Below, piece by piece: positions 1 through 64,000 of a stretch of 64,000 bases of DNA (positions within the stretch are counted from its first letter, which is position 1; each line of letters opens with the position of its first letter). The notes under the pieces were generated by a model. That model searched no databases and was not told where the DNA came from. It saw nothing but the letters and a program-made list of their open reading frames with translations. The translations under genes were made by a program, and so were the position numbers. This stretch comes from Patescibacteria group bacterium (GTDB lineage: Bacteria; Patescibacteriota; Patescibacteriia; Magasanikbacterales; JBBTQS01), in assembly GCA_038065555.1 (NCBI GenBank), contig JBBTQS010000004.1:65-64064 (forward strand), given 5' to 3'.

Positions 1-300
1 ACCCCCTACTCGTCATAGCCTTGGTGAGCCATTACCTCACCAACTAGCTGATAAGCCATAGGCCCCTCGCACACCGAAATTCTTTACATGAGAAAGTCAT
101 GCGACCCCTCATGTCCATCGTGTATTAGCGTCTCTTTCGAAACGTTATCCACGAGTGTGCGGTAGGTTACCAATGTGTTACGCACCCGTTTGCCACTAGA
201 CGTTCCCTTGATGTAATCGCAGAAACATCTCGTTCGACTTGCATGCCTCAGCCACGCCGCCATCGTTCGTCCTGAGCTAGGATCAAACTCTCAAATTTGA
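1..300 (-). rRNA. rrs: 16S ribosomal RNA, 5' portion (gene continues past the window start)
   Basis: Reverse complement of ~281-300 reads AGAGTTTGATCCTAGCTCAGGACGAACGATGGCGGCGTGGCTGAGGCATGCAAGTCGAACG, the canonical 16S 5' end. Downstream matches conserved 16S helices. Confidence 0.9.
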
Positions 301-354
301 GAGAATAGATTCTTTCTTGTTTTGATGGTATTTGATTCTCTGTCTGCGACAGGT

Positions 355-480
355 GTCACAGAATTTGTCAACGGACTGGGGGAAGTGTACAAGGACAGCC
401 CTACCCTGTCAAGAGCATGTTCAAACGTACTGTGTATAAGTGACCAAAACCCTGTCAACATTGGATTTTTGTCACGTACA
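355..480 (-). promoter_or_regulatory. putative tandem rRNA promoter/leader region
   Basis: Three TTGACA -35-like boxes on the minus strand upstream of the 16S 5' end (plus-strand tgtcaa at ~365, ~405, ~455). One has a 17-nt spacer to TACACT. Inferred only. Confidence 0.3.
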
Positions 481-503
481 GCGGGGCAAAATTAGCCACG
501 TTC

Positions 504-1034
504 TCACTCCGAATACTTCACGGCTTTGAGCGCGCTGAGGCAGGACTTGGGGATATCGGTCGGTGTGCGCTCTGGCGTGTGCTGAACAACGAGCATTTCA
601 CTGTCAAGAACCAGCTTGACTGCAGTGCGATCGGATGATGCGCCTCGCTGGCTGGATTCCCAAGCAGATTTGCTCATCACATAGTAGCGCACCCAGCTCC
701 CAACCCAGAGATCGGAGCCTGGGACGATGACGTCCAGGCGCATCTGCACCGGTGCCACCTCGTCTCCCACAGTCACGGCAAATACATCTCTGCATTCCTG
801 TGTTGTTACGATTGCAAAGGGATAGGTCGGATCATGGAACAGCACCTCCCCATACACAGGCGCCACAGGAAAGGCAGGATCGCCTTGGACTTCTTCGATG
901 GGAGCCACGACCTCGACTTGTGGCTGGGGTGCAGCAGTGTGCTCATCGCGTTGTTCCAATAATACGTAGGTGATACCCGATCCTGCAGCAAGAATGATGA
1001 TGAACAGGAGCTCAGCGAGCAGTCTCTTTGACAT
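504..1034 (-). CDS. hypothetical membrane-anchored protein (N-terminal TM helix)
   Basis: 176-aa ORF. Start ATG lies 2 nt after the trmD stop (translational coupling). Hydrophobic N-terminus LLAELLFIIILAAG. No recognisable domain; sits where rplS normally is but is not rplS. Confidence 0.55.
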   Translation of the reverse strand: MSKRLLAELLFIIILAAGSGITYVLLEQRDEHTAAPQPQVEVVAPIEEVQGDPAFPVAPVYGEVLFHDPTYPFAIVTTQECRDVFAVTVGDEVAPVQMRLDVIVPGSDLWVGSWVRYYVMSKSAWESSQRGASSDRTAVKLVLDSEMLVVQHTPERTPTDIPKSCLSALKAVKYSE

Positions 1035-1036
1035 AG

Positions 1037-1729
1037 TTATTTCTTGCGTGATTCAGATCGCCACTTGGCAATCGCTGCATGGTTGCCAGAGAGGAGAATC
1101 GCTGGCACTTCCCACGAACCGAACTTCTCTGGACGCGTGTATTGTGGATATTCAGCACCTTGGTCATCATCCCCTTTGCCAAATGTCTCCTGATCAAGCG
1201 ATTCCTGGTTGCCCAGCACCCCAGGAACAAGACGACTCACAGCCTCGATCATGGTGAGCGCTGGGAGCTCGCCGCCAGCGAGGACGAAGTCTCCGATCGA
1301 AACCTCTTCGTCCACGCAGAATTCTGCGACGCGGTGGTCCACGCCTTCGTAGCGACCGCAAACAAAGACAATCCGATCGTACTTCTCTACCCACTCCTCT
1401 GCTACACGCTGAGTGAAAGTGCGACCGCGTGGAGACATGAGGACGGTGTGGGTGCGCTCATCGTGCGTGCCTTCTGCTGCATTGGCCTTGGGAGAGAGCG
1501 CATTGTGCGCAGCAAGCGCGCGATGCCACGGCTCCACACGCATAACCATGCCTGGGCCGCCGCCATAGGGCGAATCATCGACGGTCTGGTGCTTGTCGAT
1601 GGCGTAGTCGCGGAGATTGATCGATTCGATCTTGATCGCGCCTGCTTCTTGGCCGCGGCCGAGAATGCTCTCGTCGGCGTAATTACGGATGAGATCTGGG
1701 AAAATGGTAATGACGGAGAATGTTTTCAT
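1037..1729 (-). CDS. trmD: tRNA (guanine37-N1)-methyltransferase TrmD
   Basis: MKTFSVITIFPDL...SPYGGGPGMVM...VFVCGRYEGVDHRV are diagnostic SPOUT/TrmD motifs. Start chosen at the internal MKTF rather than the ORF-track start. Confidence 0.92.
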   Translation of the reverse strand: MKTFSVITIFPDLIRNYADESILGRGQEAGAIKIESINLRDYAIDKHQTVDDSPYGGGPGMVMRVEPWHRALAAHNALSPKANAAEGTHDERTHTVLMSPRGRTFTQRVAEEWVEKYDRIVFVCGRYEGVDHRVAEFCVDEEVSIGDFVLAGGELPALTMIEAVSRLVPGVLGNQESLDQETFGKGDDDQGAEYPQYTRPEKFGSWEVPAILLSGNHAAIAKWRSESRKK

Positions 1730-1839
1730 ACGTGTGTAGCATACGCTACTAGGTATATTTTGCAAAAAGTAGAAGCCCTCCAACGATGAATCATTGGAGG
1801 GCTTCTGTTAGTTAGAGGCAGTGGATGAAACACCGAACC

Positions 1840-4479
1840 TCATCGGACTGAAGATATCAACTCGTACAGTTCTTGCAGTTGATACCAATGCACTGAACGC
1901 CGTAGCCTTCGCAACGCTCCAGCTTCCATTTGGCGGATTCGTTCTCGAGTGAGATTGAATATGCGTCCAACCTCCTCGAGAGAAAGTGGTTCCTCGCCAC
2001 CCAGCCCGTACCGCAACATGAGGATCTTGGATTGCTTCACAGAGAGAACACTGAAGACCGAACCCAGAAGATCGGAAACGACCTGTGGGAATGTACACTG
2101 AACCATGATCGACTCGGGGTCCTGTTTTAGACCCTCAAGACGTCCACCCAATGCATCCCAGCCGATCTCGACTCCTGCACTCAGTTGCGTCTTATCCCGG
2201 TACATCTCAGTCGTGAGGTGTTCAAGATCTTCCGCACACCATCCCCAGTCTGTCACTCCAGTGACATCCCCATAATTGTGGTTCTTGTAAACTTGGAATG
2301 CCCCCTCAGGAAAGAACCGCGCCATGAAAACGACGTAAGAAATCTTCTCTGCCATTATGCCGCAGTATCGCAGAAGTGTAGCGCCTGTCCCCACGAAGAG
2401 CTCATGTCGGAAGATGACCCACCGAAACTCTTGGTAGAACGGGATTTTGTCCTCGGTAATGTGAGGTGATGAGAGGAGAAGTGTCCGGAGCTGCTCCGTG
2501 TTCTTGGGGTCCAGGGTTGGTCTACCGTAGTACCCTTCGAACACAATCCTCCGCTGTACCGTTACCGACTCGACATTGCCGAACTCCCGATTCTTCGTAG
2601 GCTTTGGCCTTGCTTCGTCGCTCTTCCGCTGTTTTTGCGAACCTATGAGCTCTCCTTGCTCATAGGTCGGCATATTCCAGTCGAAGAGATCAAGCGGAAG
2701 GATAGGCGGCTCCCGCAGCCCCTTCGGAATGATCACGCACACCATCGCCTCCTCCGTACCCCACTTCGTGAGAGGTCGGAAGAACTTCTGAGTAGCGCGC
2801 ACCCACGAACGTACCGGCGCCAGGTCAATGAGCAGTTTGCACCGTGGTGCATTCCACCCCTCGATCAGGACACCGACGTTGATGATCGTGTCAACAACCC
2901 CATCGTCGAACGATCTGAGAATTGTGTCCCGACCTCGGGTTTCGCCGATCACCACCGCCGGCTCAGGTGTTCCAGGAGGACGCCTGAGTTTGAAGTAGTG
3001 AGCGAGATCGCCCGCTTGCTGACGCGTAACACAGCATAACAAGGCACTCTTCTTTCGATTCTCATCCGAGTAGCGACATTGAAGTGCTGCTTCCAGGAAT
3101 GGAACGTCAGACATGATCTTTCCAAGCTCATCCTCATCGTAGCCTTCTTCCCCGATTACTCGAACTGTGGAGGCGTTTCGATCCACCTCCGCAACCCAGA
3201 GTCGCATAGGTGCGACCATTTCGAGTTCGAGAGCTTCCGTAATCGTGATCTCATGGATGAGTCTCTTAAAGTATCGAGCCAACCGTCTTTCGTAGCTGTA
3301 ATTCGGCGTTGCAGTGAAGGCTACTCGAATAGCGAGAATGTGGAAGCCTTGCTTGATCACCTTCTGTCGCGCCACAGTCATACTGGCATGCGCCTCATCG
3401 AAGCAGACCAGCGATGAGCAGGCGAGCTCTGGCGGAAGACAGCCATGCTCGGCAAAAAGATTCTGGAGACTCTGGTAGGTGATGACGTTGATGCCCCACC
3501 AAACCAAACTCTTCTCTGAGTCATAGTAGGCGCCGATAGGAACATTCGGAAGCTGCGCACGCAACTCTCGTACCGTTTGTACCACCAACGCCCGCCGAGG
3601 AACGACGACTGTAGTCATCATCCCCGAACCCATCGCGATCTGCCCCATGAGAACCGTCTTACCGGTTCGAGGTGGCAGGATGATGCGCGCAGTAGGTGTG
3701 TCTGCCTCGTACAACTCCGGATTAGTCGCGACCTCTCTGAGGTACTCAGCAAAGTCGAGGTAAACCCCTATCTGCCGCTCGTAGAGTACACGACTAGACC
3801 CAGGTACCCCCCCACCCTCGAGCATGCCGATCCGATGCGCGGCGCGCATCAACCGGTCAGTCATGGAGAGAGAGGATTGTTCGAATTCCAGGAAGTGTGT
3901 GACTTCACCTTTGTCTTCCAGGACTCCGTCCTCTTCGAGTGTTCTCGGCTTCATCGACGAATAAACCGGCGCTCCGAAGAGCTTTCGGATATTGGCGTCA
4001 TTTCCCGAGTTATGACTCGTCGTGAAGGCGAGTCGAACGGCTCGGAAGTAGTCGATGGCATGTCGGTACTTGAGAACGTTCACTTCCTGCACATCATCAA
4101 TGATGAGGAGAGCGAACGCATCGGGGTTGAATCCGAACATCGTGTGGAGCGACTCCATAGTGGTTAGAAGGATGTCGCAGGAATACACTTCCGGCGCTTC
4201 ACCCTTCCCCACGAAGACGCTGACACCCAGATCACCCACGGACTCGAGCAGTTCCTCGCGGAGTTGATCTAGTGGCGCTTCAGACTCAAAGAGCAAACAC
4301 ACTCGACCTCGTGCAGCTTCGATCCAAAGCCTCAATACGAGACCGTAGACGTAAGTCCTGTCGAGATCGCTGTTGAGGCACAGAGCCTTTTCACGACCCT
4401 CAGCGAAATGAGTCAGAACTGCCTCAGCACACGCCTCCTCCATATCGAATACCATCATTGCATTCTGCTGCATCATCAT
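1840..4479 (-). CDS. SF2 DEAH-box helicase fused to a C-terminal sigma-70 region 4 (HTH) domain
   Basis: Walker A PPRTGKTV, motif II CFDEAH, motif III FTATP, helicase-C block. Extreme C-terminus LMLRYGLGGEEPLSLEEVGRIFNLTRERIRQMEAGALRRLRR matches the sigma-70 r4.2 consensus. GGAGA sits 8 nt before the ATG at 4479. Confidence 0.75.
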   Translation of the reverse strand: MMMQQNAMMVFDMEEACAEAVLTHFAEGREKALCLNSDLDRTYVYGLVLRLWIEAARGRVCLLFESEAPLDQLREELLESVGDLGVSVFVGKGEAPEVYSCDILLTTMESLHTMFGFNPDAFALLIIDDVQEVNVLKYRHAIDYFRAVRLAFTTSHNSGNDANIRKLFGAPVYSSMKPRTLEEDGVLEDKGEVTHFLEFEQSSLSMTDRLMRAAHRIGMLEGGGVPGSSRVLYERQIGVYLDFAEYLREVATNPELYEADTPTARIILPPRTGKTVLMGQIAMGSGMMTTVVVPRRALVVQTVRELRAQLPNVPIGAYYDSEKSLVWWGINVITYQSLQNLFAEHGCLPPELACSSLVCFDEAHASMTVARQKVIKQGFHILAIRVAFTATPNYSYERRLARYFKRLIHEITITEALELEMVAPMRLWVAEVDRNASTVRVIGEEGYDEDELGKIMSDVPFLEAALQCRYSDENRKKSALLCCVTRQQAGDLAHYFKLRRPPGTPEPAVVIGETRGRDTILRSFDDGVVDTIINVGVLIEGWNAPRCKLLIDLAPVRSWVRATQKFFRPLTKWGTEEAMVCVIIPKGLREPPILPLDLFDWNMPTYEQGELIGSQKQRKSDEARPKPTKNREFGNVESVTVQRRIVFEGYYGRPTLDPKNTEQLRTLLLSSPHITEDKIPFYQEFRWVIFRHELFVGTGATLLRYCGIMAEKISYVVFMARFFPEGAFQVYKNHNYGDVTGVTDWGWCAEDLEHLTTEMYRDKTQLSAGVEIGWDALGGRLEGLKQDPESIMVQCTFPQVVSDLLGSVFSVLSVKQSKILMLRYGLGGEEPLSLEEVGRIFNLTRERIRQMEAGALRRLRRSVHWYQLQELYELISSVR

Positions 4480-4652
4480 GATCTTTATCTCCAAGGTTTG
4501 ATCGGAATGAAAAGAGCGGTGCTGGAGAAATCCGAGCACAGTCTTGAAGATAACAAGGCATACTACTAAGGATTTACCAAGTTGTCAATATAGCAAAAGC
4601 CCCAACCACGCGTCGCGCAGTTAGGGCCTCATTGTCTCTGTTGTCACACACG

Positions 4653-5261
4653 TCACCACACCATTTGCTTGCGCAGTTGCCTGATCCTGATGGCGAACGC
4701 CACAAACCCAATGGACAGGATCTGGTGCGCCACGAGCCATGGTGAATGCTGCTCGTACATGAGCCATGCGCAACTCACATGCATGAACACAAGCCACCAG
4801 TATCCACTGATTCGCTGGTGCGCGAGTTGGTAGGTCCCCGCAAGGAACCCAACCACCAATCCGATTTCCAGCCACTGCGTGAACTGTTCCATCACACCAA
4901 GATCACGAAAGCTCAGCGCGATTCCCAAGACAATACAGATGTTGGCGATATGATCGATGAGTCGCGGTGTTGCAACGCGAGTCCCAATCTGCCGCGCAGC
5001 GCGCAGCCCGATCACCATCGATGGCAGAGCGCTGAGCTCAAGGAGCGCAGCAATCCAGTTGCGCCATGAAGCGAATACCACCACCCATGGCAACAAACCA
5101 GCAATGTACGTCCACCAACCCAGCACCAGAGCGCGCGACGCTTCTTGTTGTCGTCGCCGCAACACGAGCCATTCATATCGCGCGAAGAACATCTTGTTGA
5201 GCAGATAGAGTACCCCTCCGATGATCTGCAAAACAAGCGAGACGGTTTCGTTGAGATCCAT
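4653..5261 (-). CDS. polytopic integral membrane protein (possibly PnuC-like transporter; tentative)
   Basis: About six hydrophobic segments rich in Trp. Start at MDLNE, preceded by GGAGGTG with 5-nt spacing. Confidence 0.6.
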   Translation of the reverse strand: MDLNETVSLVLQIIGGVLYLLNKMFFARYEWLVLRRRQQEASRALVLGWWTYIAGLLPWVVVFASWRNWIAALLELSALPSMVIGLRAARQIGTRVATPRLIDHIANICIVLGIALSFRDLGVMEQFTQWLEIGLVVGFLAGTYQLAHQRISGYWWLVFMHVSCAWLMYEQHSPWLVAHQILSIGFVAFAIRIRQLRKQMVW

Positions 5262-5345
5262 GACCACCTCCACAAAATAGAAACCCCCCGACACGCGTTG
5301 CGCATCGAGGGGTACAGAGCCACTGCGCTGTCTTGCGGCGAACGA

Positions 5346-5564
5346 TCAGAAGTCTCTGACCAAATCCGCCCGCACAACCCGCATGACGATGTTGCTGTCG
5401 TGATTGCGCAGTGGGATGAGGTCATAGCTGACCATCGTCCCCGAGGCGCAGTCACGTGCAAAAGGCTCCTGCGACAGTTCGTGTGCCAGTCTGGCAGCAC
5501 GATCTGTCGATTCGTTGTCACGCGCGATCTGCTGCGTGATCACACTCTCGACCTGTTGATCCAT
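5346..5564 (-). CDS. hypothetical small acidic protein
   Basis: 72-aa ORF from MDQQVESV with balanced composition. Overlapping plus-strand ORF looks like antisense junk. Weak. Confidence 0.3.
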   Translation of the reverse strand: MDQQVESVITQQIARDNESTDRAARLAHELSQEPFARDCASGTMVSYDLIPLRNHDSNIVMRVVRADLVRDF

Positions 5565-6008
5565 GGACACCCCCAATTGTCGACGTTCGCCCAACTTCTC
5601 ACGCACAATACGCGAGTCGATGGACGCTGCATCCTACCGTTTGTACCGCCACTTGTCAACTACTCTCCAATGAACAAACCCTCTGCCTGTGAAGACAAAG
5701 GGTTTGCGGTTCGCGAGCAGCGTTCGCTGCTCGGGGTGCTACTTGAGGCCGTTCCCCGCCGGCTGCGGAAGGATCGCAGACATCACCGTGTGCTGCGCCT
5801 GCACCTGTGGCTGCGACGACGGACGTGGCATGGCTAGGCGTTGAAGCCGACTCAGCGGCGCCGTCTCGGGGCACCACACTCCGGGAGGAAGATTCGACGT
5901 GCGATACGTCGAACGGACTATCTGATTCGAAGACACGGTTTTGGTTGATCCTTGCCAGTGTTGATCACCTACCATCACAGACCTTCTGTGAGAAGTGACT
6001 CAGGCAGT

Positions 6009-7415
6009 CTATGCTGGTTGCGCATTTTTGTCAACCGCGCTGTAGACAAATAATATTCCAAGAATCGCAATACCCACAGGATGATTCAAAAAAGGCGAAA
6101 CGAGATGTACAACCACAAGTGCAATCACACTACACACAACCCACGGCTGTGCACCGCGAAATATGAACACGAGGAATCCAACGAAAACCAACACACCGAC
6201 CATCCCGACTTCCATCCACATATCCAACCACCCGAGTTCGAGTGCTGCAGTCGTAAACTGTCCTTGCTCACGCAAGTCCGTACTCTCGTACGTGATCGCC
6301 GTGCCAAATCCAGACCCAAGAATTGGAGCTGACTTGATCTGCGTCCACATTGGTCCTGCTTGCGCCACACGATTTTGCACACCAGGCTCACCTGTAGTGA
6401 AGATTTCTTTTTGAATCGAAGGTGTGCCGCTGTGCAACCACGCAAGCGTCGTGCCCACTCCCATGATAAGCAGCGTGCTCGCGATGACCAGACCAACGAC
6501 AATCATTTTTGTCTTCACAACGACACCGAACTGTTTGCGCACGTACCACAATGCCATGCAACCAAGACCAGCAATCGCACCCAACCAAAAACTTCTAAAT
6601 AATGTAAGCACCACAGTGCTCACAACAATCAGTAGAGCAACGACCGTCCATTTCTGCACTGCGCGCTCACGCACCTGCACTATCAACTGCGCCACCAAAT
6701 ACACCAGGACTGGCAGAAGTATGAGCTGCGGCCACTCGTAGATGCGCCACATCCCGTAGGATGCTGGAGCGATTTGCCCGCCACTGGTCTGTCTCACAAA
6801 ATGATACAAATATGTTGCAACGGCACTCCCCGCTCCTGCAGTGAGCACAAAAATCAACCACGCTTTGGCACACAAGAACACGACACCCGCGCGTACAAGC
6901 GACGACACTTGTGAGAACCACTGCGCACGATGCGCGCGAGTAGCAAGATCGAACACAGGCAATACTGCCGCGAAGTACAGCCAGTTATTTCCGTCAGCAA
7001 GCACACGAGCTATGGGCAGATGCTCAATCCACGCACCATTCACCAATCCCCACATGATTACAGCAAGCATGGCAAGTATTGCGCGCACAGTGCGCTCTCG
7101 CATCAGCGCTGCAACACGTCGCTTGCGCACCACATCAATGATCCACGCCAGCATCACCACACCGAAGAGTCCCATGCGCAACGAAATCACCGCACCACCT
7201 GCATGTAATTCCAGGAGATGCCCATTACCACTCGTGAAGATCTCAGCAATCAGTGCAAGCACTCCATACTCCAACCGACGCAATGCAAGCACAAAGACAG
7301 CAACAACAAGCAGACCACACAAGACAGTCTCCACCTGCGCCGTACGGAAGACGACGAGACTCACGAGCGTGATCGCACTCAACCCAAGCAACCAATTTCG
7401 AAATGTATTGTCCAT
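6009..7415 (-). CDS. O-antigen ligase / Wzy-like polytopic membrane protein
   Basis: 468 aa with more than 10 TM segments and a large loop near the C-terminal third, typical of the Wzy_C/O-antigen ligase family. Confidence 0.6.
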   Translation of the reverse strand: MDNTFRNWLLGLSAITLVSLVVFRTAQVETVLCGLLVVAVFVLALRRLEYGVLALIAEIFTSGNGHLLELHAGGAVISLRMGLFGVVMLAWIIDVVRKRRVAALMRERTVRAILAMLAVIMWGLVNGAWIEHLPIARVLADGNNWLYFAAVLPVFDLATRAHRAQWFSQVSSLVRAGVVFLCAKAWLIFVLTAGAGSAVATYLYHFVRQTSGGQIAPASYGMWRIYEWPQLILLPVLVYLVAQLIVQVRERAVQKWTVVALLIVVSTVVLTLFRSFWLGAIAGLGCMALWYVRKQFGVVVKTKMIVVGLVIASTLLIMGVGTTLAWLHSGTPSIQKEIFTTGEPGVQNRVAQAGPMWTQIKSAPILGSGFGTAITYESTDLREQGQFTTAALELGWLDMWMEVGMVGVLVFVGFLVFIFRGAQPWVVCSVIALVVVHLVSPFLNHPVGIAILGILFVYSAVDKNAQPA

Positions 7416-7472
7416 AACAACAAATGCGCTCGCGGCAAGTATACCGTGAGCGCATTTATATTCGCAACAGAA

Positions 7473-7820
7473 CTAGATAGTGAAATCGTCGATTGCTGAG
7501 GTGTCTACTTCTTCAGGCAATGCGCTAGGCGTCATCTGCTGATCCTGATCGTCAGATTGCTGACGAGGACCACGCGAGCCTTCTGGTTCGTAGATGCGAA
7601 CGTTCACGCGCGCATTGTTCTTCGCACCAACGGTGCGGACAAGGCGGCGGATCGCTTCCGCAGTCTGACCTGAGCGACCGATAACGTACCCCATGTCCGA
7701 AGGGTTCACGTACAGAGTGAGCAACACACCGCGTTCATCGACTTTGCGTTCTACACGAACGTCTGCCGGATTGTTCACGAGTGCTTTGACCAGGTCCTCG
7801 AGGAACTTCTGATCTTCCAT
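7473..7820 (-). CDS. khpA: KH-domain RNA-binding protein (KhpA/YlqC-like) with acidic C-terminal tail
   Basis: MEDQKFLEDLVKALVNNPADVRVE...MGYVIGRSGQTAEAIRRLV is the KhpA KH fold with its GxxG loop. The upstream part of the ORF-track call overlaps a promoter and is excluded. Confidence 0.8.
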   Translation of the reverse strand: MEDQKFLEDLVKALVNNPADVRVERKVDERGVLLTLYVNPSDMGYVIGRSGQTAEAIRRLVRTVGAKNNARVNVRIYEPEGSRGPRQQSDDQDQQMTPSALPEEVDTSAIDDFTI

Positions 7821-7911
7821 AGTGCTTGTTCTACTATTTCGAGAGTGCTTGCCGCGGCTGGCGACCCTTTCAGACCGTGCTGTCTGACACAGCTGCTGGC
7901 AGGCTGTTGCG

Positions 7912-7941
7912 AGTATACCATAGAGGTTTTTTTGCTCGCAA
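7912..7941 (-). promoter_or_regulatory. putative sigma-70 promoter of khpA (TTGCGA ... TGgTATACT extended -10)
   Basis: Minus strand reads ttgcgagcaaaaaaacctctatggtatact about 80 nt upstream of the khpA start. Confidence 0.3.
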
Positions 7942-8104
7942 CAGACGCACAAACACAAACGCTTCGCACAGACGAACGCCCCAAACCCTTTGGGAGCTTC
8001 GTTCGCAAGTCCTCCCCGTAAACTGAGGTCCGGGCTTACTCACGAACTCCCAAAGGGTTTGGGGCTCTCGGTTATACGACGCGTGTACGTGTGCATCGGT
8101 TGCG

Positions 8105-8153
8105 CGTAAAAAAGATGAACCGCTCAGGAAGACGTGTGTCTTCTGAGCGGTTC
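8105..8153 (-). terminator. rho-independent terminator after the lipoprotein gene
   Basis: 16-bp near-perfect stem gaaccgctcaggaagac/gtcttctgagcggttc, followed on the minus strand by a T run. Confidence 0.6.
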
Positions 8154-8217
8154 GGGGATCACGCGGGGTGGGCGCATGGGAGGGATGCGGGGCGCGTGAT
8201 TTTGGAGTCGTGGGTTG

Positions 8218-8835
8218 TCAGGGAATGAGCGTGGGGCTGTCGGCGGTACGTCGGCCGACGAGGACTGGTGTGAAGTTGTCGAACAACTCGTTCTCTGTCA
8301 GCACCATCGAGATGCCGTAGAGACGACCGGCGTACGGCTTGATCTCGACACAGGGTGCGTGCTGACGACCATGCACATCAGTGACAGGAGTTGAAGCGCT
8401 TGTCCAGGCGCAGTACTCGACGCGTGTGATGCCGAACTCCTCCTTTGTGAGATCGAGTTGCACACGTTTGATAGGCGCTGCGTACTCAGACTCCGAGATG
8501 AGCAGCGTGCAGTACTTCTGCGCCTTGGTTACCGCAGTGAAGACCGCCTTCCTTTTCTCCTTCTCATCTGACCACTGAATGGTCACCCTACCGTAGACCG
8601 GAATAGGCAATTCGATCGCATCGTGGACGAGCGCGTCCGACGTTGCGACACACAGCAATGCCTGAAACTCGTGTGACCTTGGTTGGGCGACCTTCTTTGC
8701 CAGCTCCTCGGCCGGTGTCAAAGGGTACTCATCACGGCAGCCCGCGCTAATCGCGAGGATGACGAACGTGATGAGAAGAGCGAAGACGAACGCACCAAAT
8801 CGGTAGTGCGTCTTCATGCTTTTATCGAGTGCCAT
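8218..8835 (-). CDS. secreted/lipoprotein-like hypothetical protein
   Basis: Start MALDK with GAGGA 7 nt upstream. Signal peptide ending ...LAISAGC (lipobox-like). The ORF-track start at 8982 lies inside the predicted promoter. Confidence 0.6.
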   Translation of the reverse strand: MALDKSMKTHYRFGAFVFALLITFVILAISAGCRDEYPLTPAEELAKKVAQPRSHEFQALLCVATSDALVHDAIELPIPVYGRVTIQWSDEKEKRKAVFTAVTKAQKYCTLLISESEYAAPIKRVQLDLTKEEFGITRVEYCAWTSASTPVTDVHGRQHAPCVEIKPYAGRLYGISMVLTENELFDNFTPVLVGRRTADSPTLIP

Positions 8836-8976
8836 GAAAAGATCCTCATGCGCGCTAGTAACCGAGCGCGAACGGTGTAGGACTTCGGCTTGTGGCCGTG
8901 TCTTCAGCAAGTGCTCGAATTTCGAGCGTTTGCTGCAAATACGGAGACGCATCACCATAGCATAGAATTTCGATTT

Positions 8977-9023
8977 TGTCAAGACAAAACGAAACCACCC
9001 AGCGTGTGAGGCCAGGTGGTGCG
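8977..9023 (-). repeat. intergenic cassette copy A: terminator-like hairpin + T tract + TTGACA-17-TATGGT promoter
   Basis: ~47 bp near-identical to 10747-10794. On the minus strand it reads hairpin ccacc...ggtgg, then tttcgtttt, then TTGACA; -10 at 8954-8959. Confidence 0.7.
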
Positions 9024-9044
9024 TTGTGTTGGTCGGATGTCACT

Positions 9045-9932
9045 CTAGAATAATACCTCCACGAACTCATCCGGAACGAACATGCAGATGAGGATGACAA
9101 CCCCCATTATGACAATGAAGCCGATGATCTGACCGATGTTCCCCATGAAGGCTTGCCAACGTGTCGGCGGCATCTTGATCGTCGCAGATGCTGGTGCAGG
9201 TCGAGCAGTCATGTAGGCTGGTCGCGCTGACTCACCTTCAGCGAGATCGCGTTGCATCGACTCGATGATTTCGAACTCCTTGAGGGTGATTCCGAATCGT
9301 TTTTCCAAGACCTGTTCGATGCGATCTTTCATATCGGCAACGACATCAGCATTCTCCGCGAGTTCAAGCGGCGAATCTCTCGAGAAAAACGAACGTATGA
9401 ATCCTCCGCCTTGCTCCTTCGACGCCTTCACGAATGCGTTGTTGACCAATCCCGGTAGAATTCCTTGCTCAAACGGTTGATCATTGCAATCATCAACCAG
9501 CCTTTGCAACTTGGATTCATCGAGATCGTACACTAATTTCACCTTGAGGAAGACAGGTTGCGGCGTCAGCGACTCTGCAAAATCCCCTAGTGGCGTATTC
9601 CTTGTCCAGCGATTTTGTTTGAGCGTGTGACCGAGTGTGGCGAGCTTGCCTTGCTCGATACGAACCACGAACGAACTCGAGATCTCGCCCATCGGCACGA
9701 CGTAGTCTGCGTCGTAGGAGTACCCAGCAAGTGGATGTTCACCAGGCGGCAAGATACGCGCCCTGTTGCCTTCGCCACCGTAGAGCACGATGCGCTCGTT
9801 GGGACCGACCTGACAGCTCGTTGTCTCGACTTGCTCCCACGTCATGTAGAGCGCGATGCCGAGAATCACCGCAACGAAGAGACACACGGAGACCTTCACT
9901 ACCTGTATCTGTTTTCTTGAAGCACTGCTCAC
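9045..9932 (-). CDS. membrane protein with N- and C-terminal TM helices (SPFH/band-7-like, tentative)
   Basis: 295 aa, GTG start with GGAGGGG 6 nt upstream. TM helices at both ends flank a soluble domain. Confidence 0.6.
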   Translation of the reverse strand: MSSASRKQIQVVKVSVCLFVAVILGIALYMTWEQVETTSCQVGPNERIVLYGGEGNRARILPPGEHPLAGYSYDADYVVPMGEISSSFVVRIEQGKLATLGHTLKQNRWTRNTPLGDFAESLTPQPVFLKVKLVYDLDESKLQRLVDDCNDQPFEQGILPGLVNNAFVKASKEQGGGFIRSFFSRDSPLELAENADVVADMKDRIEQVLEKRFGITLKEFEIIESMQRDLAEGESARPAYMTARPAPASATIKMPPTRWQAFMGNIGQIIGFIVIMGVVILICMFVPDEFVEVLF

Positions 9933-9975
9933 GGATCCCCTCCATTGGTGGTTTTGTTGTTCTCACCTGTGCGTC

Positions 9976-10665
9976 TTACGGTTCAGCACTGACGCCCAGG
10001 CTTTCTCCGTTTTCGAGCCGCTCCTCGACCTCCTCACGCAGTGCGGAGCGGCTGAAGGCGTCGATCCCGAGCGATGTGCGCCAGGCCCGGATAGTGTTCC
10101 TCGAGACACCACAGCATCCAGCGATTTCGCTGTCACTGATCTGGCCGAGAAATGGCTCAGCCACCGTTCGCCATTCCGGCCTCTCGTTGTAGGGATACTT
10201 CCCAAACCCTGCCCGTTCGTACGCATTGCGCAGCGTTCCGTAGTGCACGACTGCAGAACGGTGGAGCGATGCGTTCTCCTCCAGCAGCAGCGCCGGTTCC
10301 ATGACGCCTGTGTTACGTAGCGCCTCGAGCACCTGCGATGGGCAGTAGAAGGAGACCTCGATCTGACTCATCGCATTCCGGAAGCTGTGTATGAGTTTTG
10401 CCACGAACCGATGCCGGCAGTGGGTACTCGGACAGGTAGTCTGGATATCTGTCGGACTGTCAGAGAATCCTGCGGCGATTTCTGCTGTGGTCAGCCGACG
10501 ATTACATCCTGGGCACTCACCACGTGGTGAGTACACCTCGCCAGTGAGTGCTTCGACGAGCTCGAGCCGCTTGTCGAAGACTGCTTGTCTGATGGCGAGC
10601 TTCTGCGCCTGTGTCAGTGCGACATGTTGCTCCATCTTCTGCGACGGTACCTGCGATTGACTCAT
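9976..10665 (-). CDS. Cys4 zinc-ribbon + C-terminal HTH protein (putative regulator)
   Basis: Start MSQSQV downstream of predicted promoter copy B. CPGCNRR...CPSTHCRHR cysteine pairs. C-terminal ISDSEIAGCCGVSRNTIRAWRTSLGI is HTH-like. Confidence 0.55.
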   Translation of the reverse strand: MSQSQVPSQKMEQHVALTQAQKLAIRQAVFDKRLELVEALTGEVYSPRGECPGCNRRLTTAEIAAGFSDSPTDIQTTCPSTHCRHRFVAKLIHSFRNAMSQIEVSFYCPSQVLEALRNTGVMEPALLLEENASLHRSAVVHYGTLRNAYERAGFGKYPYNERPEWRTVAEPFLGQISDSEIAGCCGVSRNTIRAWRTSLGIDAFSRSALREEVEERLENGESLGVSAEP

Positions 10666-10746
10666 GCTAAACACGGTGCACCTCTTTCTTGCCACAGTCA
10701 TCATGACTGCTTGGCAAGAGCTCAGAGTATGTGGTTTTTCCTCGTG

Positions 10747-10794
10747 TGTCAAGATAAAACGAAACCACCCAGCGTGTGAAGCCAGGTGGGTGCG
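10747..10794 (-). repeat. intergenic cassette copy B: terminator-like hairpin + TTGACA-17-TACTCT promoter
   Basis: Same 47-bp element as 8977-9023 with 2-3 mismatches, in the same position relative to the gene upstream and downstream. Confidence 0.7.
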
Positions 10795-10825
10795 GGAGAG
10801 ATGGGTTGATGTCTCTCCAACATCG

Positions 10826-11835
10826 TTACGCGACTCGCGGAAAGTCGTACCAGACGCGGCTCCCCCGAGACCCGACATCCTCATACCCGAATCCCACTGC
10901 GCCGATTGCGAGCCCGCCAATTGCCGTGCCATGGACAAGCCCGCCAGGTGTCCAGCTTTCGAGTGGTCGATCTGGGTATACACCGCAGATCTCGCGTGCG
11001 AGGCGTCCGGGAGTAAAACTACTGAAACGAACGACGGTACTATCCGTTCGGCCCTCTACTGCGAATTCGACGGATTTGTAGCCGGCCGCAACTCGCGACC
11101 CTGCGAGGTGAATCAGGAAGAGCGCAAGATCCGTGACTCCTCTGTGAACACCACCAGCGTTGCCGGGTGTGTCCTCCTCCCACAACCCATAGAGCGGGGT
11201 AACGGAAGTGAACAGCTCACTGGACACCACATCGCGAAGTATTGTTTGACACTTGCGATGGGCATAGTAGCCGTTCGTGATTTGCATCGCCATCTCCACG
11301 CTACTCGCCACAGGCACACGGACGGTCGGAGGATCAATCGGTCGATGCTTCTCGATGACTGTATACCCCGTACGCATCTCCAACATGATGAGAACCTGCT
11401 GAAGCGCAGCAGACCCCGGAACTGATGAATCTGGCAGGTCGCGCACCAGTTCTCGCAGGAAGTGAACCTGAGATGCGCCGACCTGGCTAAGTGCACCCGC
11501 ACGAACTGGGTACAGGTCGAAGGGCGGCGGTGTGGCGGCGGTGTGGCGGCCATGGGCTGTAGCACGCGCGTTGCACCGCTCGTGAAGTTAGGATCGTAAT
11601 CCCGGCTCAATTGATACCGCCGTCCGTTCACCTCACGTACGAGATGTTCCGCCTCCTCGCTCTTGATCGCCCCAGCGCTCACTGCACTACTGATCATCCA
11701 GAGCATGTGTCCGGCGTTGTCTGTCTCGCCCACAACCCTGCCGCTTGAATCGAAGAGCACATAGAAGTGCGGTTGTCCGAGGCTACTGTACCTTGCATCC
11801 GTGAAGGTACGAATGGAAGCAGTAGAATGATTCAA
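10826..11835 (-). pseudogene. hypothetical protein gene disrupted by an 11-bp tandem duplication (frames of ORFs 11113-11835 and 10826-11446 rejoin if one repeat unit is removed)
   Basis: Removing one ggcggcggtgt unit at 11525-11546 gives a continuous ~336-aa frame ...LQPMAATPPPFDLYPVRAGALSQV... With the duplication the upstream frame runs into low-quality sequence. Confidence 0.6.
11525..11552. repeat. tandem direct repeat: ggcggcggtgt x2 plus partial third copy
   Basis: Read directly; 11-bp unit, not a multiple of 3. Confidence 0.9.
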
Positions 11836-11934
11836 AGAGCACCTCTCACAAAGTACACAGGTCTTGATCTACACACTGTGTGCAAACCACACGAGACTCT
11901 ACATATGGCATCACGATCTGTCAACAGAAGCAAG

Positions 11935-11980
11935 CAAAACAAAAGACACTCCGCGGTGAAGCGAAGTGTCTTTTGTTTTG
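11935..11980 (-). terminator. hairpin terminator downstream of rpsP
   Basis: Perfect 16-bp stem caaaacaaaagacact/agtgtcttttgttttg. Moderate U-rich tail on the minus strand, stronger T/A tracts on plus; possibly bidirectional. Confidence 0.45.
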
Positions 11981-11989
11981 AAAATATCT

Positions 11990-12313
11990 TTATGCTGCTG
12001 GTGCGTTCGCTGCCTTCTTTGCGATGGCAGTTGCGCGGCGCTTCGTGATGGTGATCGAGCGGACCTTCTTGCCGGTGATGAGTCCCTTGTCGATGAACAT
12101 GTTGCGAAGCGTGTCGGTTGGCTGTGCGCCTACTCCGAGCCAGTACTTCACGCGTTCCTCCTTGAGGGTGATTGCGCTCTCCTTCATGAGCGGGCTGAAA
12201 TGGCCGATGATTTCGTTGGTCGTGCCCCATGGATCGCGGCCCTGTTCCACAACAATAATCCGGTATTCCGGCTGCTTTTTCTTTCCAATGCGTGCGAGCT
12301 TGATTTTGACCAT
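11990..12313 (-). CDS. rpsP: 30S ribosomal protein S16
   Basis: MVKIKLARIGKKKQPEYRIIVVEQGRDPWGTTNEIIGHFSP matches the S16 family. Confidence 0.93.
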   Translation of the reverse strand: MVKIKLARIGKKKQPEYRIIVVEQGRDPWGTTNEIIGHFSPLMKESAITLKEERVKYWLGVGAQPTDTLRNMFIDKGLITGKKVRSITITKRRATAIAKKAANAPAA

Positions 12314-12385
12314 AGAAAATAGGCTTCTTCAGTTCGGGGGTATTCTATATTGGATCCAGAAAAGCGTCAAGAGGCTATACCCAGG

Positions 12386-14650
12386 TTATTTTGCAGCGCG
12401 TGCCATAGCATCCTCGAGCCGCACCGACAGAACACGCGACACGCCGTCCTCGCCCATGGTCACTCCGTAGAGAAGCTGTGCTTGTTCCATGGTGGCGCGG
12501 TTGTGGGTGATGGCGACGAATTGGGTCTGGGTGGCGAGCTCGGCGATAATCGCACCGAATCTCACCGAGTTGCTTTCGTCGAGAGCGGCGTCTACCTCGT
12601 CGAGTACCACAAACGGCGACGGGTTGGTGGAGAGAATGGCGCAGATGAGTGCGACGCTCGTGAGTGCTTTCTCGCCGCCGGAGAGTACGGCAATGTCGGT
12701 GACACGCTTGCCTGGAGGTGAAGCGACAATGTCGATGCCGACGAGCGTCTCGGCGGTTGGATCTACTGCAGAAGCGTCTGTAGGCTCGCCCGATTCCTCA
12801 GATGCATTTGCTTGCTGCTCCTTCGGCGTCTGACGAATTTCAACAATCTCAGCACGGCCGCCGTTGAAGAGTGTCGCGAAGAATCTGCCGAACTCGCGGT
12901 TGATTTGTGCAAAAGCGACGGTACGACGCTTGGTGGTGATTGCGTCGAGCTCTACAATCCCCTTCTCGAGCTGCGCGATCGCGAGATCGAGGTCGCGAAC
13001 TTGTGCGTCGAGGAATTCGTGACGCTCGCGTGTTGTCTCGTACTCCTTCATGACTTCCGGGTCAATCGAGCCGATGAGCTCGAGCTGACGGCGCAGGCGA
13101 TACACATCCTGCTGCAATGCCTGCACGTCGACTGCGCGCGCAATCTCTGGTGGAATGGCTTCGATCTCTGCGCGATACTGGGGCACTTCGCGTGCAATCT
13201 CTTCGAGCAAGGTGTCTCGACGCGTCTCGATGCGCGCGAGATCTACTGCAATTGCACTGGCGCGCTGCTCAGTAGTGTGGAGCTGTTTTTGCTTGTCCTG
13301 TAATTCGCGCTGGAGTGCGAAGAATGCACTCTTCTTCTCCTGCTCTTCGCGACTGACCGATGCGATGCGCTCCTGGAGATGGATTGCTTTTTCTTCGATG
13401 AGTACAAGTGTCTTCTCCAGTTCGGCAATTTCTGCCTGCGCCTTGGTGTCCACAAACGCTGCGGGCTGCTGCTGTGGCGCTGGTTGCTGGAGACGTTCAA
13501 TAAGTGAAGCTACTTTGCCAAGGACACCTTTCACAAATCGCTCGAGAATGGAGAGATCGCGTTCGTTCTGCGCATGCGCCACTTCGTCGCGGATGGCTTC
13601 GAGCTCGGTGATGATTTTGGTGAGCGGCAATGGCGCCCATTTCTGTTGGCTCGTGGCGCGGACCGTTGCAACCTCGATCGCATTCTTGAGACGAATAATT
13701 TCTTCGCGCAATTTGGTGCGCTCGCGGTGCACTGCGTCGTACTCCTGTTGGAGTTGCGAGTAAATGTCGTTCTTGGTCTCATGCACTTCCATAGTGCGCA
13801 ACTGCGCAAACGCAGCATCGTACGCAGTCTGCAATGCCTTTTGCTCAATCGCAATGTGATCACGCTCTACAGACATGCGCGTGAGCTGCTCCTGGATGCG
13901 AACCCACTGACCGCCGTAATATTGGATGTACGCTGTGTGGAGCTCGCTCTCCACTTCGTCACGCTTCTCGAGACGCTTCACTTGGCGTGTGAGACTCTGG
14001 AGACGCGGCTCGATTTCGGAGAGCAGCATGCGGGACTCGTGGAGATTCTCGCGGGTGGCGTTGAGTTTGAGTACAGTCTGGTGACGTTTGATCTGGAATT
14101 CTTTGATACCAGCCGCTTCGTCGAAGAATGATTTGCGCTCTGCTGATGTCGCCATGAGCATGTGATCGATCATGCCTTGGCCAACGACGGTGTAGGACTT
14201 CTCCGCGAAGTGTGCGCGGGCGAGCAGGAGTTGGATGTCGACGAGACGCACGCGCGATCCATTGAGGAGATACTCGCCTTCGCCATCACGATACACACGA
14301 CGAGTGATCGCGATCTCGGAATAATCCATTGGATGATCATCGTCAGACTCCGCAGGTTTGATCGTGCCGTCTTCGTTGTTGAGTGTGAGCGTTACTTCCG
14401 CATACCCCATGCGCGACTTCTTGTCTGAACCACCGAAGATGACGTCTTCGGACTTTTTGCCACGAATAATTTTGAGTGACTGTTCGCCCAACACCCAACG
14501 GATTGCGTCTGCAATATTACTTTTGCCCGAACCATTTGGGCCAACAATGGCAGTCACACCCTGTCGCCCGCCGGTGGGTGGGATGAACTGGATGCGTGTT
14601 TTTGCAGCAAAAGACTTGAACCCTTGGACTTCGATGCTGGACAGATACAT
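12386..14650 (-). CDS. smc: chromosome segregation SMC-family ATPase (short, 754 aa)
   Basis: N-terminal QGFKSF...IVGPNGSGKSNIADAIRWVLGEQS, long coiled coil, C-terminal LSGGEKALTSVALI...VVLDEVDAALDE (signature and Walker B/D-loop). Confidence 0.85.
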   Translation of the reverse strand: MYLSSIEVQGFKSFAAKTRIQFIPPTGGRQGVTAIVGPNGSGKSNIADAIRWVLGEQSLKIIRGKKSEDVIFGGSDKKSRMGYAEVTLTLNNEDGTIKPAESDDDHPMDYSEIAITRRVYRDGEGEYLLNGSRVRLVDIQLLLARAHFAEKSYTVVGQGMIDHMLMATSAERKSFFDEAAGIKEFQIKRHQTVLKLNATRENLHESRMLLSEIEPRLQSLTRQVKRLEKRDEVESELHTAYIQYYGGQWVRIQEQLTRMSVERDHIAIEQKALQTAYDAAFAQLRTMEVHETKNDIYSQLQQEYDAVHRERTKLREEIIRLKNAIEVATVRATSQQKWAPLPLTKIITELEAIRDEVAHAQNERDLSILERFVKGVLGKVASLIERLQQPAPQQQPAAFVDTKAQAEIAELEKTLVLIEEKAIHLQERIASVSREEQEKKSAFFALQRELQDKQKQLHTTEQRASAIAVDLARIETRRDTLLEEIAREVPQYRAEIEAIPPEIARAVDVQALQQDVYRLRRQLELIGSIDPEVMKEYETTRERHEFLDAQVRDLDLAIAQLEKGIVELDAITTKRRTVAFAQINREFGRFFATLFNGGRAEIVEIRQTPKEQQANASEESGEPTDASAVDPTAETLVGIDIVASPPGKRVTDIAVLSGGEKALTSVALICAILSTNPSPFVVLDEVDAALDESNSVRFGAIIAELATQTQFVAITHNRATMEQAQLLYGVTMGEDGVSRVLSVRLEDAMARAAK

Positions 14651-14698
14651 ATAGAGGTCATTGTACTATGAGGAAGTTGCACAGTACAATGGTTACAT

Positions 14699-15106
14699 AT
14701 GACAACTACCCACCGATTCACTGGCAAAGGGCTCTTTTATACTGCGGCATTTATTTGCATTATTTCTGTCGTGTTGTCCCCTGTTGGACTTGTGTTCCTC
14801 TGGATGGCCATCCACGCGCGCATCGAACTGACTGATGACGCATTCATCTACCGCATGTTGACCACGAAGGTGATTCCATACGCATCGATCCAATCCATCA
14901 CACAAGCTCGGCCGCACACTGCACACGCGCACATGGACACACTCAACACCACCAAAGCACTCGTGACAGTAGTTCCACTTATCATCGAATACACTCGCGA
15001 CGGCAAATCCAAACGCACCAAGCTGTCGCTCAACTTCTTCGAACGACCATACGACATCCTCACCACGCTCGAAACCCGCAGCGGTCGAGCAGTCGTAAAA
15101 CAATAA
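14699..15106 (+). CDS. hypothetical membrane protein
   Basis: 135 aa with one clear TM (AAFICIISVVLSPVGLVFLWMAI). The overlapping minus ORF is Cys/His-rich junk. Confidence 0.5.
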   Translation: MTTTHRFTGKGLFYTAAFICIISVVLSPVGLVFLWMAIHARIELTDDAFIYRMLTTKVIPYASIQSITQARPHTAHAHMDTLNTTKALVTVVPLIIEYTRDGKSKRTKLSLNFFERPYDILTTLETRSGRAVVKQ

Positions 15107-15150
15107 AAAGAACGTCGCAAAGATTGACGAAGTGAATAAACGTAACATAC

Positions 15151-15235
15151 CAAAAGGCTCTAGCGCTCGTGAGCAAACCGAACCTCAGTTAACGGGGTGG
15201 ATTTGCGAGGGAACGCTAGAGCCTTTTGCTATGCT
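15151..15235 (+). terminator. long hairpin (15-bp perfect arms, ~48-nt loop) followed by T-rich tract
   Basis: caaaaggctctagcg ... cgctagagccttttg, then ctatgctgtttt. Confidence 0.4.
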
Positions 15236-15298
15236 GTTTTAGTACGGTATGCCAACCCTTGCAACGAACCACCAACTCGTGTATAGTCATTTCTCCCT

Positions 15299-16300
15299 AT
15301 GGAGACAATCAGCACCACAATCCATCAGCATCTGTCAGAAAAAGCGCACCATGTGTTGCTGATTTCGCATCCCCGACCAGATGGCGACACACTCTCCGCA
15401 GCATGTGCATTCATGCAGTATTTGCGATTGATCGGGAAGAAGTACACTGCGTTTTGCACCACCGCGATTCCCGCTGATCTCTTGTTCCTTCCTGGGAGCC
15501 GTGAGTTCACATCTGATGTGGGGATCTTTTCGCGCACGGCGTTCGACACGATTTGTTTCTTCGATACCGGCGACTTGCGTCATGCAGGTGTGGAGGAGCT
15601 CATGCAGTCGCTACCCTACCGCCCAACGATTGTGAACATCGACCACCATCACACCAACACACTCTTCGGTACGCACAATCTCGTGCTCACTGATGCGGCG
15701 TCGACCACGGAGACGCTCTACCATTTTTTCCAGGAGAACCACATCGCGATTACCTCAGACATGGCGACAGCGATTCTCACAGGGCTTGTGACAGACACAG
15801 GTAATTTCTCCAACCAAGCAACGACGCCAACGTCGGTGCGTATTGCGGCAGATCTCATGGCCGCTGGTGCAGACTTCGGCACAATTCTCTCCAATACATC
15901 GCGCAACAAATCCATGCGCGCGCTGCAACTCTGGGGTCTCATGCTCTCGCGTCTCACCTATGTTGCAGCCCACAACGTGACCTACACATTCGTACGTCGC
16001 GAAGAACGCGACGCCATGGGCGCAACAGATGACGACATCGACGGACTCGCCAACTTCCTCAATTCGCTCGGCGAAGGACGCGCTGTCATTGTCCTACGCG
16101 AAGTCGATGGCGGTGGTGTCAAAGGCAGCATGCGCACGACCAAGCACGACATGGACGTCTCAGCTATCGCCGCATACTTCGGCGGTGGCGGACACAAAAA
16201 GGCTGCAGGATTCACGCTCAAGAACGCGCAACTCACTGACGCCGCGACTGCGTGGAAGTTGTTGGAGCCAGCATTCCTTGCTACGATGCAAAAACAGTAA
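15299..16300 (+). CDS. nrnA: DHH/DHHA1 phosphoesterase (NrnA-like oligoribonuclease/pAp phosphatase)
   Basis: HPRPDGDTLSAA, NIDHHHTN, GGGGHKKAAG motifs. Confidence 0.85.
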   Translation: METISTTIHQHLSEKAHHVLLISHPRPDGDTLSAACAFMQYLRLIGKKYTAFCTTAIPADLLFLPGSREFTSDVGIFSRTAFDTICFFDTGDLRHAGVEELMQSLPYRPTIVNIDHHHTNTLFGTHNLVLTDAASTTETLYHFFQENHIAITSDMATAILTGLVTDTGNFSNQATTPTSVRIAADLMAAGADFGTILSNTSRNKSMRALQLWGLMLSRLTYVAAHNVTYTFVRREERDAMGATDDDIDGLANFLNSLGEGRAVIVLREVDGGGVKGSMRTTKHDMDVSAIAAYFGGGGHKKAAGFTLKNAQLTDAATAWKLLEPAFLATMQKQ

Positions 16301-16318
16301 CAAACCGTAATCAGCAGT

Positions 16319-16903
16319 ATGACCAACCAATACCTAGTACCAACTGTCATTGAAAAGACGCAATTTGGCGAGCGAGCGTACGACATCTATTCTCGCCTGC
16401 TCAAGGATCGCATTATCTTCCTTGGTTCAGCGATTGACGATGGCGTTGCCAATGCTGTCATCGCACAGCTCCTCTTCCTCGACTCTCAGGACAAGACACA
16501 AGACATCAAGCTGTACATCAACTCCCCCGGCGGATCTGTCACTGCGGGCATGGCAATCTACGACACGATGAAGCTCATCAAGGCTGATGTGTCCACGATC
16601 TGTATCGGTATGGCGGCAAGCATGGCAGCAACACTGCTCGCATCTGGCCAGAAGGGCAAGCGCTATGTTCTCCCCAACGCCGAGGTCATGATCCATCAGG
16701 TAATGGGCGGCACCGAAGGCCAAGCAACGGATATCCAAATCCACGCTGAGCGCATCATCCGCATGAAGAATAGTCTCAACCAAATTCTCTCTGATCTCAC
16801 CGGCCAAACACTCGAGCGCGTGAGCGCAGACACCGAGCGCGATCACTTCATGACAGCAAAAGAAGCGGTGGCGTACGGGATCGTGGATTCCATTATTGAG
16901 TAA
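16319..16903 (+). CDS. clpP: ATP-dependent Clp protease proteolytic subunit
   Basis: [11 protein letters not shown]..., [19 protein letters not shown], catalytic Ser/His/Asp context. Confidence 0.93.
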
Positions 16904-16933
16904 TTTCGCTCAGTAACTCGCACGTGTTCCAAT

Positions 16934-17108
16934 AGTACAACAAAGATACCTATTCATCTTTCTGAGAAGTACGTCGTCGCTCGCCCTCCGGGACTCGCGC
17001 GCCTCTATCTCGGAATGTCGGACAACGAGCCACGCCTACAGCGTGTCTACCCAACCAACATTCCTCCGATGGCTTCTCAGAAAGATGAATAGGTATCTTT
17101 GTTGTACT
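16934..17108. repeat. perfect 36-bp inverted repeat flanking a ~103-bp core (MITE-like or large stem-loop)
   Basis: agtacaacaaagatacctattcatctttctgagaag at 16934-16969, exact reverse complement at 17073-17108. Confidence 0.85.
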
Positions 17109-17149
17109 TCCGCGCACGCGCAAGCTATCGAGTGGTTTTACGCAGTAAT

Positions 17150-17350
17150 GGCATACCATATCCCCACACCACCCCCTCAAAAGCAGGGGTGCTAGGGTTG
17201 AGGGGGCCAACGGAGGCCAGCCGGCAGGCAGTATCCGCCTTCAGGCGATACTCATTGTCCGGCTGGCCGAGTTAGAGACCCGATTTCCCGGTGAGGGAAA
17301 TTGAGGTTGTACCCCGACGCCCTAACACCCCTGCTTATGAGTGGGGCCGT
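17150..17350. ncRNA. candidate structured non-coding RNA (GC-rich, multiple long-range complementary segments; identity unknown)
   Basis: Nested complementary pairs: ccccctcaa/ttgaggggg; gcaggggtg...cacccctgc; ggccagccgg...ccggctggcc with an internal cagtatccgcc/ggcgatactc stem. Lies in a 680-bp convergent intergenic region. No confident match to tmRNA, RNase P, SRP or 6S motifs by eye. Confidence 0.2.
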
Positions 17351-17580
17351 CGAGATATGGAAAACCTTTCAATCCAGCGCTTGACAGCTCATAGGACACG
17401 TGGTAGTCTCCTTCCTTGAACCCCCACCACGGGTTGATCTTTTGCAAATTCCTTTCGTTCTCTGCGTCCACGACAAGCATGGAGGTGTATTTTTGGGTTA
17501 TGCTGGCTCCGGCTGGTGTGCATCAATAATGTACCTTCTTGGGCGCAGAGACTGGGAGGGATTTTTTTGTTTTCCAGCGA

Positions 17581-19602
17581 TTACTGGACAGGAGTTGGGG
17601 CTGGCGCGACGGGGGTAGAGGTCGAGACTGGAGTCAATGCAGAGTATGGCTGAGAGACCGTGCCACTTGCCTGTGCTGCCTTGAGCTCATCTGGAGTCAC
17701 ACCGACGAAGCAGATACGTGGAAGCGGACGATATGTCGAAGGGAACGCACGCTGATCAACTTTGCCGTCAGGACGCTCGATGAAGTAATCGAATGTTGTC
17801 TGTGCGCCGCGATACGAAATCTGACAGTGTGTTTTGCCTGGCGCAAGATCGGTTGTCTTCACACTGCGCGTCTCACCTGGATTAATCCACTTCAACACGG
17901 TTGGCGGTGTGTAGTATGCCTTGCGTCCATCACTTGTGCCCCACAAATAATATTTGAGCGTCACGTTGGGAACATCAACTTCGGTGGTGAGCAGTAGCGA
18001 GTGCCCCGTGTCATTGATGAACTTCAAATCACGCGATGGATCGAAGATCGTTGCGTCGGTTCCTGGATTGCCGTTAGTAAGATCGTTGTAATAACTCACC
18101 ACGAGAGAATGGTTGTAGCGCTCCGAAATATTGAGCCCTGAATTCATGGCTGCACGAAATGCAGTAGAACCAATCTGGCACAATCCACCACCGACGTCTT
18201 TTTCAATTTTGTCACCCTTGATCACGTATTCTGGGACGTATCCATTTGCAAGGGTAATCGGACGAAGTGCAGCAACAAGGGAGAATTCCTCGCCTGGACC
18301 GATCAACAATCCGTGGAGCTTGTCACTGGCATTCTGAATATTCTTGATGCGATCAGGAGAGCTGTGTACGAACTTCGACACACCAACACCGAGCAAATCC
18401 TGAATACCAAGTTGGTTGGTATCTGCGGTGCGAATGGTTGGCTGTTGCTGCACCACTACTAATGTAATTGTTGTCGTTGCCTGAACATTTCCCGCTGCAA
18501 TATCACGCATGCGCTCATTGAGCACCAAATACATCGAATCACGATCGATCGTTCGACCGACCACTGCTGGCTGGAACTGCGTCACGCGCTTGGTTGTCTC
18601 ATCAATAGCGAATCGTGCGTCCTTCGGTTCCATTTCAATTCCCGTGGCGATCTGACCAATACGATCCTCGAATGCACTTCGAGAAATACCGAGCGTCACT
18701 TCACCTGCCGGGCGCTTCTGGACTTCCAGCCATCCGCGATTATCTGCTTCGGTGATGGGCCACGATTGCATCTTGCTCGTTGTTGAGGAAGACTCGCCTG
18801 AGAACGTGAGTGTTGCTACAGCACCACGTGCGACGTCTGCTGCGCGCGCAACCATTTGTGTTGCATCTGCCATTGTAATGACAGGCGACTTCTCGACACG
18901 TGGAATATCAATCTGTCGGAACTGCAACTGACTGACTTGGCGTGCAACCTCGGCGACAGCGTATTCATATGCGAACTCTTCGCCAGCTACTTCTGGAATC
19001 GCATACGCAGCACCATCGATTCCAAATGCCACCGTTGCATTACGCATAGGTGTTTCGTACGACTGTGCATTGGCATGCAGTACATCGAGCAATACTTCTG
19101 GATGCACCGTGGCGACTACAGGAACACGCACACCCTTGGTGCTGGAATTCCAGACGACTCGCAGTCTATTCCAGAATGATCCGCTGCGCCCGACCGCATA
19201 CGCGCGAGCAACTGTGGCGTCAGCATCAATATCTGCAAAAGGCACACTCGTCTCCGTTGATGCACCAAACACCATTGGCAACGAGGTGAAAGAACGCACA
19301 CTCCCCGCTCCATCACGCACTAAAAATGTAAATCCATTATTTGCGAGCGCCACGTCTTGCGCTCGAATCTGCGCTTCTACTTCTGCTCGAGTCAATCCAC
19401 CTACTGCGTACACTCCAACAGAGACGCCAGGGTACATTCGACCTTCGTAATACAATTCATACAGCGCCGGTGCCGAAGCAACAAGACCGACCAACACTAC
19501 AAATACGCCACCGAGAATAAAATACAACAACCGCCGAGGTGATCTCGGCGCGCGAGGTGTTTGTGTCTGCTGTTCTTCTCCTACGGTATTGGTGTGCTCC
19601 AC
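17581..19602 (-). CDS. VanW-family protein with N-terminal TM anchor
   Basis: GGGLCQIGSTAFRAAMNSGL is the VanW core motif. GTG start, no SD. Confidence 0.8.
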   Translation of the reverse strand: MEHTNTVGEEQQTQTPRAPRSPRRLLYFILGGVFVVLVGLVASAPALYELYYEGRMYPGVSVGVYAVGGLTRAEVEAQIRAQDVALANNGFTFLVRDGAGSVRSFTSLPMVFGASTETSVPFADIDADATVARAYAVGRSGSFWNRLRVVWNSSTKGVRVPVVATVHPEVLLDVLHANAQSYETPMRNATVAFGIDGAAYAIPEVAGEEFAYEYAVAEVARQVSQLQFRQIDIPRVEKSPVITMADATQMVARAADVARGAVATLTFSGESSSTTSKMQSWPITEADNRGWLEVQKRPAGEVTLGISRSAFEDRIGQIATGIEMEPKDARFAIDETTKRVTQFQPAVVGRTIDRDSMYLVLNERMRDIAAGNVQATTTITLVVVQQQPTIRTADTNQLGIQDLLGVGVSKFVHSSPDRIKNIQNASDKLHGLLIGPGEEFSLVAALRPITLANGYVPEYVIKGDKIEKDVGGGLCQIGSTAFRAAMNSGLNISERYNHSLVVSYYNDLTNGNPGTDATIFDPSRDLKFINDTGHSLLLTTEVDVPNVTLKYYLWGTSDGRKAYYTPPTVLKWINPGETRSVKTTDLAPGKTHCQISYRGAQTTFDYFIERPDGKVDQRAFPSTYRPLPRICFVGVTPDELKAAQASGTVSQPYSALTPVSTSTPVAPAPTPVQ

Positions 19603-19611
19603 AGGCTTGGA

Positions 19612-20031
19612 TTATGCTTCGTCAATTATTTCGATTGGAATCTCGGCTGAGGCGCGCACGACCGGGATGCGGATTGTCAGAATCCCATTCTTGATCGTCG
19701 CCTTGGATTTGTCCTTGGACACCTCTACCGGCAAAATGATACTTCGCGAGAACGCGCCCCAAAAGCACTCTTGGTAGAAATACTCATGCGACTTAGCTTC
19801 GGTCTGCTGTTGGCGAGCTCCGCGTATCGTCACCATATCGTGGTCAATCGAAACCGACAAGGTCTCTGGATCTGCGCCAGCGATTGGCGCCACGATCACG
19901 AGTTCATTCCCCACCTTCGCCACATCTACTGCAAGCTCTCCTTCAGGTGCAACATGATGCCACGCGAATTCGCGCCGAGGTGCAGCGTTGACATTGATGG
20001 CCTTAGCGTTTGCGCGCAGAAATCGTGGCAT
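19612..20031 (-). CDS. Hsp20/alpha-crystallin small heat-shock protein
   Basis: ACD domain pattern: WHHVAPEGELAVDVAKVGNELVIVAPIAG...TLSVSIDHDMVTIRG...KNGILTIRIP. Confidence 0.85.
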   Translation of the reverse strand: MPRFLRANAKAINVNAAPRREFAWHHVAPEGELAVDVAKVGNELVIVAPIAGADPETLSVSIDHDMVTIRGARQQQTEAKSHEYFYQECFWGAFSRSIILPVEVSKDKSKATIKNGILTIRIPVVRASAEIPIEIIDEA

Positions 20032-20278
20032 ACGTAATCGTCAAAAGGTACAAAAGTACGGCCAGATGCAGGTGTGTTGAGGATTCCATCCCCAAAAAAC
20101 TCCCGTCGATGGCAACTACATACCCAAAGGTAAAAAGCACGGCAAGCCAAAATGGAATGAAGACGAACTGCATATGCGCATAGTATACCCCACGAGGCAG
20201 GCTCTTGCCAAGAATACGCAAGTGTGATGAGATCATCGACTATGCGCCGGAAACCACCACATTATTCCGACAAAATCT

Positions 20279-20902
20279 ATGCAACCACCACGAGTACTGC
20301 CAGCGGGTCACCGCGTGGCTGTTTTTGATTTCGAGCACACATTGTTTGCCATGCGTCGATTCTTGCGTGAGCAGGTTTTTGAGGCGCTTGTGCCACTAGG
20401 AATGAGCGCGAAGCAATTTGCTACACACTATCGCGCACTCGCGAACACGTACCAAGAACGATTGATCCCGCGTGGACTCTGTCGTCGTCTTGCCAAGGAA
20501 TGCGGCACATCGATTCTGCAAATCGAAGTCGCGATTGCGGAACGCCTCTTCAGTCCTGCAGCGCGCGACTACCTCTCACACCACATCAACCAACTCGTCG
20601 CACGCGCACGCATGTCACACGATCGGCTTCTCCTCATGTGTGACGGATCAGAACCGTACAAACAAAACTGGCTCCGTCATGTTGGTATCTACTCCTGGTT
20701 CAATCCCGAAGAAATCATTCTCGCGCGTAGCAAACGTGTTGCGCTCCAACACCATCTAGGCCCCGTGTCTCACGTCACCATGGTGTCTGGATATCAGCGA
20801 GACGCCCGAGACCTCGCAGCCGTGATCAACAAACGCGGTGCAGCAGTACTGCCCATCGTTACTAGACACGAGACACTAGACCGCGCAATCGAACTTTTGT
20901 AG
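20279..20902 (+). CDS. HAD-superfamily-like hydrolase (degenerate motif I FDFEHTL)
   Basis: 207 aa, N-terminal hhhFDFEHTLF. Weak family assignment. Confidence 0.45.
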   Translation: MQPPRVLPAGHRVAVFDFEHTLFAMRRFLREQVFEALVPLGMSAKQFATHYRALANTYQERLIPRGLCRRLAKECGTSILQIEVAIAERLFSPAARDYLSHHINQLVARARMSHDRLLLMCDGSEPYKQNWLRHVGIYSWFNPEEIILARSKRVALQHHLGPVSHVTMVSGYQRDARDLAAVINKRGAAVLPIVTRHETLDRAIELL

Positions 20903-20995
20903 ATGCAAAAAATATGCACAGCCCTTGTTTGACACTGCAAAAACCCAGGCGTACAATTCCGTGGTCAATCCCCAACTTCTGCCAAGGAGGCACCT

Positions 20996-21829
20996 GTGGG
21001 AAGTAGCGCCAATGGTTTCCAACCCGTCGTTGCGATCACCGATGTTCGTCACTTCCACCGGAGGTCTCGACTCAATACGATCGTCGACGAGATTACGAAG
21101 ATCCCGAGCACGCCAGTGTTCAAGCTGACGGCTCTCGAATCGCGTCTCGCGTCGATGCAGATCGACACGTACACACACCTCGCACTCCAACTGCACCACG
21201 CGATGACTCTCGGCAATGTCGGTGAGGCTATCGTCGTGGTGTACGAGGACTTCGCGACGGACGAGCAAGACGTCGTCGCTCGACTGCGATCTGCACAGCC
21301 CGGACTCGCCAACATGCGATTCCACATGTACCGTCACACCGAGGTACGTAAAGGACTCCAAGAAGGTCGGACTATCGTGGTTCGGTGCATGGATACGCGT
21401 GGTTCTGTGAACGGCTCACTGACTGTCGCAGAGCGCGTCCAACACCACCTCCAGTTGCCGGAGACTCCGTATGTCTTCGCACAAGCTGGCGGGTCGGGCA
21501 TCGCAGACCCCTACGAACGCGAGATCTCACTGCGTCATCTGGGCCAGATGGTGCTAAAGGTCAGACCAGCAAAGATCGTGCTCACGGTTCACGAGCGCTG
21601 CGCTCGCATGTTCGGCGCACAGAAGGACATCGTCCCCCTGTGCACACAACACGAACAGCTCAGCGCCAGCAGCCTCAGCTACCGCAAGGGAGTCGAAACC
21701 CTGTTGCGCAACATGGGGCACACCTGTGAGATCATCGAGCTGCTCCACGAGACCGACGCATCCCACATGCACAGACTCGTAGACATCCCGCGCGACACCA
21801 CGTTCACGTCTCACGCACACGCTGCGTAG
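20996..21829 (+). CDS. beta-carbonic-anhydrase-like protein A (divergent)
   Basis: GTG start with AAGGAGG 8 nt upstream. CMDTR (CxDxR) ... ~65 aa ... HERC (HxxC) zinc-ligand spacing typical of beta-CA. The RN.GN motif is degraded to AQAGG. Confidence 0.5.
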   Translation: MGSSANGFQPVVAITDVRHFHRRSRLNTIVDEITKIPSTPVFKLTALESRLASMQIDTYTHLALQLHHAMTLGNVGEAIVVVYEDFATDEQDVVARLRSAQPGLANMRFHMYRHTEVRKGLQEGRTIVVRCMDTRGSVNGSLTVAERVQHHLQLPETPYVFAQAGGSGIADPYEREISLRHLGQMVLKVRPAKIVLTVHERCARMFGAQKDIVPLCTQHEQLSASSLSYRKGVETLLRNMGHTCEIIELLHETDASHMHRLVDIPRDTTFTSHAHAA

Positions 21830-21952
21830 GCACAACCCAGAGACCACAGTCCGGATGAACGAGAACACTCGTTGCACCGGCTGTGGTCTTCTGCTTTTGA
21901 CAACTCGCAACCTTGCTCCTACACTGAGCGCATATTCATTTCTTCCTGGCGT

Positions 21953-23011
21953 ATGCCCAACAAGATCGCTCAGTTCGTTCTCGAGCGCAACAACGAGCAA
22001 AGCACCGCATTTAGCAGCCCCGACGCATCCCTTGCTCGACGCAAATACCGCAGTTTGCACCCGACCGAAATCGCAGCACTCAAGTGCATGGATGGCCGTC
22101 TCAACCTCGCAGTCATTACGCAGACTCCAGTAGGTATCATCCAACCGTTTCGCAATATCGGCGGCAAATTCGATATGGGATGGCCATACTTCGGTCGTCT
22201 GATGCTCGAGTGGGTTGATTACGCGGTGAGCAAAGGACGCAACGCGCTCCTCCTCATCACCTACCACTACTCCAAAGGCGACACACATCGCGGATGCAAA
22301 GGATTCGGATACGACACCGATGCTGCCCGCGTGTACACCGCGAATCTCAAGAAGCAAGCTGAAGCAGTATTTGGATTTGGCCATGCTGTTGTCTACCCAA
22401 TTCAGGTAGGTATCGAGACTGACGACGACGGACTCATTGTGCACAGCCAAGACGGTCGCACCCTCGATATGTCCGAAGTTGGTGACATCACTGAGGACGA
22501 ATTGCGTGCACGCATTATTCGATTGTTCCCAGACATGCAGATGCAGGTCGTGGATGATTTGCTCGCATTGCTTCTGGGCAACCACAACCACATCAAGGCA
22601 GTTCGTGCGATGCAGCGCCCTGTTGCAGACGTCGAGCACAAGGAGCAGATTCTCGCCATTGGTCGCGGATTCGACTGGCTCCACTTGCTCAACAAGGCAT
22701 TCATCATCGGTCCGTACGACACGGATTTGGTCAAGCCAATTGCAACCGCATCCAAGTTGCTCCTCGACAATCTCAACGCAGGACGCATTCCAAAAGAAGA
22801 AGGTCTGCTCATCATGATTGGCACTGCATATCGCTACGAAGCAGGTCCAGAAAAACCATGGGCAATTGAAAAAGCAAAGACTCTTGCTCATTTCACCATG
22901 GCAGTAATTCAGGACCACGCACCCGAACTCCTCGATCATGCACAGGTTCTTGTGGGCGCAGTCAATCAGAACACTCGCGTGTTCAATCAGATCACCATTA
23001 GCAAATATTGA
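21953..23011 (+). CDS. beta-carbonic-anhydrase-like protein B with C-terminal extension
   Basis: CMDGR, FRNIGG (matching the beta-CA VRNAGN motif), THRGC (HxxC). ATG at 21953 preferred over the upstream TTG start. Confidence 0.55.
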   Translation: MPNKIAQFVLERNNEQSTAFSSPDASLARRKYRSLHPTEIAALKCMDGRLNLAVITQTPVGIIQPFRNIGGKFDMGWPYFGRLMLEWVDYAVSKGRNALLLITYHYSKGDTHRGCKGFGYDTDAARVYTANLKKQAEAVFGFGHAVVYPIQVGIETDDDGLIVHSQDGRTLDMSEVGDITEDELRARIIRLFPDMQMQVVDDLLALLLGNHNHIKAVRAMQRPVADVEHKEQILAIGRGFDWLHLLNKAFIIGPYDTDLVKPIATASKLLLDNLNAGRIPKEEGLLIMIGTAYRYEAGPEKPWAIEKAKTLAHFTMAVIQDHAPELLDHAQVLVGAVNQNTRVFNQITISKY

Positions 23012-23048
23012 CAGAGTCTCTACGATCCCTTATATTGGGGTCGTAAAC

Positions 23049-23123
23049 GTCGCTATCGTCTAATGGTTAGGACGCTAGGTTTTCATCCTGGAAATCGGGG
23101 TTCAATTCCCCGTAGCGATACCA
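23049..23123 (+). tRNA. tRNA-Glu (anticodon TTC), CCA encoded
   Basis: Hand-folded cloverleaf: acceptor gtcgcta/tagcgat, D stem gtct/ggac, anticodon stem ctagg/cctgg, loop ttTTCat, T loop ttcaatt, 3' acca. Confidence 0.88.
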
Positions 23124-23269
23124 AGAAAGAGTACCCGTTCGAGGGTACAACGTCCCCAGCCCTCCCGGGCTGGGGCGTTTCGTTCTCGGCTTGGTAGAGA
23201 CATTCCTCTTGCTCAGACGTGCAGTCGCTACCTTCGCCTCCGAAGGCCCCTCGAACGGGTACTCTTTCT
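23124..23269. repeat. perfect 22-bp inverted repeat immediately 3' of tRNA-Glu, enclosing a terminator hairpin
   Basis: agaaagagtacccgttcgaggg at 23124-23145, reverse complement at 23248-23269. Confidence 0.85.
23154..23190 (+). terminator. rho-independent terminator after tRNA-Glu
   Basis: ccccagccc tcc cgggctgggg followed by cgtttcgttctc. Confidence 0.55.
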
Positions 23270-23321
23270 TGGTGCGTATGTGGCGTTGCCAATTCCTCTG
23301 TCTGTGTTAGGATTCTTGGGT

Positions 23322-24332
23322 ATGTATATCCTTGGTATTGAGACATCTTGTGATGACACTGCGGCTGCACTCGTGACTCAACGAGGGGGTCGATTTGTTG
23401 TGGAGCGGAGTTGTGTGTCTTCGCAGATTGATATTCACAAAATTTATGGTGGTGTCGTGCCAGAGATTGCAGGGCGCAAACATGCGGACTCGATTATCCC
23501 TGTAATCCGTGAGGCGCTGGGCAACACTCGACCTGATGCCATTGCAGTGACTGCAGGTCCAGGTCTTGTTACTTCGTTGGTTGTAGGCGTCGAAGCTGCG
23601 CGCGCATTGTCCTATGCATGGGGTGGTGTACCGATCGTCCGCACCAACCACATCGAAGGTCACATCTATTCCACGCTGCTGGGAGAAACCGCACCGACAG
23701 AGATCGCCTTCCCTGCTATGGCGCTGATTGTCTCTGGAGGACACACGGAGCTCATTCTCATGCGCGGACATGGCGACTACACGCTCATCGGGCGCACGCG
23801 AGACGACGCTGTTGGCGAGTGCTTCGACAAGGCAGCGAAAGTCATGGGGCTGGAATATCCAGGTGGACCGAAGATCAGCAAGCTCGCGCTCGAAGGCAAG
23901 CGCGACGCGATCGCATTCCCCCGCCCAATGAAGACGAGTGATGATTTTGATTTTTCTTTCGCTGGACTGAAGACTTCTGTGCTGTATTATTTGCGAGACA
24001 ATCCCACAGCAAATCATGCAGACGTCTGTGCGAGTTTCGAGCAAGCGGTGACTGACGTACTTGTTGCAAAGACCGTACGTGCAGCGCAGGAGTATAACAC
24101 CGCATCAGTGATTCTCTCCGGCGGAGTGAGCGCCAACCGCTACTTGCGCGAAGGATTACGCGCAGCGTTGGTGCGTGAGCTTCCCGAGTGCGCTGTGCTT
24201 ATCCCAGAGCTTCAATACACCACAGACAACGCCGCAATGATTGCGGCTGCCGGATGGTTCCATGCACAAAACAAAGACTACACACAGTGGAGTGCGATTA
24301 CAGCTGATCCTGCGTGGGAATTGGTGAACTAG
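23322..24332 (+). CDS. tsaD: tRNA N6-adenosine threonylcarbamoyltransferase TsaD
   Basis: MYILGIETSCDDTAAA..., HIEGH, GGVSANRYLR motifs. Confidence 0.9.
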   Translation: MYILGIETSCDDTAAALVTQRGGRFVVERSCVSSQIDIHKIYGGVVPEIAGRKHADSIIPVIREALGNTRPDAIAVTAGPGLVTSLVVGVEAARALSYAWGGVPIVRTNHIEGHIYSTLLGETAPTEIAFPAMALIVSGGHTELILMRGHGDYTLIGRTRDDAVGECFDKAAKVMGLEYPGGPKISKLALEGKRDAIAFPRPMKTSDDFDFSFAGLKTSVLYYLRDNPTANHADVCASFEQAVTDVLVAKTVRAAQEYNTASVILSGGVSANRYLREGLRAALVRELPECAVLIPELQYTTDNAAMIAAAGWFHAQNKDYTQWSAITADPAWELVN

Positions 24333-27300
24333 TGGTAAGCAGCGCACGCACGGCTACTTGCGTAGCTTCATCCCACATAATCCGATACCCAGTAATCACC
24401 TTTTGCCCACCGACCTCGAGTACGACTTGGTGATCGCCTAGATTATTTGCAAAAAATGTTTTGAGTGCTGATTTCATCTCAGGAGTTGCCTCCGCTGGGA
24501 TGGTAATGACTGCTTGAGGAAGTGGTGCAGGTGGCTCTGGTGCGCGATATGGCTCAGGCTCTGCAGGCGCGGGCAGTGGGGCGTCAGACGTGGACTTCTT
24601 CGCAGTGCGAGTATAGGTTGGTTTCACTTCTACACCACCTGTCAGTTGTGCAACGACACCATCCATGGTTTCTTCGGTGAGTTCGTACGCTTTTTCTACC
24701 ATGAGTTTGTTGTCCCCGGCTTCCTTGCCTTTGCGACCCATGACAGCGACAATCTTGCCGACGACCCAGAGGCCTTCAGTTCCTTCATACGCCTTTGGGA
24801 ATACAAGGAGCTCCATGGATCCATGCACGTCTTCGACAGTTACAAATGCCATCACCTTTCCTTTTTGAGTGATTTTCTTTTTCATGAGACGAACAATGCC
24901 GGCGATGGTCACCCACGCACCAGGCTCCTTCGCCTCCACATCCGGAATGGAGACGAGCATGCGTCCGATGCGCTTCTCGTACACCGTGAGTGGATGACCT
25001 GAGATATACAATCCGAGCAATTCCTTCTCCCATCCGAGACGTTCGTTGTCCGAAGCCGCAGGAGCCTCCGCAAGTGCCACCTTGGTCGCGAGCTCCATAC
25101 CGCTGCCGAAGAACAACGACTCCTGATTTGTCGTTGCACGCACCGCAGACTCTTTGCAAAACGTAATGATACTCTCAATGTTGCTGAGCAATAATCCGCG
25201 TTCATACCCAAAACAATCAAGCGCACCCACCTTGATGAGCGACTCGAGTGATTTGCGATTCATGTCGCGATCATGCACGCGGTCAAGCAAATTCTCGAGT
25301 GACGTGAACGGTCCATTCTCTCGGCGCTCACGAATAACTACCTGACAAATATGCTCACCCACGTTCTTCACCGCAGAGAGTCCGAATCGAATTTGCATCG
25401 GCGTGCCATCTGATCCAGTCGATACCACGGTGAACTTCTCAAACGACTCGTTAATGTGCGGAGCAGATACTTCGATATCCATGCGACGACACTCTGCAAC
25501 AATCGACGCGATCTTGTCGTTGTCACCTGTCTCAGCTGTGAGCACCGCTGCCATGTAACACACAGGATAGTGCGCCTTGAGATACGCTGTCTGATACGCA
25601 ACAACGGCGTAGCTGGCAGCATGCGCCTTGTTGAACCCATAGGCCGCAAACGGCTCGATGAGTTTCCAAATTTCTTCTGTTTTTTCTTTCGTGAGGCCAC
25701 CGTACTCCACACAGCCTTTCACGAACTTCTCCTTCTGCTGTGCCATCTCCTCGGGAATTTTCTTACCCATGGCCTTACGCAATTTGTCGGCGTCGAGCCA
25801 CGAGTAGTGCGCGAGTGTGATAGCCGTGAGCATTACGTCGTCCTGGTACACCATGATACCGAAGGACTTGTCCATGACAGCTTCAAGTCGTGGATCCATG
25901 TACATGACTGGCTTGCGACCATGCTTGCGCTCGATGTACTCGGGAATGGACTCCATCGGACCAGGGCGAAAGAGCGCCACCATAGCCATGATGTCGAAGA
26001 TCGTAGACGGGCGCAGATCCTTGAGATAGCGCGTCATGCCTGAACCCGAGAGCTGGAACACACCCATCGTCTCACCACGCGCGAGCATCTCATACGTCAG
26101 CTTGTCGTCGAAAGGCAACTTCATGATGTCGATCTTCTCTCCATGAATTTGATCGATGAGCTGCACCGCATTTCCAAGAATGGAGAGATTGCGAATACCA
26201 AGGAAGTCCATCTTGAGCAATCCCGCGGCTTCGACAGATTTCATTTCGTACTGCGTCGTGATCTTGTCTCCACCAACTTCACGCTGGATTGGAGTGAAGT
26301 CTGTGAGCGTGGTTGCAGCGATGACCACACCCGCCGCGTGAATCGATGTATGACGCACATTACCTTCGATCTTTTGCGCGATCGTGAGGAGACGCTGTAC
26401 ATCTTCGTTGGCATCGAAGAGTTTCTTGAGATCTGGCGCCTCCTTGAGCGCGCGCTCAATCGTCATCGGGAATCCTTGCGCACCAATTGGAATGAGCTTC
26501 GCCACCTGGTCACAAAAGTTGTACGAGAGTCCGAGCGCTCGACCTGCATCACGCGCTGCAGCGCGCGCAGCCATGGTTCCAAACGTGAGAATTTGTGCCA
26601 CTTTGTCCGCGCCATACTTGCGTGTCACGTATGCGTGCACTTCATCACGTCGATCGTCGGCAAAGTCCGTATCAATATCCGGCGCACTCGGACGCTCTGG
26701 GTTCAAGAAACGTTCAAACGGCAATTTGAAATACAACGGATCTACCGTCGTGATATTGAGTGCGTAAGACACGAGCGATCCAGCAGCCGAACCACGAGTG
26801 GTTTCGACAATGCCATTATCACGCGCCCACTGCACATAATCCGCTACAGCAAGGAAATACGCTGCGTACCCCTTCGTCTTGATGATATCAAGCTCGTACC
26901 GCGCACGCGCACGCACATCATCAGTGAGCTCCATGAGTGCAGGCAACCGCGCCCACGTCTGATCCTCGAGCTCCTGATCTGCAGTCTTGCCCTCAGGAAT
27001 CGGAATTGGCGGGAAGAACCATTGACCCAATGGAATCTCTACGTTGCACGCATCCACAATTCGCTGCGTGTTGTCGATCGCCTCAGGTACATGCCCAAAC
27101 CGACTGCGCATGTCAGCTTCATCATTGAGCGAGCGATCCACATGCAACATCTTCGCACGCGACGGATCACTCACCTGCCGACCCATGCGAATACACGTCA
27201 CAATATCTTGCGCCTCACTATCTTCGGGATTGAGATAGTGCACATCACGTGTTGCGACAACCGGGACGTTCATGCGACGACCAAGTTCCACAAGTGTGTT

Positions 27301-27870
27301 GTTCATGCTCACCTGCCCGTCGATCTCTGGATGATCTTGCAACTCGAGATAGAGATTGCCTTCACCAAAGATCTCGACATATTCACGTACTTCACGCTCC
27401 CAAATTGTCTGATCATCTGTAGAGCGGATCACCTGCGGGATAACACCATCCATGCAGCCAGTGAGCGCAATGAGATCGTGCGCATGCTCGCGCAGAATCG
27501 CTTTGTCGATGCGCGGCTTGCCATTGAGGAGTCCGTCAATCTGTCCGACGGAAATCAATTTCATGAGCGACTTATAACCTTCGTAATTTTTTGCCAAAAG
27601 CACAATATGATGGACCTTCACGTCAGTCCCCGCAGTCTCGCGCGTTGCGATGCCGTGCGGAGCCACGTAGAGTTCTGCCCCAATGATCGGCTTGATCCCG
27701 TCAGCGAGACACTTTTCATAAAAACTAATCGCTCCGTACAACGCATTGTAGTCCGTGAGCGCAATCGCCGAAAAACCCCGCTTTTTTGCGGTTTTGATGA
27801 GCTGTCCAATCTTCGGCAAACCGTCGAGCAGCGAGTAGTGTGAGTGGACGTGCAGGTGCGTGAACGCCAT
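24298..27870 (-). CDS. dnaE: DNA polymerase III alpha subunit
   Basis: PHP domain FTHLHVHSHYSLLDG; Pol IIIa core and OB-fold regions; 1190 aa. Confidence 0.95.
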   Translation of the reverse strand: MAFTHLHVHSHYSLLDGLPKIGQLIKTAKKRGFSAIALTDYNALYGAISFYEKCLADGIKPIIGAELYVAPHGIATRETAGTDVKVHHIVLLAKNYEGYKSLMKLISVGQIDGLLNGKPRIDKAILREHAHDLIALTGCMDGVIPQVIRSTDDQTIWEREVREYVEIFGEGNLYLELQDHPEIDGQVSMNNTLVELGRRMNVPVVATRDVHYLNPEDSEAQDIVTCIRMGRQVSDPSRAKMLHVDRSLNDEADMRSRFGHVPEAIDNTQRIVDACNVEIPLGQWFFPPIPIPEGKTADQELEDQTWARLPALMELTDDVRARARYELDIIKTKGYAAYFLAVADYVQWARDNGIVETTRGSAAGSLVSYALNITTVDPLYFKLPFERFLNPERPSAPDIDTDFADDRRDEVHAYVTRKYGADKVAQILTFGTMAARAAARDAGRALGLSYNFCDQVAKLIPIGAQGFPMTIERALKEAPDLKKLFDANEDVQRLLTIAQKIEGNVRHTSIHAAGVVIAATTLTDFTPIQREVGGDKITTQYEMKSVEAAGLLKMDFLGIRNLSILGNAVQLIDQIHGEKIDIMKLPFDDKLTYEMLARGETMGVFQLSGSGMTRYLKDLRPSTIFDIMAMVALFRPGPMESIPEYIERKHGRKPVMYMDPRLEAVMDKSFGIMVYQDDVMLTAITLAHYSWLDADKLRKAMGKKIPEEMAQQKEKFVKGCVEYGGLTKEKTEEIWKLIEPFAAYGFNKAHAASYAVVAYQTAYLKAHYPVCYMAAVLTAETGDNDKIASIVAECRRMDIEVSAPHINESFEKFTVVSTGSDGTPMQIRFGLSAVKNVGEHICQVVIRERRENGPFTSLENLLDRVHDRDMNRKSLESLIKVGALDCFGYERGLLLSNIESIITFCKESAVRATTNQESLFFGSGMELATKVALAEAPAASDNERLGWEKELLGLYISGHPLTVYEKRIGRMLVSIPDVEAKEPGAWVTIAGIVRLMKKKITQKGKVMAFVTVEDVHGSMELLVFPKAYEGTEGLWVVGKIVAVMGRKGKEAGDNKLMVEKAYELTEETMDGVVAQLTGGVEVKPTYTRTAKKSTSDAPLPAPAEPEPYRAPEPPAPLPQAVITIPAEATPEMKSALKTFFANNLGDHQVVLEVGGQKVITGYRIMWDEATQVAVRALLTTSSPIPTQDQL

Positions 27871-27952
27871 AGCAACACCACCTTACCATCCGTTGACGAA
27901 AGTACACAATATGGTAGTGTTGGTGCGGCCAATCACGGCCATGAGGTGTTCA

Positions 27953-29056
27953 ATGTCTTATGAATTGTACCGTGCAGTAGCACCGCGCATCGACAACCTG
28001 GAGCAACGATTGCGAGTCGCGCAACTCCTGCTCACCGACGAGGAGCTCGCACAAGTGACCAGCGCGATCATCAACGAAGTCATCGAGGATGCAGTGGAGT
28101 GGTCTCTACCACAAGACCTCTTCACACCCGACATTCGCGAACGATTCGTGCGATCTCTGATCAGGCGCAAACAGATGAGCCTGGCTGCCGCAGCGATCGA
28201 CGAGGTACCGGAGACGCTGCAACGTACGCTCGCCCAAGAGATCTTCAACGGCTTTCTCGAAAAGGGTCTGAAGCCGCCCGAGAAGATCCTTACTCTCCTG
28301 GGCAAGAAGTCACTCACTGTAGATGAGCTCGCAGCGTGTGCGATGCACAGCCTCTGCGACAAGCGCAGTAGCCCTGACCAAAGTCTCATCGAGGAACTCC
28401 CCGACGCTCGTCGTCATGCGGTCTTCCTCGCAATCCTCGAGAAGTTCGAAGACAACCCCAGAGCGTTCCGTCCTGAGTCTGTGCTTCTGGCCCTGCAAGG
28501 CATCCCCGAGCAGAAGGTCCACGATGTTCACGTCGCAGCGCTACTACTGGAGCACAGCGGCGCGACAGACGTCCTCCCGGAGGTGTTCACTCCGTTCGTC
28601 TCCGAGGGGAAGTCCGAATACGAGGAACTGATCCGAGACTGCATGATCCGACAAATCAGTGAGATGGACGAACGTCGGCCCACCCCTGACGAAGCTCGAG
28701 CGTGGCTCGGTCGCGACTTCACTGATGTTGAGCTCTATACCTACACGTTCGGCGCTCTCAGAAATGCCCTACATTGGCGCGATCCTGACGACATCAGCGC
28801 GTCTCTACGTGTGACACAAGACGACCTGATGAGTGCCTTCAAATACCGTACCGAGGACGCCCGTGCTGAGTACATCATCGAGATTGTGGGTCGCGTGATC
28901 GAAGGACGCCAGAGTCCGAGTTTCGAGAACATCAGCATGAGCTTGATCCCTGCACAGCATCGCGCTCGTGCCCTCGTATGCTGGTTCTCAACTACGAATC
29001 GTTCTGGTAAACGCTCGATCAACCAGTTCAGAGACTTGTGTCTCAGCGCGCTGTAG
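27953..29056 (+). CDS. hypothetical protein
   Basis: ~368 aa, helical composition, no domain recognised. Start at MSYELY preferred. Confidence 0.5.
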   Translation: MSYELYRAVAPRIDNLEQRLRVAQLLLTDEELAQVTSAIINEVIEDAVEWSLPQDLFTPDIRERFVRSLIRRKQMSLAAAAIDEVPETLQRTLAQEIFNGFLEKGLKPPEKILTLLGKKSLTVDELAACAMHSLCDKRSSPDQSLIEELPDARRHAVFLAILEKFEDNPRAFRPESVLLALQGIPEQKVHDVHVAALLLEHSGATDVLPEVFTPFVSEGKSEYEELIRDCMIRQISEMDERRPTPDEARAWLGRDFTDVELYTYTFGALRNALHWRDPDDISASLRVTQDDLMSAFKYRTEDARAEYIIEIVGRVIEGRQSPSFENISMSLIPAQHRARALVCWFSTTNRSGKRSINQFRDLCLSAL

Positions 29057-29131
29057 CGCATAGCGGGTACACCGCAGCACACAGCAGAACAAGAACCCCG
29101 GCGCATGTCACATGCCCGAGGTTCTTCATTT

Positions 29132-29449
29132 CTATTTTCTTTTTTTGCGCGGCGGGTCGTTGTCAGCGTCTTCTTCATCCTCATCTCCCCCCTTATCACC
29201 CAGTCCCAAATATTGATTGATGTACTTCGACATGAAGTGCATTCCACCGCTCACGAAATCTAACTTCTCCTGAATGTAGTCGAGTGCCTTTACGATCGCG
29301 TGGACCTTGTCTCGGATTTCGGAGATGACCTCGTTGGCATTCTTCATGGTCATCGCGAAATAGTACAGCGCCCAGCACAAGAAGATAGTGAGCCACACCG
29401 AACAAAATGCGAGAACGATGTAGAGAATGTCTTTGCTGGTATCGAACAT
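29132..29449 (-). CDS. small membrane protein with acidic/basic C-terminal tail
   Basis: N-terminal TM ILYIVLAFCSVWLTIFLCWALYYF, then coiled-coil-like region, ending ...DEDEEDADNDPPRKKRK. Confidence 0.5.
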   Translation of the reverse strand: MFDTSKDILYIVLAFCSVWLTIFLCWALYYFAMTMKNANEVISEIRDKVHAIVKALDYIQEKLDFVSGGMHFMSKYINQYLGLGDKGGDEDEEDADNDPPRKKRK

Positions 29450-29454
29450 AGATT

Positions 29455-29934
29455 CTAGCGCAGTGAAGTAGTGTCATCCATGCCCGGGAGACGTGAATGG
29501 GTTGCGCTATAGAGCGCAGCCACATGATCATGCATTGCTTCCATCTGATCAATATGGAATTCCTCTGCAGCCCAATCTGCGTGAGCTCTCCCAGCCTCTT
29601 CCTGCTTCTGACGCTGATGTGCGGCTGCTTCGTCTACCCACGTCTTGCTTGCAGATTCTCGATGCTCCGAGGCGCGTCGTCCAGCAGTATTTCGAACGAA
29701 ATCCGTTACACGCAATCGTGCGCGTTCTACGGCTTCTTCCTCGTGGCGCTTCGAGCGCGCGGTTCGATCTGCATGCTCAAGTGCACGAATCTTGCCCTCA
29801 ACCTCAGCACCGCCGCCACGAATACTCTTCGACGTATCTGGTGCATCGGCCCGCGTCACCATGTCTTTGCCGCGTGGACCGCGTAGATGCATTTCAGGAT
29901 TGGTTGGAGCAGCTCGTCGTGCCATACAGAACAA
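29455..29934 (-). CDS. hypothetical charged/coiled-coil protein
   Basis: More protein-like than the three overlapping plus-strand ORFs. Co-directional with pheST. Confidence 0.4.
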   Translation of the reverse strand: MFCMARRAAPTNPEMHLRGPRGKDMVTRADAPDTSKSIRGGGAEVEGKIRALEHADRTARSKRHEEEAVERARLRVTDFVRNTAGRRASEHRESASKTWVDEAAAHQRQKQEEAGRAHADWAAEEFHIDQMEAMHDHVAALYSATHSRLPGMDDTTSLR

Positions 29935-29988
29935 AAAATAAAGAAGCTATGGTAGCAGTATACCACAGCCTCTTCGCACGAGAAATAT

Positions 29989-32436
29989 TTATGCACGAAT
30001 CGCCGCATCACATTCACGCGCCAACGCCTCCGTAATACGCGCAAGTGCCGCGTCTACTTCTGCCGACGTCAGTGTACGCGTCACATCCATGAACTCGAGA
30101 TGGAACGCGAGACTCTTGTGGTGCGTCTGCACATGTTCACCACGATACACGTCAAACCCTTCAACGTGCGTGAGCAGTGGATCTGCCTCGCGCATCACAC
30201 GCGTCACATGTTCGTAATGCACATGTTCTGGTACCACCATTGCGAGATCACGCTTTACACTCGGGTAGAGTGACAATGGATGATACTTGGACTGCGCAGT
30301 GATATGTGGCACAAGCGCGGTAATATCAATCTCGAAGAACCCCACACGATCGCGCAATCCCAACCGATCCATATAGCGAGGATGGAGTTCACTCACTTCG
30401 CCAACCACCACATCCCCTACACGGATACTCACACTGCGACCAGGATGCATCCAGTTGGTGAGCTGCTCCGTGCCACGCAGCGTGACATCTACACCCAACG
30501 TCTGGAGAACGTGCACCGCGGCGTCACGTGCTGCAGTGAACGGTACGGAGTCGCCACGCATTGCAACAACGCCAGTAACAAAGACGTGCTGCTGTGGAAG
30601 ATACTCCCCCGAATGTAATCGTGTCTGCTCACCTTGCAACTCTGCTCGGAAATTCTTGCCGATTTCAAACCGCATCACGCGCTCGCTCGAGCGCAACTCC
30701 TGACTCACTTGCACCAACATGTTCGGTAACAACGAACGACGCAAATGCGTCTGCTCACGAGACAACGGATTGGCCACAGCTACATGCGCACTTGGATCCA
30801 AATCCATTTTTTGCAATGTCTCAAGGCTTGTGAATGAATACGTCTGTGTCTCCGTGAATGCGCGACCTAGCGCCAATGCTTCGCGCACGCGCATCATCGC
30901 CTCGCGCTCGCCGTTGCGCGGCGCTGGAGCAATCGACATGCGTGGATACTGCTCCGGAATCTGATCATAGCCATACATGCGTGCGACTTCTTCGATCAAG
31001 TCCTCTTCGATCGAAATGTCCTTCGTCGCACGCCACGATGGAACCACTACAACAAATCCTGTCTTCTTGGTTTTTTTCAGCACGAATCCAAGGGATTGGA
31101 GAATGGATCCCACACGTGCCATAGGAATCTCCACTCCCATACGCTCACGCAAGAACCCCATATGGAGTTCGAGCGGTTTGGTGAGCATTGACTTCTTCCA
31201 CGAACTACCCTCGTCAACAACAGGACTTGCAACCGTGGATCCTGGTACCAACTCGAGAATGAGCTGCACAACGCGTGCAATGGCCCGCGATGGCATGGTT
31301 GGATCCAACGTCTTCTCGAATCGCGCACTCGCGTCAGTACGCAGATCGAGCGCAGTCGCAGCCTTGCGCGTAACGAGCGGATCAAACCACGCAGCTTCAA
31401 TAATAATCTGCGTCGTGTCCTCTACTACCATCGAATCCTTGCACCCCATGATACCAGCAAGTGCGAGAACATGGTTCTTGTCTGCGATCACACCAATACC
31501 TGCTGGCAACGTGCGCTCTACTCCATCGAGTGTGACACATTTCTCATCCACACGACTCTTGCGCACAATAATCCGACTATCCTGAATCGCACGTGCATCA
31601 AATGCGTGCATTGGCTGACCCATTTCGTACATCACGTAATTGGTGCAGTCGACAATGACGTTGATCGGACGCACACCAACAGATTCGAGGCGTCGCGCCA
31701 TCCACTCCGGCGACGGACCAACCTTGATATTGTTCATGGCCACACCGACCCAACGACGGCACACGTCACTTGCTTCGATTTTTGCATGGAGCGCAATCTC
31801 CTTCTTGTTCACTTCTACTTCTGGTGTCTCTGGCACATGCATCTTGCGTCCAAGAATGGCTCCGAGCTCGCGCGCAACACCAATATGTCCCCAACAATCC
31901 GGACGATTCGTGATCGCTTTGTTATCTACTTCAATGAAGGTGTCATTCATGCCAAATGCTTCTGCAAGTGGCGTACCCGCAGGGACCTTCAACGACGAGA
32001 GGTCCATGATTTCCTTCTCCGCCTCCTGACCTGTCGCGCGCCCAATCTCACTTGCAGCACAAATCATTCCTTCGGATTTCACTCCGCGGATCTCCGTGTC
32101 AGTGAGCGTGATGAGCTCGCCCTCACCATGCCACTTCACGCGACTGCCCGAGAGTGCAAGCGCCACGCGCTGACCAACAGCGAGATTCGATCCACCGCAA
32201 ACAATCTGGAGTGTGTTCTCACCAGCATCTACACTACAGACACGCAACTTATCCGCATTCGCATGAGGCTTGACCTCACGAATAATACCGACAACCATAC
32301 GATCAAACATCTCACCCTGCCGCGTAATGCGCTCGATCTCAAAACTATGCAACGTCAGATCACGCTGGATTTGTTCCGGCGTTACCTCCTTGGGAATGTC
32401 GACGTATTCGCGCAACCACGCTAGAGAAATGTGCAT
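29989..32436 (-). CDS. pheT: phenylalanine--tRNA ligase beta subunit
   Basis: MHISLAWLREYVDIP N-terminus; B3/4, B5 and FDX-ACB domain order; 815 aa. Confidence 0.93.
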   Translation of the reverse strand: MHISLAWLREYVDIPKEVTPEQIQRDLTLHSFEIERITRQGEMFDRMVVGIIREVKPHANADKLRVCSVDAGENTLQIVCGGSNLAVGQRVALALSGSRVKWHGEGELITLTDTEIRGVKSEGMICAASEIGRATGQEAEKEIMDLSSLKVPAGTPLAEAFGMNDTFIEVDNKAITNRPDCWGHIGVARELGAILGRKMHVPETPEVEVNKKEIALHAKIEASDVCRRWVGVAMNNIKVGPSPEWMARRLESVGVRPINVIVDCTNYVMYEMGQPMHAFDARAIQDSRIIVRKSRVDEKCVTLDGVERTLPAGIGVIADKNHVLALAGIMGCKDSMVVEDTTQIIIEAAWFDPLVTRKAATALDLRTDASARFEKTLDPTMPSRAIARVVQLILELVPGSTVASPVVDEGSSWKKSMLTKPLELHMGFLRERMGVEIPMARVGSILQSLGFVLKKTKKTGFVVVVPSWRATKDISIEEDLIEEVARMYGYDQIPEQYPRMSIAPAPRNGEREAMMRVREALALGRAFTETQTYSFTSLETLQKMDLDPSAHVAVANPLSREQTHLRRSLLPNMLVQVSQELRSSERVMRFEIGKNFRAELQGEQTRLHSGEYLPQQHVFVTGVVAMRGDSVPFTAARDAAVHVLQTLGVDVTLRGTEQLTNWMHPGRSVSIRVGDVVVGEVSELHPRYMDRLGLRDRVGFFEIDITALVPHITAQSKYHPLSLYPSVKRDLAMVVPEHVHYEHVTRVMREADPLLTHVEGFDVYRGEHVQTHHKSLAFHLEFMDVTRTLTSAEVDAALARITEALARECDAAIRA

Positions 32437-32437
32437 A

Positions 32438-33466
32438 TTAAAACTGCTTCAAAAATCGTTCCTCACCGCTCATGAGTAACCGGATATCTTCAATACCGTA
32501 GCGCATCATCACCAGACGAGTGAGTCCCATACCAAAGGCGATACCACTCCACTGTCGCGGATCAAGTCCTGCTTCTTTGAGAACGCGTGGGTGCACGAGT
32601 CCGCAACCGAGCAATTCAACCCACCCACTTCGCTTGCACACCGCGCAACCACGACCCATACACAACAAACAACTCATATCCATTTCAAATCCCGGTTCTA
32701 CGAACGGGAAATACCCCGGGCGCAACCGCACTTCAATATCTTTGTGGAACAACCCGCGCAACAGAGATTTGATCACGCCGACGAGGTGGCCAATGGTGAG
32801 ACCCTTATCAACAACGAGTGCTTCGAACTGATAGAACGTATGCTCGTGACTTGCATCAGTTGCTTCGTTGCGAAACACGCGTCCAGGATATGCCACGCGC
32901 AATGGCGCGCCATACTGCTGCAACAATCGAACCTGCATGTTAGACACATGCGAGCGCATGCACCAATCAGGATGCCCTTCAATATAGAAGGTATCCTGCG
33001 CATCACGCGCCGGATGCGTCTTCGGAATGTTGAGTGATTCGAATGTGTAGTAATCCGTATCCAACTCTGGTCCATCTACGACCATGAATCCCATACTTGC
33101 CGCAACTTCCTCGAGATCTCGCTGCACGAGCGTATTAGGATGCAAATGCCCAGCTTCGCGCGCAGGGAAAAATGGCTGCGTCGTATCAATGCGCTCGCTC
33201 TCCTTGATCGAATCCCACTGCGCATCTTGTAGCTCACGCTCTCGATGTTCGAGCGCGCGCTCAATCCCAGATTTCACTTCATTGAATGCAATACCTGCAG
33301 CCTTACGCTCTTCCGGCGACAAACTCGCGAGATCCTGCTGTGCTGCTGCGAGCTTGCCTTTGCGACCAAGATACGCGAGGCGCACTGCGGCGATCGCGTC
33401 GAGATTGGCAGCATTGGTGATGTCACGGTGGGCGTCTTTTTGTAATTGCTCGCTATCTTGTTGCAT
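32438..33466 (-). CDS. pheS: phenylalanine--tRNA ligase alpha subunit
   Basis: Class II aaRS motifs, including KTHPARDAQDTFYI and GLGLTRLVMM-type motif 3. Confidence 0.93.
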   Translation of the reverse strand: MQQDSEQLQKDAHRDITNAANLDAIAAVRLAYLGRKGKLAAAQQDLASLSPEERKAAGIAFNEVKSGIERALEHRERELQDAQWDSIKESERIDTTQPFFPAREAGHLHPNTLVQRDLEEVAASMGFMVVDGPELDTDYYTFESLNIPKTHPARDAQDTFYIEGHPDWCMRSHVSNMQVRLLQQYGAPLRVAYPGRVFRNEATDASHEHTFYQFEALVVDKGLTIGHLVGVIKSLLRGLFHKDIEVRLRPGYFPFVEPGFEMDMSCLLCMGRGCAVCKRSGWVELLGCGLVHPRVLKEAGLDPRQWSGIAFGMGLTRLVMMRYGIEDIRLLMSGEERFLKQF

Positions 33467-33475
33467 ACTTTTGCC

Positions 33476-34576
33476 CTAAAAAAGTCGAATAATATCACGA
33501 TACGTTACAAGGGCAATGATGGCAAGGAGGATCAGGAAGCCAATCGCATGCGCCAAATTCTCCGTATTTGCATGCACTTTGCGCCCGCGACGCAGCTTCT
33601 CAATGATGATGAAGAGAATTCGACCACCATCAAGCGCAGGAATTGGCAAAATATTGATGAATGCGAGGCTCACCGAGAGGAATCCCATCAGGTACAAAAG
33701 TGGCACAAATCCCGATCGCGCAATCTCACCAGTGAACACCGCAATTCCCACAGGTCCTGACACGCCGTCAGCTGCTCCTGGTACGCGCGCGATGAGTCCT
33801 GAGATCAAACTCCCGAATCCAAGCACCGTGTCACGCAACGACGTCCACGTATCACGAACACCAATCCATGGAGTGATGTACCACGGGTACGAAATTGTTC
33901 CCACGTCAACAATGACAACACCGATACCGCGAGTCGTTGGTGAAACAGTGTCCAACAGTTCGGGACGCAATGTCACTGTGCGCTGCACACCCTCGTGCTC
34001 CACAATGAGCTGCTGATCCTCACCACTGTGAAATGCGTTTTGCATGGCCGCGACAGTGAGCGACGATGTCGTGATACCATTCACACCACGAATGATATCT
34101 CCTGCAACAATACCAGCTCCTGCCGCAGGCAACCCGTCACGTACACCAAGAACTTGCACGCGCTGATTTTCTACCACAGCATACGATGACAAATCACTCG
34201 GCACCTCACGCTCCATCCCCACACCTGCCACAATCGCAAACAACACAATCGCAACAACCAAATTCATGATGACGCCCGCAGCAATGATGCCCAGACGCCA
34301 CAATGCTGATTTGTGTTGGAAGCTGTGTGGATCAGCATGCGTATCCTCTCCACCTTCACCATGAATACGCACGAATCCGCCAAGCGGCAACAAATTGATG
34401 GTATAGAGCGTGTCTCCCCGCTTCCACCCCCACAACCGCGGAGGGAATCCAAATCCAAATTCATCAACTTTGCACCCCGCACGGCGCGCCATGAAGAAAT
34501 GACCCCACTCATGTGCGAGCACAAGCACCGCAAGCACCGCAACAAAAATCAATATTGTAATCATATCGGTTGACAC
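33476..34576 (-). CDS. rseP: RIP site-2 zinc metalloprotease RseP
   Basis: HEWGHF (HExxH) in TM1, PDZ domain, LDGG motif. Confidence 0.88.
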   Translation of the reverse strand: MSTDMITILIFVAVLAVLVLAHEWGHFFMARRAGCKVDEFGFGFPPRLWGWKRGDTLYTINLLPLGGFVRIHGEGGEDTHADPHSFQHKSALWRLGIIAAGVIMNLVVAIVLFAIVAGVGMEREVPSDLSSYAVVENQRVQVLGVRDGLPAAGAGIVAGDIIRGVNGITTSSLTVAAMQNAFHSGEDQQLIVEHEGVQRTVTLRPELLDTVSPTTRGIGVVIVDVGTISYPWYITPWIGVRDTWTSLRDTVLGFGSLISGLIARVPGAADGVSGPVGIAVFTGEIARSGFVPLLYLMGFLSVSLAFINILPIPALDGGRILFIIIEKLRRGRKVHANTENLAHAIGFLILLAIIALVTYRDIIRLF

Positions 34577-34665
34577 TAGTCATTCCCCATGATACGCTAG
34601 GCCATCGTCATTTGGGAAGTTCCCACATGACGACACACCACTCTTGCGCTGTTGGAGGACAGAGC

Positions 34666-35100
34666 ATGTACGAGATTTCGGACTGGCTGTTGGCCATCGC
34701 AGCGTACGTCTTGCTCGCATACTTCACTATGAGGCCAATCGATCTTAGCGAAGCGTTTCGAGAAAAGCGGCAACAAAACAATGGCCCTGAGCTCAAGGAC
34801 GTCAGACTGACGTGCGAACCCATCGTCAAACAATGCATTCCTGACTCGCATCTTCGACAACACATTCTGTATTCCTGCCTGGAAAGTCTCGTGACAGAAT
34901 ACGAGGTTCCGCCACCGACTGCGTTGCGCAAAGTCCAGGCATACGTGTCAGACTGCGCCCGCACCCCGTGTGTCGTTGGAATGGGTACGCAGTACAGTCT
35001 CACTGTATACATTAATACATGCGAAATCGATGCTGAAATCGGATTGATCACGGAGGACTCGGACCCACTCCACTACGACATCATCATCGTCAACCCCTAA
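34666..35100 (+). CDS. hypothetical protein with one TM helix
   Basis: GGAGG 7 nt before the ATG at 34666. The minus-strand alternatives look non-coding. Confidence 0.45.
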   Translation: MYEISDWLLAIAAYVLLAYFTMRPIDLSEAFREKRQQNNGPELKDVRLTCEPIVKQCIPDSHLRQHILYSCLESLVTEYEVPPPTALRKVQAYVSDCARTPCVVGMGTQYSLTVYINTCEIDAEIGLITEDSDPLHYDIIIVNP

Positions 35101-35137
35101 CGCACAAGCGCCCCGTCACCGGAGCGCTTCGCTGTTT

Positions 35138-36451
35138 TTATTTCTGTTTTTTCACGAGCTCTACGAACCAATCACCACGCTTGAACTCATTGATGCGCGG
35201 GAGCCAGGTGAGACCCGGAGAGAAGAGAACAACATCCCCGTCATGTGCAACAGATGCTGCGTGCGCAACTGCTTCGGGCAAATCAGCAACGTCGACACCC
35301 TTGGGAAGTCCATCGTTGGCATTCCCAGGAACACGAATAATCGTATGCGCCCGCGCACGCATCACACGCGCAAGTGCGGCGAGATCTGAACCCTTGGAAT
35401 TACCACCTGTGATGAGATGTACGCGCGTATCAGGAAATGCAGCGAGCGCCGCCATCGTTGCTTCAGGCGACGTTGCAGTCGAGTCATTGTACCAACGCAC
35501 ACCACGACGCGAGCGAATGAGCTCGAGACGATAGGGCACACCTCGAAATGCGCGAATTGCAGCACGGATATTCTTGTCGCTCACTCCTGCAGCACGCGCT
35601 GCAATTGTCGCTGCCATGACATTGCCAATATTGTGCTGGCCGATCAATCGTGACGCGCTGATTTCGCGTTCGAACGCATGCTGATCACGTTTTGCAGAAT
35701 ACCGATACGTGTGTGCACTGCCCAGAGACTCTTGCGCTCGCACCGTAGCATCGTCAGCATTCACCACCTTCACATCTCCTTCGAGTTGATACCGAAAAAT
35801 ATTTCGCTTGTCATCAATATACGCCTCGAGCGAATCGTACTTGTTGAGATGATCTGGATAGAGTGTTGTCCAGACACTAATATGTGGCGAAGCCTTGAGA
35901 TCCGCAAAATCGTGGAGCATAAAACTCGACAACTCGAGCACCACAGGCGCGTCCGCTCGCAACTTCGTAATGAATGTGAGTGGTGACACGCCAACATTAC
36001 CGCCCATCATTGCTCCAGGGAATTCACGCGCAAGCATCGCATGAATGAGGTGCGTCGTTGTTGTCTTGCCACGCGTTCCTGTGACTCCAATCACCCGCTC
36101 CATCCCCACGAGTTTGAGAAAAAGCGTGACATCATTGTCAACAGGAATTCCTTTCTTGCGCGCCATCGCAATGAATGGACTTGATGCCGGCACATCCGGA
36201 TTGCGCACGACCCAATCTGTGTCCGTGAAATCTCGCGCATCATGACCACCCAACCGCAACGTAATATTCTTGTATTTTGCCAATCGTTTGAGTGGTGCCG
36301 CGAGTGCGACAGCATCCTTCATGTCAGTAATGATGAGGCGCTTCACTCTTGGAGCAAGGAAGAGCGCGGCAGAGATACCACTCCCCTTTGCAAATCCTCC
36401 CAATCCCATCAGCGTGACAGTTTTGCCCGCAAAAATATTTTCTACGCGCAT
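35138..36451 (-). CDS. murD: UDP-N-acetylmuramoyl-L-alanine--D-glutamate ligase
   Basis: N-terminal MGLGGFAKGSG Rossmann loop. Mur ligase P-loop VIGVTGTRGKTTTTHL. Confidence 0.85.
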   Translation of the reverse strand: MRVENIFAGKTVTLMGLGGFAKGSGISAALFLAPRVKRLIITDMKDAVALAAPLKRLAKYKNITLRLGGHDARDFTDTDWVVRNPDVPASSPFIAMARKKGIPVDNDVTLFLKLVGMERVIGVTGTRGKTTTTHLIHAMLAREFPGAMMGGNVGVSPLTFITKLRADAPVVLELSSFMLHDFADLKASPHISVWTTLYPDHLNKYDSLEAYIDDKRNIFRYQLEGDVKVVNADDATVRAQESLGSAHTYRYSAKRDQHAFEREISASRLIGQHNIGNVMAATIAARAAGVSDKNIRAAIRAFRGVPYRLELIRSRRGVRWYNDSTATSPEATMAALAAFPDTRVHLITGGNSKGSDLAALARVMRARAHTIIRVPGNANDGLPKGVDVADLPEAVAHAASVAHDGDVVLFSPGLTWLPRINEFKRGDWFVELVKKQK

Positions 36452-37830
36452 AGATATGGTGTGAGTGCCTGGCGTACTTCTGCGACGGTAGCTGCAACAG
36501 CCTCCTCAGTCTTTCCTTCCACGTTCAATCGCAACAATGGTTCTGTATTACTTCCACGCACATTGAACCACGTCTCTCCAATATCAAATGACACACCATC
36601 GAGTCGTCCCACTTCCGATCGCGGTGCAAAATGCGCAACCATTCCTTCGAGCGCCTCAGCTACGGACGTCACACGGAAATTCACTTCGCCCGAGTGCGTA
36701 TACACGAGATACGGCGCGAAGAGCTCTGACGCTTTCTTGCCTGTGCGCGCCATCTCCGCGAGCACCATGAGCACAATCACCGCTGGCGACTCATACACAC
36801 CGACCGGAAATCGAACGAAGAAATGCCCAGACGACTCGCCTGCAAAAATCGCATCATGCTCCAACATCGTCTGCTTGATGAATGAATGCCCAACTCGGAC
36901 AATCAGCGGCACTCCGCCCATGCGACGCACAACATCCTCAGTAATACGCCCCGGACGAACATCATAAACAATCGTTGCACCCTTGTGTGTGCGCAACAGA
37001 ATCTCTGCGATAAGTGATCGCAATGCAACTGGCGAAACCGTTTTGCCCGTTTCGTCGACCAAGAACACGCGATCAGCATCGCCATCAGTTGCGACGCCCA
37101 GCGCCGCGCCAACTTCTTTCACACGCGCATGGAGTTGCTGGAGATTTTCGTCCTGAAATGGATCTGGCTCGTGCGATGGGAATGATCCATCGAGCGTCCA
37201 GTTGATGCGATCGAGTTCACACTTGTCGAGCGTTGCGAAGAGCGCATCGAGATCAGGCGCGCCAACACAATTTGCAGTATCTGCTACCACCTTCACCGCA
37301 GCATATCGCTCATCCCCAACAAAATCATGTGCAGCAAGAACTGATTCGAGCGCAGCATCTCCCGCGTACATCGTTGCAACACCCACGGTCCCTGACGCAT
37401 CAGGCAACTGACCACTCGCCACAAGATCTCGCAGCGTGTTGATACCAGTATCCGCGCTCACCGGACCTGCATGATCACGAACGAATTTGAGTCCAGAATA
37501 TTCACGAGGATTGTGTGAGGCAGATACCTGAATACCACCATCGAACCCACGTCGCGCAACCACACTATAGAAGGTAGGCGTCGAGACAACACCGAGCTCT
37601 ACCACATGCGCGCCTTGCTCCGTAAGTCCACGCACCACTGCCGCAGCAATCATCGGCGAGGACAATCGCATGTCTTGCCCAACAACAAGCGTGACATCAG
37701 CGCGACCCACTTCACGCTGCCGCATATCTGCGAACCACCGCGCCGTCGCATACGCAAGATCTTCGTTCAATTCCGTTGGATAAATCCCACGTACGTCGTA
37801 CGCCTTATAAATATGAGAAGGAAAAGCCAT
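36442..37830 (-). CDS. glmM: phosphohexomutase (phosphoglucosamine mutase GlmM-like)
   Basis: SASHNP phosphoserine loop, DGDADR metal site. Confidence 0.8.
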   Translation of the reverse strand: MAFPSHIYKAYDVRGIYPTELNEDLAYATARWFADMRQREVGRADVTLVVGQDMRLSSPMIAAAVVRGLTEQGAHVVELGVVSTPTFYSVVARRGFDGGIQVSASHNPREYSGLKFVRDHAGPVSADTGINTLRDLVASGQLPDASGTVGVATMYAGDAALESVLAAHDFVGDERYAAVKVVADTANCVGAPDLDALFATLDKCELDRINWTLDGSFPSHEPDPFQDENLQQLHARVKEVGAALGVATDGDADRVFLVDETGKTVSPVALRSLIAEILLRTHKGATIVYDVRPGRITEDVVRRMGGVPLIVRVGHSFIKQTMLEHDAIFAGESSGHFFVRFPVGVYESPAVIVLMVLAEMARTGKKASELFAPYLVYTHSGEVNFRVTSVAEALEGMVAHFAPRSEVGRLDGVSFDIGETWFNVRGSNTEPLLRLNVEGKTEEAVAATVAEVRQALTPYLCA

Positions 37831-37909
37831 ACATTGACAAAACAGACTGTTAAACCGATACTACCTCTGAGCATACACGCTCGTATTCACTCACACAACT
37901 TCCACCCAT

Positions 37910-38482
37910 ATGGGTACCATCGCCTGGATAATTATCGCTATTGCAGTTGTCATCGTGCTCTGGGTTATTTCTGCATACAACGGACTCGTCACGATCAAGA
38001 ACCGCGTCGAAGAAGCGTGGTCTGACATTGATGTACAGCTCAAGCGTCGCTACGACCTCATTCCTAACTTGATTGAGACCGTGAAGGGCTACGCATCGCA
38101 CGAATCTGGCACGCTCGAAAAAGTAGTCGCAGCGCGTAACTCCGCAATGCAGGCACACAGCGCAAAGGGCGCAACCATGGCAGAGCAGGTACAAGCTGAG
38201 AACATGCTTTCGTCTACATTGAAGAGCATTTTCGCACTCGCCGAAGCATACCCAGACCTCAAGGCGAACACCAACTTCGCGAAGTTGCAAGACGAGCTCG
38301 CAGACACCGAGAACAAGATCCAAGCATCTCGCCGCTTCTACAATGGCAATGTTCGTGATCTCAACACCCGTATCGAAACCTTCCCAAGCAACCTCATTGC
38401 TGGCATGTTCAACTTCGCAAAGCGTGAATTCTTCGAAGTTGCAGATGCAGCACAGCGCGAGAACGTCGCCGTGAAATTCTAA
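37910..38482 (+). CDS. lemA: LemA family protein
   Basis: N-terminal TM plus the conserved LemA helical domain. Confidence 0.85.
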   Translation: MGTIAWIIIAIAVVIVLWVISAYNGLVTIKNRVEEAWSDIDVQLKRRYDLIPNLIETVKGYASHESGTLEKVVAARNSAMQAHSAKGATMAEQVQAENMLSSTLKSIFALAEAYPDLKANTNFAKLQDELADTENKIQASRRFYNGNVRDLNTRIETFPSNLIAGMFNFAKREFFEVADAAQRENVAVKF

Positions 38483-38517
38483 GAGCGCATCTGGCGCTCG
38501 CGTAAACCCGCACGCCC

Positions 38518-39411
38518 ATGTACTCACAAATCGAAAGCAACAAACGTCGCACCTGGATCCTCATTGCACTGGTAATAGGATTGATCGTCGCGCTTGGATA
38601 CGGCACTGCTATTGTCAGTGGATACCAGCCGCAATTCACCATGACGATTGCCTTTGGAATCTCGCTCGTCCTTACTGCGATTAGTTATTTCGCAGGAGAC
38701 ACCGTCGCACTCTCCAGTGCTGGCGCAACGCAGATCGAAGCCAAAGACAATCCATACTACTACAAGATGGTAGAGAATCTCACCATCACTGCAGGCATGA
38801 AAACCATGCCGAAGTTGTATGTCATCGATGATCCAGCAATTAACGCATTCGCAACTGGACGTGATCCTGAGCACGCGTCAATTGCTGTGACCACAGGAGC
38901 ACTCACCAATCTCGAGAACGAAGAACTCGAAGGTGTCCTCGCACACGAACTTGCGCACATCCAGAACTACGACATTCGCATCATGACGATTGTTATTGTG
39001 CTCGTAGGTTCTATTGCGCTCATTGCTGACATGTTCCGCTATTCGCACTTCGCGCGTGGTGGTGGGGACAGCGATAGCAAAGGCAATCAGATCGCAATGA
39101 TCATTGCAGTTGTACTCATTATTCTCTCCCCGATCTTTGCGCAGCTCATTCAGTTGGCGATCTCACGCCGTCGCGAATATCTCGCCGATGCAACAGGATC
39201 AATGCTCACCCGCTACCCCGAAGGGCTCGCCAGCGCACTCGAAAAAATCCGAGACTTCAACCAGCCAATGCAGCACCGCAACCATGCGACAGCGCATCTC
39301 TACCTCGAGTCACCATTTCGCACACCAGAATCTCATTCTGTAGCCTCTTGGTTTGCTACACACCCACCTATCGACGACCGCATCAACATCTTGCGCACCA
39401 TGGGAAAATAG
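38518..39411 (+). CDS. htpX: zinc metalloprotease HtpX (M48)
   Basis: HELAHIQNYD HExxH motif with four TM helices. Adjacent to lemA as commonly seen. Confidence 0.85.
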   Translation: MYSQIESNKRRTWILIALVIGLIVALGYGTAIVSGYQPQFTMTIAFGISLVLTAISYFAGDTVALSSAGATQIEAKDNPYYYKMVENLTITAGMKTMPKLYVIDDPAINAFATGRDPEHASIAVTTGALTNLENEELEGVLAHELAHIQNYDIRIMTIVIVLVGSIALIADMFRYSHFARGGGDSDSKGNQIAMIIAVVLIILSPIFAQLIQLAISRRREYLADATGSMLTRYPEGLASALEKIRDFNQPMQHRNHATAHLYLESPFRTPESHSVASWFATHPPIDDRINILRTMGK

Positions 39412-39456
39412 GATACACTGCTTTTTCACCCATTGTGTATGCATTTGGTTGACCGC

Positions 39457-41937
39457 ATGACAACACATCTGCGCACATCCTTGCGTCAGGCAATGGCTAT
39501 AGCCACGCGTCAGGGATATGCACTCGTATACCCAGAACATCTACTCCTTGGGTTATTGAACACGCGCGGATCTATCGGATGCGAGCTCTTGCGCAAGTAC
39601 GGCGCAGACAAGAAATCTGTCCTCGCTGGAGCCCTGCGCCACCGCAAACACAAACTCATCAAACAAGTCCCTGCATTCTCCAAAGACGCGCGCCATTGCA
39701 TTGAGCGCGGATTTTTCATTGGATCCCAGCACCAGCATGTGCTCATCGGCACAGAGCATTTGCTTCTTGCGATGGTCGAGAACAACAACCCTGCCGTACT
39801 TGATGCAGTGAAGAAGTTGCGCGTAGATACCAAGGAAGTCTCATCCTATATCCACATGATCTTGCGCAGCACCAGCAAGTTCCAGGAGATCACCTCAGCA
39901 CTCACAAGCAACACCAATGTCGTTGCCGCAGCAGAGCACACGCACATCGGTGACTCAGGACTCATTGTTCCCACCGACGCCTCTGCAGTACCCAAGAAAA
40001 AACGCTCGCTCCAGACCCTCGAACAATTTGCACGCGAACTCACCAGCGCAAAGGCGCTCGAATCACTCGACCCAGTGATCGCGCGCGACGCAGAGGTAGA
40101 ACGCATGATTCAGATTTTGTGCCGCAAGACGAAGAACAACCCACTCCTCATCGGCGATCCAGGTGTAGGTAAGACTGCGATTGTAGAAGGACTCGCGCAG
40201 CGCATTGCCGCAGGACAGGTTCCGCCGATTCTTGAGCGCAAGCGAATTTTCTCATTGGACCTCTCACTCATGATTGCAGGCACTGTGTACCGCGGAGAAT
40301 TCGAGTCCCGCATCAAGCAACTCATGGAAGAAGTGAAGGCACATCCAGAGGTCATTCTCTTCATCGACGAAATCCACACCATCGTCGGAGCAGGCGCAAC
40401 ATCAGGATCACTCGATGCAGCCAACATGATCAAACCAGCGCTTGCGCGTGGTGAACTCCGCTGCATCGGCGCAACCACATACCAAGAATACAAGAAATAT
40501 ATCGAAGCTGATCCGGCATTTGATCGACGATTCGGCAAAATTACGATTGACGAGCCTAATGCTGCAGCAACACTTGAGATTCTCCAAGGCCTCAAGGGCG
40601 CGTACGAACAGTTCCACAACGTACTGATCACCGACGAAGCGCTTGCCATGGCCGTAGAGGGTGCAGCACGTCACATCCCTGATGCATTCTTCCCAGACAA
40701 GGCCATCGATCTCATTGATGAAGCATCTGCAGCAGCTGCAACCAAGCACCCCAAGAATCCAGCGATTGCAAAGCTCGCAGAAATCGATCAAGCAATCGAG
40801 GTCATCGACGCCAAGAAGCGCGACGCCGTGATGCAAGAAGATTACGAGCAAGCATTGCTCCTCAAATCCCACGAACAGGAGCTCCTCGCGCACCGTGAAG
40901 CGCTCACAACACGATCACGCCAGCGTGGAACAGCGCGCACCATTGATAGTAGCGATATTTTGCGCGTACTCACCGTTCGCACAGGTTCTCCTGTGGCAAT
41001 GGACGCAGTGCATCTGCCTACACGTGTTGGCAACATTCGCAGTGCACTCACGCAATCCATCATTGGCCAAGATGCTGCACGCACACGCATCGTGCAGGCA
41101 CTCGAAAAAGGCATTCTCGGGCTCCAGACACGCAAGCGCCCGCTTGCGGTATTGTTGTTTGTCGGACCATCCGGAACGGGCAAGACACACACCGCAAAGG
41201 CAATTGCTCGCGCAGTCTATGGCGAAGAGAAACACCTCATTACCATCGACATGTCCGAGTACCGCGAGTCCTACTCTATTTCCAAATTACTCGGCTCACC
41301 TGCTGGCTACGTTGGCTACCGTGAGCAAACCTCGCTCACCGATCGCATCCGCCGCGCACCACACAGCGTCCTCCTCTTCGATGAAATCGACAAAGCGCAT
41401 CCAGACGTACACAACCTCTTCCTCCAAATGGTGGACGAAGGTGCTATTACTGACGCAACAGGCCGACGCGTAGATCTCTCACGATCCATCATCGTCATGA
41501 CAGCCGCTGCAGGACCAGAAATGGCAGCAGCACCTCTGGGATTTGGCACCGCAAAATCCGGCGTTGCAGCAACAACTGCTCCTGACACGCACTACCAGAA
41601 TCGTCTCAAAGACTTGTTCCGCAGTGAATTCTTGTATCGTCTTGACGCGATCGTACCTTTTGTCGCACTTACTCGCGACGACTTGCGCGCGATTGCCAGC
41701 CGTGAGATCACCAAGTACATGGAACGCGTTGCGCACTTGGGATTTGCACTCACACTCGACGAAGATGTGCTTGATTGGATTGCAGACCGCGCCGCGAACT
41801 CGCCACAGATGGGCCGAACAGTGTATACTATCATCGAATCGGAAATTATTCCGATGCTTACATCGCGCATGCTGGAGGGCTCGGCGTCCAATGACCTGCG
41901 CGTCACGCGCACCGAGAACGCGTTGTCCCTCGCATAG
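39457..41937 (+). CDS. clpC: ATP-dependent Clp protease ATP-binding subunit ClpC/ClpA-type (two AAA+ modules)
   Basis: Clp_N repeat; Walker A GDPGVGKTAI and GPSGTGKTH; sensor regions; IDMSEY...GYVGY. Start at MTTHL. Confidence 0.88.
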   Translation: MTTHLRTSLRQAMAIATRQGYALVYPEHLLLGLLNTRGSIGCELLRKYGADKKSVLAGALRHRKHKLIKQVPAFSKDARHCIERGFFIGSQHQHVLIGTEHLLLAMVENNNPAVLDAVKKLRVDTKEVSSYIHMILRSTSKFQEITSALTSNTNVVAAAEHTHIGDSGLIVPTDASAVPKKKRSLQTLEQFARELTSAKALESLDPVIARDAEVERMIQILCRKTKNNPLLIGDPGVGKTAIVEGLAQRIAAGQVPPILERKRIFSLDLSLMIAGTVYRGEFESRIKQLMEEVKAHPEVILFIDEIHTIVGAGATSGSLDAANMIKPALARGELRCIGATTYQEYKKYIEADPAFDRRFGKITIDEPNAAATLEILQGLKGAYEQFHNVLITDEALAMAVEGAARHIPDAFFPDKAIDLIDEASAAAATKHPKNPAIAKLAEIDQAIEVIDAKKRDAVMQEDYEQALLLKSHEQELLAHREALTTRSRQRGTARTIDSSDILRVLTVRTGSPVAMDAVHLPTRVGNIRSALTQSIIGQDAARTRIVQALEKGILGLQTRKRPLAVLLFVGPSGTGKTHTAKAIARAVYGEEKHLITIDMSEYRESYSISKLLGSPAGYVGYREQTSLTDRIRRAPHSVLLFDEIDKAHPDVHNLFLQMVDEGAITDATGRRVDLSRSIIVMTAAAGPEMAAAPLGFGTAKSGVAATTAPDTHYQNRLKDLFRSEFLYRLDAIVPFVALTRDDLRAIASREITKYMERVAHLGFALTLDEDVLDWIADRAANSPQMGRTVYTIIESEIIPMLTSRMLEGSASNDLRVTRTENALSLA

Positions 41938-41966
41938 CCCCTGCGCGAACGCTTTTTACGTTCGGT

Positions 41967-43208
41967 ATGGACAAACGAAAACTGTTGGCCCTCATCGGCC
42001 TCATTGTGGTTACGATCGGACTTGCGATCGGAATCTACTTTGTTTTTTTCCGCAGCGCACCTGCACCAACACCCACTGACGTCACAACACCGGGTGGCGG
42101 TGGACAACTGCTCGGCGCAGATGGTGAGCGTATTCCAGGTACTGGTGTAACAACTACACCTGATGGCGGCCCACAAGGCATTGGCACAGAACCAGGTGGA
42201 GCATCCCCAATCGCCGATGGTGGAATCACTCGCGTACGCCAGCTCGTTCCATCAGGCACAGCCAATATCACTGTCGAAGGCAACTCCGGAACCGTCCAGT
42301 ACTACGACACCGACACCGGACTTTTTCACAAAATTCTTGCAGACGGAACCAACGTTGTGCTCAATGACGAAGCTCCTTTTCCAAATGCCAAAGACGTGAA
42401 CTGGAGCAACGCCACAGACAAAGCGATCATCGAATTCCCCGATGGCGCAAATGTGCTCTACAACTTCGAGACCAAGCAACAAGTCACACTCCCATCGCAC
42501 TGGGCAGAATTTGAGTTCTCCCCGAATGATTCTCAGATCGCAGCAAAGAAATTGAGCATTGATCCAAGTAGCCGCTACCTCGTAATCGCGTCCCCAGATG
42601 GCACCTCAGCAAAAAACGTAGTTGCACTGGGACAGAACGCCAACAAAGTACAAGTTTCGTGGTCACCAAACGACCAAATGGTCGCCTTTTCGCAAACAGG
42701 CAGAGCGATTGGATTGGGTCGTGAGCAAGTGCTTGTCGTCGGCAAAAACAACGAGAACTTCAAAGCACTCACCGTAGAAGGACTCGGATTCAAGCCGAAG
42801 TGGTCGCCACAAGGTGACATTCTCCTCTACAGCAGCTTCCGCCAAGCAAACAATCTTGCGCCTGAGTTGTGGGTTGTACGCGGCACTGCAGATCGCCTGG
42901 GCGAAGATCGCCAACCACTCGGTCTCTCCACCTGGGTCGAGAAATGTACCTTTGCCAACAACACAACACTCTACTGCGCCGTTCCAGATCCTGATCGCCT
43001 CCCCTATGGCATTGGATTCCAGCTCGCACTTGCAACCAACACCGATGATTCGATTTACAAAGTTGATCTCGAGACAGGACGCACCACACTTGTGGGCAAA
43101 CCTGAAGGATCATTCACGATTGATTCGCTCCGTGTAGCACCTGATGAATCAGCAGTGTACTTCACTGATCGCATCACTGGTTCGTTGCAGCAAATGCAAC
43201 TGCAATAA
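41967..43208 (+). CDS. membrane-anchored beta-propeller (TolB/PD40-like) protein
   Basis: N-terminal TM, Gly/Pro-rich linker, PD40-like repeats SWSPNDQMVAF / KWSPQGDILLY. Confidence 0.65.
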   Translation: MDKRKLLALIGLIVVTIGLAIGIYFVFFRSAPAPTPTDVTTPGGGGQLLGADGERIPGTGVTTTPDGGPQGIGTEPGGASPIADGGITRVRQLVPSGTANITVEGNSGTVQYYDTDTGLFHKILADGTNVVLNDEAPFPNAKDVNWSNATDKAIIEFPDGANVLYNFETKQQVTLPSHWAEFEFSPNDSQIAAKKLSIDPSSRYLVIASPDGTSAKNVVALGQNANKVQVSWSPNDQMVAFSQTGRAIGLGREQVLVVGKNNENFKALTVEGLGFKPKWSPQGDILLYSSFRQANNLAPELWVVRGTADRLGEDRQPLGLSTWVEKCTFANNTTLYCAVPDPDRLPYGIGFQLALATNTDDSIYKVDLETGRTTLVGKPEGSFTIDSLRVAPDESAVYFTDRITGSLQQMQLQ

Positions 43209-43214
43209 CGACGT

Positions 43215-43865
43215 ATGTCAGACCACGGCAAAGCACTTGTCATCACTGCGCTACTCCTTGCCGCACTCACGGTGGTTGGTTGGGGTGCGTACTCGTTGTC
43301 ACGTCCCAAGCCGGCTGATCTTCGTCCTCGCGCCAACTACCTGACGACCGCACCACCTGTGCTCCCCACTGATCCAACCATGGGACCAGCAACTGCAAAG
43401 GTAACAATCATTGCATTCATGGATCTTGGATGCGGGCCGTGCGCCCGTGCGATGACCATTCTCCAAGACGTACATCAGCGCATGCCAGAAGTTCGTATCG
43501 TGTGGAAGGACGTACCTGAGCATGGTGAGAGTATCCCAGGATTTATGACTGCACACATTGGCGCACGTTGCGCAGATCGCTCTGGCAAATTCTGGGACTA
43601 CGCCGCAGAGTTCTTCTCCCGCCAGGATGAAGTTCATACGTTCAACCACGCCGCACTTGCAACACAACTCGGACTCCCACTCGACGCATTCAACAAATGT
43701 CTCACGTCCGAAGGTGCATCTGCCGCTATCCAAACCAATATCTTGCAAGCACGCGAGCGCGGCATATTCTCCACACCATACTTCTTCATCAATAATCGTC
43801 GTGTTGATGGTGTAGTACCAACAGCAACCATGCTCAAATACATTATTGACGAACGTCGCAAGTAA
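43215..43865 (+). CDS. DsbA-family thiol:disulfide oxidoreductase (membrane-anchored)
   Basis: CGPC active site within a thioredoxin fold; N-terminal TM. Confidence 0.8.
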   Translation: MSDHGKALVITALLLAALTVVGWGAYSLSRPKPADLRPRANYLTTAPPVLPTDPTMGPATAKVTIIAFMDLGCGPCARAMTILQDVHQRMPEVRIVWKDVPEHGESIPGFMTAHIGARCADRSGKFWDYAAEFFSRQDEVHTFNHAALATQLGLPLDAFNKCLTSEGASAAIQTNILQARERGIFSTPYFFINNRRVDGVVPTATMLKYIIDERRK

Positions 43866-43867
43866 GT

Positions 43868-45685
43868 ATGTTCAACCGTCTTGGAATCATTCTTGCCACT
43901 CTCGCACTTCTCCTGAGCGCCTCACCTGCGCCTGTATTTGCTATTACCGACGATGCGCTTACCGGCTCCACTGATGCAGCAAGTCCTACTGGATGCACGT
44001 GCACAGGTGCGCTGACCATCAGTTCAGGTGGCAAAGTCGCTGCAGGTCTTGCAGGATACGACCTCCCCAAAGTTTGTTCACAAGCTGCAGGAACCTACAA
44101 AGACGACACCTGCTCCAATCTCAAAGCCATCATCACAGCAGCAGACGCCGACGCCTGCACCAAGACAACAGTAGATGAGCTCATGGCAACCTATGGCATT
44201 CCACAGTTTGCCAAATCATACGTAACGGTTGTCGGGAGCTGTAGCTGGGGACCAGTGAGTGCGACTGTCGAAGCTCAAGCACCTGCTGTTACTGCTGTTG
44301 GCCAGCAAATGAGCGGCCAAAAAGAAGTAGAAGCCGAAAAAGAAAAACTCCCACCCAAAGCAATCAAACCAACACTTTCCATCGACATTCCAACAGTCTC
44401 CTTCACTGACCCCGAAGACTTGTCCTTGGTCGAAGATGCCAACGGTTCCAAATTTGTCATTCCGTATATTGGTCAGTATATCAACGGTGTATTTGAATAC
44501 GCTGTCGGACTCCTGGCATTTATTGCCGTCATGACCATTGTTGTTGCTGGACTCATGTGGGCAACTGCAGGAGGTAATGCGTCTCGCATCAGTAGTGCAA
44601 AAGAAGCGATCGGCCGCGCATTCATTGGTCTAGGAATTCTGCTCGGATCGTACACTATTTTGTACATTATTGACCCCAACTTGACGCAGTTGGGCCCCAT
44701 CAGTCTCAACGTGGTAGAGACCGAAGAATTCGAACTCAAGCAATTCGACAAATACGTCGCCGAGCCTAGTAACCCCGCGGACAAGGAACCAGGTGACGAA
44801 TCTACCCAAGGCGGCGCCGTTGCTTCCCCTGCAACAAAGCTGCTTACTGGTGCTGCAACTGGCGAGACCCAACGAGGTCGCTGTCAGATTGTGAACCTCC
44901 AGAACTTCCCGAAGTTCGACATCAACGCATTTGGTGATGGCAGCAATGGCAAATGTTTGTTACAAGAATTTGCGCCAACAATCGGGCAGTCCACTGCATT
45001 TGAAGGTCAGTATCTCACCAACACCACATTCCTAGGACGCACCGTCAAAGTACACAAAAAAGCAGCAGCTTCACTTCAAAAAGTCGAAGCGGAGATCAAA
45101 TCAATTCCATCACCTATTGTGAAAAAGTGGGTCGCAAGTTTCACCACACAAGGTGCGTACGTACAATACGCAGACAAAATGGAGAAGCTCTACGCACAGT
45201 GCGACAAGCCAGGTGCAAAAACGTGGGTAGTAACAAGCTCAAGTGGCGCTACAAAAGCACGCCTCTTCACCCGCATCCTCAAAAACTTGCACGGCAACCA
45301 CAGCGACGTCTTGCGTGGTGACTTGCACAGCCTCGGACTAGCCATCGACATGTACGCACCGCAAAACCCTGACTATCGACCAATCATCACCAACATTCCA
45401 CAACAAGTTGTGGATGCATTTCGCAGAAATGGCTGGTCATGGCTCGGTGCAACAGACCGACGTGACGCAATGCACTTCCAATATTTTGGTTCAACTTGTT
45501 TCTCAGGTCTTGGTACTGCATACCCAACCGGCACAGGCTGCTGCATCAATCAATGGCCAACCAAATCCAAGGCAACCGGCAAGTTCTCGGGCTGTATGGC
45601 AGCAGGTGGTGTAGCAACTTCCTACACTGAGTGTATGGGCGCGAATGGAAAGGCTGGTAATGGCTGGGTAGCTCAAAACCCATGA
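43868..45685 (+). CDS. secreted Cys-rich protein with central two-TM hairpin and C-terminal LAS/M15-type zinc peptidase domain
   Basis: Signal peptide ...PVFA-IT and ~7 Cys in the N-domain. Conserved block IPYIGQYINGVFEYAVGLLAFIAVMTIVVAGLMWATAGGNASRISSAKEAIGRAFIGLGILLGSYTILYIIDP. C-terminus carries HSLGLAID and DAMHFQY (H..G.A.D / D..H peptidoglycan-hydrolase zinc site). Confidence 0.7.
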   Translation: MFNRLGIILATLALLLSASPAPVFAITDDALTGSTDAASPTGCTCTGALTISSGGKVAAGLAGYDLPKVCSQAAGTYKDDTCSNLKAIITAADADACTKTTVDELMATYGIPQFAKSYVTVVGSCSWGPVSATVEAQAPAVTAVGQQMSGQKEVEAEKEKLPPKAIKPTLSIDIPTVSFTDPEDLSLVEDANGSKFVIPYIGQYINGVFEYAVGLLAFIAVMTIVVAGLMWATAGGNASRISSAKEAIGRAFIGLGILLGSYTILYIIDPNLTQLGPISLNVVETEEFELKQFDKYVAEPSNPADKEPGDESTQGGAVASPATKLLTGAATGETQRGRCQIVNLQNFPKFDINAFGDGSNGKCLLQEFAPTIGQSTAFEGQYLTNTTFLGRTVKVHKKAAASLQKVEAEIKSIPSPIVKKWVASFTTQGAYVQYADKMEKLYAQCDKPGAKTWVVTSSSGATKARLFTRILKNLHGNHSDVLRGDLHSLGLAIDMYAPQNPDYRPIITNIPQQVVDAFRRNGWSWLGATDRRDAMHFQYFGSTCFSGLGTAYPTGTGCCINQWPTKSKATGKFSGCMAAGGVATSYTECMGANGKAGNGWVAQNP

Positions 45686-47553
45686 TGCGCTCTTTCCTTG
45701 CAATAATCATCGGCCTTGCGATCTTTCTCCCTGCGTCCACACACGCAGCAGTCAAATGCACCGTAACTGAGGACTGCAATCCAGGCACGACCAACACAAT
45801 GTGCGTGTACACGAAGTTCGACCCTGCTTCCAAGCAGTTCGACACCGCAAGTGGCATGTGTCTCTCAGGGTCCGCAGTCAGCAGCATGCCTGATTGCGAT
45901 TTTGCTGGCATACAAATCTGCTCAACACAAAAAGCAAGCACCTGCGTTGGTATTATCTCCCAAGTAGGCAAGCAGCCAGCGAGTGGCGACACCGCATGTC
46001 TGCCTACAGAACTCATCATCGTTACCGACACCGCTGAAAAACTCCAACAAAACTCTGCTGCCGCCCAAGAAACAATCCTCGCAGCAACCATCAACTACGA
46101 ACAGGAGAAAGAGGCAATCGAAGCAACGTATCAATCGGTCGTCACCAATCCCCAAGCAACAGAACAACAAAAAATTGACGCACTCGTCGCACGCGAACAA
46201 GCGCTCAAGAACGCTGCGATCGAACACAGTGTCGTTATTGGAGCCATTTCCAAAACACTCAAGGAATCGACTGACGCAGCACTGAGCGAAGGTGCACTCG
46301 CTGTAGCTGGCGCAACGCAGCCAACCTCAGACTTGCCACTTCCTGCAACACTCAACGTGCCTATCCCAGGCGTAGTGTTCAGCAACCCAGCAGATATTGC
46401 AGGACGTGACGACGCTGGTGGGCGACTGAGTATCCCCTATATCGGACAATACATTGCTGGTGTCTTCCAATACTCACTCTACGTACTCGCAGGGCTCGCA
46501 GTGTTTGTAATCATATTCGCTGGCGTGCGCTGGATCCTCGCGCGTGGAAATGCATCGGAAATCAAAGATGCGAAGGAAATGATCACCGGATCGTTCATCG
46601 GCCTCATGATCGCATTGCTTTCCTACAGCATGTTGCAAATTATTGATCCTCGGCTCACAACACTCTCCCCCATAGGCCTCGCGCAAATTGAAGCAACTGA
46701 ATTCAAGTTCGAGCTCTCCGCACAAGTCTACCAACAAGTCACTGGCGGCAAACCACTCGATCTCTCCTCTGGTGGGAGAGCACAAAACGCTGCAACAGCA
46801 GCAACGGCAGCGCAAAACCTCGGCATACCACCTTGCCTTGCACAGGTTATCGTAAAACATGAATCAGGTGGCAACCCCGCAGTCATTGGACACGACGAGA
46901 ACTACTGCGGCCCTAACTATGTTGGCTCACGCTTCGCCTTCCTTCGCACAGAAAAAACATACAAAGGCGTTGCATTCGAGAGCACTATCCCATCCCTCAT
47001 TCCACCGTCCTCCGACAAGAGCCCGCAAGCCAAGGCTCTGCGCAAAAAAATCAGTTGTGAATCACACAAGAACGACGATGGCGGCAAGAATATCGATGCT
47101 ACCACATTTGTTCCACCTGATTTTGGACTGGACTGGAGATTTACCCACGGCTTTGGGTTGGGACAGGTAACATTTGGAGATGGACACTACTGCAATGTGA
47201 ACGGTCAACAAGTACGCGGTATCAAGATCAAAGGACTTAATAATCGCTGTGTCACGGTGCCAGAATTGATTTCCGTGGACACCGCAGTCGAAGCTATGGC
47301 TGGCCGCCTCCTCTCGTGGTATAAAAAGGCTGGTGGCGTACCAGGCACTCCGCAGAACCAAGTACCAGAATCAGTCATTCGCCTCACCTTCGCGCACTAT
47401 GGCAAAGGTAACGACCCAGGAGATCTCTATCGAGACTCCGTGAATGGTCGCGTCAAACACTATCTCGAATGTGTCAAAGGAACAGGCTCAAGCGCTCCTG
47501 AGACCTCAACGGGCGAAAAACTTTCTGACGGATTGCCCGCTGCCGAAGAATAA
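45682..47553 (+). CDS. paralog: secreted Cys-rich protein with two-TM hairpin and C-terminal lytic transglycosylase (SLT) domain
   Basis: Same architecture: IPYIGQYIAGVFQYSLYVLAGLAVFVIIFAGVRWILARGNASEIKDAKEMITGSFIGLMIALLSYSMLQIIDP. C-terminus has AQVIVKHESGGNPAVIGHDEN (SLT catalytic Glu-Ser motif). Confidence 0.7.
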   Translation: MMRSFLAIIIGLAIFLPASTHAAVKCTVTEDCNPGTTNTMCVYTKFDPASKQFDTASGMCLSGSAVSSMPDCDFAGIQICSTQKASTCVGIISQVGKQPASGDTACLPTELIIVTDTAEKLQQNSAAAQETILAATINYEQEKEAIEATYQSVVTNPQATEQQKIDALVAREQALKNAAIEHSVVIGAISKTLKESTDAALSEGALAVAGATQPTSDLPLPATLNVPIPGVVFSNPADIAGRDDAGGRLSIPYIGQYIAGVFQYSLYVLAGLAVFVIIFAGVRWILARGNASEIKDAKEMITGSFIGLMIALLSYSMLQIIDPRLTTLSPIGLAQIEATEFKFELSAQVYQQVTGGKPLDLSSGGRAQNAATAATAAQNLGIPPCLAQVIVKHESGGNPAVIGHDENYCGPNYVGSRFAFLRTEKTYKGVAFESTIPSLIPPSSDKSPQAKALRKKISCESHKNDDGGKNIDATTFVPPDFGLDWRFTHGFGLGQVTFGDGHYCNVNGQQVRGIKIKGLNNRCVTVPELISVDTAVEAMAGRLLSWYKKAGGVPGTPQNQVPESVIRLTFAHYGKGNDPGDLYRDSVNGRVKHYLECVKGTGSSAPETSTGEKLSDGLPAAEE

Positions 47554-47564
47554 TCTCTCTCGGT

Positions 47565-48929
47565 ATGAAAACTCCTTCTCGCGTATACACGTGTAGCAAC
47601 TGCGACGCGCAATCTTCGAAATGGTCTGGCCGCTGTGAACAGTGCGGTAAGTGGGGCACAATCGATCCCGAAGGATCCATGCCCACAGCCGCAGCAAAAG
47701 CTGGCGCCAACATCAATGCTCCTGCGCGCACTCCGGTATCACTCGCATCTGTTGATCCCAATCGCGCCGCACCAGAGCGCATCCGTACGGCTATCGTTCC
47801 TGTTGACGCGGTGCTGGGCGGCGGATTCGTCCCCGGCTCTCTTGTGCTCCTTGGTGGTGACCCCGGCGTAGGCAAATCTACGCTCTCGCTCCACGTAGCG
47901 TCACACGTTCCACGCACACTCTACGTCTCAGGTGAAGAATCCATCGAGCAAGTGCGTCTGCGCGCTCTGCGCCTCGATAGCAACGACGTACTCGCCCTGC
48001 ACGAAACCAACTGTGACACGATTCTCACAACACTCATCAAGGAAAAACCGGCACTCGCCATCATCGACTCCATCCAGACCATCACCACAGCATCTGCAGA
48101 AGGTGGCGCAGGATCAGTCGGCCAAATCCGCGCGTGCACAACACAACTCCTCCACGTTGCAAAACAGCACAACATTGCAGTACTCCTCATCGGACACGTA
48201 ACAAAGGATGGTTCTGTGGCTGGCCCAAAGACACTCGAGCACCTTGTTGACGCCGTACTCTATCTCGAAGGCGACGATCAGCATTCCATGCGCATTCTGC
48301 GCGCCGTGAAGAACCGATTCGGCTCTACAGACGAGATCGGGATTTTCTCTATGGACGCAAATGGTCTCACGCCGACCAATGCGGCATCGAGCGCCTTCCT
48401 CTCCCCTGACCGCGTACATGTTCCAGGATCTATTGTGACTGTGCTCATGGATGGCAAACAACCTCTGCTCGTCGAAGTCCAAGCACTCACCACGCGCACT
48501 ACATTTGGCTATCCACAACGCCGTGCAAGCGGGTTCGACCTCAATCGCCTCCAAGTACTCATCGCAGTACTCACGACGCGCGCGGGGCTCCCGCTAGGAC
48601 AATATGATGTATTCGTGAATGTTGTTGGTGGAGTGAAGGTAACAGAGCCTGGCGCAGATCTAGCCATTGCTGCAGCCATCGTGAGCAGTATGCGCAATGT
48701 AGCGTGGTCTGCAGGCACTGTCGCCTTTGGCGAAGTGGGACTTGGTGGAGAGGTTCGTCCTGTTCGTGCGCTCGATCGTCGCGTACAAGAATCACTCATC
48801 CTCGGATTCTCCACCTGTATCACTCCCAAATTCCCTGGCGCAACTACGGCAACAGTCACCACGGTGCGTGATCTCGTTGGCGTACTTGATGCACGCACAT
48901 CCTCCGAGGCACAAGAGGCATTCGAATAG
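47565..48929 (+). CDS. radA: DNA repair protein RadA/Sms
   Basis: N-terminal C4 zinc finger CSNCDAQSSKWSGRCEQCGKW, RecA-like Walker A GDPGVGKST, KNRFG motif, Lon-like C-terminus. Confidence 0.92.
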   Translation: MKTPSRVYTCSNCDAQSSKWSGRCEQCGKWGTIDPEGSMPTAAAKAGANINAPARTPVSLASVDPNRAAPERIRTAIVPVDAVLGGGFVPGSLVLLGGDPGVGKSTLSLHVASHVPRTLYVSGEESIEQVRLRALRLDSNDVLALHETNCDTILTTLIKEKPALAIIDSIQTITTASAEGGAGSVGQIRACTTQLLHVAKQHNIAVLLIGHVTKDGSVAGPKTLEHLVDAVLYLEGDDQHSMRILRAVKNRFGSTDEIGIFSMDANGLTPTNAASSAFLSPDRVHVPGSIVTVLMDGKQPLLVEVQALTTRTTFGYPQRRASGFDLNRLQVLIAVLTTRAGLPLGQYDVFVNVVGGVKVTEPGADLAIAAAIVSSMRNVAWSAGTVAFGEVGLGGEVRPVRALDRRVQESLILGFSTCITPKFPGATTATVTTVRDLVGVLDARTSSEAQEAFE

Positions 48930-49362
48930 CAATACAAAAAAGAAAGTCGAGTAGATTGCAGTTGCAATATACTCGACTAAGCGACGATCGGCCGCGTCCT
49001 TGCGACGCGTTGTTGGCGTTGATCACCGCCGAGCGATCACACCGACCGCGACCCGCGCGCTGACCGGCTGTACGACCGGCGCGCGCAACCGCACGATGAG
49101 GTGGCTCTTGACGATATGTGCGCGACAGAGCGTCGCGCCAGGTGGGAGTGTGCACAGGCACTCTGTGCATCCGGGCCACGCGCACCGGCCGTCCGGTCGA
49201 CGTTCGAACGTCGTCGGGACCTGTACGCGATCGAGTCGAACGGGAGAACAACAACTGCAACCAGGCACCTCGTGATTTTTGTACATCAGACGCTCCTTCT
49301 CGCGATACGTTACTCGCGATTGCCTAGCACCATAGCACATTTCAGCGCATTTGTCAACACAC

Positions 49363-51456
49363 TTACTCTAAGTGCGCTGCATGCACATTGCGTGTGCGTC
49401 CATACCACAACGTATCGAGCACCTTTGTGACCTCTCCACTCTCTCCAACAAGCGCTTGTGCAATAACAGAACCGCGCTCCAAGAGCGGCGTGTCGGCAAC
49501 CGACGCAACAGTGAATGCGCTATCCCCTGATTGCATATCACCAAAGAGGTCGCCCGGACCGCGAGTATCGAGATCATACTGCGCCAGCACAAACCCATCA
49601 GTGCATCCTGCGAAGAAATCCAGCCGAGCACGCGCAGCCTGTGATGCATTCTCACTCGAAACAAAACAATACGACTGCGCCTCTCCACGACCCACGCGTC
49701 CGCGCAACTGATGCAGTTGGGCAAGGCCGAACCGATGCGCCTCCTCAATGACCATGCAACTCGCATTCGGAATATCTACTCCTACTTCGATGACGGTCGT
49801 TGTCACCAAGAGCATTGTTTCGCGTGCTGCAAAGGCGCGCATCACTTCTTGTTTTTCTTTTGCTTTGAGTTTGCCATGCAGTAATCCCATGGGGATATCT
49901 GTGAACACCTCGGCGCGCAGACGCTCCCACTCTTGGGTTACAGACTTCATCCCAGACGTATCTGCAGCATCAATAGCTGGACACAATACGAACACCTGCC
50001 GCCCAGCCGCAATCTCGCGACGCAGAAATGCATACATCTTCTGTCGTGTGGCACTATCTGCAACAACATGTGTCTTGATCGGTTTGCGCCCCGCAGGTTT
50101 GCTATGCATCGTGGAGATATCGAGATCGCCGTACAACATGAGCGCATACGTACGCGGAATTGGCGTTGCTGTGAGAGACAAGAAATGCGCGCTACCAGTA
50201 CGACTTCCACGATCAAGGAGCGCCTGCCGCTGACGCACACCGAACCGATGCTGCTCATCAACAATAACGAGACCCAACCCTGGCACCGAGAGATCTTCTT
50301 CTATGAGCGCGTGCGTACCCACCACTAATTCATATTTCCCCTCTGCAATCTCCTGCTTGATGCGTTGTTTGTGCTTGGTGCTCCCTGTAAGCAACGCCAT
50401 ACGCACCGGCAATCCATCGAAAAGCCGTGTCAGCGTGCGTGCATGCTGCTCGGCAAGCACTTCCGTAGGCACCATCATGAGTGTTTGGTTGTGATTGAGC
50501 GCCGCGTGCCATGCGGCCGCAGCAGCAACCGCAGTCTTGCCCGATCCCACATCTCCCTGAATCAACCGACGCATAGGATGTGACTCTGCAGTGTCCTGAA
50601 TAATTTTCCAAATCACTTTTTTCTGATCATCAGTGAGTGTGAATGGCAACTGCCCCACAAATCGCTGCATCTCATGTTCAAAAAAATGAAAATCAGGCGC
50701 TGTACTCTTCTTGCGTGTTGCCCGCGCACCAGCCGAGACCACAAGCATCGGCATGATTTCCTCCAATGCGATGCGACGACGCGCGCTCGTGATGTCTTCG
50801 TAGCTGGTCGGCGCATGCAATAGGTGCAATGCCTGCCCCAATGGCACTACATCTGCTTGAGTACGCAACGCCGGTGTGAGCCAATCATGTTGTTGCGTAC
50901 AAAGAGGTAACACCTGCGCGATAAGTGATCGGATGTGACGCACGGTGAGCCCTGCAGTCGTAGAATAGACAGGAACAAGTCTCCCGGTGTGCGTACGCGG
51001 CGCATCAGGTGCTGCCACACGCTCATACTGTGCACCACTGAAGACCAACCCAATGCCATCGAGTTTCACTTCACCCGCAAGCGCGATCGTATCACCTTGC
51101 TTGATCGTCTTCCCGATGAATGGTTGATTGAACCACATCGCGCGCACCGTACCCGTACCATCATCAATAATCGCCTCGGTCACCATCTTGTGCGTGCGCC
51201 ACGACCGACGATTCGTAATCATACTCACCACACCCTGCACAGTCGCTGTCACACCTTCGGTCAACTCCTGCACCGTGACACTCTTCTGAAAATCGTCGTA
51301 CCGAAATGGCACGTGCCACAATAATTCCTCCACTGTAGTGAGGTTCAGGATTGCGAGACGCTTTGCCAACAGCTCTGTAACGCCGCGCAACGCCGTGATA
51401 GGGCTTCGGAGGTTCAATGGGGCTGCCATACCCGGGTATTCTACCGCAGACCGCAA
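49363..51456 (-). CDS. recG: ATP-dependent DNA helicase RecG
   Basis: Wedge domain; helicase motifs GDVGSGKT, DEQH, TATPIPRT. True start may be a few codons internal. Confidence 0.92.
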   Translation of the reverse strand: MRSAVEYPGMAAPLNLRSPITALRGVTELLAKRLAILNLTTVEELLWHVPFRYDDFQKSVTVQELTEGVTATVQGVVSMITNRRSWRTHKMVTEAIIDDGTGTVRAMWFNQPFIGKTIKQGDTIALAGEVKLDGIGLVFSGAQYERVAAPDAPRTHTGRLVPVYSTTAGLTVRHIRSLIAQVLPLCTQQHDWLTPALRTQADVVPLGQALHLLHAPTSYEDITSARRRIALEEIMPMLVVSAGARATRKKSTAPDFHFFEHEMQRFVGQLPFTLTDDQKKVIWKIIQDTAESHPMRRLIQGDVGSGKTAVAAAAAWHAALNHNQTLMMVPTEVLAEQHARTLTRLFDGLPVRMALLTGSTKHKQRIKQEIAEGKYELVVGTHALIEEDLSVPGLGLVIVDEQHRFGVRQRQALLDRGSRTGSAHFLSLTATPIPRTYALMLYGDLDISTMHSKPAGRKPIKTHVVADSATRQKMYAFLRREIAAGRQVFVLCPAIDAADTSGMKSVTQEWERLRAEVFTDIPMGLLHGKLKAKEKQEVMRAFAARETMLLVTTTVIEVGVDIPNASCMVIEEAHRFGLAQLHQLRGRVGRGEAQSYCFVSSENASQAARARLDFFAGCTDGFVLAQYDLDTRGPGDLFGDMQSGDSAFTVASVADTPLLERGSVIAQALVGESGEVTKVLDTLWYGRTRNVHAAHLE

Positions 51457-51498
51457 GGTATTGACTATGGAACGGGCTATCGGTATACTCCCCCCGTA

Positions 51499-51570
51499 GC
51501 AAGAAAAAGCTCTCGTCGTTCAATGGATAGGACACTAGCTTGCGGAGCTAGTAATCTAAGTTCGATTCTT
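51499..51570 (+). tRNA. tRNA-Arg (anticodon GCG), CCA not encoded
   Basis: Hand-folded: acceptor gctctcg/cgagagc, D stem gttc/ggac, anticodon stem ctagc/gctag, loop ttGCGga, T loop ttcgatt, discriminator A. Confidence 0.75.
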
Positions 51571-51600
51571 AGCGAGAGCACATTTTCCATAGATTGTACC

Positions 51601-51635
51601 CATATACCGTCGAACCCCTAGGGGTTTCGCGTGAT
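51601..51635 (+). terminator. palindromic hairpin after tRNA-Arg
   Basis: cgaaccccta ggggtttcg then gtgatcttgtt. Confidence 0.4.
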
Positions 51636-51737
51636 CTTGTTATACTTGACGCTCGTACAAAAACACGATACGTTGCAAGCGCTATCTGGATAGTGTGTCC
51701 AGATATACTCTCGAACCTGAGCAAGGAGGGTAGCACC

Positions 51738-52118
51738 ATGAGCACTCAGACGGTTCTCGATCCAGAGCGCGTGGACGCCATCTTCACAGAATGCCTCATA
51801 CGTGCCGACGAGGATTCAAGCAGTTGCGTCACGATCGATGGCATAGATGTGAGGGTAGTGTTCCACCCCGAACGTCTCCAAGAACACAAGGATGAGATCG
51901 TGGCAATGCTCGATGAGCTCCCTGAGGAGTTCAAGCGGTCCGGTGGGTCGTTTCTCAATGCGTGCAACGACAGACACAACAACCAGTGGACGAGCCTCCA
52001 CCGACAAATGGAGGCACTCTTCCTACTCGGCATCGGAATCAACAGGGTCCAATACCTGTTACCCAGAGAGGAGTGGCAGTTCCTGCTGGGTGGAATGCCG
52101 TTTCTCGTAATCAACTGA
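51738..52118 (+). CDS. hypothetical protein (126 aa)
   Basis: AAGGAGG upstream of ATG. Preceded by TATACT -10 overlapping a 7-bp-arm palindrome atctgga...tccagat. Confidence 0.5.
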   Translation: MSTQTVLDPERVDAIFTECLIRADEDSSSCVTIDGIDVRVVFHPERLQEHKDEIVAMLDELPEEFKRSGGSFLNACNDRHNNQWTSLHRQMEALFLLGIGINRVQYLLPREEWQFLLGGMPFLVIN

Positions 52119-52134
52119 CACACAGGAGATCTCC

Positions 52135-52398
52135 ATGCCTTCGCAAGGCCACATTGATCGCGTTGCTCCTCCGGGGCAGTTCCGAGTCCTCGTCCGGGAC
52201 ATTTCGCCAACAACTCCACCACAGCGTGGTGCGAAGCCAGTCCCCAACACCGACGGCCCCAACTGGAGAGGTGGAGACTTCAAGACGTTCGATGGAGCAA
52301 GCCGCTACATCAACGTCAACGGGGCTGGCAAACCCCATCTCGTGATGGTCATCTACAACGACGCGGGCGAAGAAGTCCCGCGCGAACAACGCAGCTGA
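52135..52398 (+). CDS. hypothetical small protein (87 aa)
   Basis: AGGAG 6 nt before ATG; 17 nt after the upstream stop, so likely co-transcribed. Confidence 0.45.
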   Translation: MPSQGHIDRVAPPGQFRVLVRDISPTTPPQRGAKPVPNTDGPNWRGGDFKTFDGASRYINVNGAGKPHLVMVIYNDAGEEVPREQRS

Positions 52399-52419
52399 CT
52401 GGTACCAACCAGAACGCAG

Positions 52420-52458
52420 AACCCCGCAATGACGACACGTCGTTGCGGGGTTTCCAAT
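52420..52458 (+). terminator. rho-independent terminator
   Basis: accccgcaatgacg acac cgtcgttgcgggg then tttcc...ttatttttt. Confidence 0.65.
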
Positions 52459-52463
52459 TACAC

Positions 52464-52874
52464 TTATTTTTTCCTGCGCGCAACACTCACGAGTGCGAGG
52501 AGTATCACCACAAATGCGACCAGTCCCAGCAGCGGAATCGTCACAAACCCCATCATCTCCACACGCTCAGTGGTACAGCTCACCGCGCGAACACACAGTG
52601 CACGCGTATCAGGCAACAGGCCGAAATACAGCGCATTGTGATACAGCGAAATCAAGAATCCAACACCTGCCAGCGGCAACGCATACCACACCACTCCCCG
52701 ATCTCGCCGCACCAATCCAACACCAAGAATGATGACCAACGGAAAGAGCGCGATGCGCTGATACCAACACAATATACAAGGCGGGAGTCCCATGCCATAT
52801 TGCACGAATAGACTCCCAAGCATCGCAACAACACTCTGCACAAGCGCAATCCACACACCCACGCGTTGTGACAT
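52464..52874 (-). CDS. dsbB: disulfide bond formation protein B (DsbB/BdbC family)
   Basis: Four TM helices, CILCWYQR first Cys pair, second pair in the CVRAVSC loop. Confidence 0.8.
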   Translation of the reverse strand: MSQRVGVWIALVQSVVAMLGSLFVQYGMGLPPCILCWYQRIALFPLVIILGVGLVRRDRGVVWYALPLAGVGFLISLYHNALYFGLLPDTRALCVRAVSCTTERVEMMGFVTIPLLGLVAFVVILLALVSVARRKK

Positions 52875-52876
52875 AC

Positions 52877-53410
52877 CTAGATACCAATCCAGCGGCTGAA
52901 CCGATCAGTAAACGGCACGTGATAATCTTCGTTCTCGTCTTCGGGAATAAATTCAGAAAGCACTTCACGCACATCATCTACCGCATCTAACGAGATGGGT
53001 ACTGCAAATCGTGGACGCCATGCACCACGATAATCGAAGTAAATAAACGCCGGAGTCTTGTCATCCTCGCCACCAACTACCCAGAACCGACTCAACCGCG
53101 CATACGGAACCACGCGTTCGTCCAAAAACAAACCGCGAGCTGTAAGGCCAAATTGAATGGTCTTAGGCTCGCGGATTTCATGCATAACAATGATGGCTAC
53201 GAGCAACACCGTCAAAACGGCGAGGACGTAGTTGTGCACATAGATTGAGTAACCGATTGCACCCAACGAAATGAGGGTGATGAGTACATACCACATGCGA
53301 CCATGTGTGTACTTGTGATACTCAGGAATATCCCACTGCAAAATCGCAGCATCGCGGACATTCTCTTCTTCCGTTGGATCGAGCAATTCTTGGTCCTCCA
53401 TATGGACCAT
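52877..53410 (-). CDS. hypothetical membrane protein (two TM helices)
   Basis: 177 aa, TM pair in the middle; tightly linked to dsbB. Confidence 0.55.
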   Translation of the reverse strand: MVHMEDQELLDPTEEENVRDAAILQWDIPEYHKYTHGRMWYVLITLISLGAIGYSIYVHNYVLAVLTVLLVAIIVMHEIREPKTIQFGLTARGLFLDERVVPYARLSRFWVVGGEDDKTPAFIYFDYRGAWRPRFAVPISLDAVDDVREVLSEFIPEDENEDYHVPFTDRFSRWIGI

Positions 53411-53440
53411 AGTATACCAGAACTGCGCCCGAGTGTGCTA

Positions 53441-55252
53441 CTACTTGATGCCGAGCTGTGCGCGGCGAGCATCACCTTCGTCGAGAATGATCTTGCGGAT
53501 GCGCACGTTCTTCGGCGTAACTTCTACCCACTCGTCATCAGCAATGTATTCGAGTGCTGCTTCGAGATTCATTTCACGTGGCGTCTTGAAGTTGTCTGCA
53601 ACGCCGTCACCCTTGGAGCGCATGTTGCTGAGCTGCTTCATCTTGCACACGTTAATGCGCAAATCGTCATTACGGGAATACTGACCAACGACCATTCCCT
53701 TATATACCGAAATGGTTGGGCCGTAGAACAATGTTCCACGATCTTGTGCACCAATGAGACCATGCAATGTAGTAACACCTGTTTCGTGTGCAACCAATGA
53801 TCCCTGTTCGCGCTCATGCCACTTGCCTGGATCTGGCTGGTATCCATGGAACGCGGTATTGATGATGCCGAATCCTCGCGTGTCTGTAAGGAATTCTGTG
53901 CGGTATCCGAAGAGTCCACGAGTTGGAATAACGAACTCGAGGAACGTAATACCATTCTCCGTACGCATTTCACGCAATTCTCCGTAGCGGCTGCCGAGCT
54001 TCTGGATCACCGAGCCACCATAGGCTTCTGGAGTCTCCACAAATACTTGCTCGTATGGCGTCATGTTCACGCCGTCGATTGTCTTGTTGATCACGTGTGG
54101 ACGTGATACTTGGAATTCATATCCTTCGCGACGCATGCGCTCGATGAGAATCGAGAGATGCAATTCACCACGACCAGAAACAATCCAGTTATTTCCTTCA
54201 CCATCCACCACACGAAGCGCCATGTCATTCTCGAGCTCTCGGTAGAGACGCTCGCGAATCTGACGTGACGTTGTGAACTCACCTTCCTTACCAGCAAATG
54301 GCGAGTCATTCACCATGAACACCATTTTCACCGTTGGCTCTTCGATGGAGAGAAGTGGGAGTGCAACAGGCGTGTTCACGTCAGCAAGTGTTTCACCAAT
54401 AGTAACCTCTGGAATACCAGCAATTGCAACAATGTCACCAGCTTGTGCCTCAGTCACGTCGACGCGCTGGAGTCCTTCGAAGGACATGAGCGACACAATG
54501 CGCTGCTTCTTCATCACACCTTCACGGTTGATGTGCATGACATCCTGGTTGAGCTTGAGTACACCGTTGATTACACGACCTGTTGCGATGCGGCCCTTGT
54601 ACACGTCACCTGTTACCATCGTAATGTGCATCTGGAGTGGCTTGGTAATATCGCAACCAGGAGCTGGAATGTGCTTGAGAATTGCATCGAAGATCGGACT
54701 GATATCCGTCATCGTGTCGAGATTCTGCTCAAGTCCTGCCTTACCATTCTTCGCCGAGGCGAACACGACTGGGAAATCTGCGATCTCGTCATTTGCACCG
54801 AGCTCGAGGAAGAGTTCGAGTGTTTTGTCGAGTACGTAGTTGATGCGTGCGTCTGGTTTGTCGATCTTGTTGACAACAACCACAACGCGCAATCCCATCT
54901 TGAGCGCTTTCTTGAGCACGAAGCGTGTCTGTGGCATCGGACCTTCCTTCGCGTCCACGAGCAAGAGACAGCCGTCAGCCATCGTCAATACGCGCTCTAC
55001 TTCACCACCGAAGTCTGCGTGACCTGGTGTGTCAATGATGTTGATCTTCGCACCATTCCACTGCACCGAAGCATTTTTGGAAAAAATCGTAATACCGCGT
55101 TCCTTTTCAAGATCATTGTTGTCCATGATGAGATCCTTGCCCTCGGTTTCCTTGGTGAGCTTGGTCTTGGACTGACGCAGCAATGCATCCACGAGCGTGG
55201 TTTTGCCGTGGTCTACGTGAGCGATGATTGCGACGTTGCGGATTTCTGCCAT
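53441..55252 (-). CDS. typA: translational GTPase TypA/BipA
   Basis: [23 protein letters not shown]1 motif, [12 protein letters not shown]; EF-G-like domain order. Confidence 0.93.
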
Positions 55253-55313
55253 ACGATTGATATATACAAAAGGCGCCATTAGCGCCTCACAGTGGCAGCA
55301 CTATAGCAATTTT

Positions 55314-56570
55314 CTATAAAAGATACAAGAGGGCGATGGCCGACGCACCCATGAAGAGACAGATCACCCACCCAAGGACATTCGAAAACAGCGAATTTGT
55401 GTGAGATTTCATGATCTTGCGGTTGCTGGAGATGAGCAAAATCACCACGAGGAGGATCGGCGCCGCCATCCCGTTGAAAATCGCGGTATAGTAGAGCATT
55501 TTGAATGGTGGAATACCAACGAAATTCACAAGGAGTCCCACGAGCGTTGCAAGAACAATCACGCCGTAGAATCCTTCTGCTTGGCGCCAAGTGCGTGCAA
55601 GCCCCGTGTGCCAGCCAAACGTCTCAGACACAGCATAAGATGCAGAACCTGCAAGGACAGGAACCGCAAGAAGTCCTGTGCCGATAATACCAATGGCGAA
55701 GAGAAGCGTTGCAAGTTCACCAGCGATAGGCGCCAACGCTCTTGCGGCCTGATCTGCTGTCTCGATCTGCGTAATGCCATTGGCGTTGAGCGTCACCGCT
55801 GTTGCAACAATGATGAAGAACATCACAATGTTGGAGAAGAACATACCGATGACAGTGTCCCAACGCATCGATGTGATGTCATTCTCCGTAACACGTGGCG
55901 CGCGTTGCGCACCAGGCAACAACTTGTGCTGCGCAATCGCCTCTTCTACTTCTTCATCAGCCTGCCAGAAGAAGAGGTATGGTGAGATCGTTGTACCAAG
56001 CAGCGCCACGAGCATCATCACAAATTCCTTCGACCACGTAATATGTGGAACAAAGGTATGCGTGAGCACCACAGCCCAATCCACTTTCACAGCGAACACT
56101 ACTGCGACGTACGCGAAGAGTGCTAGCGTAAGCCACTTCAATACTTTTGCGTATGTGCTATAGGTGAGGAAGATCACCAATCCCAACACGATCGCTGTGA
56201 GCAGTATCAAACACCAGACAAATGGCAACCCTGTCACCATCTCCGCAGCTGACGCCATCGCCCCCAAGTCTGCGCCGATATTGACCGTATTTGCGAGCAC
56301 GAGCAAAAAAACACAACTATACAAAATCCACTTCGGATAATGAATACGCATCACTGCCGCAAGCCCCTTCCCAGTCACCATACCAATGCGACCACACATT
56401 TCCTGCACCACCGTCATGAATGGAAATGTGAAGAGCGCCACCCACAGTGTGGAGAATCCAAATTGTGCTCCTGCTTGCGAATAGGTACCGATACCTGATG
56501 GATCATCATCTGATGCACCTGTGATGAATCCTGGTCCGAGAATGCGAAGGAACTTTTTGAAGCGACTCAT
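55314..56570 (-). CDS. mntH: Nramp-family divalent metal (Mn2+/Fe2+) transporter
   Basis: GPGFITGASDDDPSGIGTYSQAGAQFGFSTLW Nramp signature; 11 TM helices. Confidence 0.85.
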   Translation of the reverse strand: MSRFKKFLRILGPGFITGASDDDPSGIGTYSQAGAQFGFSTLWVALFTFPFMTVVQEMCGRIGMVTGKGLAAVMRIHYPKWILYSCVFLLVLANTVNIGADLGAMASAAEMVTGLPFVWCLILLTAIVLGLVIFLTYSTYAKVLKWLTLALFAYVAVVFAVKVDWAVVLTHTFVPHITWSKEFVMMLVALLGTTISPYLFFWQADEEVEEAIAQHKLLPGAQRAPRVTENDITSMRWDTVIGMFFSNIVMFFIIVATAVTLNANGITQIETADQAARALAPIAGELATLLFAIGIIGTGLLAVPVLAGSASYAVSETFGWHTGLARTWRQAEGFYGVIVLATLVGLLVNFVGIPPFKMLYYTAIFNGMAAPILLVVILLISSNRKIMKSHTNSLFSNVLGWVICLFMGASAIALLYLL

Positions 56571-58327
56571 ACGATTTTGTTGGGTGCTGCGTCAGGCAAC
56601 AGCCCGTTTGATTGTAATGCTACCATGGAGCGATACAGTGTGCAGCTCTTCAGGAGTTCATCATGTGTTCCCTGCGCCTCAATGCGACCCTTATTCACCA
56701 CAAAAATCCGATCTACTGCGCGAATTGTCGAGAGACGATGCGCAATGATCACCGCCGTCTTCCCTTCGATGAGCGAAGACACGCTCTGTTGAATCGCACG
56801 TTCTGTAATTGAGTCGAGCGCTGATGTTGCCTCGTCGAGAATGACAATGTTCGCGTTCTTGAGTACTGCACGCGCGATCATGACGCGTTGTTTCTCTCCG
56901 CCGGAGAGATGTACACCACGCTCACCTACTACCGTCTTGAGGCCTTTCTTTTGCGCTGCAACAAATTCCGTGAGCGAGGCACGATCAATCGCGGTATTCA
57001 CTGCTGCGCTTGTCGCACGCAGATTCCCATACTTCACATTATACGCAAGCGACTCATGGAAGAGCATGTTCTCCTGCCAGACCATTGCAAGATGCGAGCG
57101 AAAATTATCATAGTTCCAATCAGACAATGACACACCATCGAGCGTCACCACACCTGACTTCGGATCGTAGAATCGAGCTAGGAGTTGCGCAATCGTAGAC
57201 TTACCTGCGCCCGACGGACCAACCAGCGCAACATGCTCACCTGGTTGGATGGTGAACGTAACATTACGAAGTACTGGTTTGTTGTCGTAGGAGAACGTAA
57301 CATTGCGCATTGCCAATGCACCATGCACTTGATTTTGCTCATGCGTACCACCACCTGAAGCAATCGTCTCAGGTGCTGCAGCAAGTTGCTTGAATTTATT
57401 CCAATCAATGATGTTCTTCTGTAGGTTCTGCAACTCAGTGACGAATGATCGCACAGGCGCAGTCAGGAAGCTCACGAACCCCATGAACATAAAGAACGTT
57501 CCCAGCGTGACTGAGCCATTGAGCATAAGTGGCACTCCAACCACTGCGAGAAGCAATCGCACAAACATGTCGATATCAAACATCTTTGCCATCGCCCAAT
57601 AGACATTGGTTCGAATCTGCAACTCCATCGCATGATGCAACGTGGAACCAATCCGCTGTACCTCGTGCGATTCACGTGCAAACAACTTCACCGCAAATAC
57701 GTTTTGCAACACGTCGCCAATCATACCAAACGATCGTGTCCACAACTTCCGCGCCTGATTCGCTTGTGCATCAGCTACACGATACGTGTACCACAAAATC
57801 GCCCCTTGTATCGGAAGCGCGATAAGGATCGTGAGCGCAAGTTGCCAACTGAACCACAACGACGCACTCAAAATCACCACAAACCCAAGCGCACCTGGTA
57901 ACAAATCATTGTACAGCTGCGCGTTTTGCGACCACAGCGCCTCGTGTGACTGATAGAGAACTGAGCTCACCTCTCCACCTTTTTTCTGATTGAACAGCGA
58001 AATGTTTTTTCCGAAGAGTTTTTGCAACGACGCTACATATATTTTCGCGTACTCCCGATTCATGAACGTCCACGATCCGTAGAATTGCAACGCGATCAAA
58101 ACAGATCCGAGTGCATTTGCTGCAACCCACCACCCAAGCGCTATCCACACCGGAGTAACCGGCGCTGCTATTGTGACACTCGCAATAATGCCATCAACAA
58201 TGCGGCCCATGTAATATGGACCAAGAAATGCGACTGATACACCACCTACCAGCGCTACGAGGTAGAGCGCACTCATCGCAGGACTATTGCGTAGGCTTGG
58301 AAAGAACTTTTTGTACAACTCCCACAT
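56567..58327 (-). CDS. ABC transporter fused permease/ATP-binding protein (exporter type)
   Basis: Six TM helices plus NBD: Walker A GPSGAGKST, LSGGEKQRVMIARA, ILDEATSALD. Confidence 0.88.
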   Translation of the reverse strand: MWELYKKFFPSLRNSPAMSALYLVALVGGVSVAFLGPYYMGRIVDGIIASVTIAAPVTPVWIALGWWVAANALGSVLIALQFYGSWTFMNREYAKIYVASLQKLFGKNISLFNQKKGGEVSSVLYQSHEALWSQNAQLYNDLLPGALGFVVILSASLWFSWQLALTILIALPIQGAILWYTYRVADAQANQARKLWTRSFGMIGDVLQNVFAVKLFARESHEVQRIGSTLHHAMELQIRTNVYWAMAKMFDIDMFVRLLLAVVGVPLMLNGSVTLGTFFMFMGFVSFLTAPVRSFVTELQNLQKNIIDWNKFKQLAAAPETIASGGGTHEQNQVHGALAMRNVTFSYDNKPVLRNVTFTIQPGEHVALVGPSGAGKSTIAQLLARFYDPKSGVVTLDGVSLSDWNYDNFRSHLAMVWQENMLFHESLAYNVKYGNLRATSAAVNTAIDRASLTEFVAAQKKGLKTVVGERGVHLSGGEKQRVMIARAVLKNANIVILDEATSALDSITERAIQQSVSSLIEGKTAVIIAHRLSTIRAVDRIFVVNKGRIEAQGTHDELLKSCTLYRSMVALQSNGLLPDAAPNKIV

Positions 58328-58333
58328 AGGGAC

Positions 58334-58726
58334 TTACGAATCTTTTTTCTGAAATTTCAGCGCTGCCGAATTAATACAAAATCGCTCGCCAGTCTCTGTT
58401 GGTCCATCCTTGAAGACGTGACCGAGGTGCCCGCCACAGTGCGGACAGAGTACTTCCACGCGTTCCATGCCGTGCGACGCATCGGATTGTAACCGCACTG
58501 CATCTAGCGCTACCGAACGATCAAAAGCTGGCCACCCACATCCGGAATTGAACTTCGCATCTGATGCAAAGACTGCTGCACCACACCCCGCGCACTGATA
58601 CTCTCCCGGCTCGAAGAGCTCATCATACTCACCAGTGAACGGCGCCTCAGTTCCCTTCTCGCGCAAAATACGAAACTGCTCTGGCGTGAGTGATGCGCGC
58701 CATTCTTGTTCTGATTTTTCACGCAT
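58334..58726 (-). CDS. msrB: peptide-methionine (R)-S-oxide reductase
   Basis: Two CxxC zinc pairs, GCGWPAF motif, catalytic HLGHVF. Confidence 0.92.
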   Translation of the reverse strand: MREKSEQEWRASLTPEQFRILREKGTEAPFTGEYDELFEPGEYQCAGCGAAVFASDAKFNSGCGWPAFDRSVALDAVRLQSDASHGMERVEVLCPHCGGHLGHVFKDGPTETGERFCINSAALKFQKKDS

Positions 58727-58819
58727 AGTGCCACTAGTATATCATGCAGAACAAAAAAAGATGACCCGCCGGCGTTGAAGCGCGCGGCGGGCCAGTTGAA
58801 CACACGATGGTGTCGTCTC

Positions 58820-59251
58820 CTACAGAAGCCGCAGCTCCCGCATGTTGCGCGGAAATTTCCAGGACTCGCACGTGAGCCCTGTCTCAATCCGCGACATCCA
58901 CTTCCTCGTGATCTCATCGGTCGGTTCGACGACGAGATCCAGATGGTAGCACCGCCTCAGTGGTGGTGCTTGGACGCTTGTTCTCAGAACCCTCAGTCGC
59001 GGAGCAACGTCCTTGACGATACTCCACATGAATGGAAGATATCCACCACTCTTCAATGGATAGGGCAGATACACCCCCTTCCACGTCTCCACCTCCTTTT
59101 GCGAAATGATCCGGTCTGGCTCGAAGATGAGCTTGAGACCGGAGAGTTGCTTGTCGAACGTGACCACAATCACGCCCCATTGGTTTGGGCTCGTCACACG
59201 AATCCCCGCCTCGTTGCCGCGCACATCTCGTGCAGCAATTACGGTCGGCAT
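58820..59251 (-). CDS. hypothetical protein (143 aa)
   Basis: Strong RBS GGGAGGAGAAGAGG 2 nt before ATG. Protein-like composition. Lies antisense to the non-coding 5' extension of the ORF-track 58775-61042 call. Confidence 0.5.
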   Translation of the reverse strand: MPTVIAARDVRGNEAGIRVTSPNQWGVIVVTFDKQLSGLKLIFEPDRIISQKEVETWKGVYLPYPLKSGGYLPFMWSIVKDVAPRLRVLRTSVQAPPLRRCYHLDLVVEPTDEITRKWMSRIETGLTCESWKFPRNMRELRLL

Positions 59252-59350
59252 CGCCTCTTCTCCTCCCTGCGTTCACACCCGGAGCGCAAGTGTGGTATAC
59301 TATCGCCAATCAAACATTTTGTCAAGTATTACTTGCGTAATCATTTCTCT

Positions 59351-61042
59351 ATGTCGAAACGTTCTTTTTCAGAAAGTGACCCATCGATGCGTGGCGCACA
59401 TGGAGTAACTGGCGAACACGCAATCTCCGATACTCGACACAAAAGCATCGAGGAGCAGTTATCTCCTGCAGCACTCGCCGAACTTGCGCGTGATCAAGAG
59501 CGTTGGAACAAAGAAGATGCTGAGTTCATTGACGAACACGAAAAGTCACTCGAGACCAAACACCGAAACGCGCTCGCCGAAGCGCGCACAGAGGCGCTAC
59601 AGGCTGAAAAAGAAGTCTCGACTGAACTCGAAACACTTCTCGAGAGCAGTGCGCTTCCACCATTGGCAAAGAGAATCCTGAGTTCTGACACACATCTACG
59701 CAGTCAATTTGCAGATTCTCTGATCGAAGCTGCAGCACAAAATGGAACTACTGTTGATCGACTGAACAAAAATGGATGGAACGAAGCATTCGAAAGCGTG
59801 ATTGCACTACGACAACAAGAGTTAGAAGCACACGGACTTGCATTTGATACAGATGGTACACTTCTCCAAGGAGAAACATCCCGACGACTCAGCGAACACG
59901 ATACATTGCTCGCCAAAGAGCTCATGTGGTTGCGTGAACTTCTTCACGAGGAACCAGGCACAGCGAACAAGCCAAACCGCTTGGAGCCAACCCGTCCTCT
60001 GCGCCCTACCGCACAGCCAAAAGCAACACCTCCTCGCGAAACCAACAAACCATTCTTCAACCGAGTAGCATCCAAATTCGGCAAATTCCTTGCAGGTGTT
60101 GGACTCTGGCTTGGCGGAACCAGTGGTGGAGATTTCGACCAATCGTCGAACCAGCGCGCGCAGGACGAACAGGAGCCGAATCGCGCCCTTCCAGCATACG
60201 CAGCAGAATCACCTTCACGAAATACTCGCGCAGAACTCCCTTCTGACTCTATCGAATTCTCCGAAGAAGAATCCATGGATGTCATGAATAGTGCACGTCC
60301 TGAGGTTCCTTCTGAGATGATCGAGTTCTCCGAAGAAGAATCTGAGGCAGTGATGAAGGCTGAGGTAGCTGCAGCAGTGCGCAAAGCAAAGGCACAGAAC
60401 ACCAACAAAGCAGGCGCAACACGTGCAAAAGCAAGCACAGTGAACACCAAGCGTGCAGCAGCACCAGAAGGCACAAAGGCAATGCCGAAGGCAGCACAAG
60501 ACATGCTCGACGCATTCAAGTGGTACAGCGATGAAGTTACCAAGCCTAAGACGCGCGAATCCGTGAACAACGGTGGCGCAGCCAACGAACTCCTCAAGAG
60601 CGTACCCAAGGCTCCAGAGAAGCGTCAGTCTGTTGCGCGCTACAAAGTTGCTGCAACCAGACTTGCGCAAGAGTATGCCAAGGGATCTGTTGGAGACGAC
60701 GATCTCACATCATTGCGCGGCACCGTTGAGAGCGACATGCAGCGAGGCAAAATCAATCCTGTTGATGGCAAGAAGTTGCTCCGCGATATCGACGACATGC
60801 GCGGTGTTCCCGAAGCTCAACAAGCAGCAAAGCCAGCGCCAGAATTCAAGAAGCCAGTCATGGCTCGCACACCAAGCAAGAGCCGAGGTCTCTCTGCCAT
60901 CCAAGCACAGACCGCGGAAGGCAAGAAAGTTCTCTCTGATATTGACCGCCAGATTCAATCCGTTCGCGACGCAGTACATCGCGGCGAACTCACATTGAAG
61001 CAAGGCGCAGAGCAGGTTCGAATGCTCAAAGACCTCAAGTAG
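59351..61042 (+). CDS. acidic, low-complexity/disordered protein with internal IEFSEEES repeat
   Basis: Start at MSKRSFSE. Long charged coiled-coil/disordered regions. Direct repeat of ~23 nt (atcgaattctccgaagaagaatc) about 66 nt apart. Confidence 0.55.
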   Translation: MSKRSFSESDPSMRGAHGVTGEHAISDTRHKSIEEQLSPAALAELARDQERWNKEDAEFIDEHEKSLETKHRNALAEARTEALQAEKEVSTELETLLESSALPPLAKRILSSDTHLRSQFADSLIEAAAQNGTTVDRLNKNGWNEAFESVIALRQQELEAHGLAFDTDGTLLQGETSRRLSEHDTLLAKELMWLRELLHEEPGTANKPNRLEPTRPLRPTAQPKATPPRETNKPFFNRVASKFGKFLAGVGLWLGGTSGGDFDQSSNQRAQDEQEPNRALPAYAAESPSRNTRAELPSDSIEFSEEESMDVMNSARPEVPSEMIEFSEEESEAVMKAEVAAAVRKAKAQNTNKAGATRAKASTVNTKRAAAPEGTKAMPKAAQDMLDAFKWYSDEVTKPKTRESVNNGGAANELLKSVPKAPEKRQSVARYKVAATRLAQEYAKGSVGDDDLTSLRGTVESDMQRGKINPVDGKKLLRDIDDMRGVPEAQQAAKPAPEFKKPVMARTPSKSRGLSAIQAQTAEGKKVLSDIDRQIQSVRDAVHRGELTLKQGAEQVRMLKDLK

Positions 61043-61050
61043 TCTCAACA

Positions 61051-61086
61051 AAAAACACCGCCTGCGAGGGCGGTGTTTTTTGTTTG
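61051..61086. terminator. bidirectional rho-independent terminator
   Basis: aaaacaccgcc tgcgag ggcggtgtttttt between convergent genes. Confidence 0.7.
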
Positions 61087-61098
61087 TCGAATCTCGCA

Positions 61099-61788
61099 CT
61101 ACTTCTTTGCTACAAACTGCATCTTGAGGACCACATGCTCATCAACCCATGCAATGAATGAAAGCGACGGAATCGTGAGACCAAAATCTGCATACTTGAT
61201 CTTCGTCTCCCCCGTCCCACTCACCGCAGTTTCGCTATCGCGCTTGATTGTTGTGTCGAACGTGACGGACTTCGTAACTCCACTTACCGTGAGATCCCCT
61301 GTCACCTGCACCTTTGCACTCTCGCCGATCGCGAGCTTCTGCGGCATTCCTGCGAGTGATGTTGGCTTGAACACGACGAATTCGTTTTCGTCCTTGTCAG
61401 AGCGTAGAATCACGCGCGAGAGTGTGCCATTGCGGCGCTCATTGTCGGTCTTGAGTGTGCGCGCGTTGATGCGGATCTCCCCGAGTGTGGACTGAGATGG
61501 ATTCTCCGCGTTGTAGAGAAACTCACCAGAAATCTGGTCCGTTGCCCCGACTACATGCGTAGGCTTACCATTGAGAGTCTCGTCGATTTCGAATTGCGCC
61601 TTCGACTCTGTCGAGACAATGCGGTAGAGCTCCTGACCTAACTGCGCCTGTGCTGCAAGTGTCGCTGTGCTGGCCGCGCCTTGCTGCTGCACATCCACAC
61701 TTGGCGCTGGAGCTGGTCGGGTGTAGTAGAGGAAGCCTCCTACTCCGAGCACTACTACCACACCGGCAATAATCGCTATTTGTCGCAT
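61099..61788 (-). CDS. yceI: YceI-like family protein (TM-anchored)
   Basis: N-terminal TM then YceI-like beta-barrel pattern (FEIDETLNGK...KSVTFDT...). Confidence 0.75.
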   Translation of the reverse strand: MRQIAIIAGVVVVLGVGGFLYYTRPAPAPSVDVQQQGAASTATLAAQAQLGQELYRIVSTESKAQFEIDETLNGKPTHVVGATDQISGEFLYNAENPSQSTLGEIRINARTLKTDNERRNGTLSRVILRSDKDENEFVVFKPTSLAGMPQKLAIGESAKVQVTGDLTVSGVTKSVTFDTTIKRDSETAVSGTGETKIKYADFGLTIPSLSFIAWVDEHVVLKMQFVAKK

Positions 61789-61932
61789 ATATAAGATAGT
61801 TAAAAGAATACTCACAGCATACCAATACTTGACAATACATGGCAAAATCGCTACCCTCGAATGTCATGAGCTCGATGGAGCAGCACCTACGCTTCTCCTG
61901 GATGGTTCTGACAACCGACGGAAAGGATTACC

Positions 61933-62196
61933 ATGAAAATCGTGAAGGCAGGGCGTCAATCCCCCGAGTGGAGCCGTGAATTCGAGTGCGAAGGATGCGG
62001 AACAGTCGTCTCTGTCGAGAGGGCTGATCTGTACAAGCGGCGCACAACTACTAGTGAGGACAGCCGACGACCGCGCGACACAGTCGTCGCCGATTGCGTG
62101 TGCTGCAAGCGCCGCATCGTGGTCCAAGATCACGCGACCAACGACTGGGGCGATCTCCCTGAGCATGGGGTGCAGGAGAAGCCACAGGACGAATGA
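61933..62196 (+). CDS. small zinc-ribbon protein
   Basis: CEGCG ... CVCCKRR cysteine pairs; 87 aa. Confidence 0.45.
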   Translation: MKIVKAGRQSPEWSREFECEGCGTVVSVERADLYKRRTTTSEDSRRPRDTVVADCVCCKRRIVVQDHATNDWGDLPEHGVQEKPQDE

Positions 62197-62228
62197 CAAC
62201 CTGGTAAGGAAACCAACCAACAGCGCAG

Positions 62229-62273
62229 ACCTAACCCGAGTCTGCGCTGTTGTGTTTTTATTTACTCTCTACC
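62229..62273 (+). terminator. rho-independent terminator
   Basis: aacagcgcagac ctaacccga gtctgcgctgtt then gtgtttttattt. Confidence 0.65.
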
Positions 62274-63986
62274 ATTTTCCCTTTCCACTTTCGAAGCATC
62301 ATACGAGCTGACTGAGTTTGTGGCAGCTCCTGTATACATAACACGACTTGCGTCGCGCGCGGTACCGTAGAGAGATTGTGTTACTCGTGTATTAGCACGG
62401 AAGACGTCAGTGAGCGCAACGTCTGCGCGCAGTGCTGTGAACTCTGGAGCGATGAGTCTTGCTGCGTCTGTGCCGTATATCCCGAGATGCGTTGTTGATC
62501 CAAGGAGCGTCAATCGAGAGACATCTGCGAGGCGCAGCGACGTGGTCACCATTTCGAGCTCAACCACTGCGCGTGCTGCATCGGAGAGCGTGATCGAGAT
62601 TTCCGAACCGACTACCTTGTCCACAGACACGTCCACTGAATGTGATGCAGCGATCGCAGTCACTTCAGGCATAGTAATCGTAATATCACTCGCGCGATGG
62701 TCGAAGCAGAACAAGCAGAATCCACGATCACTCTTGTCATGTGCAACCAGCAAGATTTCTCCCTGCACACTGAAGTCCAGCATCTCGTGTGCACGCTGTG
62801 TTCCTTGCACCTCAATCTTGTGTTCTGGTCCACGAACTACATGCACGTTATCTACACCGGACTGCAACGCCAACTGTGTAAATACTCCTGGTGGGACAAC
62901 CGTCTCGGTCGTAACGCGATACTGCGGCATCTCTGAGATACGCTCATGTACCTGCGGCACGTATCGTACTGCAAGTGTTCCAGCTGTAATTGCAGCGATG
63001 ATCCAAATACTCACGAGGATCAACCCGGTAGAGAGGCGCATTTTCCACTTGCGCGCGAAGAGCGATACACCGAACGTGATCGCGAATGTGAGCGGAATCG
63101 TAACAAGAAGTACTCCCAGCGCAATCGCGGTGTAGAGCAACCCGCTCGAGATCACTGACGCCACAGGGAAATCGAAGTATGGCGAATGTGCATTGAACGC
63201 AAGATTCGCTGCCACAAAAAGGAGGATCAGGATTCCAATGGTCGGAAAGACCATGAGAAACAAACTCCCGATCACAACAATCAACCGAGCGAACCCACGA
63301 ATAATTGCACCAAAGAATGCGAACACGCGATCAATGAATCGTCGCAATCCAGACTGCGCACCCACAAATGCTGCACCATTCTTGCGCAAGTTCTCTGCAC
63401 TTTCGTTCACCGTATCCTTGAACGAAGAGAGTGTCACTGGCCCGCCGCGCATTCGAACCTTGTCAGCGGGCGTCTGCGCTTTTGGGACAATCAGCGCCAA
63501 AATAATGTAGAGCGCGATCATCGCACCACCAGATACGAATGTTAGGAGGATGAAGATGACACGTACGATTAGTGGATCAATATCGAAGTACGCGGCGATT
63601 CCAGCAGCAACACCTGCAATCACTCCACGATCCATATCACGGAAGAGTCGACGCGGTGGCTGCGGCTCCATCTCTGGTTCTGCAGACTTTTCACGCGCGG
63701 ATTCCTGTTCTCCTTGCGCAGAATCCGTGATCTCTTCGACAGTACCCATGATCTCAATGACATGGTTCACATGATCGATCGTAACAACGGTTGTGTGTGC
63801 GACTTCGAGACGCTCGAGGAGTTGCTCTGCAATACGCGCTTCGATGTCTTGCTTCACTTCGCGCCCTTCGGGCAACGCATCAAAGTAATGCGCGATGGCA
63901 TCAAGATAGGATTGCAACTTTTGATACCCATCTTCCTCGAGAGTGAAGAGCGAGCTTGCAATGGTTACGTGGACTGCTTTTTTCAT
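62262..63986 (-). CDS. PspC-domain membrane protein with long C-terminal beta-rich extracellular domain
   Basis: LFRDMDRGVIAGVAAGIAAYFDIDPLIVRVIFILL is a PspC domain. Several TM helices; C-terminal region resembles the putative adhesin/DUF4097-type domain. Confidence 0.75.
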   Translation of the reverse strand: MKKAVHVTIASSLFTLEEDGYQKLQSYLDAIAHYFDALPEGREVKQDIEARIAEQLLERLEVAHTTVVTIDHVNHVIEIMGTVEEITDSAQGEQESAREKSAEPEMEPQPPRRLFRDMDRGVIAGVAAGIAAYFDIDPLIVRVIFILLTFVSGGAMIALYIILALIVPKAQTPADKVRMRGGPVTLSSFKDTVNESAENLRKNGAAFVGAQSGLRRFIDRVFAFFGAIIRGFARLIVVIGSLFLMVFPTIGILILLFVAANLAFNAHSPYFDFPVASVISSGLLYTAIALGVLLVTIPLTFAITFGVSLFARKWKMRLSTGLILVSIWIIAAITAGTLAVRYVPQVHERISEMPQYRVTTETVVPPGVFTQLALQSGVDNVHVVRGPEHKIEVQGTQRAHEMLDFSVQGEILLVAHDKSDRGFCLFCFDHRASDITITMPEVTAIAASHSVDVSVDKVVGSEISITLSDAARAVVELEMVTTSLRLADVSRLTLLGSTTHLGIYGTDAARLIAPEFTALRADVALTDVFRANTRVTQSLYGTARDASRVMYTGAATNSVSSYDASKVERENGRE

Positions 63987-64000
63987 AGTGATTTCTTGAG

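Follow-up and report, generated by a model that had tools for sequence, protein, structure and literature searches.

Was an intact operon in this genome recently split by acquired genes, or is the arrangement an old one that has been altered step by step? In E. coli the trmD operon has the order rpsP-rimM-trmD-rplS; in Bacillus the order is rpsP-khpA(ylqC)-ylqD-rimM-trmD-rplS, downstream of smc-ftsY-ffh. We considered a 64 000-nt stretch of DNA from a Patescibacteria group bacterium (the window), in which rpsP, khpA and trmD, all three on the minus strand, follow the canonical order, with 4169 nt between rpsP and khpA and 5743 nt between khpA and trmD. The initial annotation, giving the gaps as 4.2 and 5.7 kb, was correct on gene identity, strand and order, as profile matches confirmed (Table 1); it attributed the gaps to two blocks of accessory, recently acquired or rearranged genes.

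Table 1. Features of the locus, in window coordinates
Feature	Coordinates	Strand	Remarks
16S rRNA promoter and 16S 5′-end	1-412	-	Rfam SSU_rRNA 215 bits; gene starts at 298
Variable segment V3	396-1058	-	Absent from sister species, which has 67 nt
Orphan TM-anchored ORF	504-1034	-	Inside V3
trmD, tRNA (m1G37) methyltransferase	1037-1729	-	NF000648 TrmD equivalog 277.8 bits, cut-off 220
Variable segment V2	1746-5971	-	Replaced by other genes in sister species
Predicted terminator	1771-1806	-	16-bp stem, after helicase gene, 42 nt upstream of trmD start
Chimeric SF2 helicase-sigma70 region 4 fusion	1840-4539	-	899-aa ORF, called as 879 aa
Membrane protein	4653-5261	-	202 aa, 4 hydrophobic segments; 45% identical to L008 gene
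Wzy_C (O-antigen-ligase-like) polytopic membrane protein	6009-7415	-	Wzy_C 37.7 bits, cut-off 31.7
khpA-type KH-domain RNA-binding protein	7473-7820	-	PF13083 KH_KhpA-B 1.2e-21
Near-perfect hairpin, ~160 nt	7945-8100	-	Between lipoprotein gene and khpA promoter
Lipoprotein	8218-8835	-	205 aa, lipobox LAISAGC; fast-evolving, common to genus
43-nt direct repeat, copy 1	8977-9019	-	Predicted terminator and TTGACA; at V1 boundary
Variable segment V1	8983-11995	-	Absent from sister species (blastn collinearity)
SPFH-fold protein	9045-9932	-	295 aa; hydrophobic segments at both ends
Zn-ribbon/HTH protein, 229-aa form	9976-10665	-	Weak matches only: HTH_23 E=1e-3; phrog_664 DNA-binding protein E=1.2e-3
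43-nt direct repeat, copy 2	10747-10789	-	Predicted terminator hairpin, T-run and TTGACA; upstream of Zn-ribbon/HTH gene
Orphan gene, frameshifted	10826-11835	-	11-nt tandem duplication; 332 aa when repaired
Predicted intrinsic terminator	11935-11980	-	20-bp stem, directly after rpsP
rpsP (ribosomal protein S16)	11990-12313	-	Pfam Ribosomal_S16 3e-17; TIGR00002 77.7 bits, cut-off 45.3
Short SMC-like ATPase	12386-14650	-	754 aa; Pfam SMC_N 1.3e-62

The source organism is a groundwater ultra-small bacterium of the CPR. Six independent assemblies from different samples were 100% identical over the region, and a seventh deviated only at a scaffold gap and at one base. The suspicion of an assembly or binning artefact (a chimeric contig) could be raised solely on the ground that the sequence stems from metagenome assemblies; however, given the agreement of the six assemblies, and with the backbone common to the sister species, its probability is negligible.

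The conserved backbone

The locus was compared with a sister species (L102/L103; TrmD 87% identical), with a third congener (L101) and with more distant relatives; these relatives are few, 4-5 lineages recruited via two proteins. The CPR and non-CPR comparison loci listed are a subset, from which close relatives are missing.

The order rpsP-khpA-trmD is not a chance one, since S16-KH-(RimM)-TrmD recurs among the comparison loci; S16 and KH were present upstream of TrmD in 52 of the 70 non-CPR loci listed. Upstream of rpsP is a gene for an SMC-like ATPase in which a Pfam search gave no match to the hinge domain. Orthologues situated directly upstream of S16 were 59-66% identical in L008, L010 and L012 and 92% identical in the sister species; the SMC-S16 adjacency was also seen in further CPR loci. 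The three anchors are, as the initial annotation had it, the remnant of a conserved cluster, and this remnant reaches upstream to the SMC gene, a conserved neighbour of rpsP. The set SMC-S16-KH-TrmD recurs in Saccharibacteria, Uhrbacteria, Kerfeldbacteria and further CPR loci; unrelated ORFs occur in the S16-KH and KH-TrmD gaps of other CPR lineages.

The O-antigen-ligase-like protein (∼11 hydrophobic segments) was correctly named, its Wzy_C score exceeding the cut-off, but its assignment to an accessory block did not hold. All four relatives sampled over this junction (L008, L010/11, L012/13 and L102/103) have an orthologue with 35-73% identity in the slot flanked by khpA and trmD. In the first three the arrangement is SMC-S16-KH-WzyC-TrmD, with identities of 35-45% for WzyC, 61-67% for TrmD and 59-66% for SMC; for the KH gene, identity was 62-70% with family relatives and 91% with the sister species. 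As the orthologues hold the khpA-trmD slot and overlap trmD in L010 and L012, the gene belongs to the core arrangement; it is a conserved cluster member in this CPR family rather than an accessory gene. A 37-nt promoter-region repeat (D4) is common to khpA and the Wzy_C gene.

Absence of rimM and rplS

With the E. coli and B. subtilis proteins as tblastn queries, neither rimM nor rplS was found in the 64-kb window (best E=0.012); the weak matches fell in RadA, a PD40 protein and PheT. The jackhmmer profiles, with which RimM was retrieved from 54 comparison loci and L19 from 38, did not detect RimM or L19 in the window either. The two genes are indeed not recognizable in their usual slots; their absence had been read as a mark of recent insertion, and that reading fails. 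Among the loci listed, rimM was present at the trmD locus in 0 of 10 CPR-labelled loci versus 54 of 70 from other bacteria, and rplS (L19) in 0 of 10 versus 38 of 70. RimM is missing or nearly absent in most CPR genomes, according to two reports (PMC6744442, PMC12641178). That neither rimM nor rplS adjoins trmD is thus an old trait of the CPR as a whole; it is not due to the insertions, because all CPR-labelled loci listed lack both genes there, an outcome that the initial annotation had itself named as refuting its reading.

Variable segments

The sister species is collinear with the window outside three segments, V1, V2 and V3. The counterpart of V1 in this species is ∼720 nt long with one small ORF, and no V1 homologues were present in the L008-L013 loci, which come from more distant relatives. 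The SPFH and lipoprotein genes do have homologues in L101, in a different order: S16, a lipoprotein-like gene, then an SPFH-like gene. We observed sharp breakpoints. Homology to L101 stops at 11936, the final base of the rpsP terminator hairpin; homology to the sister L102 stops sooner, at 11996, six bases short of the rpsP end, and restarts at 8982, inside copy 1 of a 43-nt repeat. This repeat has only two copies in the window (0 expected), which flank the Zn-ribbon/HTH-SPFH pair on both sides; it is a duplicated junction cassette.

Within V1, the gene described as disrupted by a duplication is a pseudogene: an 11-nt unit is present in 2.5 copies at 11523-11550 (100% matches by TRF), identical across independent assemblies, and in silico deletion of one copy restored a single continuous 332-aa ORF. 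A search of 1.84 billion representative proteins gave no homologue of the C-terminal part. For the next gene we placed the start below the terminator-promoter cassette, in line with a 229-aa gene call in L005/L006; its Zn-ribbon/HTH label stays tentative, the HTH_23 match (E=1e-3) being weak. The SPFH-like label fared better. The protein had no Pfam match, but the first 11 PDB matches of its AF2 model (pLDDT 67), found with Foldseek, were all SPFH proteins (stomatin 1.3e-4, prohibitin, erlin, flotillin, HflK/C), as were most of the top 30, the remainder being vault proteins. It has only two other clusters among 5.8 billion proteins; a homologue in L100 adjoins translation genes, after S7 and EF-G. 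The lipoprotein label agrees with the lipobox; the protein was 35% identical to that of a 201-aa gene of L102 and 31% to that of a 219-aa gene of L101, whereas core proteins were 87-96% identical. The long hairpin that follows (dG -94.6 kcal/mol, z=-9.4) is unique in the window and had no Rfam match.

In place of V2 the sister species has 5.66 kb that encodes an INT_rpt protein and carries a tandem pair of helicase-INT_rpt genes, 70% identical to each other. By the time the two species diverged, helicase genes already occupied the slot between Wzy_C and trmD. The 202-aa membrane gene has an orthologue in L008 (631-1242, minus strand), there upstream of SMC, and is a relocated lineage gene. The helicase-sigma4 fusion was verified (ResIII 53.8 bits, Sigma70_r4 49.2 bits), and sequence comparison marks it as a chimera: residues 208-894 are 50% identical to a family member, P0123, while residues 25-194, in which the Walker A and DEAH motifs are dead, share 33% identity with the N-terminal half of the helicase in the sister species, a similarity not seen in P0123. 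The family comprises ∼40 protein clusters in unrelated contexts, sporadically in CPR and Myxococcota. This gene alone is a tetranucleotide outlier (0.298 versus 0.198 ± 0.027) and, therefore, may be of foreign origin.

V3 is a 0.66-kb species-specific insert before a conserved rRNA promoter; its ORF had no homologue in any comparison locus retrieved. The initial annotation placed this TM-anchored protein in the rplS position; in this lineage that position belongs to the 16S rRNA gene. The promoter-like site has -35 CTTGACAG and -10 TGTACACT (hexamers given by the tool, TTGACA-17-TACACT), and the promoter and 5′-end region is 95% identical to that of the sister species. trmD is located upstream of 16S in L010, L012, L098, L099 and the window, and ∼5 kb upstream in L097; trmD follows rpsL-rpsG-fusA in relatives for which the nearest named TrmD homologues belong to Magasanikbacteria.

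Promoters, terminators and composition

Promoters and terminators were predicted from consensus. The scan yielded 18 promoter-like sites versus 8.9 ± 2.7 expected. The best seven are all on the minus strand; six are intergenic, just upstream of gene or rRNA starts, and the seventh (6034-6006) overlaps the final Wzy_C codons. The rpsP site is TTGACG-17-TAGAAT (12370-12342). No site of trmD passed the scan; by eye, an 8/12 match is seen at ∼1769-1741. Strong hairpin terminators are predicted after rpsP, after the SPFH gene and after the helicase gene, and most segment boundaries fall at predicted terminator-promoter junctions.

The compositional comparison that the initial annotation proposed did not mark the blocks as foreign. 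Their composition is native: GC3 was 0.60-0.68 versus 0.59-0.71 in the flanks, with tetranucleotide distance at the 92nd-93rd percentile. No integrase, transposase, other mobility gene or flanking tRNA was found. Most of the genes that separate the anchors are orphans, assigned to no Pfam, PHROG or PADLOC family.

A probable layered history and its alternatives

We consider it highly probable that this region represents the form taken in CPR by the ancient smc-(ftsY-ffh)-rpsP-khpA-rimM-trmD-rplS neighbourhood, altered in layers of differing age. In the oldest, CPR-wide layer, rimM has been lost and rplS does not adjoin trmD, with the SMC-S16-KH-TrmD backbone left. The class layer has trmD directly upstream of the 16S rRNA gene, and in the family layer the Wzy_C-type gene was fixed between khpA and trmD, overlapping trmD in two relatives. 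At the genus and species level, three transcription-unit boundaries (rpsP-khpA, Wzy_C-trmD and trmD-16S promoter) seem to serve as permissive slots, in which small modules with their own predicted promoter and terminator, encoding mostly orphan membrane-anchored or DNA-binding proteins, undergo gain, shuffling, replacement and decay. We infer that such modules enter via recombination at terminator-promoter junctions, and that insertions are tolerated because the predicted signals make the units independently expressed.

A recent split of an intact rpsP-khpA-rimM-trmD-rplS operon by two horizontally acquired blocks, displacing rimM and rplS, is very improbable. Orphan genes between the anchors, the absence of V1 and V3 from the sister species and the outlying helicase gene would agree with it, but it conflicts with the lack of rimM and rplS at all CPR loci listed, the family-wide Wzy_C slot, the native composition, the missing mobility genes and the V2 slot filled in the sister as well; synteny largely refutes it. 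What stands of the accessory, recent character of the inserted genes is that much of the DNA between the anchors varies within the genus, V1 and V3 being absent, and V2 replaced, in the sister; it does not extend to Wzy_C, to the already occupied V2 slot or to the relocated 202-aa gene. Could the Wzy_C-trmD slot, and perhaps the rpsP-khpA slot, be a defence or mobile-element hotspot, with anti-phage or selfish helicases replacing one another? Rapid replacement of helicase and DNA-binding fusions at a single site, the sister's tandem duplication with integrase-repeat DNA-binding units, the sporadic helicase family, PHROG matches (DNA helicase 1.6e-31, phage sigma factor 3.4e-11) and partial PADLOC matches (the MzaA sigma4 region, a type IV REase helicase core and PbeA) speak for it. 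However, no known system is complete, there is no nuclease, methylase, partner gene or nearby integrase, the homologues are single genes amid housekeeping neighbourhoods, and no relatives were found in viral contigs; we regard this as unlikely.

Functional rather than neutral co-location, in which co-regulation with translation and growth genes would keep Wzy_C, possibly together with the envelope genes for the SPFH protein and the lipoprotein, beside khpA and trmD, is quite doubtful. The trmD overlaps and retained identity of Wzy_C, the D4 repeat and the translation genes beside the L100 SPFH homologue are consistent with it; against it, the envelope genes of V1 vary in position and order among congeners, one V1 gene is a pseudogene, and insertions of 4-6 kb that part Wzy_C from trmD are tolerated in the genus. 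Returning to the layered history, the neighbourhood mostly follows the arrangement of its relatives, in which rimM and rplS are lacking and a membrane gene adjoins trmD. Peculiar to the genus are only three short runs of fast-changing orphan genes. The locus is a lineage-typical architecture with local gene turnover, largely ordinary genome plasticity.

Comparison with known systems

The C-terminal sigma-70 region 4 of the fusion aligned best to models of MzaA, which belongs to the sigma-70 family and is part of the MZA anti-phage system (NCBIfam 6.3e-19, PADLOC 1.2e-11); the alignment spans ∼70 residues only (68 bits versus a cut-off of 800), the remainder is an SF2 helicase, and MZA partner genes are absent. 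The lack of RimM agrees with the reduced ribosome-biogenesis set of CPR (Meheust et al. 2019, PMC6744442; Mol Biol Evol 2025, PMC12641178); in their accessible parts these reports treat gene presence and absence rather than locus architecture, and do not describe the Wzy_C insertion, the trmD-16S linkage or the three variable slots.

The window shares with the canonical trmD operon the order and strand of rpsP, khpA and trmD, and with the Bacillus-type supercluster an SMC-type gene upstream. It differs in lacking rimM, rplS, ffh and ftsY, in the Wzy_C gene fixed between khpA and trmD, in the 16S rRNA gene downstream of trmD, and in units that appear, from predicted signals, to be separately terminated and promoted rather than parts of one operon. 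As in flexible genomic islets or plasticity zones, content varies among congeners between fixed flanks, the genes are orphans, and there is pseudogenization and in-place gene replacement. Unlike such islets, the segments are very small (0.7-4.2 kb), native in composition and free of integrase, tRNA and transposase, and their boundaries fall at predicted terminator-promoter cassettes, one of them duplicated around a two-gene module.

Anchor genes of the trmD locus

The genes rpsP, khpA and trmD, placed by the initial annotation in canonical order on one strand, were confirmed by profile matches (see the table); they are separated by 4169 nt (rpsP to khpA) and 5743 nt (khpA to trmD). The population belongs to the Patescibacteria (CPR) of Hainich groundwater well H41, and its S16 protein is present on 12 contigs. 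Over this region six independent assemblies were 100% identical to the window, while a seventh differed solely by a scaffold gap and one base; the assemblies are clonal here, and, given the six identical ones, the features described are not assembly artefacts.

Features of the cluster region, in window coordinates
Feature	Coordinates	Strand	Remarks
SMC-like ATPase gene, short	12386-14650	-	upstream of rpsP
rpsP	11990-12313	-	Ribosomal_S16, 3e-17; TIGR00002 above cut-off
Terminator, 20-bp stem	11980-11935	-	3' of rpsP; predicted
Orphan gene in two frames	11835-10826	-	
Zn-ribbon/HTH gene (ZnHTH)	10665-9976	-	
SPFH-like gene, 295 aa	9932-9045	-	hydrophobic segments at both ends
Lipoprotein gene	8835-8218	-	
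Hairpin, ~160 nt	7945-8100	-	between lipoprotein gene and khpA promoter
KhpA-type KH gene (khpA)	7473-7820	-	PF13083, 1.2e-21
Wzy_C protein gene	7415-6009	-	PF04932, 37.7 bits; gathering threshold 31.7
Two small ORFs	one (86 aa) at 5346-5606	-	between Wzy_C gene and Mem202
Membrane protein gene (Mem202)	5261-4653	-	4 hydrophobic segments
ResIII helicase gene with C-terminal sigma-70 region 4, 899 aa	4539-1840	-	
Terminator, 16-bp stem	1806-1771	-	3' of helicase gene; predicted
TM-anchored orphan, 176 aa	1034-504	-	between trmD and 16S rRNA promoter
trmD	1037-1729	-	TrmD equivalog, 277.8 bits; cut-off 220
16S rRNA promoter and gene	gene starts at 298	-	

Absence of rimM and rplS

No rimM or rplS had been recognised in the usual slots; indeed, neither gene was found within the 64-kb window by tblastn with the E. 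coli and B. subtilis RimM and L19 proteins or by jackhmmer profiles (94 sequence sets). The weak tblastn matches turned out on checking to be RadA, a PD40 protein and PheT. As a broad comparator we used 80 loci from diverse bacteria, none of them close relatives, among the matches listed in a TrmD-based scan of species-representative genomes (TrmD identity 41-50%); RimM and L19 were mapped in them with the jackhmmer profiles. Among the 70 of these loci not labelled as CPR, RimM adjoins TrmD in 54 and L19 does so in 38, the commonest order being S16-KH-RimM-TrmD-L19. Among the 10 CPR-labelled loci (Magasanikiibacteriota, Uhrbacteria, Kerfeldbacteria, Microgenomates, Gracilibacteria, four from Saccharibacteria and one other) neither protein was found beside TrmD in any. 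Still among the matches listed, SMC-S16-KH-TrmD is a repeated CPR arrangement, and in several CPR lineages the S16-KH or KH-TrmD gap is filled by unrelated ORFs.

As the CPR-labelled loci are devoid of RimM and L19, the lack of rimM and rplS beside trmD is an old lineage trait; passages in two published papers already report the absence of RimM in CPR (PMC6744442, PMC12641178). The initial annotation had taken this absence as a sign of recent change, a view that does not survive the finding that relatives share it. A trmD operon without rimM and rplS may look ‘broken’; in CPR this is the normal, ancestral condition and no sign of recent insertion.

Wzy_C and 16S rRNA as lineage neighbours

The nearest TrmD homologues (61-67% identity) come from locus L008 and from the paired loci L010/L011 and L012/L013 of two family relatives. 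Their layouts are SMC-S16-KH-WzyC-65 aa-TrmD (L008), SMC-S16-(2.4 kb)-KH-WzyC-TrmD (L010/L011) and SMC-S16-193 aa-KH-WzyC-TrmD-171 aa-16S (L012/L013). Compared with the window proteins, the orthologues in L008, L010 and L012 show 35-45% identity for Wzy_C and 59-66% for SMC; in L010 and L012 the Wzy_C gene and trmD overlap by about 40-55 nt. The upstream neighbour of trmD is the helicase gene in the window and Wzy_C in the relatives. The 6009-7415 product scores above the family threshold and belongs to the Wzy_C / O-antigen ligase family; it is a polytopic membrane protein with ~11 hydrophobic segments (a crude count).

Because orthologues hold the khpA-trmD slot in relatives, the Wzy_C gene is a fixed member of the family's cluster and not accessory. 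It had been counted among the accessory inserts, which conflicts with its position between KH and TrmD in all sampled relatives; a gene between conserved anchors can thus be an old core gene.

In further relatives (L097, L098 and L099; TrmD identity 56-61%), for which the closest named TrmD homologues are from Magasanikbacteria, trmD follows rpsL-rpsG-fusA; in L098, S16-KH lies 5 kb upstream. A 16S rRNA gene follows trmD in L010, L012, L098, L099 and the window, and lies ~5 kb downstream in L097. Across this CPR class the downstream neighbour of trmD is therefore the 16S gene, not rplS; this pairing, together with Wzy_C fixed between khpA and trmD, provides a lineage marker. The 16S rRNA promoter of the window (-35 CTTGACAG, -10 TGTACACT) is ~95% conserved between two congeners.

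Several side observations were made at these loci. Directly after rpsL-rpsG-fusA-trmD, L098 and L099 carry their 16S gene, with tuf beyond; the 16S gene so sits within what elsewhere is the str operon. The 16S match of L010 (11830-14391) covers 2.56 kb and encloses a LAGLIDADG_2 ORF, thus the gene bears an intron; in L012 a LAGLIDADG_3 ORF lies just 3' of the 16S gene (region 13310-13996). A second TTGACA-type site is present near the 16S promoter of the window, at about 440-460. The SMC-like protein encoded before rpsP has just 751-758 aa in the window, L008, L010 and L012, with no SMC_hinge match, and may be a shortened condensin-type ATPase; the L098 counterpart exceeds 1000 aa and has the hinge. 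Furthermore, a 37-nt repeat (70% identical; 7435-7471 and 7909-7945) containing TTGCGA-18-TATACT lies upstream of both the Wzy_C gene and khpA, which suggests duplicated or shared promoter elements of the two genes.

Variable segments within the genus

Loci of a sister species (L102/L103) were recovered with the Wzy_C alignment; identity to the window is 92% for SMC, 96% for S16, 91% for KH, 73% for WzyC and 87% for TrmD. By blastn, the two species are collinear over 13732-12387, 12349-11996, 8982-8851, 7946-5972, 1745-1059 and 395-1, leaving three variable segments. V1 (8983-11995) holds a pseudogene, ZnHTH and the SPFH-like gene, where the sister carries ~720 nt with a single small ORF. The lipoprotein gene next to V1 is common to the sister, with just 35% identity. 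In place of V2 (1746-5971) the sister carries 5.66 kb of other genes. V3 (396-1058) contains the 176-aa orphan; with just 67 nt at this place in the sister, trmD and the conserved rRNA promoter are directly adjacent there. The third congener, L101 (S16 92% identical), differs again: S16 is followed by a lipoprotein-like gene and an SPFH-like gene (66% identical). Since both congeners differ from the window in slot content or order, the slots turn over within the genus. A single fast-evolving family behind the variable-slot proteins was considered and rejected, as all-against-all comparison linked just a lipoprotein trio and the Mem202 pair.

The claim of recently inserted accessory genes therefore stands in part: variable content exists, but its boundaries differ from those proposed, Wzy_C is core and the absence of rimM and rplS beside trmD is ancient. 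The outcome is a map, resolved to the base, of three small hypervariable slots within a translation-gene neighbourhood that is otherwise conserved.

The duplication-disrupted gene of V1 noticed earlier is real. Within 10826-11835, 2.5 perfect tandem copies of an 11-nt unit occupy 11523-11550, and deleting one copy joins the two frames into a 332-aa ORF. The duplication is identical across independent assemblies, hence 10826-11835 is a fixed pseudogene; its C-terminal part is an orphan, for which 1.84 billion representative proteins contain no homologue.

The ‘SPFH-like’ protein had no Pfam or NCBIfam match, Band_7 included, even at E<=1; an AF2 model of moderate confidence (pLDDT 67, from a 3-sequence alignment) had stomatin, prohibitin and erlin as all of its first 11 PDB matches. 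The best 30 were mostly SPFH proteins, flotillin and HflK/C included, the others being vault proteins; E-values started from 1.3e-4, and the TM-score was ~0.6 on the isolated stomatin SPFH domain. Just two further clusters of this family occur in 5.8 billion proteins; one is located after rpsG-fusA in another CPR genome.

In V2, Mem202 is 45% identical to the product of a gene upstream of SMC in L008; it is a relocated resident gene and not an import. The sister's V2 slot (L102 6375-11077) encodes an INT_rpt protein of 126 aa and a tandem pair of SF2 helicases that share 70% identity, each ending in four PF14882 integrase-repeat units, an unusual combination of helicase and DNA-binding repeats.

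Outside the sister alignment lies a near-perfect hairpin (7945-8100), occurring once in the window, with dG of -94.6 kcal/mol versus -55 +/- 4 for shuffles (z=-9.4). It had no Rfam match, and permissive Rfam thresholds gave nothing credible over 300-12500; possible explanations are an insulating terminator, a palindromic insertion and a structured RNA.

The helicase-sigma4 chimera

The helicase-sigma4 family is sporadic and comprises ~40 clusters from CPR and Myxococcota, its members always being lone genes in unrelated housekeeping contexts. Residues 208-894 of the window protein are 50% identical to the family member P0123. The stretch of residues 25-194 aligns at 33% identity (E=1e-24) with the N-terminal RecA-like half of an INT_rpt helicase of the sister; for the other of the sister's two copies, tblastn gave 34%. 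P0123 shows no such resemblance to the INT_rpt helicases. In residues 25-194 the motifs are destroyed: GLGKT of Walker A became DLDRT, and DEAH of the DEAH box became DDVQ. Judged by these alignments, the window protein is a chimera, and its structure points to in-place replacement, whereby a newcomer would have displaced a resident helicase gene whose 5' part stayed fused to it. The slot between Wzy_C and trmD held helicase genes already before the split of the two species. Read in this way, the gene offers a clear example of gene replacement yielding a chimeric protein.

No relatives of the fusion were found in the viral contigs scanned. For all block proteins, PADLOC and PHROG returned partial helicase and sigma4 matches only. 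Compared with the MZA system, the window match to MzaA reached 68 bits against a cut-off of 800 and was confined to region 4; no MZA partner genes were found beside the helicase-sigma4 gene.

In a Uhrbacteria contig (L095), a bAvd and reverse-transcriptase pair (8083-9466) lies beside a helicase-sigma4 homologue and looks like a diversity-generating retroelement; further on, past S21 and YqeY genes, large T4SS_pilin/Big-domain proteins are encoded.

Junctions and a proposed mechanism

A consensus scan gave 18 promoter-like sites, where 8.9 +/- 2.7 would be expected. The minus strand carries all seven of the best-scoring ones (TTGACA or TTGACG, 17 nt, TAnnnT). Of these, six are intergenic, upstream of the rpsP, pseudogene, lipoprotein, 86-aa ORF, helicase and 16S rRNA genes; the seventh (6034-6006) falls over the last Wzy_C codons and precedes the second small ORF. 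Each of rpsP, the SPFH gene, the small-ORF unit and the helicase gene is followed by a predicted hairpin terminator, and a predicted terminator and a -35 box are often merged in one compact junction. Between the strong predicted hairpin at 1806-1771 and trmD the sole match is a weak one, TTTGCA-17-TATGCT. On both sides of the ZnHTH-SPFH pair lies a 43-nt direct repeat (95% identical; 8977-9019 and 10747-10789, the only two copies in the window); it joins a predicted terminator hairpin to a T-run and a TTGACA -35 box, and the V1 breakpoint falls at the lower copy. Sister junctions follow the same grammar with other sequences.

From the predicted promoters and terminators and the duplicated junction we infer that the region is probably a chain of transcription units, each complete in itself, and that the junctions between them would tolerate insertion, duplication and exchange of modules.

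One could speculate further. In this CPR genus, terminator-promoter junctions by highly expressed translation genes may be nurseries where orphan genes, supplied with expression signals from the outset, arise or are captured, are shuffled and die; the frameshifted orphan with no homologues, the duplicated junction cassette and the chimeric helicase-sigma4 gene may be examples. Alternatively, a Wzy_C-type envelope protein may, in this family, have been recruited functionally into the khpA-trmD unit, where rimM sits in other bacteria. We consider it improbable that either of these two proposals is correct. The map of the slots, the lineage marker and the example of gene replacement could seed work on orphan-gene turnover in ultra-small bacteria. 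The new content of this analysis is limited to another instance of small plasticity slots, some lineage markers and the chimeric helicase.

Comparison with known systems

The locus resembles an acquired genomic island in that the sister lacks V1 and V3 and has other genes in place of V2; however, it shows no deviating composition, no mobility genes and no island-wide flanking repeats. GC3 is 0.60-0.68 in the block genes versus 0.59-0.71 in trmD, khpA, SMC and rpsP, and the tetranucleotide distances of V1 and V2 fall at the 92nd-93rd percentile of same-length windows. As a sign of foreign origin, composition was significant for neither block; the blocks are not set apart from their flanks, the helicase gene alone being a tetranucleotide outlier, the strongest for its length in the window. 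No integrase or transposase was present among the Pfam, PHROG and PADLOC results for the cluster region, and no tRNA borders it (the closest in the window is at 23049). As for flanking repeats, the 43-nt pair brackets only the ZnHTH-SPFH pair, and none was found at the V2 or V3 borders.

With the canonical rpsP-(khpA)-rimM-trmD-rplS operon the locus shares rpsP, khpA and trmD in the same order on one strand; it differs in having no rimM before trmD, no rplS after it (trmD is followed by an orphan ORF, with the 16S rRNA gene beyond) and genes that are not contiguous. It matches the CPR-type backbone, with an SMC-type gene directly before rpsP, a KH gene after it and trmD free of rimM and rplS. 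It is thus both a derived variant of the canonical trmD operon and a typical CPR backbone.

Follow-up and report, generated by a model that had tools for sequence, protein, structure and literature searches.

A conserved fusion of an SF2 ATPase motor with a sigma-70 region 4 domain in Patescibacteria and other bacteria: a candidate remodeller of transcription complexes

Why would a bacterial helicase end in a domain that belongs to sigma factors, and what could such a protein do? The question is raised by a single gene in a 64,000-nucleotide stretch of contig JBBTQS010000004.1 from a Patescibacteria group bacterium (hereafter, the window). The gene occupies 1840..4479 of the minus strand, the strand of all features described below, and encodes, from its ATG, 879 aa plus a stop codon without interruption. 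A sequence-only reading of this DNA had described one 880-aa frame in which a complete SF2 DEAH helicase core is joined to a sigma-70 DNA-binding domain, and it knew of no described family with this architecture. Both statements hold: a complete SF2 DEAH helicase and a sigma-70 region 4 share one frame, and the combination is conserved as a family. Our searches of the literature brought up no account of helicase-sigma4 fusions; as judged from the searchable literature and from curated libraries, these fusions are a small undescribed protein family.

The motifs of the motor were verified by translation: PPRTGKT (Walker A, motif I) at residues 269-275 (nt 3655-3675), DEAH (motif II) at residues 361-364 (nt 3388-3399), TATP (motif III) at residues 389-392 (nt 3304-3315), and QKFFRPLT (motif VI, with Q564 and R568) at residues 564-571 (nt 2767-2790). 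The Pfam models ResIII (E=2.6e-14; 53.9 bits, cutoff 22.5) and DEAD (37.7 bits, cutoff 26) match above their cutoffs; Helicase_C is sub-threshold in the window protein (14.6 bits vs. 23.5) and matches 48 of 62 relatives. A conserved helical lead (residues 206-262, 3694..3864) carries a ResIII-type Q-motif, LYERQ, in which L232 and Q236 hardly vary across the family. It is followed by RecA lobe 1 (residues 263-430, 3190..3693), which holds Walker A, DEAH and TATP and is supported by the ResIII and DEAD matches, invariant columns and an AF2 pLDDT of ~90, and by RecA lobe 2 (residues 431-600, 2680..3189), which holds motif VI and a proline-rich LPxxPxLPxDLF latch (585-597) and is supported by Helicase_C in the relatives, the invariant Q564 and R568, and Foldseek matches to RadD, XPB and HsdR. 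Both lobes were modelled, with AF2 confident over residues 190-600. Motifs I and II, motif III, the motif VI arginine and two tandem RecA-like lobes place the protein in superfamily SF2. In Foldseek searches, the motor matches RadD, archaeal XPB, SauUSI, HsdR, CSB and TFIIH-Ssl2 with probability 1.0, and ~380-420 columns of the two-lobe model align with RadD, XPB and HsdR at the same probability. Across the family, residues K274, D361, E362, H364, Q564 and R568 show little or no variation; thus, the ATPase is under selection. By sequence and structural model, the motor is an intact XPB/RadD/HsdR-like SF2 ATPase, predicted to be of the dsDNA-translocase type.

The C-terminus, by its sequence, is a complete group-1 sigma region 4, comprising region 4.1, the 4.2 HTH and a tail (residues 800-874, 1858..2082), with the recognition helix TRERIRQ at residues 844-850 (nt 1930-1950). 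The sequence-only reading had made its proposal dependent on a significant Sigma70_r4 match, and the Pfam model (PF04545) matches residues 810-860 with E=3.5e-13 and 49.3 bits, compared to a cutoff of 24.1. The sigma assignment is thereby confirmed, although the domain spans ~75 residues rather than the last ~45, and the motif that had been given as TLEEVG actually reads SLEEVG. In the PDB search, sigma domain 4 is the sole matching part (1tty, sigmaA domain 4, E=4e-12), and the BLASTP similarity to a primary sigma (47% identity over 64 residues) is limited to region 4. The alignment with group-1 sigma is gapless across regions 4.1 and 4.2. The window residues R845, E846, R847, R849 and Q850 are the equivalents of the -35-reading R584, E585, R586, R588 and Q589 of sigma70 (E. 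coli numbering), whereas L868, L871 and Y872 stand at the flap-contact positions L607, F610 and L611. The tail of the window protein, RRSVHWYQLQELYEL, has diverged from HPSRS..L..FL, and a Ser occupies the position equivalent to R541 of sigma70. The sequence is suggestive of binding to the beta flap-tip helix through the hydrophobic pocket and the H5 tail, and the protein may also bind -35 DNA.

It should be noted that the window protein is not a sigma factor. Like RpoD/SigA, it keeps the -35-reading residues, and some of its relatives keep the HPSRS..L..FL tail and the position of the protein end; unlike RpoD/SigA, it has no regions 1.1, 2 and 3. No Sigma70_r1, r2 or r3 match was found in Pfam at E≤1, the NCBIfam sigma models align only by their C-terminal ~65 positions, and region 2, which (with or without region 3) is the mark of a sigma-70 family sigma factor, is missing. 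A region 3 ahead of sigma4, to which some PDB alignments extending to residue 731 pointed, was rejected, as segment 730-805 alone has no PDB match. Since regions 1.1, 2 and 3 are absent, the protein cannot bind the beta' clamp helices, recognize the -10 element or open DNA in a sigma-like manner. Between motor and sigma4 lie a family-specific middle domain (residues 601-735, 2275..2679), which contains an invariant HxLFxGxGxxLLRxLG (692-705) and is conserved to the same degree as the motor, and a poorly conserved helical linker (residues 736-799, 2083..2274) of low-to-medium pLDDT, with no PDB match when searched alone.

We searched for homologs with the same fusion. Relatives of the middle domain form ~200 clusters at 50% identity, and the order helicase, middle domain, sigma4 is repeated in >100 independent clusters. 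Genes of the family occur in ~55 species-level (species-representative) genomes, all of them MAGs, from Patescibacteria, Myxococcota-like bins and others. PF04545 is present in most of ~40 close clusters; Sigma70_r4 matches 46 of the 62 full-length representatives at 50% identity, and an HMM of housekeeping sigma4 matches 88/127. A sigmaA-grade region 4 is found in 13 of 66 scored members, ~10 of which have the full tail. In this sigmaA-like subgroup (n=13), R584 is kept in 9 members, E585 in 12, R586 in 13, R588 in 12 and Q589 in 12. In the diverged group (n=53), R586 (50) and Q589 (44) are kept, whereas R584, E585 and R588 are each retained in fewer than half, and the H5 tail is gone or replaced by long extensions. 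The representatives that keep the HPSRS..L..F[ILV] H5 tail (~10) end 26-29 residues past R586, like sigma70. Because a sigmaA-grade region 4 is restricted to a minority, flap binding may not be a property of the whole family.

No conserved neighbour gene was found in 55 loci. The genes are surrounded by housekeeping genes, in the window by trmD and genes for membrane proteins, and this context, together with the lack of a conserved neighbour, fits an autonomous housekeeping-type factor. The gene had been placed directly upstream of trmD. It is indeed upstream, but the two are ~110 nt apart, with a terminator-like hairpin of 16 pairs followed by a T-run (1771..1806, checked in the sequence; read from 1806 to 1771) between the helicase stop codon and trmD, and the adjacency is not conserved. 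An operon with trmD was rejected because of this hairpin, a promoter-like site of the helicase gene's own and the absence of trmD beside the other loci. No family members were detected in 50,697 phage records, 72,556 plasmids or IMG/VR, which yielded only core matches of 20-26% identity. The closest sequence outgroup is a "DNA helicase" of a (pro)phage replication module.

What role would fit this combination? The family probably acts on transcription complexes. We give roughly even chances to the more specific explanation that the protein is a translocase which its sigma4 brings to the flap tip, to -35 DNA or to both, working by a RapA/Mfd-like logic. Sigma4 would serve as the delivery module, docking the motor at the usual sigma4 site, i.e., the beta-flap-tip helix of RNAP and/or -35-type (TTGACA-like) promoter DNA. 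The docked motor would spend ATP in translocating along the adjacent duplex, and this movement would remodel, push or evict transcription complexes; docking at the flap would compete with sigmaA region 4, NusA or RapA-type factors. The parts would differ from those of RapA or Mfd, and the logic would be the same. The analysis establishes how the protein is built, that its motifs are intact, that the fusion is conserved family-wide, that the gene stands alone on the chromosome, and that residues for DNA reading and flap contact are retained; that the protein binds RNAP and/or the -35 element and translocates, and with what biological outcome, is what we infer. On the flap-tip helix, RapA, itself an SF2 ATPase, occupies the hydrophobic patch that sigma region 4 uses, and it binds core RNAP, not the holoenzyme (PMC8501970). 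The H5 tail of sigma70 is a contact for the flap tip and MotA and not for DNA (reference 46, cited in PMC6755090), and the L607P substitution serves to break the sigma4-flap contact (bioRxiv 10.1101/2022.01.24.477500). Because some relatives of the window protein keep this tail and RapA sets a precedent on the flap-tip helix, the idea of the sequence-only reading, an RNAP- or promoter-associated remodeller that could compete with or mimic sigma, gains indirect support.

The bacterial RNAP motors RapA, Mfd, HelD and UvrD/PcrA recycle, push or remove RNAP, and the docking device differs for each. Mfd is an SF2 dsDNA translocase that is tethered to RNAP by a dedicated interaction domain, acts on upstream DNA and pushes or removes RNAP. 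Its motor is RecG-like with a TRG motif, and it contains a Tudor-like RID that binds beta, as well as UvrB-homology domains; in the window protein, the tether would be sigma4 instead of RID. The CarD/TRCF RNAP-interaction, TRCF C-terminal and UvrB-homology domains have no Pfam match at E≤1, which sets the protein apart from Mfd. The likeness to RapA/HepA lies in an SF2 ATPase working on RNAP by what we propose to be the same logic; however, RapA reaches the flap with its ATPase lobes and an N-terminal domain of its own instead of a sigma4, and the window motor is nearer to RadD/XPB. The SWI2_SNF2 model misses its threshold (25.4 bits vs. 26.7), and neither RapA-specific domains nor SNF2-rel_dom are matched in Pfam at E≤1, so that the protein is not a member of RapA/HepA. 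XPB/Ssl2 (TFIIH) and RadD (YejH) are the best structural matches of the two-lobe motor (Foldseek E 1e-15 to 1e-13, probability 1.0), but the identity is only 17-21% (for XPB, 19-21% at E ~1e-15); both proteins are without sigma4 and the middle domain, and XPB was compared by overall motor fold only. The resemblance to RadD is likewise one of fold only, as NCBIfam heli_RadD_YejH aligns with residues 401-559 alone and scores 18.3 bits, compared to a cutoff of 720.

This fold leaves room for a possible, if doubtful, alternative, namely, that the protein is a helicase for DNA repair, recombination or replication, with sigma4 being a borrowed sequence-specific HTH that makes no contact with RNAP. 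The motor is nearest to RadD, XPB and restriction-type translocases, the nearest outgroup comes from a (pro)phage replication module, and sigma4/LuxR-type HTHs are widespread DNA-binding modules; furthermore, the best-kept sigma4 residues family-wide are those of the fold core and the DNA-facing R586 and Q589, and the flap tail is often lost. Conversely, DNA binding alone does not readily account for a subset with the non-DNA-binding H5 tail and an exact group-1 sigma C-terminus, the neighbours include no repair genes and form no conserved context, and RadD membership fails (18 bits vs. the 720-bit cutoff). Another explanation keeps the contact with RNAP and dispenses with translocation: the protein would mainly be a sigma4 decoy or regulator that occupies the flap tip or titrates sigma4 partners (anti-sigma-like proteins, activators), lowering -35-dependent transcription, with the ATPase acting as a switch. 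It draws on the same sigma4 evidence as the translocase explanation, and other flap-tip/sigma4 binders work through competition; the flap-tip helix binds a hydrophobic pocket on T4 AsiA (PMC6755090). We consider it improbable, given that a decoy would need neither the translocase motifs nor the two RecA lobes, all of which are strictly conserved, and that nothing points to a partner.

The C-terminus also recalls anti-phage defence: its best match in both NCBIfam (E=6e-19) and PADLOC (E=1e-11) is MzaA of the MZA system, a long protein with a C-terminal sigma4-type domain. Weak PADLOC matches to type I/IV restriction motors and PbeA, and a match to the phrog_16 DNA helicase, point in the same direction. 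However, the MzaA alignment covers the last ~70 residues only, i.e., sigma4, and its 68.3 bits compare to an 800-bit cutoff, which excludes MzaA membership; near the window gene, there are no Mza partner genes and no defence-island context. With housekeeping flanks, no recurrent partners and no members in the phage, plasmid and IMG/VR collections, a defence component or mobile element (MzaA-like, restriction-like or phage-encoded) is very improbable and was rejected. The remaining concern is that the fusion stems from misassembly or from a frameshift that joined two genes, or that the gene is a pseudogene in decay, as an N-terminal segment that is unique to this genome and resembles a decayed duplicate might suggest. 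The sequence-only reading had allowed for a frameshift or stop that splits helicase and HTH; conservation of the fusion in >100 independent clusters and ~55 genomes rejects an artefact at this junction. The identical protein (P0001) is present on 5 contigs from three sources (NCBI, Logan and ENA), and the catalytic residues are intact, which leaves this possibility a negligible probability.

If sigma4 does deliver a translocase, the protein would represent a new docking solution, in which a bona fide sigma region 4, the promoter-positioning module of RNAP, is reused. Such a translocase should be a competitor of sigma at the flap tip and might be able to recognize -35 elements. In an unlikely elaboration, sigma4 would be inserted at the flap-tip/-35 position, either replacing sigmaA region 4 or on core, and ATP-driven translocation would take place at promoters. 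XPB is a dsDNA translocase working at eukaryotic promoters, and, to our knowledge, sigma70-type bacterial transcription is thought to require no ATPase; if true, this elaboration would give sigma70-type transcription an energy-dependent step like that of XPB/TFIIH, whether at promoter opening, at escape or in clearing dead-end complexes. Confirmation of the translocase explanation would provide a natural case of sigma-domain exaptation and a new handle on the clearing and remodelling of transcription complexes in Patescibacteria and Myxococcota-like bacteria, lineages for which we know of no genetic systems suited to such transcription questions.

The N-terminal extension (residues 1-205, 3865..4479) had been viewed as a second degenerate RecA-like fold of ~230 aa. 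It has no P-loop, with LLIIDDVQE replacing motif II and FTTSH replacing motif III. Weak in-register matches agree with that view: in BLASTP, the extension aligns with RecA1 of the same protein at E=0.05, with motifs Ib-II-III in register; residues 68-159 fit the RecA1 profile of the family with E ~0.004 in a single comparison; and a PADLOC HsdR match has E=4e-5. However, AF2 confidence is low over the extension, and it is a one-genome feature: none of 180 relatives has a homologue, and P0003, P0055 and P0086 carry extensions unrelated to it. A search of a large database found none either, a weak negative, as it missed the identical protein too. The matches are weakly indicative of a decayed partial RecA1-like copy that is particular to this genome and is no family trait.

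Upstream of the gene, a consensus scan of the 173-nt gap found the promoter-like site TTGACA-N17-TAGTAT (4560..4588, 10/12 matches), which is a pattern match only; the regional count does not exceed that of shuffled sequence. An alternative upstream GTG start would extend the ORF to 4539, and a Shine-Dalgarno GGAG (4489..4492), read in the sequence, lies 9 nt ahead of the ATG at 4479.

The helicase-sigma4 gene (sigma4 denotes region 4 of sigma-70) is a single minus-strand ORF at 1840..4479 from the ATG, encoding 879 aa and a stop codon; the sequence reads GGAG 9 nt before this ATG, and an upstream GTG, taken as alternative start, extends the ORF to 4539. The translation contains the Walker A motif PPRTGKT (residues 269-275), DEAH (361-364), TATP (389-392), motif VI QKFFRPLT (564-571) and, toward the C-terminus, LRYGL, SLEEVG, TRERIRQME and ALRRLRR. 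This bears out the helicase and region 4.2 motifs named in a sequence-only reading of this DNA, with SLEEVG in place of the TLEEVG reported there. The Pfam comparison suggested in that reading gave significant matches to ResIII (E=2.6e-14), DEAD (E=2.3e-9) and Sigma70_r4 (residues 810-860, E=3.5e-13, 49.3 bits versus a gathering score of 24.1). The sigma-like segment is longer than the last ~45 residues proposed initially: it spans ~75 residues (800-874), comprises regions 4.1 and 4.2, and aligns without gaps to E. coli sigma70. The RpoD/RpoS/SigA-type sigma models of NCBIfam, and MzaA, match via their final ~65-75 positions only, and all significant matches of a PDB sequence search are sigma factors aligned via domain 4, with Thermotoga sigmaA domain 4 on top (E=4e-12). 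No signal of sigma region 2 or 3 was detected using Pfam, NCBIfam, BLASTP to primary sigma or a segment-only PDB search, and identity as a sigma factor was rejected because the protein has no region 2.

A word-indexed search of 5.8 billion proteins retrieved the identical protein and ~40 clusters at 32-53% identity, which cover residues ~200-879 and mostly carry a precomputed Sigma70_r4. Among 62 full-length representatives, ResIII was found in all 62, Helicase_C in 48 and Sigma70_r4 in 46 (E<=1e-3); the fusion thus recurs in relatives, helicase and HTH are not two genes joined by a missed frameshift or stop, and the helicase-sigma4 observation is confirmed as real. According to the family alignment, the shared plan begins with a short helical lead containing the ResIII-type Q motif, followed by a two-lobe motor, a proline-rich latch (LPxxLPxxPVLPxDLF), a middle domain of ~130 residues with an invariant HxLFxGxGxxLLRxLG, a helical, variable linker and sigma4. 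An exhaustive search of 1.84 billion 50%-identity representatives with a profile of the middle region only returned just 201 proteins (107 at E<=1e-30), nearly all matching at ~residues 380-620 of 650-900-aa proteins; therefore, the middle domain is found in no other family, and this helicase family is small. In a scan of GTDB species-representative genomes, the family was carried by ~55 genomes with a GC content of 40 to 73%, all of them metagenome-assembled and none from a cultured organism; they are labeled as Patescibacteria (many Uhrbacteria), Myxococcota/'Deltaproteobacteria' (Polyangiaceae, Kofleriaceae, Haliangiales) and assorted 'Gammaproteobacteria' or Desulfobacteraceae bins. Source annotations read 'DEAD/DEAH box helicase family protein', 'hypothetical protein' and, once, 'RNA polymerase sigma factor (sigma-70 family)'.

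In an AF2 model based on the family alignment (mean pLDDT 71.5), confidence is good for the motor (190-600), sigma4 and part of the middle domain, and low at the N-terminus. A Foldseek search of the PDB relates the motor to RadD, archaeal XPB, SauUSI, HsdR, CSB/Swi2-Snf2 enzymes and TFIIH Ssl2 (E 1e-15 to 1e-12, identity 12-21%), which places the modeled motor on the dsDNA-translocase side of SF2. Its closest sequence outgroup is the Firmicutes (pro)phage replication-module 'DNA helicase' (phrog_16), at 20-26% identity. Helicases of this type, from Lactobacillaceae (L061-L081), IMG/VR (L082-L136) and phage matches (H1-H12), have no middle domain or sigma4; they share with the family the unusual Walker A variant PPRTGKT, which hints at a phage-helicase ancestry of the motor. 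The fold class of the motor is common to XPB/RadD; membership tests with Pfam and NCBIfam each failed for RapA, Mfd, RadD and MzaA, and these identities were rejected. Literature searches found no published description of the helicase-sigma4 architecture, in line with the earlier remark that no such family was known.

The sigma4 of the window protein retains R584, E585, R586, R588 and Q589 (E. coli sigma70 numbering) as R845, E846, R847, R849 and Q850, as well as core L551, G564 and L598 and a Leu at the L607 position; it departs in R554 (Lys), K593 (Gly) and the R541 position (Ser). We scored 66 family domains with a housekeeping-sigma4 HMM and termed those with at least 45 bits sigmaA-grade. 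There are 13 such domains, mostly from Patescibacteria, and each of the five DNA-reading residues is kept in 9-13 of them. In the remaining 53, the fold is kept, as are R586 (50/53) and Q589 (44/53), with R584, E585 and R588 each present in under half. In the 50%-identity set, ~10 representatives (P0096, P0161, P0055, P0146, P0005, P0149, P0003, P0002, P0126 and P0113) are the most informative, sharing across recognition helix and tail the consensus ...[22 protein letters not shown]..F[ILV]; in eight, the protein ends 26-29 residues past the R586 equivalent, exactly like sigma70, and P0146 and P0002 extend further. The H5 tail of sigma70 makes no DNA contact, and its F610 and L611 are MotA contacts (PMC6755090); the title of ref 46 in that paper states that MotA has the same C-terminal target residues as the beta-flap tip. 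The pair R541C/L607P is the standard substitution for breaking the sigma4-flap interaction (bioRxiv 10.1101/2022.01.24.477500). Retention of a non-DNA-contacting tail on a helicase argues that the RNAP-facing surface is still in use, at least in the subset that keeps H5, and suggests, in addition, an origin of sigma4 by capture of the 3' end of an rpoD-type gene.

When the ORFs flanking 55 loci were clustered all against all, no neighbour family turned up in more than 5 loci, and at three homologue loci the neighbours are unrelated housekeeping genes. Neither tblastn of 50,697 phage records and 72,556 plasmids nor a pattern scan of IMG/VR turned up a member with the middle domain or sigma4; these searches yielded only helicase cores at 20-26% identity. 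The family thus represents a chromosomal gene that stands alone, outside multi-gene systems and known mobile elements. In the window, a 16-bp hairpin with a T-run (pattern match) separates the helicase-sigma4 stop codon from the likely start (1729) of trmD (ORF 1037..1783, minus strand), which is the downstream neighbour, as the sequence-only reading had it; the helicase gene looks monocistronic.

As judged from sequence, these comparisons establish a motor that is a predicted intact, selected ATPase of translocase type, a sigma4 domain under selection, and an autonomous gene. Isolated sigma70 region 4 is enough to bind the flap in two-hybrid assays and to bind the -35 element. We favour, with moderate confidence, a sigma4-delivered translocase acting on transcription complexes: through sigma4, the protein would dock at the beta flap-tip helix and/or -35-type DNA; its motor would translocate along the adjacent upstream or promoter duplex and remodel, push or evict transcription complexes. 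Competition with sigmaA region 4 for the flap would be a necessary consequence. The proposed logic is shared with RapA and Mfd; RapA, an SF2 ATPase whose docking site is the same hydrophobic patch on the flap-tip helix and which binds core RNAP, not holoenzyme (PMC8501970), offers a precedent, by analogy, for docking there. We rate the protein as a putative motor for work on the transcription machinery, which combines a tether not described before with an orphan middle domain. Restricted to uncultivated lineages, the feature is real and conserved and is suggestive of a mechanism; its prediction is open to direct test using recombinant protein.

The main rival is a DNA-targeted repair or replication helicase with sigma4 merely as an HTH; loss of the tail in the diverged majority of the family favours it, whereas the sigmaA-grade subset speaks against it, and we regard it as possible but doubtful. 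The remaining readings are less likely than either of these. A decoy or regulator role is quite unlikely; a defence or mobile-element role, which the lack of a recurrent neighbour and of members in phage, plasmid and IMG/VR sets disfavours, is very unlikely; and an artefactual fusion is extremely improbable, given its recurrence across family representatives.

The N-terminal 205 residues of the window protein are absent from all 180 collected relatives; P0003, P0055 and P0086 have N-terminal extensions of their own, unrelated to this one. It should be noted that a word-indexed search with the N-terminal 200 residues missed even the identical P0001, so its negatives for short or atypical queries are weak. 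The segment aligns weakly with RecA lobe 1, in register with motifs Ia/Ib-II-III, has no P-loop, and carries LLIIDDVQE for DEAH and FTTSH for TATP. E-values are 0.05 versus the protein's own core (BLASTP), ~0.004 with the family RecA1 profile (a single comparison), 4e-5 versus PADLOC HsdR and 0.095 versus Pfam DEAD. The suggestion of a second, degenerate RecA-like fold is plausible owing to these in-register matches; the N-terminus looks like a decayed partial duplication specific to the lineage, and lies outside the family design.

Between a KhpA-type KH-domain gene (7473..7958) and trmD (1037..7958 overall, minus strand) lie a gene for a Wzy_C/O-antigen-ligase-like membrane protein (6009..7415), one for a 213-aa membrane protein with no Pfam match (4653..5294, the upstream neighbour) and the helicase, all foreign to the usual rpsP-KH-rimM-trmD-rplS cluster; neither rimM nor rplS was recognised beside trmD, and the ORF downstream of it (504..1034) has no Pfam match. 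The rest of the window is an ordinary CPR chromosome (SMC, DnaE, PheT, ClpB, RecG, TypA), in which two large plus-strand ORFs of 755 aa (58775..61042) and 623 aa (45682..47553) lack Pfam matches at E<=1e-5. At an Uhrbacteria locus (L003), a bAvd and RVT_1 diversity-generating-retroelement pair and an NTase/NTase_sub_bind pair (8083..9466 and 5747..6387) lie a few kb downstream of helicase-sigma4, probably by coincidence, since neither recurs at other loci. Extra domains (TPR_19, AAA_22, Beta-lactamase) occur in one or two of the 62 representatives, and many Myxococcota-type members (P0006, P0007, P0039, P0040, P0112, P0117, P0172 and others) have post-sigma4 extensions of up to ~325 aa, Cys-rich in P0006 and P0007. 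Finally, the 173-nt gap upstream of the helicase-sigma4 gene contains a promoter-like pattern match, TTGACA-N17-TAGTAT (4560..4588, minus strand), whose perfect -35 hexamer would be a candidate autoregulatory site if sigma4 reads -35 elements.

What the first reader, a model, noticed from the sequence alone, without database searches (positions are those of the whole stretch)
16904..17580. 680-bp convergent intergenic region with a perfect 36-bp-arm inverted repeat and a GC-rich structured element (candidate ncRNA)
In a genome where most spacers are under 50 bp, clpP and the VanW gene converge on a 680-bp gap. It contains a 175-bp element bounded by perfect 36-bp inverted repeats (16934-16969 / 17073-17108), MITE-like though no target-site duplication is evident. 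About 200 bp further there is GC-rich sequence with several nested long-range complementarities (ccccctcaa/ttgaggggg; gcaggggtg/cacccctgc; a ~50-nt ggccagccgg...ccggctggcc hairpin). A TTGACA-17-TAGTCT promoter-like site lies at ~17381-17415. This does not look like coding sequence and could be a housekeeping RNA of divergent sequence or a novel sRNA.
Basis: seen in the sequence. Interest (0 to 1): 0.55.

Follow-up and report, generated by a model that had tools for sequence, protein, structure and literature searches.

The report
Conserved small RNA beside hairpin insertions
The 680-bp gap holds a conserved small structured RNA gene of groundwater Patescibacteria that matches no Rfam family, whereas the 36-bp inverted repeat and the GC-rich fold beside it are lineage-specific copies of an elaborated terminator-type hairpin, not a conserved RNA and not a demonstrable transposon.

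Summary

1. **E1 (16934-17108).** A 103-nt core sits between perfect 36-bp arms.
2. **E2 (17172-17346).** This is the GC-rich fold (z = -8.8). Its core resembles E1's core in reverse orientation.
3. **A small RNA gene (about 17417-17573, + strand).**

E1 and E2 are absent from every relative examined; the clpP-to-promoter spacer is 14 to 115 nt there. E2 diverges at the background rate between two strains, and some of its substitutions break stems. No second copy of the 36-bp arm was found. A third family member, E4 (23120-23273), follows tRNA-Glu, and its outer stem and first inner hairpin have counterparts in a distant relative's tRNA-Glu terminator. E1 and E2 therefore look like paralogous copies of a nested terminator hairpin, not a classical MITE or a housekeeping RNA.

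The small RNA is conserved in seven lineages, down to VanW 38% identity (Ca. Magasanikbacteria). 20 of its 48 base pairs show compensatory changes, and a 10-nt bulge (CGACAAGCAU) is invariant. It has no Rfam match and no conserved ORF. Its function is unknown; I think a protein-binding RNA is most likely.

The parts
16319..16903 (+). clpP, the upstream flanking gene
   Evidence: ORF; Pfam CLP_protease E 1e-82
16934..16969 (.). E1 left arm (perfect 36-nt inverted repeat; outer part is an A-tract, ACAACAAAG)
   Evidence: 36/36 complementary, none of 100 shuffles matched
16970..17072 (+). E1 core, 103 nt, GC-rich. It is related to the E4 core in the same orientation and to the E2 core in reverse orientation
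   Evidence: Local alignment E1 vs rc(E2) scores 27 against 15.4+-2.5 (2/300 shuffles reach it). E1 vs E4 scores 23 against 15.0+-2.2 (0/300). The core alone is not unusually stable (z = -1.5)
17073..17108 (.). E1 right arm (outer part is a T-tract, CTTTGTTGT)
17172..17346 (-). E2, the GC-rich nested hairpin. Terminal arms 17172-17192 / 17326-17346 are a perfect 21-bp repeat in strain L007. It contains a 10-bp helix GGCCAGCCGG/CCGGCTGGCC and a hairpin TTTCCC-GGTGA-GGGAAA. The core is the reverse complement of the E1-type core
   Evidence: z = -8.8; 10 differences from strain L007, some of which break stems
17381..17409 (+). Promoter of the small RNA: TTGACA, 17 nt, TGgTAGTCT (extended -10)
   Evidence: Read. 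TTGACA-N17-TGnTAnnnT is present 50-64 nt upstream of the hairpin in all six closer homologues, with a variable spacer
17417..17573 (+). Small RNA, about 157 nt. Parts: 5' hairpin 17419-17435; long hairpin 17446-17565; invariant 10-nt bulge CGACAAGCAT 17471-17480; apical C(UCCG)G loop; U-tract 17562-17573
   Evidence: With 7 sequences, 94.9% of cells pair, 20/48 pairs show changes on both sides, and 0/500 shuffles reach this
17581..19602 (-). VanW/PG_binding_4 protein, the convergent flanking gene
23120..23273 (+). E4, the third member of the hairpin family. Perfect 26-bp arms, 102-nt core, beginning at the 3' end of tRNA-Glu (23049-23123)
   Evidence: An orthologous outer stem and inner hairpin occur in L024's tRNA-Glu terminator

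Best explanation
The gap is a composite of a conserved small RNA gene and two lineage-specific hairpin elements.

**(a) The small RNA gene.** It is an independent gene on the + strand, about 17417-17573. It has a sigma-70-type promoter with an extended -10. The RNA is a short variable 5' hairpin followed by a roughly 120-nt irregular hairpin whose base doubles as an intrinsic terminator. The hairpin presents an invariant, asymmetric 10-nt bulge (CGACAAGCAU) between invariant helices. The gene has stayed in the clpP-VanW neighbourhood across a class-level group of Patescibacteria. I infer that it acts as a stable trans-acting RNA and most likely binds a protein through the invariant bulge and flanking helices. 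A base-pairing seed in the bulge is the alternative.

**(b) E1 and E2.** The 477 nt between clpP and that promoter are specific to this lineage. They hold two diverged, oppositely oriented copies (E1, E2) of a nested-hairpin module. The third copy, E4, is the elaborated terminator of tRNA-Glu 6 kb away. Each copy has an A-tract/T-tract outer stem like this genome's ordinary bidirectional terminators, wrapped around a GC-rich core of about 100 nt. Each core is 'sense' to the gene that ends upstream of it. I infer that E1 and E2 arose by duplication of such a terminator module. I also infer that they now act, at most, as terminators or insulators: E1 for clpP, E2 facing VanW read-through. E2 is already decaying.

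**Shown:** the anatomy, presence and absence among relatives, covariation in the sRNA, and the lack of any Rfam match.
**Inferred:** transcription, terminator function, the duplication origin, and protein binding.
For: **Small RNA**
- Homologues lie just downstream of clpP in L001, L010, L011, L023 and L024. One more lies in the same gap in L026 (Ca. Magasanikbacteria, VanW 38% identity).
- The region is nearly identical across relatives whose VanW is only 75% identical.
- The consensus hairpin has 48 pairs. With 6 sequences, 97.2% of cells pair and 16 pairs carry double changes (0/500 shuffles; slid controls give 2-4). With 7 sequences the figures are 94.9% and 20 pairs (0/500).
- The covariance model scores 124-137 bits on the forward strand against 18-33 bits on the reverse. 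L026 was not in the training set and scores 71.6 bits, E 6e-18.
- The many G-U pairs would be A-C mismatches on the other strand.
- TTGACA-N17-TGnTAnnnT is conserved while its spacer varies. A U-tract follows the stem.
- The 16-codon ORF is not conserved: L011 has lost the stop and carries non-conservative changes. The antisense ORF stops after 9 codons in L024 (read from the sequence).

**E1 and E2**
- Both are absent at the orthologous site. The spacer is 14 nt in L001, 115 nt in L010, 31 nt in L011, and short in L023 and L024.
- Against strain L007, overall divergence is 4%. There are 10 differences in 17165-17359, including broken pairs, and none in E1 or in the sRNA.
- Family relationship is supported (I3). 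The core lengths are 103 and 102 nt.
- Ordinary terminators here are 16-20-bp near-perfect stems with paired A/T tracts (I5, I8, I9).
- Relatives carry plain or nested perfect hairpins after tRNA-Glu. L024's 20-bp outer stem and ACGTCCTCAGCCC hairpin match E4.
Against: - There are no expression data, so the transcript ends are predictions.
- The sRNA's function is a guess. No protein partner or target was identified, and the bulge complement has no enriched sites in the window.
- E-family homology rests on three diverged copies with moderate statistics (2/300, 0/300 and 21/2000 shuffles). The shared C(UNCG)G-type hairpins could be partly convergent.
- None of the E hairpins is followed directly by a U-run. 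The U-rich tract lies inside the 3' arm, so terminator activity is not assured.
- E1 is identical between two strains that differ by 4% overall. This could mean constraint, recent spread or local recombination.
- Only about 84 kb of a genome of roughly 0.9 Mb or more could be searched. A multicopy family sharing E1's arms is therefore not excluded.
Confidence: 0.7

Rival explanations
1. E1 is a MITE: a non-autonomous DNA transposon with 36-bp (or 32-bp plus TA) terminal inverted repeats that inserted downstream of clpP.
For: The terminal repeats are long and perfect, and the element is 175 bp. It is absent from the orthologous site in relatives. The outermost AGTA...TACT could hide a palindromic TA duplication of the IS630/Tc1 type (sequence). 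Most of the genome could not be searched.
Against: No second copy of the arm was found in the window, in 20 kb of flanks, in JGI metagenomes or in IMG/VR. A peptide search for spurious ORFs over other copies also found nothing. The related copies E2 and E4 share the core but not the arms, which is the opposite of the MITE pattern. E4's outer stem and inner hairpin are orthologous to a tRNA-Glu terminator in a distant relative.
Confidence: 0.15
2. The GC-rich element E2 is itself a functional structured RNA, either a divergent housekeeping RNA or a novel sRNA or ribozyme.
For: Its predicted stability is extreme (z = -8.8). It has nested helices, and helices differ from E1's while keeping their pairing (GGCCAGCCGG/CCGGCTGGCC against GGAATGT/ACATTCC).
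Against: It is absent from all relatives at this locus and was not found elsewhere in them. Nothing in Rfam matches at E<=10 except a 13-bit skipping-rope hit. It has no promoter of its own; the promoter lies downstream of it. Between strains it shows 10 differences in about 200 nt, with no compensatory changes and with broken pairs at 17234 and 17266.
Confidence: 0.05
3. The conserved hairpin 17446-17565 is only a shared bidirectional terminator or 3'-UTR structure for clpP and VanW, not an RNA gene.
For: It lies between convergent genes and ends in a U-tract. In L001 and L011 there is no separate clpP terminator, so clpP transcripts probably end at it.
Against: Terminators do not keep 23-nt invariant blocks and an invariant 10-nt bulge across lineages whose flanking protein is only 38-42% identical. 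A dedicated promoter with conserved hexamers and a variable spacer precedes it in six lineages. In L011 it is not next to VanW. In L026 it is inverted relative to clpP and is followed by separate terminators.
Confidence: 0.1
4. The conserved unit is a small protein gene (16-codon ORF MEVYFWVMLAPAGVHQ at 17479-17529), for example a type I toxin.
For: A hydrophobic 16-codon ORF is identical in window, L001 and L010, with one synonymous change in L010.
Against: In L011 the stop codon is lost and 7 of 16 residues change non-conservatively. In L023, L024 and L026 the changes follow base-pairing, not codon positions. No Shine-Dalgarno sequence sits at a usable distance. A degenerate codon-aware scan of metagenomes found only L001-type copies.
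Confidence: 0.03

Closest known systems
Bacterial MITEs and related palindromic repeats (Correia/NEMIS, ERIC, RUP; comparison from general knowledge)
   Same: E1 is 175 bp and intergenic, has long terminal inverted repeats, folds into a long hairpin when transcribed, and shows presence/absence among relatives.
   Different: The related copies share the core but not the arms. Only three copies were seen, all within 6.3 kb. There is no clear target-site duplication. One copy (E4) has an orthologous precursor structure at the same site in a distant relative.
Bidirectional intrinsic (Rho-independent) terminators
   Same: The outer stems of E1 and E4 carry paired A-tract/T-tract ends like this genome's ordinary terminators. 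They sit directly after clpP and tRNA-Glu. The base of the sRNA hairpin plus its U-run is a textbook terminator.
   Different: The E stems are 26-36 bp long and enclose a core of about 100 nt instead of a 3-8-nt loop. No U-run follows the stem.
6S RNA (ssrS)
   Same: The sRNA is about 150-200 nt, has a long irregular hairpin with an unpaired region in the middle, is constitutive-looking, and is conserved over long distances.
   Different: The 5' and 3' ends do not form a closing stem. The internal loop is one-sided (10 nt opposite 1 nt), not a two-sided open-promoter mimic. There is no hit to the Rfam 6S models.
Small bacterial SRP RNA (4.5S, ffs)
   Same: A single long hairpin with an asymmetric internal loop whose 3' side is 1 nt, and invariant nucleotides around the loop.
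   Different: The apical loop is UNCG-type, not GNRA. The conserved loop lies 24 bp from the tip. The domain IV motifs are absent. There is no hit to the Rfam SRP models.

Membership tests
MITE | Terminal inverted repeats | tested here: met
   36/36 complementary arms
MITE | Several copies in the genome that share the same terminal repeats | tested here: not met
   No other copy in the 64-kb window, in 20 kb of flanks, in JGI metagenomes or in IMG/VR. E2 and E4 have different arms.
MITE | Target-site duplication flanking the repeats | tested here: inconclusive
   No direct repeat flanks the arms. A palindromic TA could be hidden in AGTA...TACT (sequence).
MITE | A cognate autonomous element (transposase gene bounded by the same repeats) | not testable with these tools
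   The whole genome is not available. Nothing was seen in the loci fetched.
Any Rfam 15 family (RNase P, tmRNA, SRP, 6S and the rest) | A covariance-model hit at or near the gathering score | tested here: not met
   Gathering-threshold scan of the window found only rRNA and tRNAs. At E<=10 in 16800-17700 the best hit was 16 bits. The E4 and L026 regions were also negative. ARAGORN found no tmRNA.
6S RNA | A closing stem formed by the 5' and 3' ends and a large two-sided central bubble | tested here: not met
   The consensus structure has 10 nt opposite 1 nt, and the 5' 30 nt lie outside the hairpin.
Small SRP RNA | A GNRA tetraloop with symmetric and asymmetric loops of domain IV near the tip | tested here: not met
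   The apical loop is UCCG, UACG or UCAG, and the conserved bulge is 24 bp from the tip. The motif definition is from general knowledge.
Structured bacterial sRNA gene (generic) | Own promoter, intrinsic terminator, conservation with covariation, no conserved ORF | tested here: met
   Transcription itself was not tested.
Intrinsic terminator (for E1 as the clpP terminator) | A stable stem followed directly by a U-run | tested here: inconclusive
   The stem is very stable. The U-rich tract CUUUGUUGU lies within the 3' arm, and the stem is followed by UCCGCGC. The scanner does not call it a terminator.

The most novel reading that the evidence does not exclude
The RNA of about 157 nt downstream of clpP is a previously undescribed housekeeping RNA of Patescibacteria (at least the Magasanikbacteria/Uhrbacteria-related lineages). 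It would be the RNA component of a ribonucleoprotein, or a functional analogue of 6S RNA, recognised through its invariant CGACAAGCAU bulge and flanking helices.
Probability: 0.25. Interest if true: 0.75.

Novelty: new member of a known kind. Interest (0 to 1): 0.5.

Why it matters
To my knowledge, few non-coding RNAs beyond rRNA, tRNA and the universal housekeeping RNAs have been described in Patescibacteria (CPR). This candidate is a strongly covarying RNA with its own promoter. It has kept its place in a stable gene neighbourhood across lineages whose flanking protein is only 38% identical, and it matches nothing in Rfam 15. A seed alignment and a covariance model already exist, and groundwater metatranscriptomes could test it directly.

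The hairpin elements matter in a smaller way. They show terminator-type hairpins being elaborated and apparently copied while each copy keeps perfectly complementary arms. This bears on how palindromes are created and maintained, for example by template switching. It also explains why k=31 assemblies break at this locus.

Tried and rejected
1. **Rfam.** Scans of the window, the gap, E4 and the L026 gap found no family. The skipping-rope hit (13 bits) is noise.
2. **tmRNA/tRNA.** ARAGORN found nothing in the gap.
3. **Other copies of the 36-bp arm.** None in the window, JGI metagenomes or IMG/VR. A core-motif scan of IMG/VR also found none.
4. **blastn of the 477-nt insertion against plasmids.** No match.
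5. **Six-frame trick.** The open frame across E1 was searched as a peptide in the 5.8-billion-protein set, hoping for spurious ORFs over other copies. Nothing was found.
6. **Extra 20 kb flanking the window (L019, L021).** No further E copies or sRNA paralogues.
7. **Codon-degenerate metagenome scan for the 16-codon ORF.** It returned only L001-type copies and two chance hits in a collagen-like gene. The small-peptide reading was rejected.
8. **Target search for the bulge complement.** No enrichment in the window and no site in the adjacent rRNA region.
9. **Diversity-generating retroelement reading of E2.** Rejected, because the strain differences are not adenine-specific.
10. **Retron reading of the arm-flanked cores.** Not pursued. 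No reverse-transcriptase domain appears among the Pfam-annotated neighbours. The window itself was not scanned for one.
11. **Strain comparison of E4.** All four contigs recovered were identical to the window.

Full report
**Observation.** The window comes from a groundwater Patescibacteria genome. Contigs carrying identical genes come from Hainich well H41 assemblies, the longest at 881 kb. The nearest named homologues of the flanking protein are Ca. Magasanikbacteria and Ca. Uhrbacteria. clpP (16319-16903, +) and a VanW/PG_binding_4 gene (17581-19602, -) converge on a 677-nt gap. The 36-nt arms 16934-16969 / 17073-17108 are perfectly complementary with 103 nt between them. No shuffle of the window produced a match. 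The segment 17146-17370 folds far better than shuffles (z = -8.8). The promoter-like site is TTGACA 17381-17386, 17 nt, then TAGTCT 17404-17409 with TG two bases upstream. Rfam 15 recognises nothing in the gap, and ARAGORN finds no tmRNA.

**Comparison with relatives splits the gap in two.**
- A relative with 75% identical VanW (L001, and the identical L009, L014, L017, L018) has the same gene order but a gap of only about 216 nt.
- That gap contains only the counterpart of window 17381-17578. Its promoter starts 14 nt after the clpP stop codon.
- A second 75% relative (L010) has an unrelated 115-nt spacer with an ordinary terminator, followed by the same unit.
- Window 16904-17380, which holds the 36-bp-arm element and the GC-rich element, is therefore lineage-specific.
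- The last 200 nt are more conserved than the neighbouring protein genes.

**The conserved unit is a small RNA gene.**
- *Homologues.* They were found in L011 (VanW 53%; directly after clpP but no longer next to VanW), L023 (50%), L024 (42%) and L026 (38%, Ca. Magasanikbacteria).
- *Promoter.* In the six closer lineages, TTGACA-N17-TGnTAnnnT lies 50-64 nt upstream of the hairpin. The hexamers are conserved and the spacers vary.
- *Structure.* The RNA has a variable 5' hairpin and then a hairpin of about 120 nt whose base is followed by a U-run.
- *Covariation.* RNAalifold predicts 48 pairs. With six sequences, 97.2% of cells pair and 16 pairs change on both sides. None of 500 shuffles reaches this, and slid controls give 2-4. 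With L026 added from a covariance-model alignment, the figures are 94.9% and 20 pairs, 0/500.
- *Strand.* The model scores 124-137 bits on the forward strand and 18-33 on the reverse. L026 was not used to build the model and scores 71.6 bits. The many G-U pairs identify the + strand as the RNA strand.
- *Invariant blocks.* CUGCGUCCA-CGACAAGCAU-GGAG and UCUUCUUGGRCGCAG are invariant among the six closer sequences and nearly so in L026. The 10-nt CGACAAGCAU forms an asymmetric bulge opposite a single nucleotide.
- *Not coding.* The 16-codon ORF in the upper stem is not conserved, and neither is the antisense ORF that starts in the bulge complement.
- *L026 variant.* In L026 the module lies about 350 nt downstream of a strong promoter, inside a 920-nt non-coding gap, and is followed by separate terminators. 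The RNA is therefore probably longer there.
- *Function.* It is unknown. Invariant helices around an invariant bulge, kept over this evolutionary distance, suggest a protein-binding RNA rather than a fast-evolving base-pairing sRNA. This is inference. The defining features of 6S RNA and SRP RNA are not met.

**The 36-bp-arm element (E1) and the GC-rich element (E2) are related to each other and to a third element (E4).**
- *E1 and E2.* The interior of E1 resembles the reverse complement of the interior of E2. Evidence: the repeat finder I3; nhmmer E 0.001-0.01; local alignment score 27 against 15.4+-2.5, reached by 2/300 shuffles, with the same-orientation control at background.
- *E4.* A window-wide search for inverted repeats found E4 at 23120-23273. 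It has perfect 26-bp arms and a 102-nt core, and it starts at the 3' end of tRNA-Glu.
- *E1 and E4.* Their cores align at the same offsets (score 23 against 15.0+-2.2, 0/300 shuffles). Their outer arms share CAACAAAGA-TACC / CAAGAAAGAGTACC (21/2000 shuffles).
- *Shared features of all three*: GGTAC at the left core boundary; a CCCTC(n)CGGG hairpin tip; TCTnnCTCGG; CCTCCGnnGGCyyC at the right boundary; and inner arm ends of the form GAGRRG/CYYCTC.
- *What differs.* Helices differ in sequence but keep their pairing, and the arms differ between copies. This is the reverse of what MITE copies show.
- *Orientation.* Each core is sense to the gene that ends upstream: clpP, tRNA-Glu, and VanW for E2.
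- *Copy number.* No other copy was found in the window, in 20 kb of flanks, or in relatives.

**Origin of the E family.**
- Ordinary terminators in this genome are 16-20-bp near-perfect stems with paired A and T tracts. The outer stems of E1 and E4 have the same design.
- After tRNA-Glu, relatives carry perfect long hairpins of different sequence.
- In L024 (VanW 42%) the tRNA-Glu terminator is a 20-bp perfect outer stem, CAGAAAACAAAAGAGTGCTT, enclosing a 41-nt loop. That loop holds a hairpin, ACGTCCTCAGCCC...GGCT, which matches E4's first inner hairpin (2/300 shuffles).
- E4 is therefore an old, progressively elaborated terminator rather than a recent insertion. E1 and E2 are best read as paralogous copies that landed between clpP and the sRNA promoter.
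- The reverse complement of L010's spacer weakly resembles the 5' part of E1's core (13/300 shuffles). Some form of the element may thus predate the window/L010 split.
- How the arms stay perfect while copies diverge by about 30% is unexplained. Hairpin-templated correction or template switching is a plausible mechanism known from the literature, but it was not tested here.

**Constraint on E1 and E2.** A strain with 99% identical VanW (L007) differs from the window by 4% over 8 kb.
- E2 (17165-17359) has 10 differences. Two break inner stems in L007 (17234, 17266). Two make L007's 21-bp terminal repeat perfect where the window's is not (17337, 17342). None is compensatory. This is neutral decay, not an RNA under structural selection.
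- E1 and its flanks (16862-17164) and the sRNA (17360-17610) have no differences. Divergence is patchy along the 8 kb, so this is only suggestive.

**MITE test.** The arm sequence has no other copy in anything that could be searched. No clear target-site duplication exists, although a palindromic TA could be hidden in AGTA...TACT. The JGI collection probably does not hold this ENA-derived genome, and about 800 kb of the genome was inaccessible, so the test is incomplete. Three Logan (k=31) contigs end exactly 502 nt beyond VanW, inside the right arm. A 36-bp perfect inverted repeat explains this by itself, and it is not evidence of multiple copies.

**Verdict.**
- The gap does contain a conserved structured RNA with no Rfam match, but it is the unit downstream of the promoter.
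- The two conspicuous folded elements are lineage-specific, paralogous, terminator-derived hairpin modules. One of them is decaying.
- I rate the sRNA as a new member of a known kind (bacterial structured sRNA genes) and of moderate interest. Its breadth in a poorly charted phylum and its invariant bulge make it worth a seed alignment and an expression test.

Noticed in passing
window 7950-8093: Another nested palindrome sits between two minus-strand ORFs. It has 47-nt arms at 77% complementarity, including a perfect 19-bp core (GCCCCAAACCCTTTGGGAG / CTCCCAAAGGGTTTGGGGC), around a 50-nt spacer. It has no obvious similarity to the E family.
   Followed up: partly
L011 6003-6136: A 134-bp palindromic element (E3) lies directly after the sRNA in the 53% relative. 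It has arms of about 22 nt and an inner C(UUCG)G hairpin CGCTCGCCCCCTTCGGGGAC that resembles E1's CGCTCGCCCTCCGGGAC. nhmmer does not link it to the E family.
   Followed up: partly
L026 12023-12946: In Ca. Magasanikbacteria the VanW-clpP gap is 920 nt of non-coding DNA. It has a strong TTGACA-17-TATTAT promoter at 12098-12126, the sRNA module at 12479-12608, two terminators, and a second strong promoter at 12671-12699. The roughly 350 nt between the first promoter and the module may be an extra RNA domain. Rfam finds nothing there.
   Followed up: partly
window 23124-23280 compared with L001, L010, L024: The terminator after tRNA-Glu differs in sequence in every lineage, yet each time it is a perfect 17-26-bp hairpin. 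This turnover with perfect complementarity suggests a templated mechanism for creating hairpins.
   Followed up: partly
L004, L005, L006 (contig ends): Three Logan contigs end exactly 502 nt after VanW, inside the right arm of the 36-bp repeat. Contigs pass through E4, whose arms are only 26 bp. This fits a k=31 assembly artefact caused by the inverted repeat.
   Followed up: yes
window 1-298 and L021 10531-20531: The 16S rRNA gene at the window's left edge appears not to be followed by a 23S gene. The gene calls show protein genes from about 2 kb beyond it. This would be an unlinked rRNA arrangement. It was not checked with Rfam.
   Followed up: no
L001 / L009 (CAZVGV010000016.1): The public record is titled 'uncultured Gammaproteobacteria bacterium', but its gene content and synteny match this Patescibacteria lineage. 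The taxonomic label is probably wrong.
   Followed up: no
L019 1-3000 and L026 4358-7644: A PrgI / TraC-like / DUF87-TraG (type IV secretion-like) gene cluster lies just beyond the window's right end. In the Magasanikbacteria relative it sits immediately upstream of HSP20-VanW.
   Followed up: no
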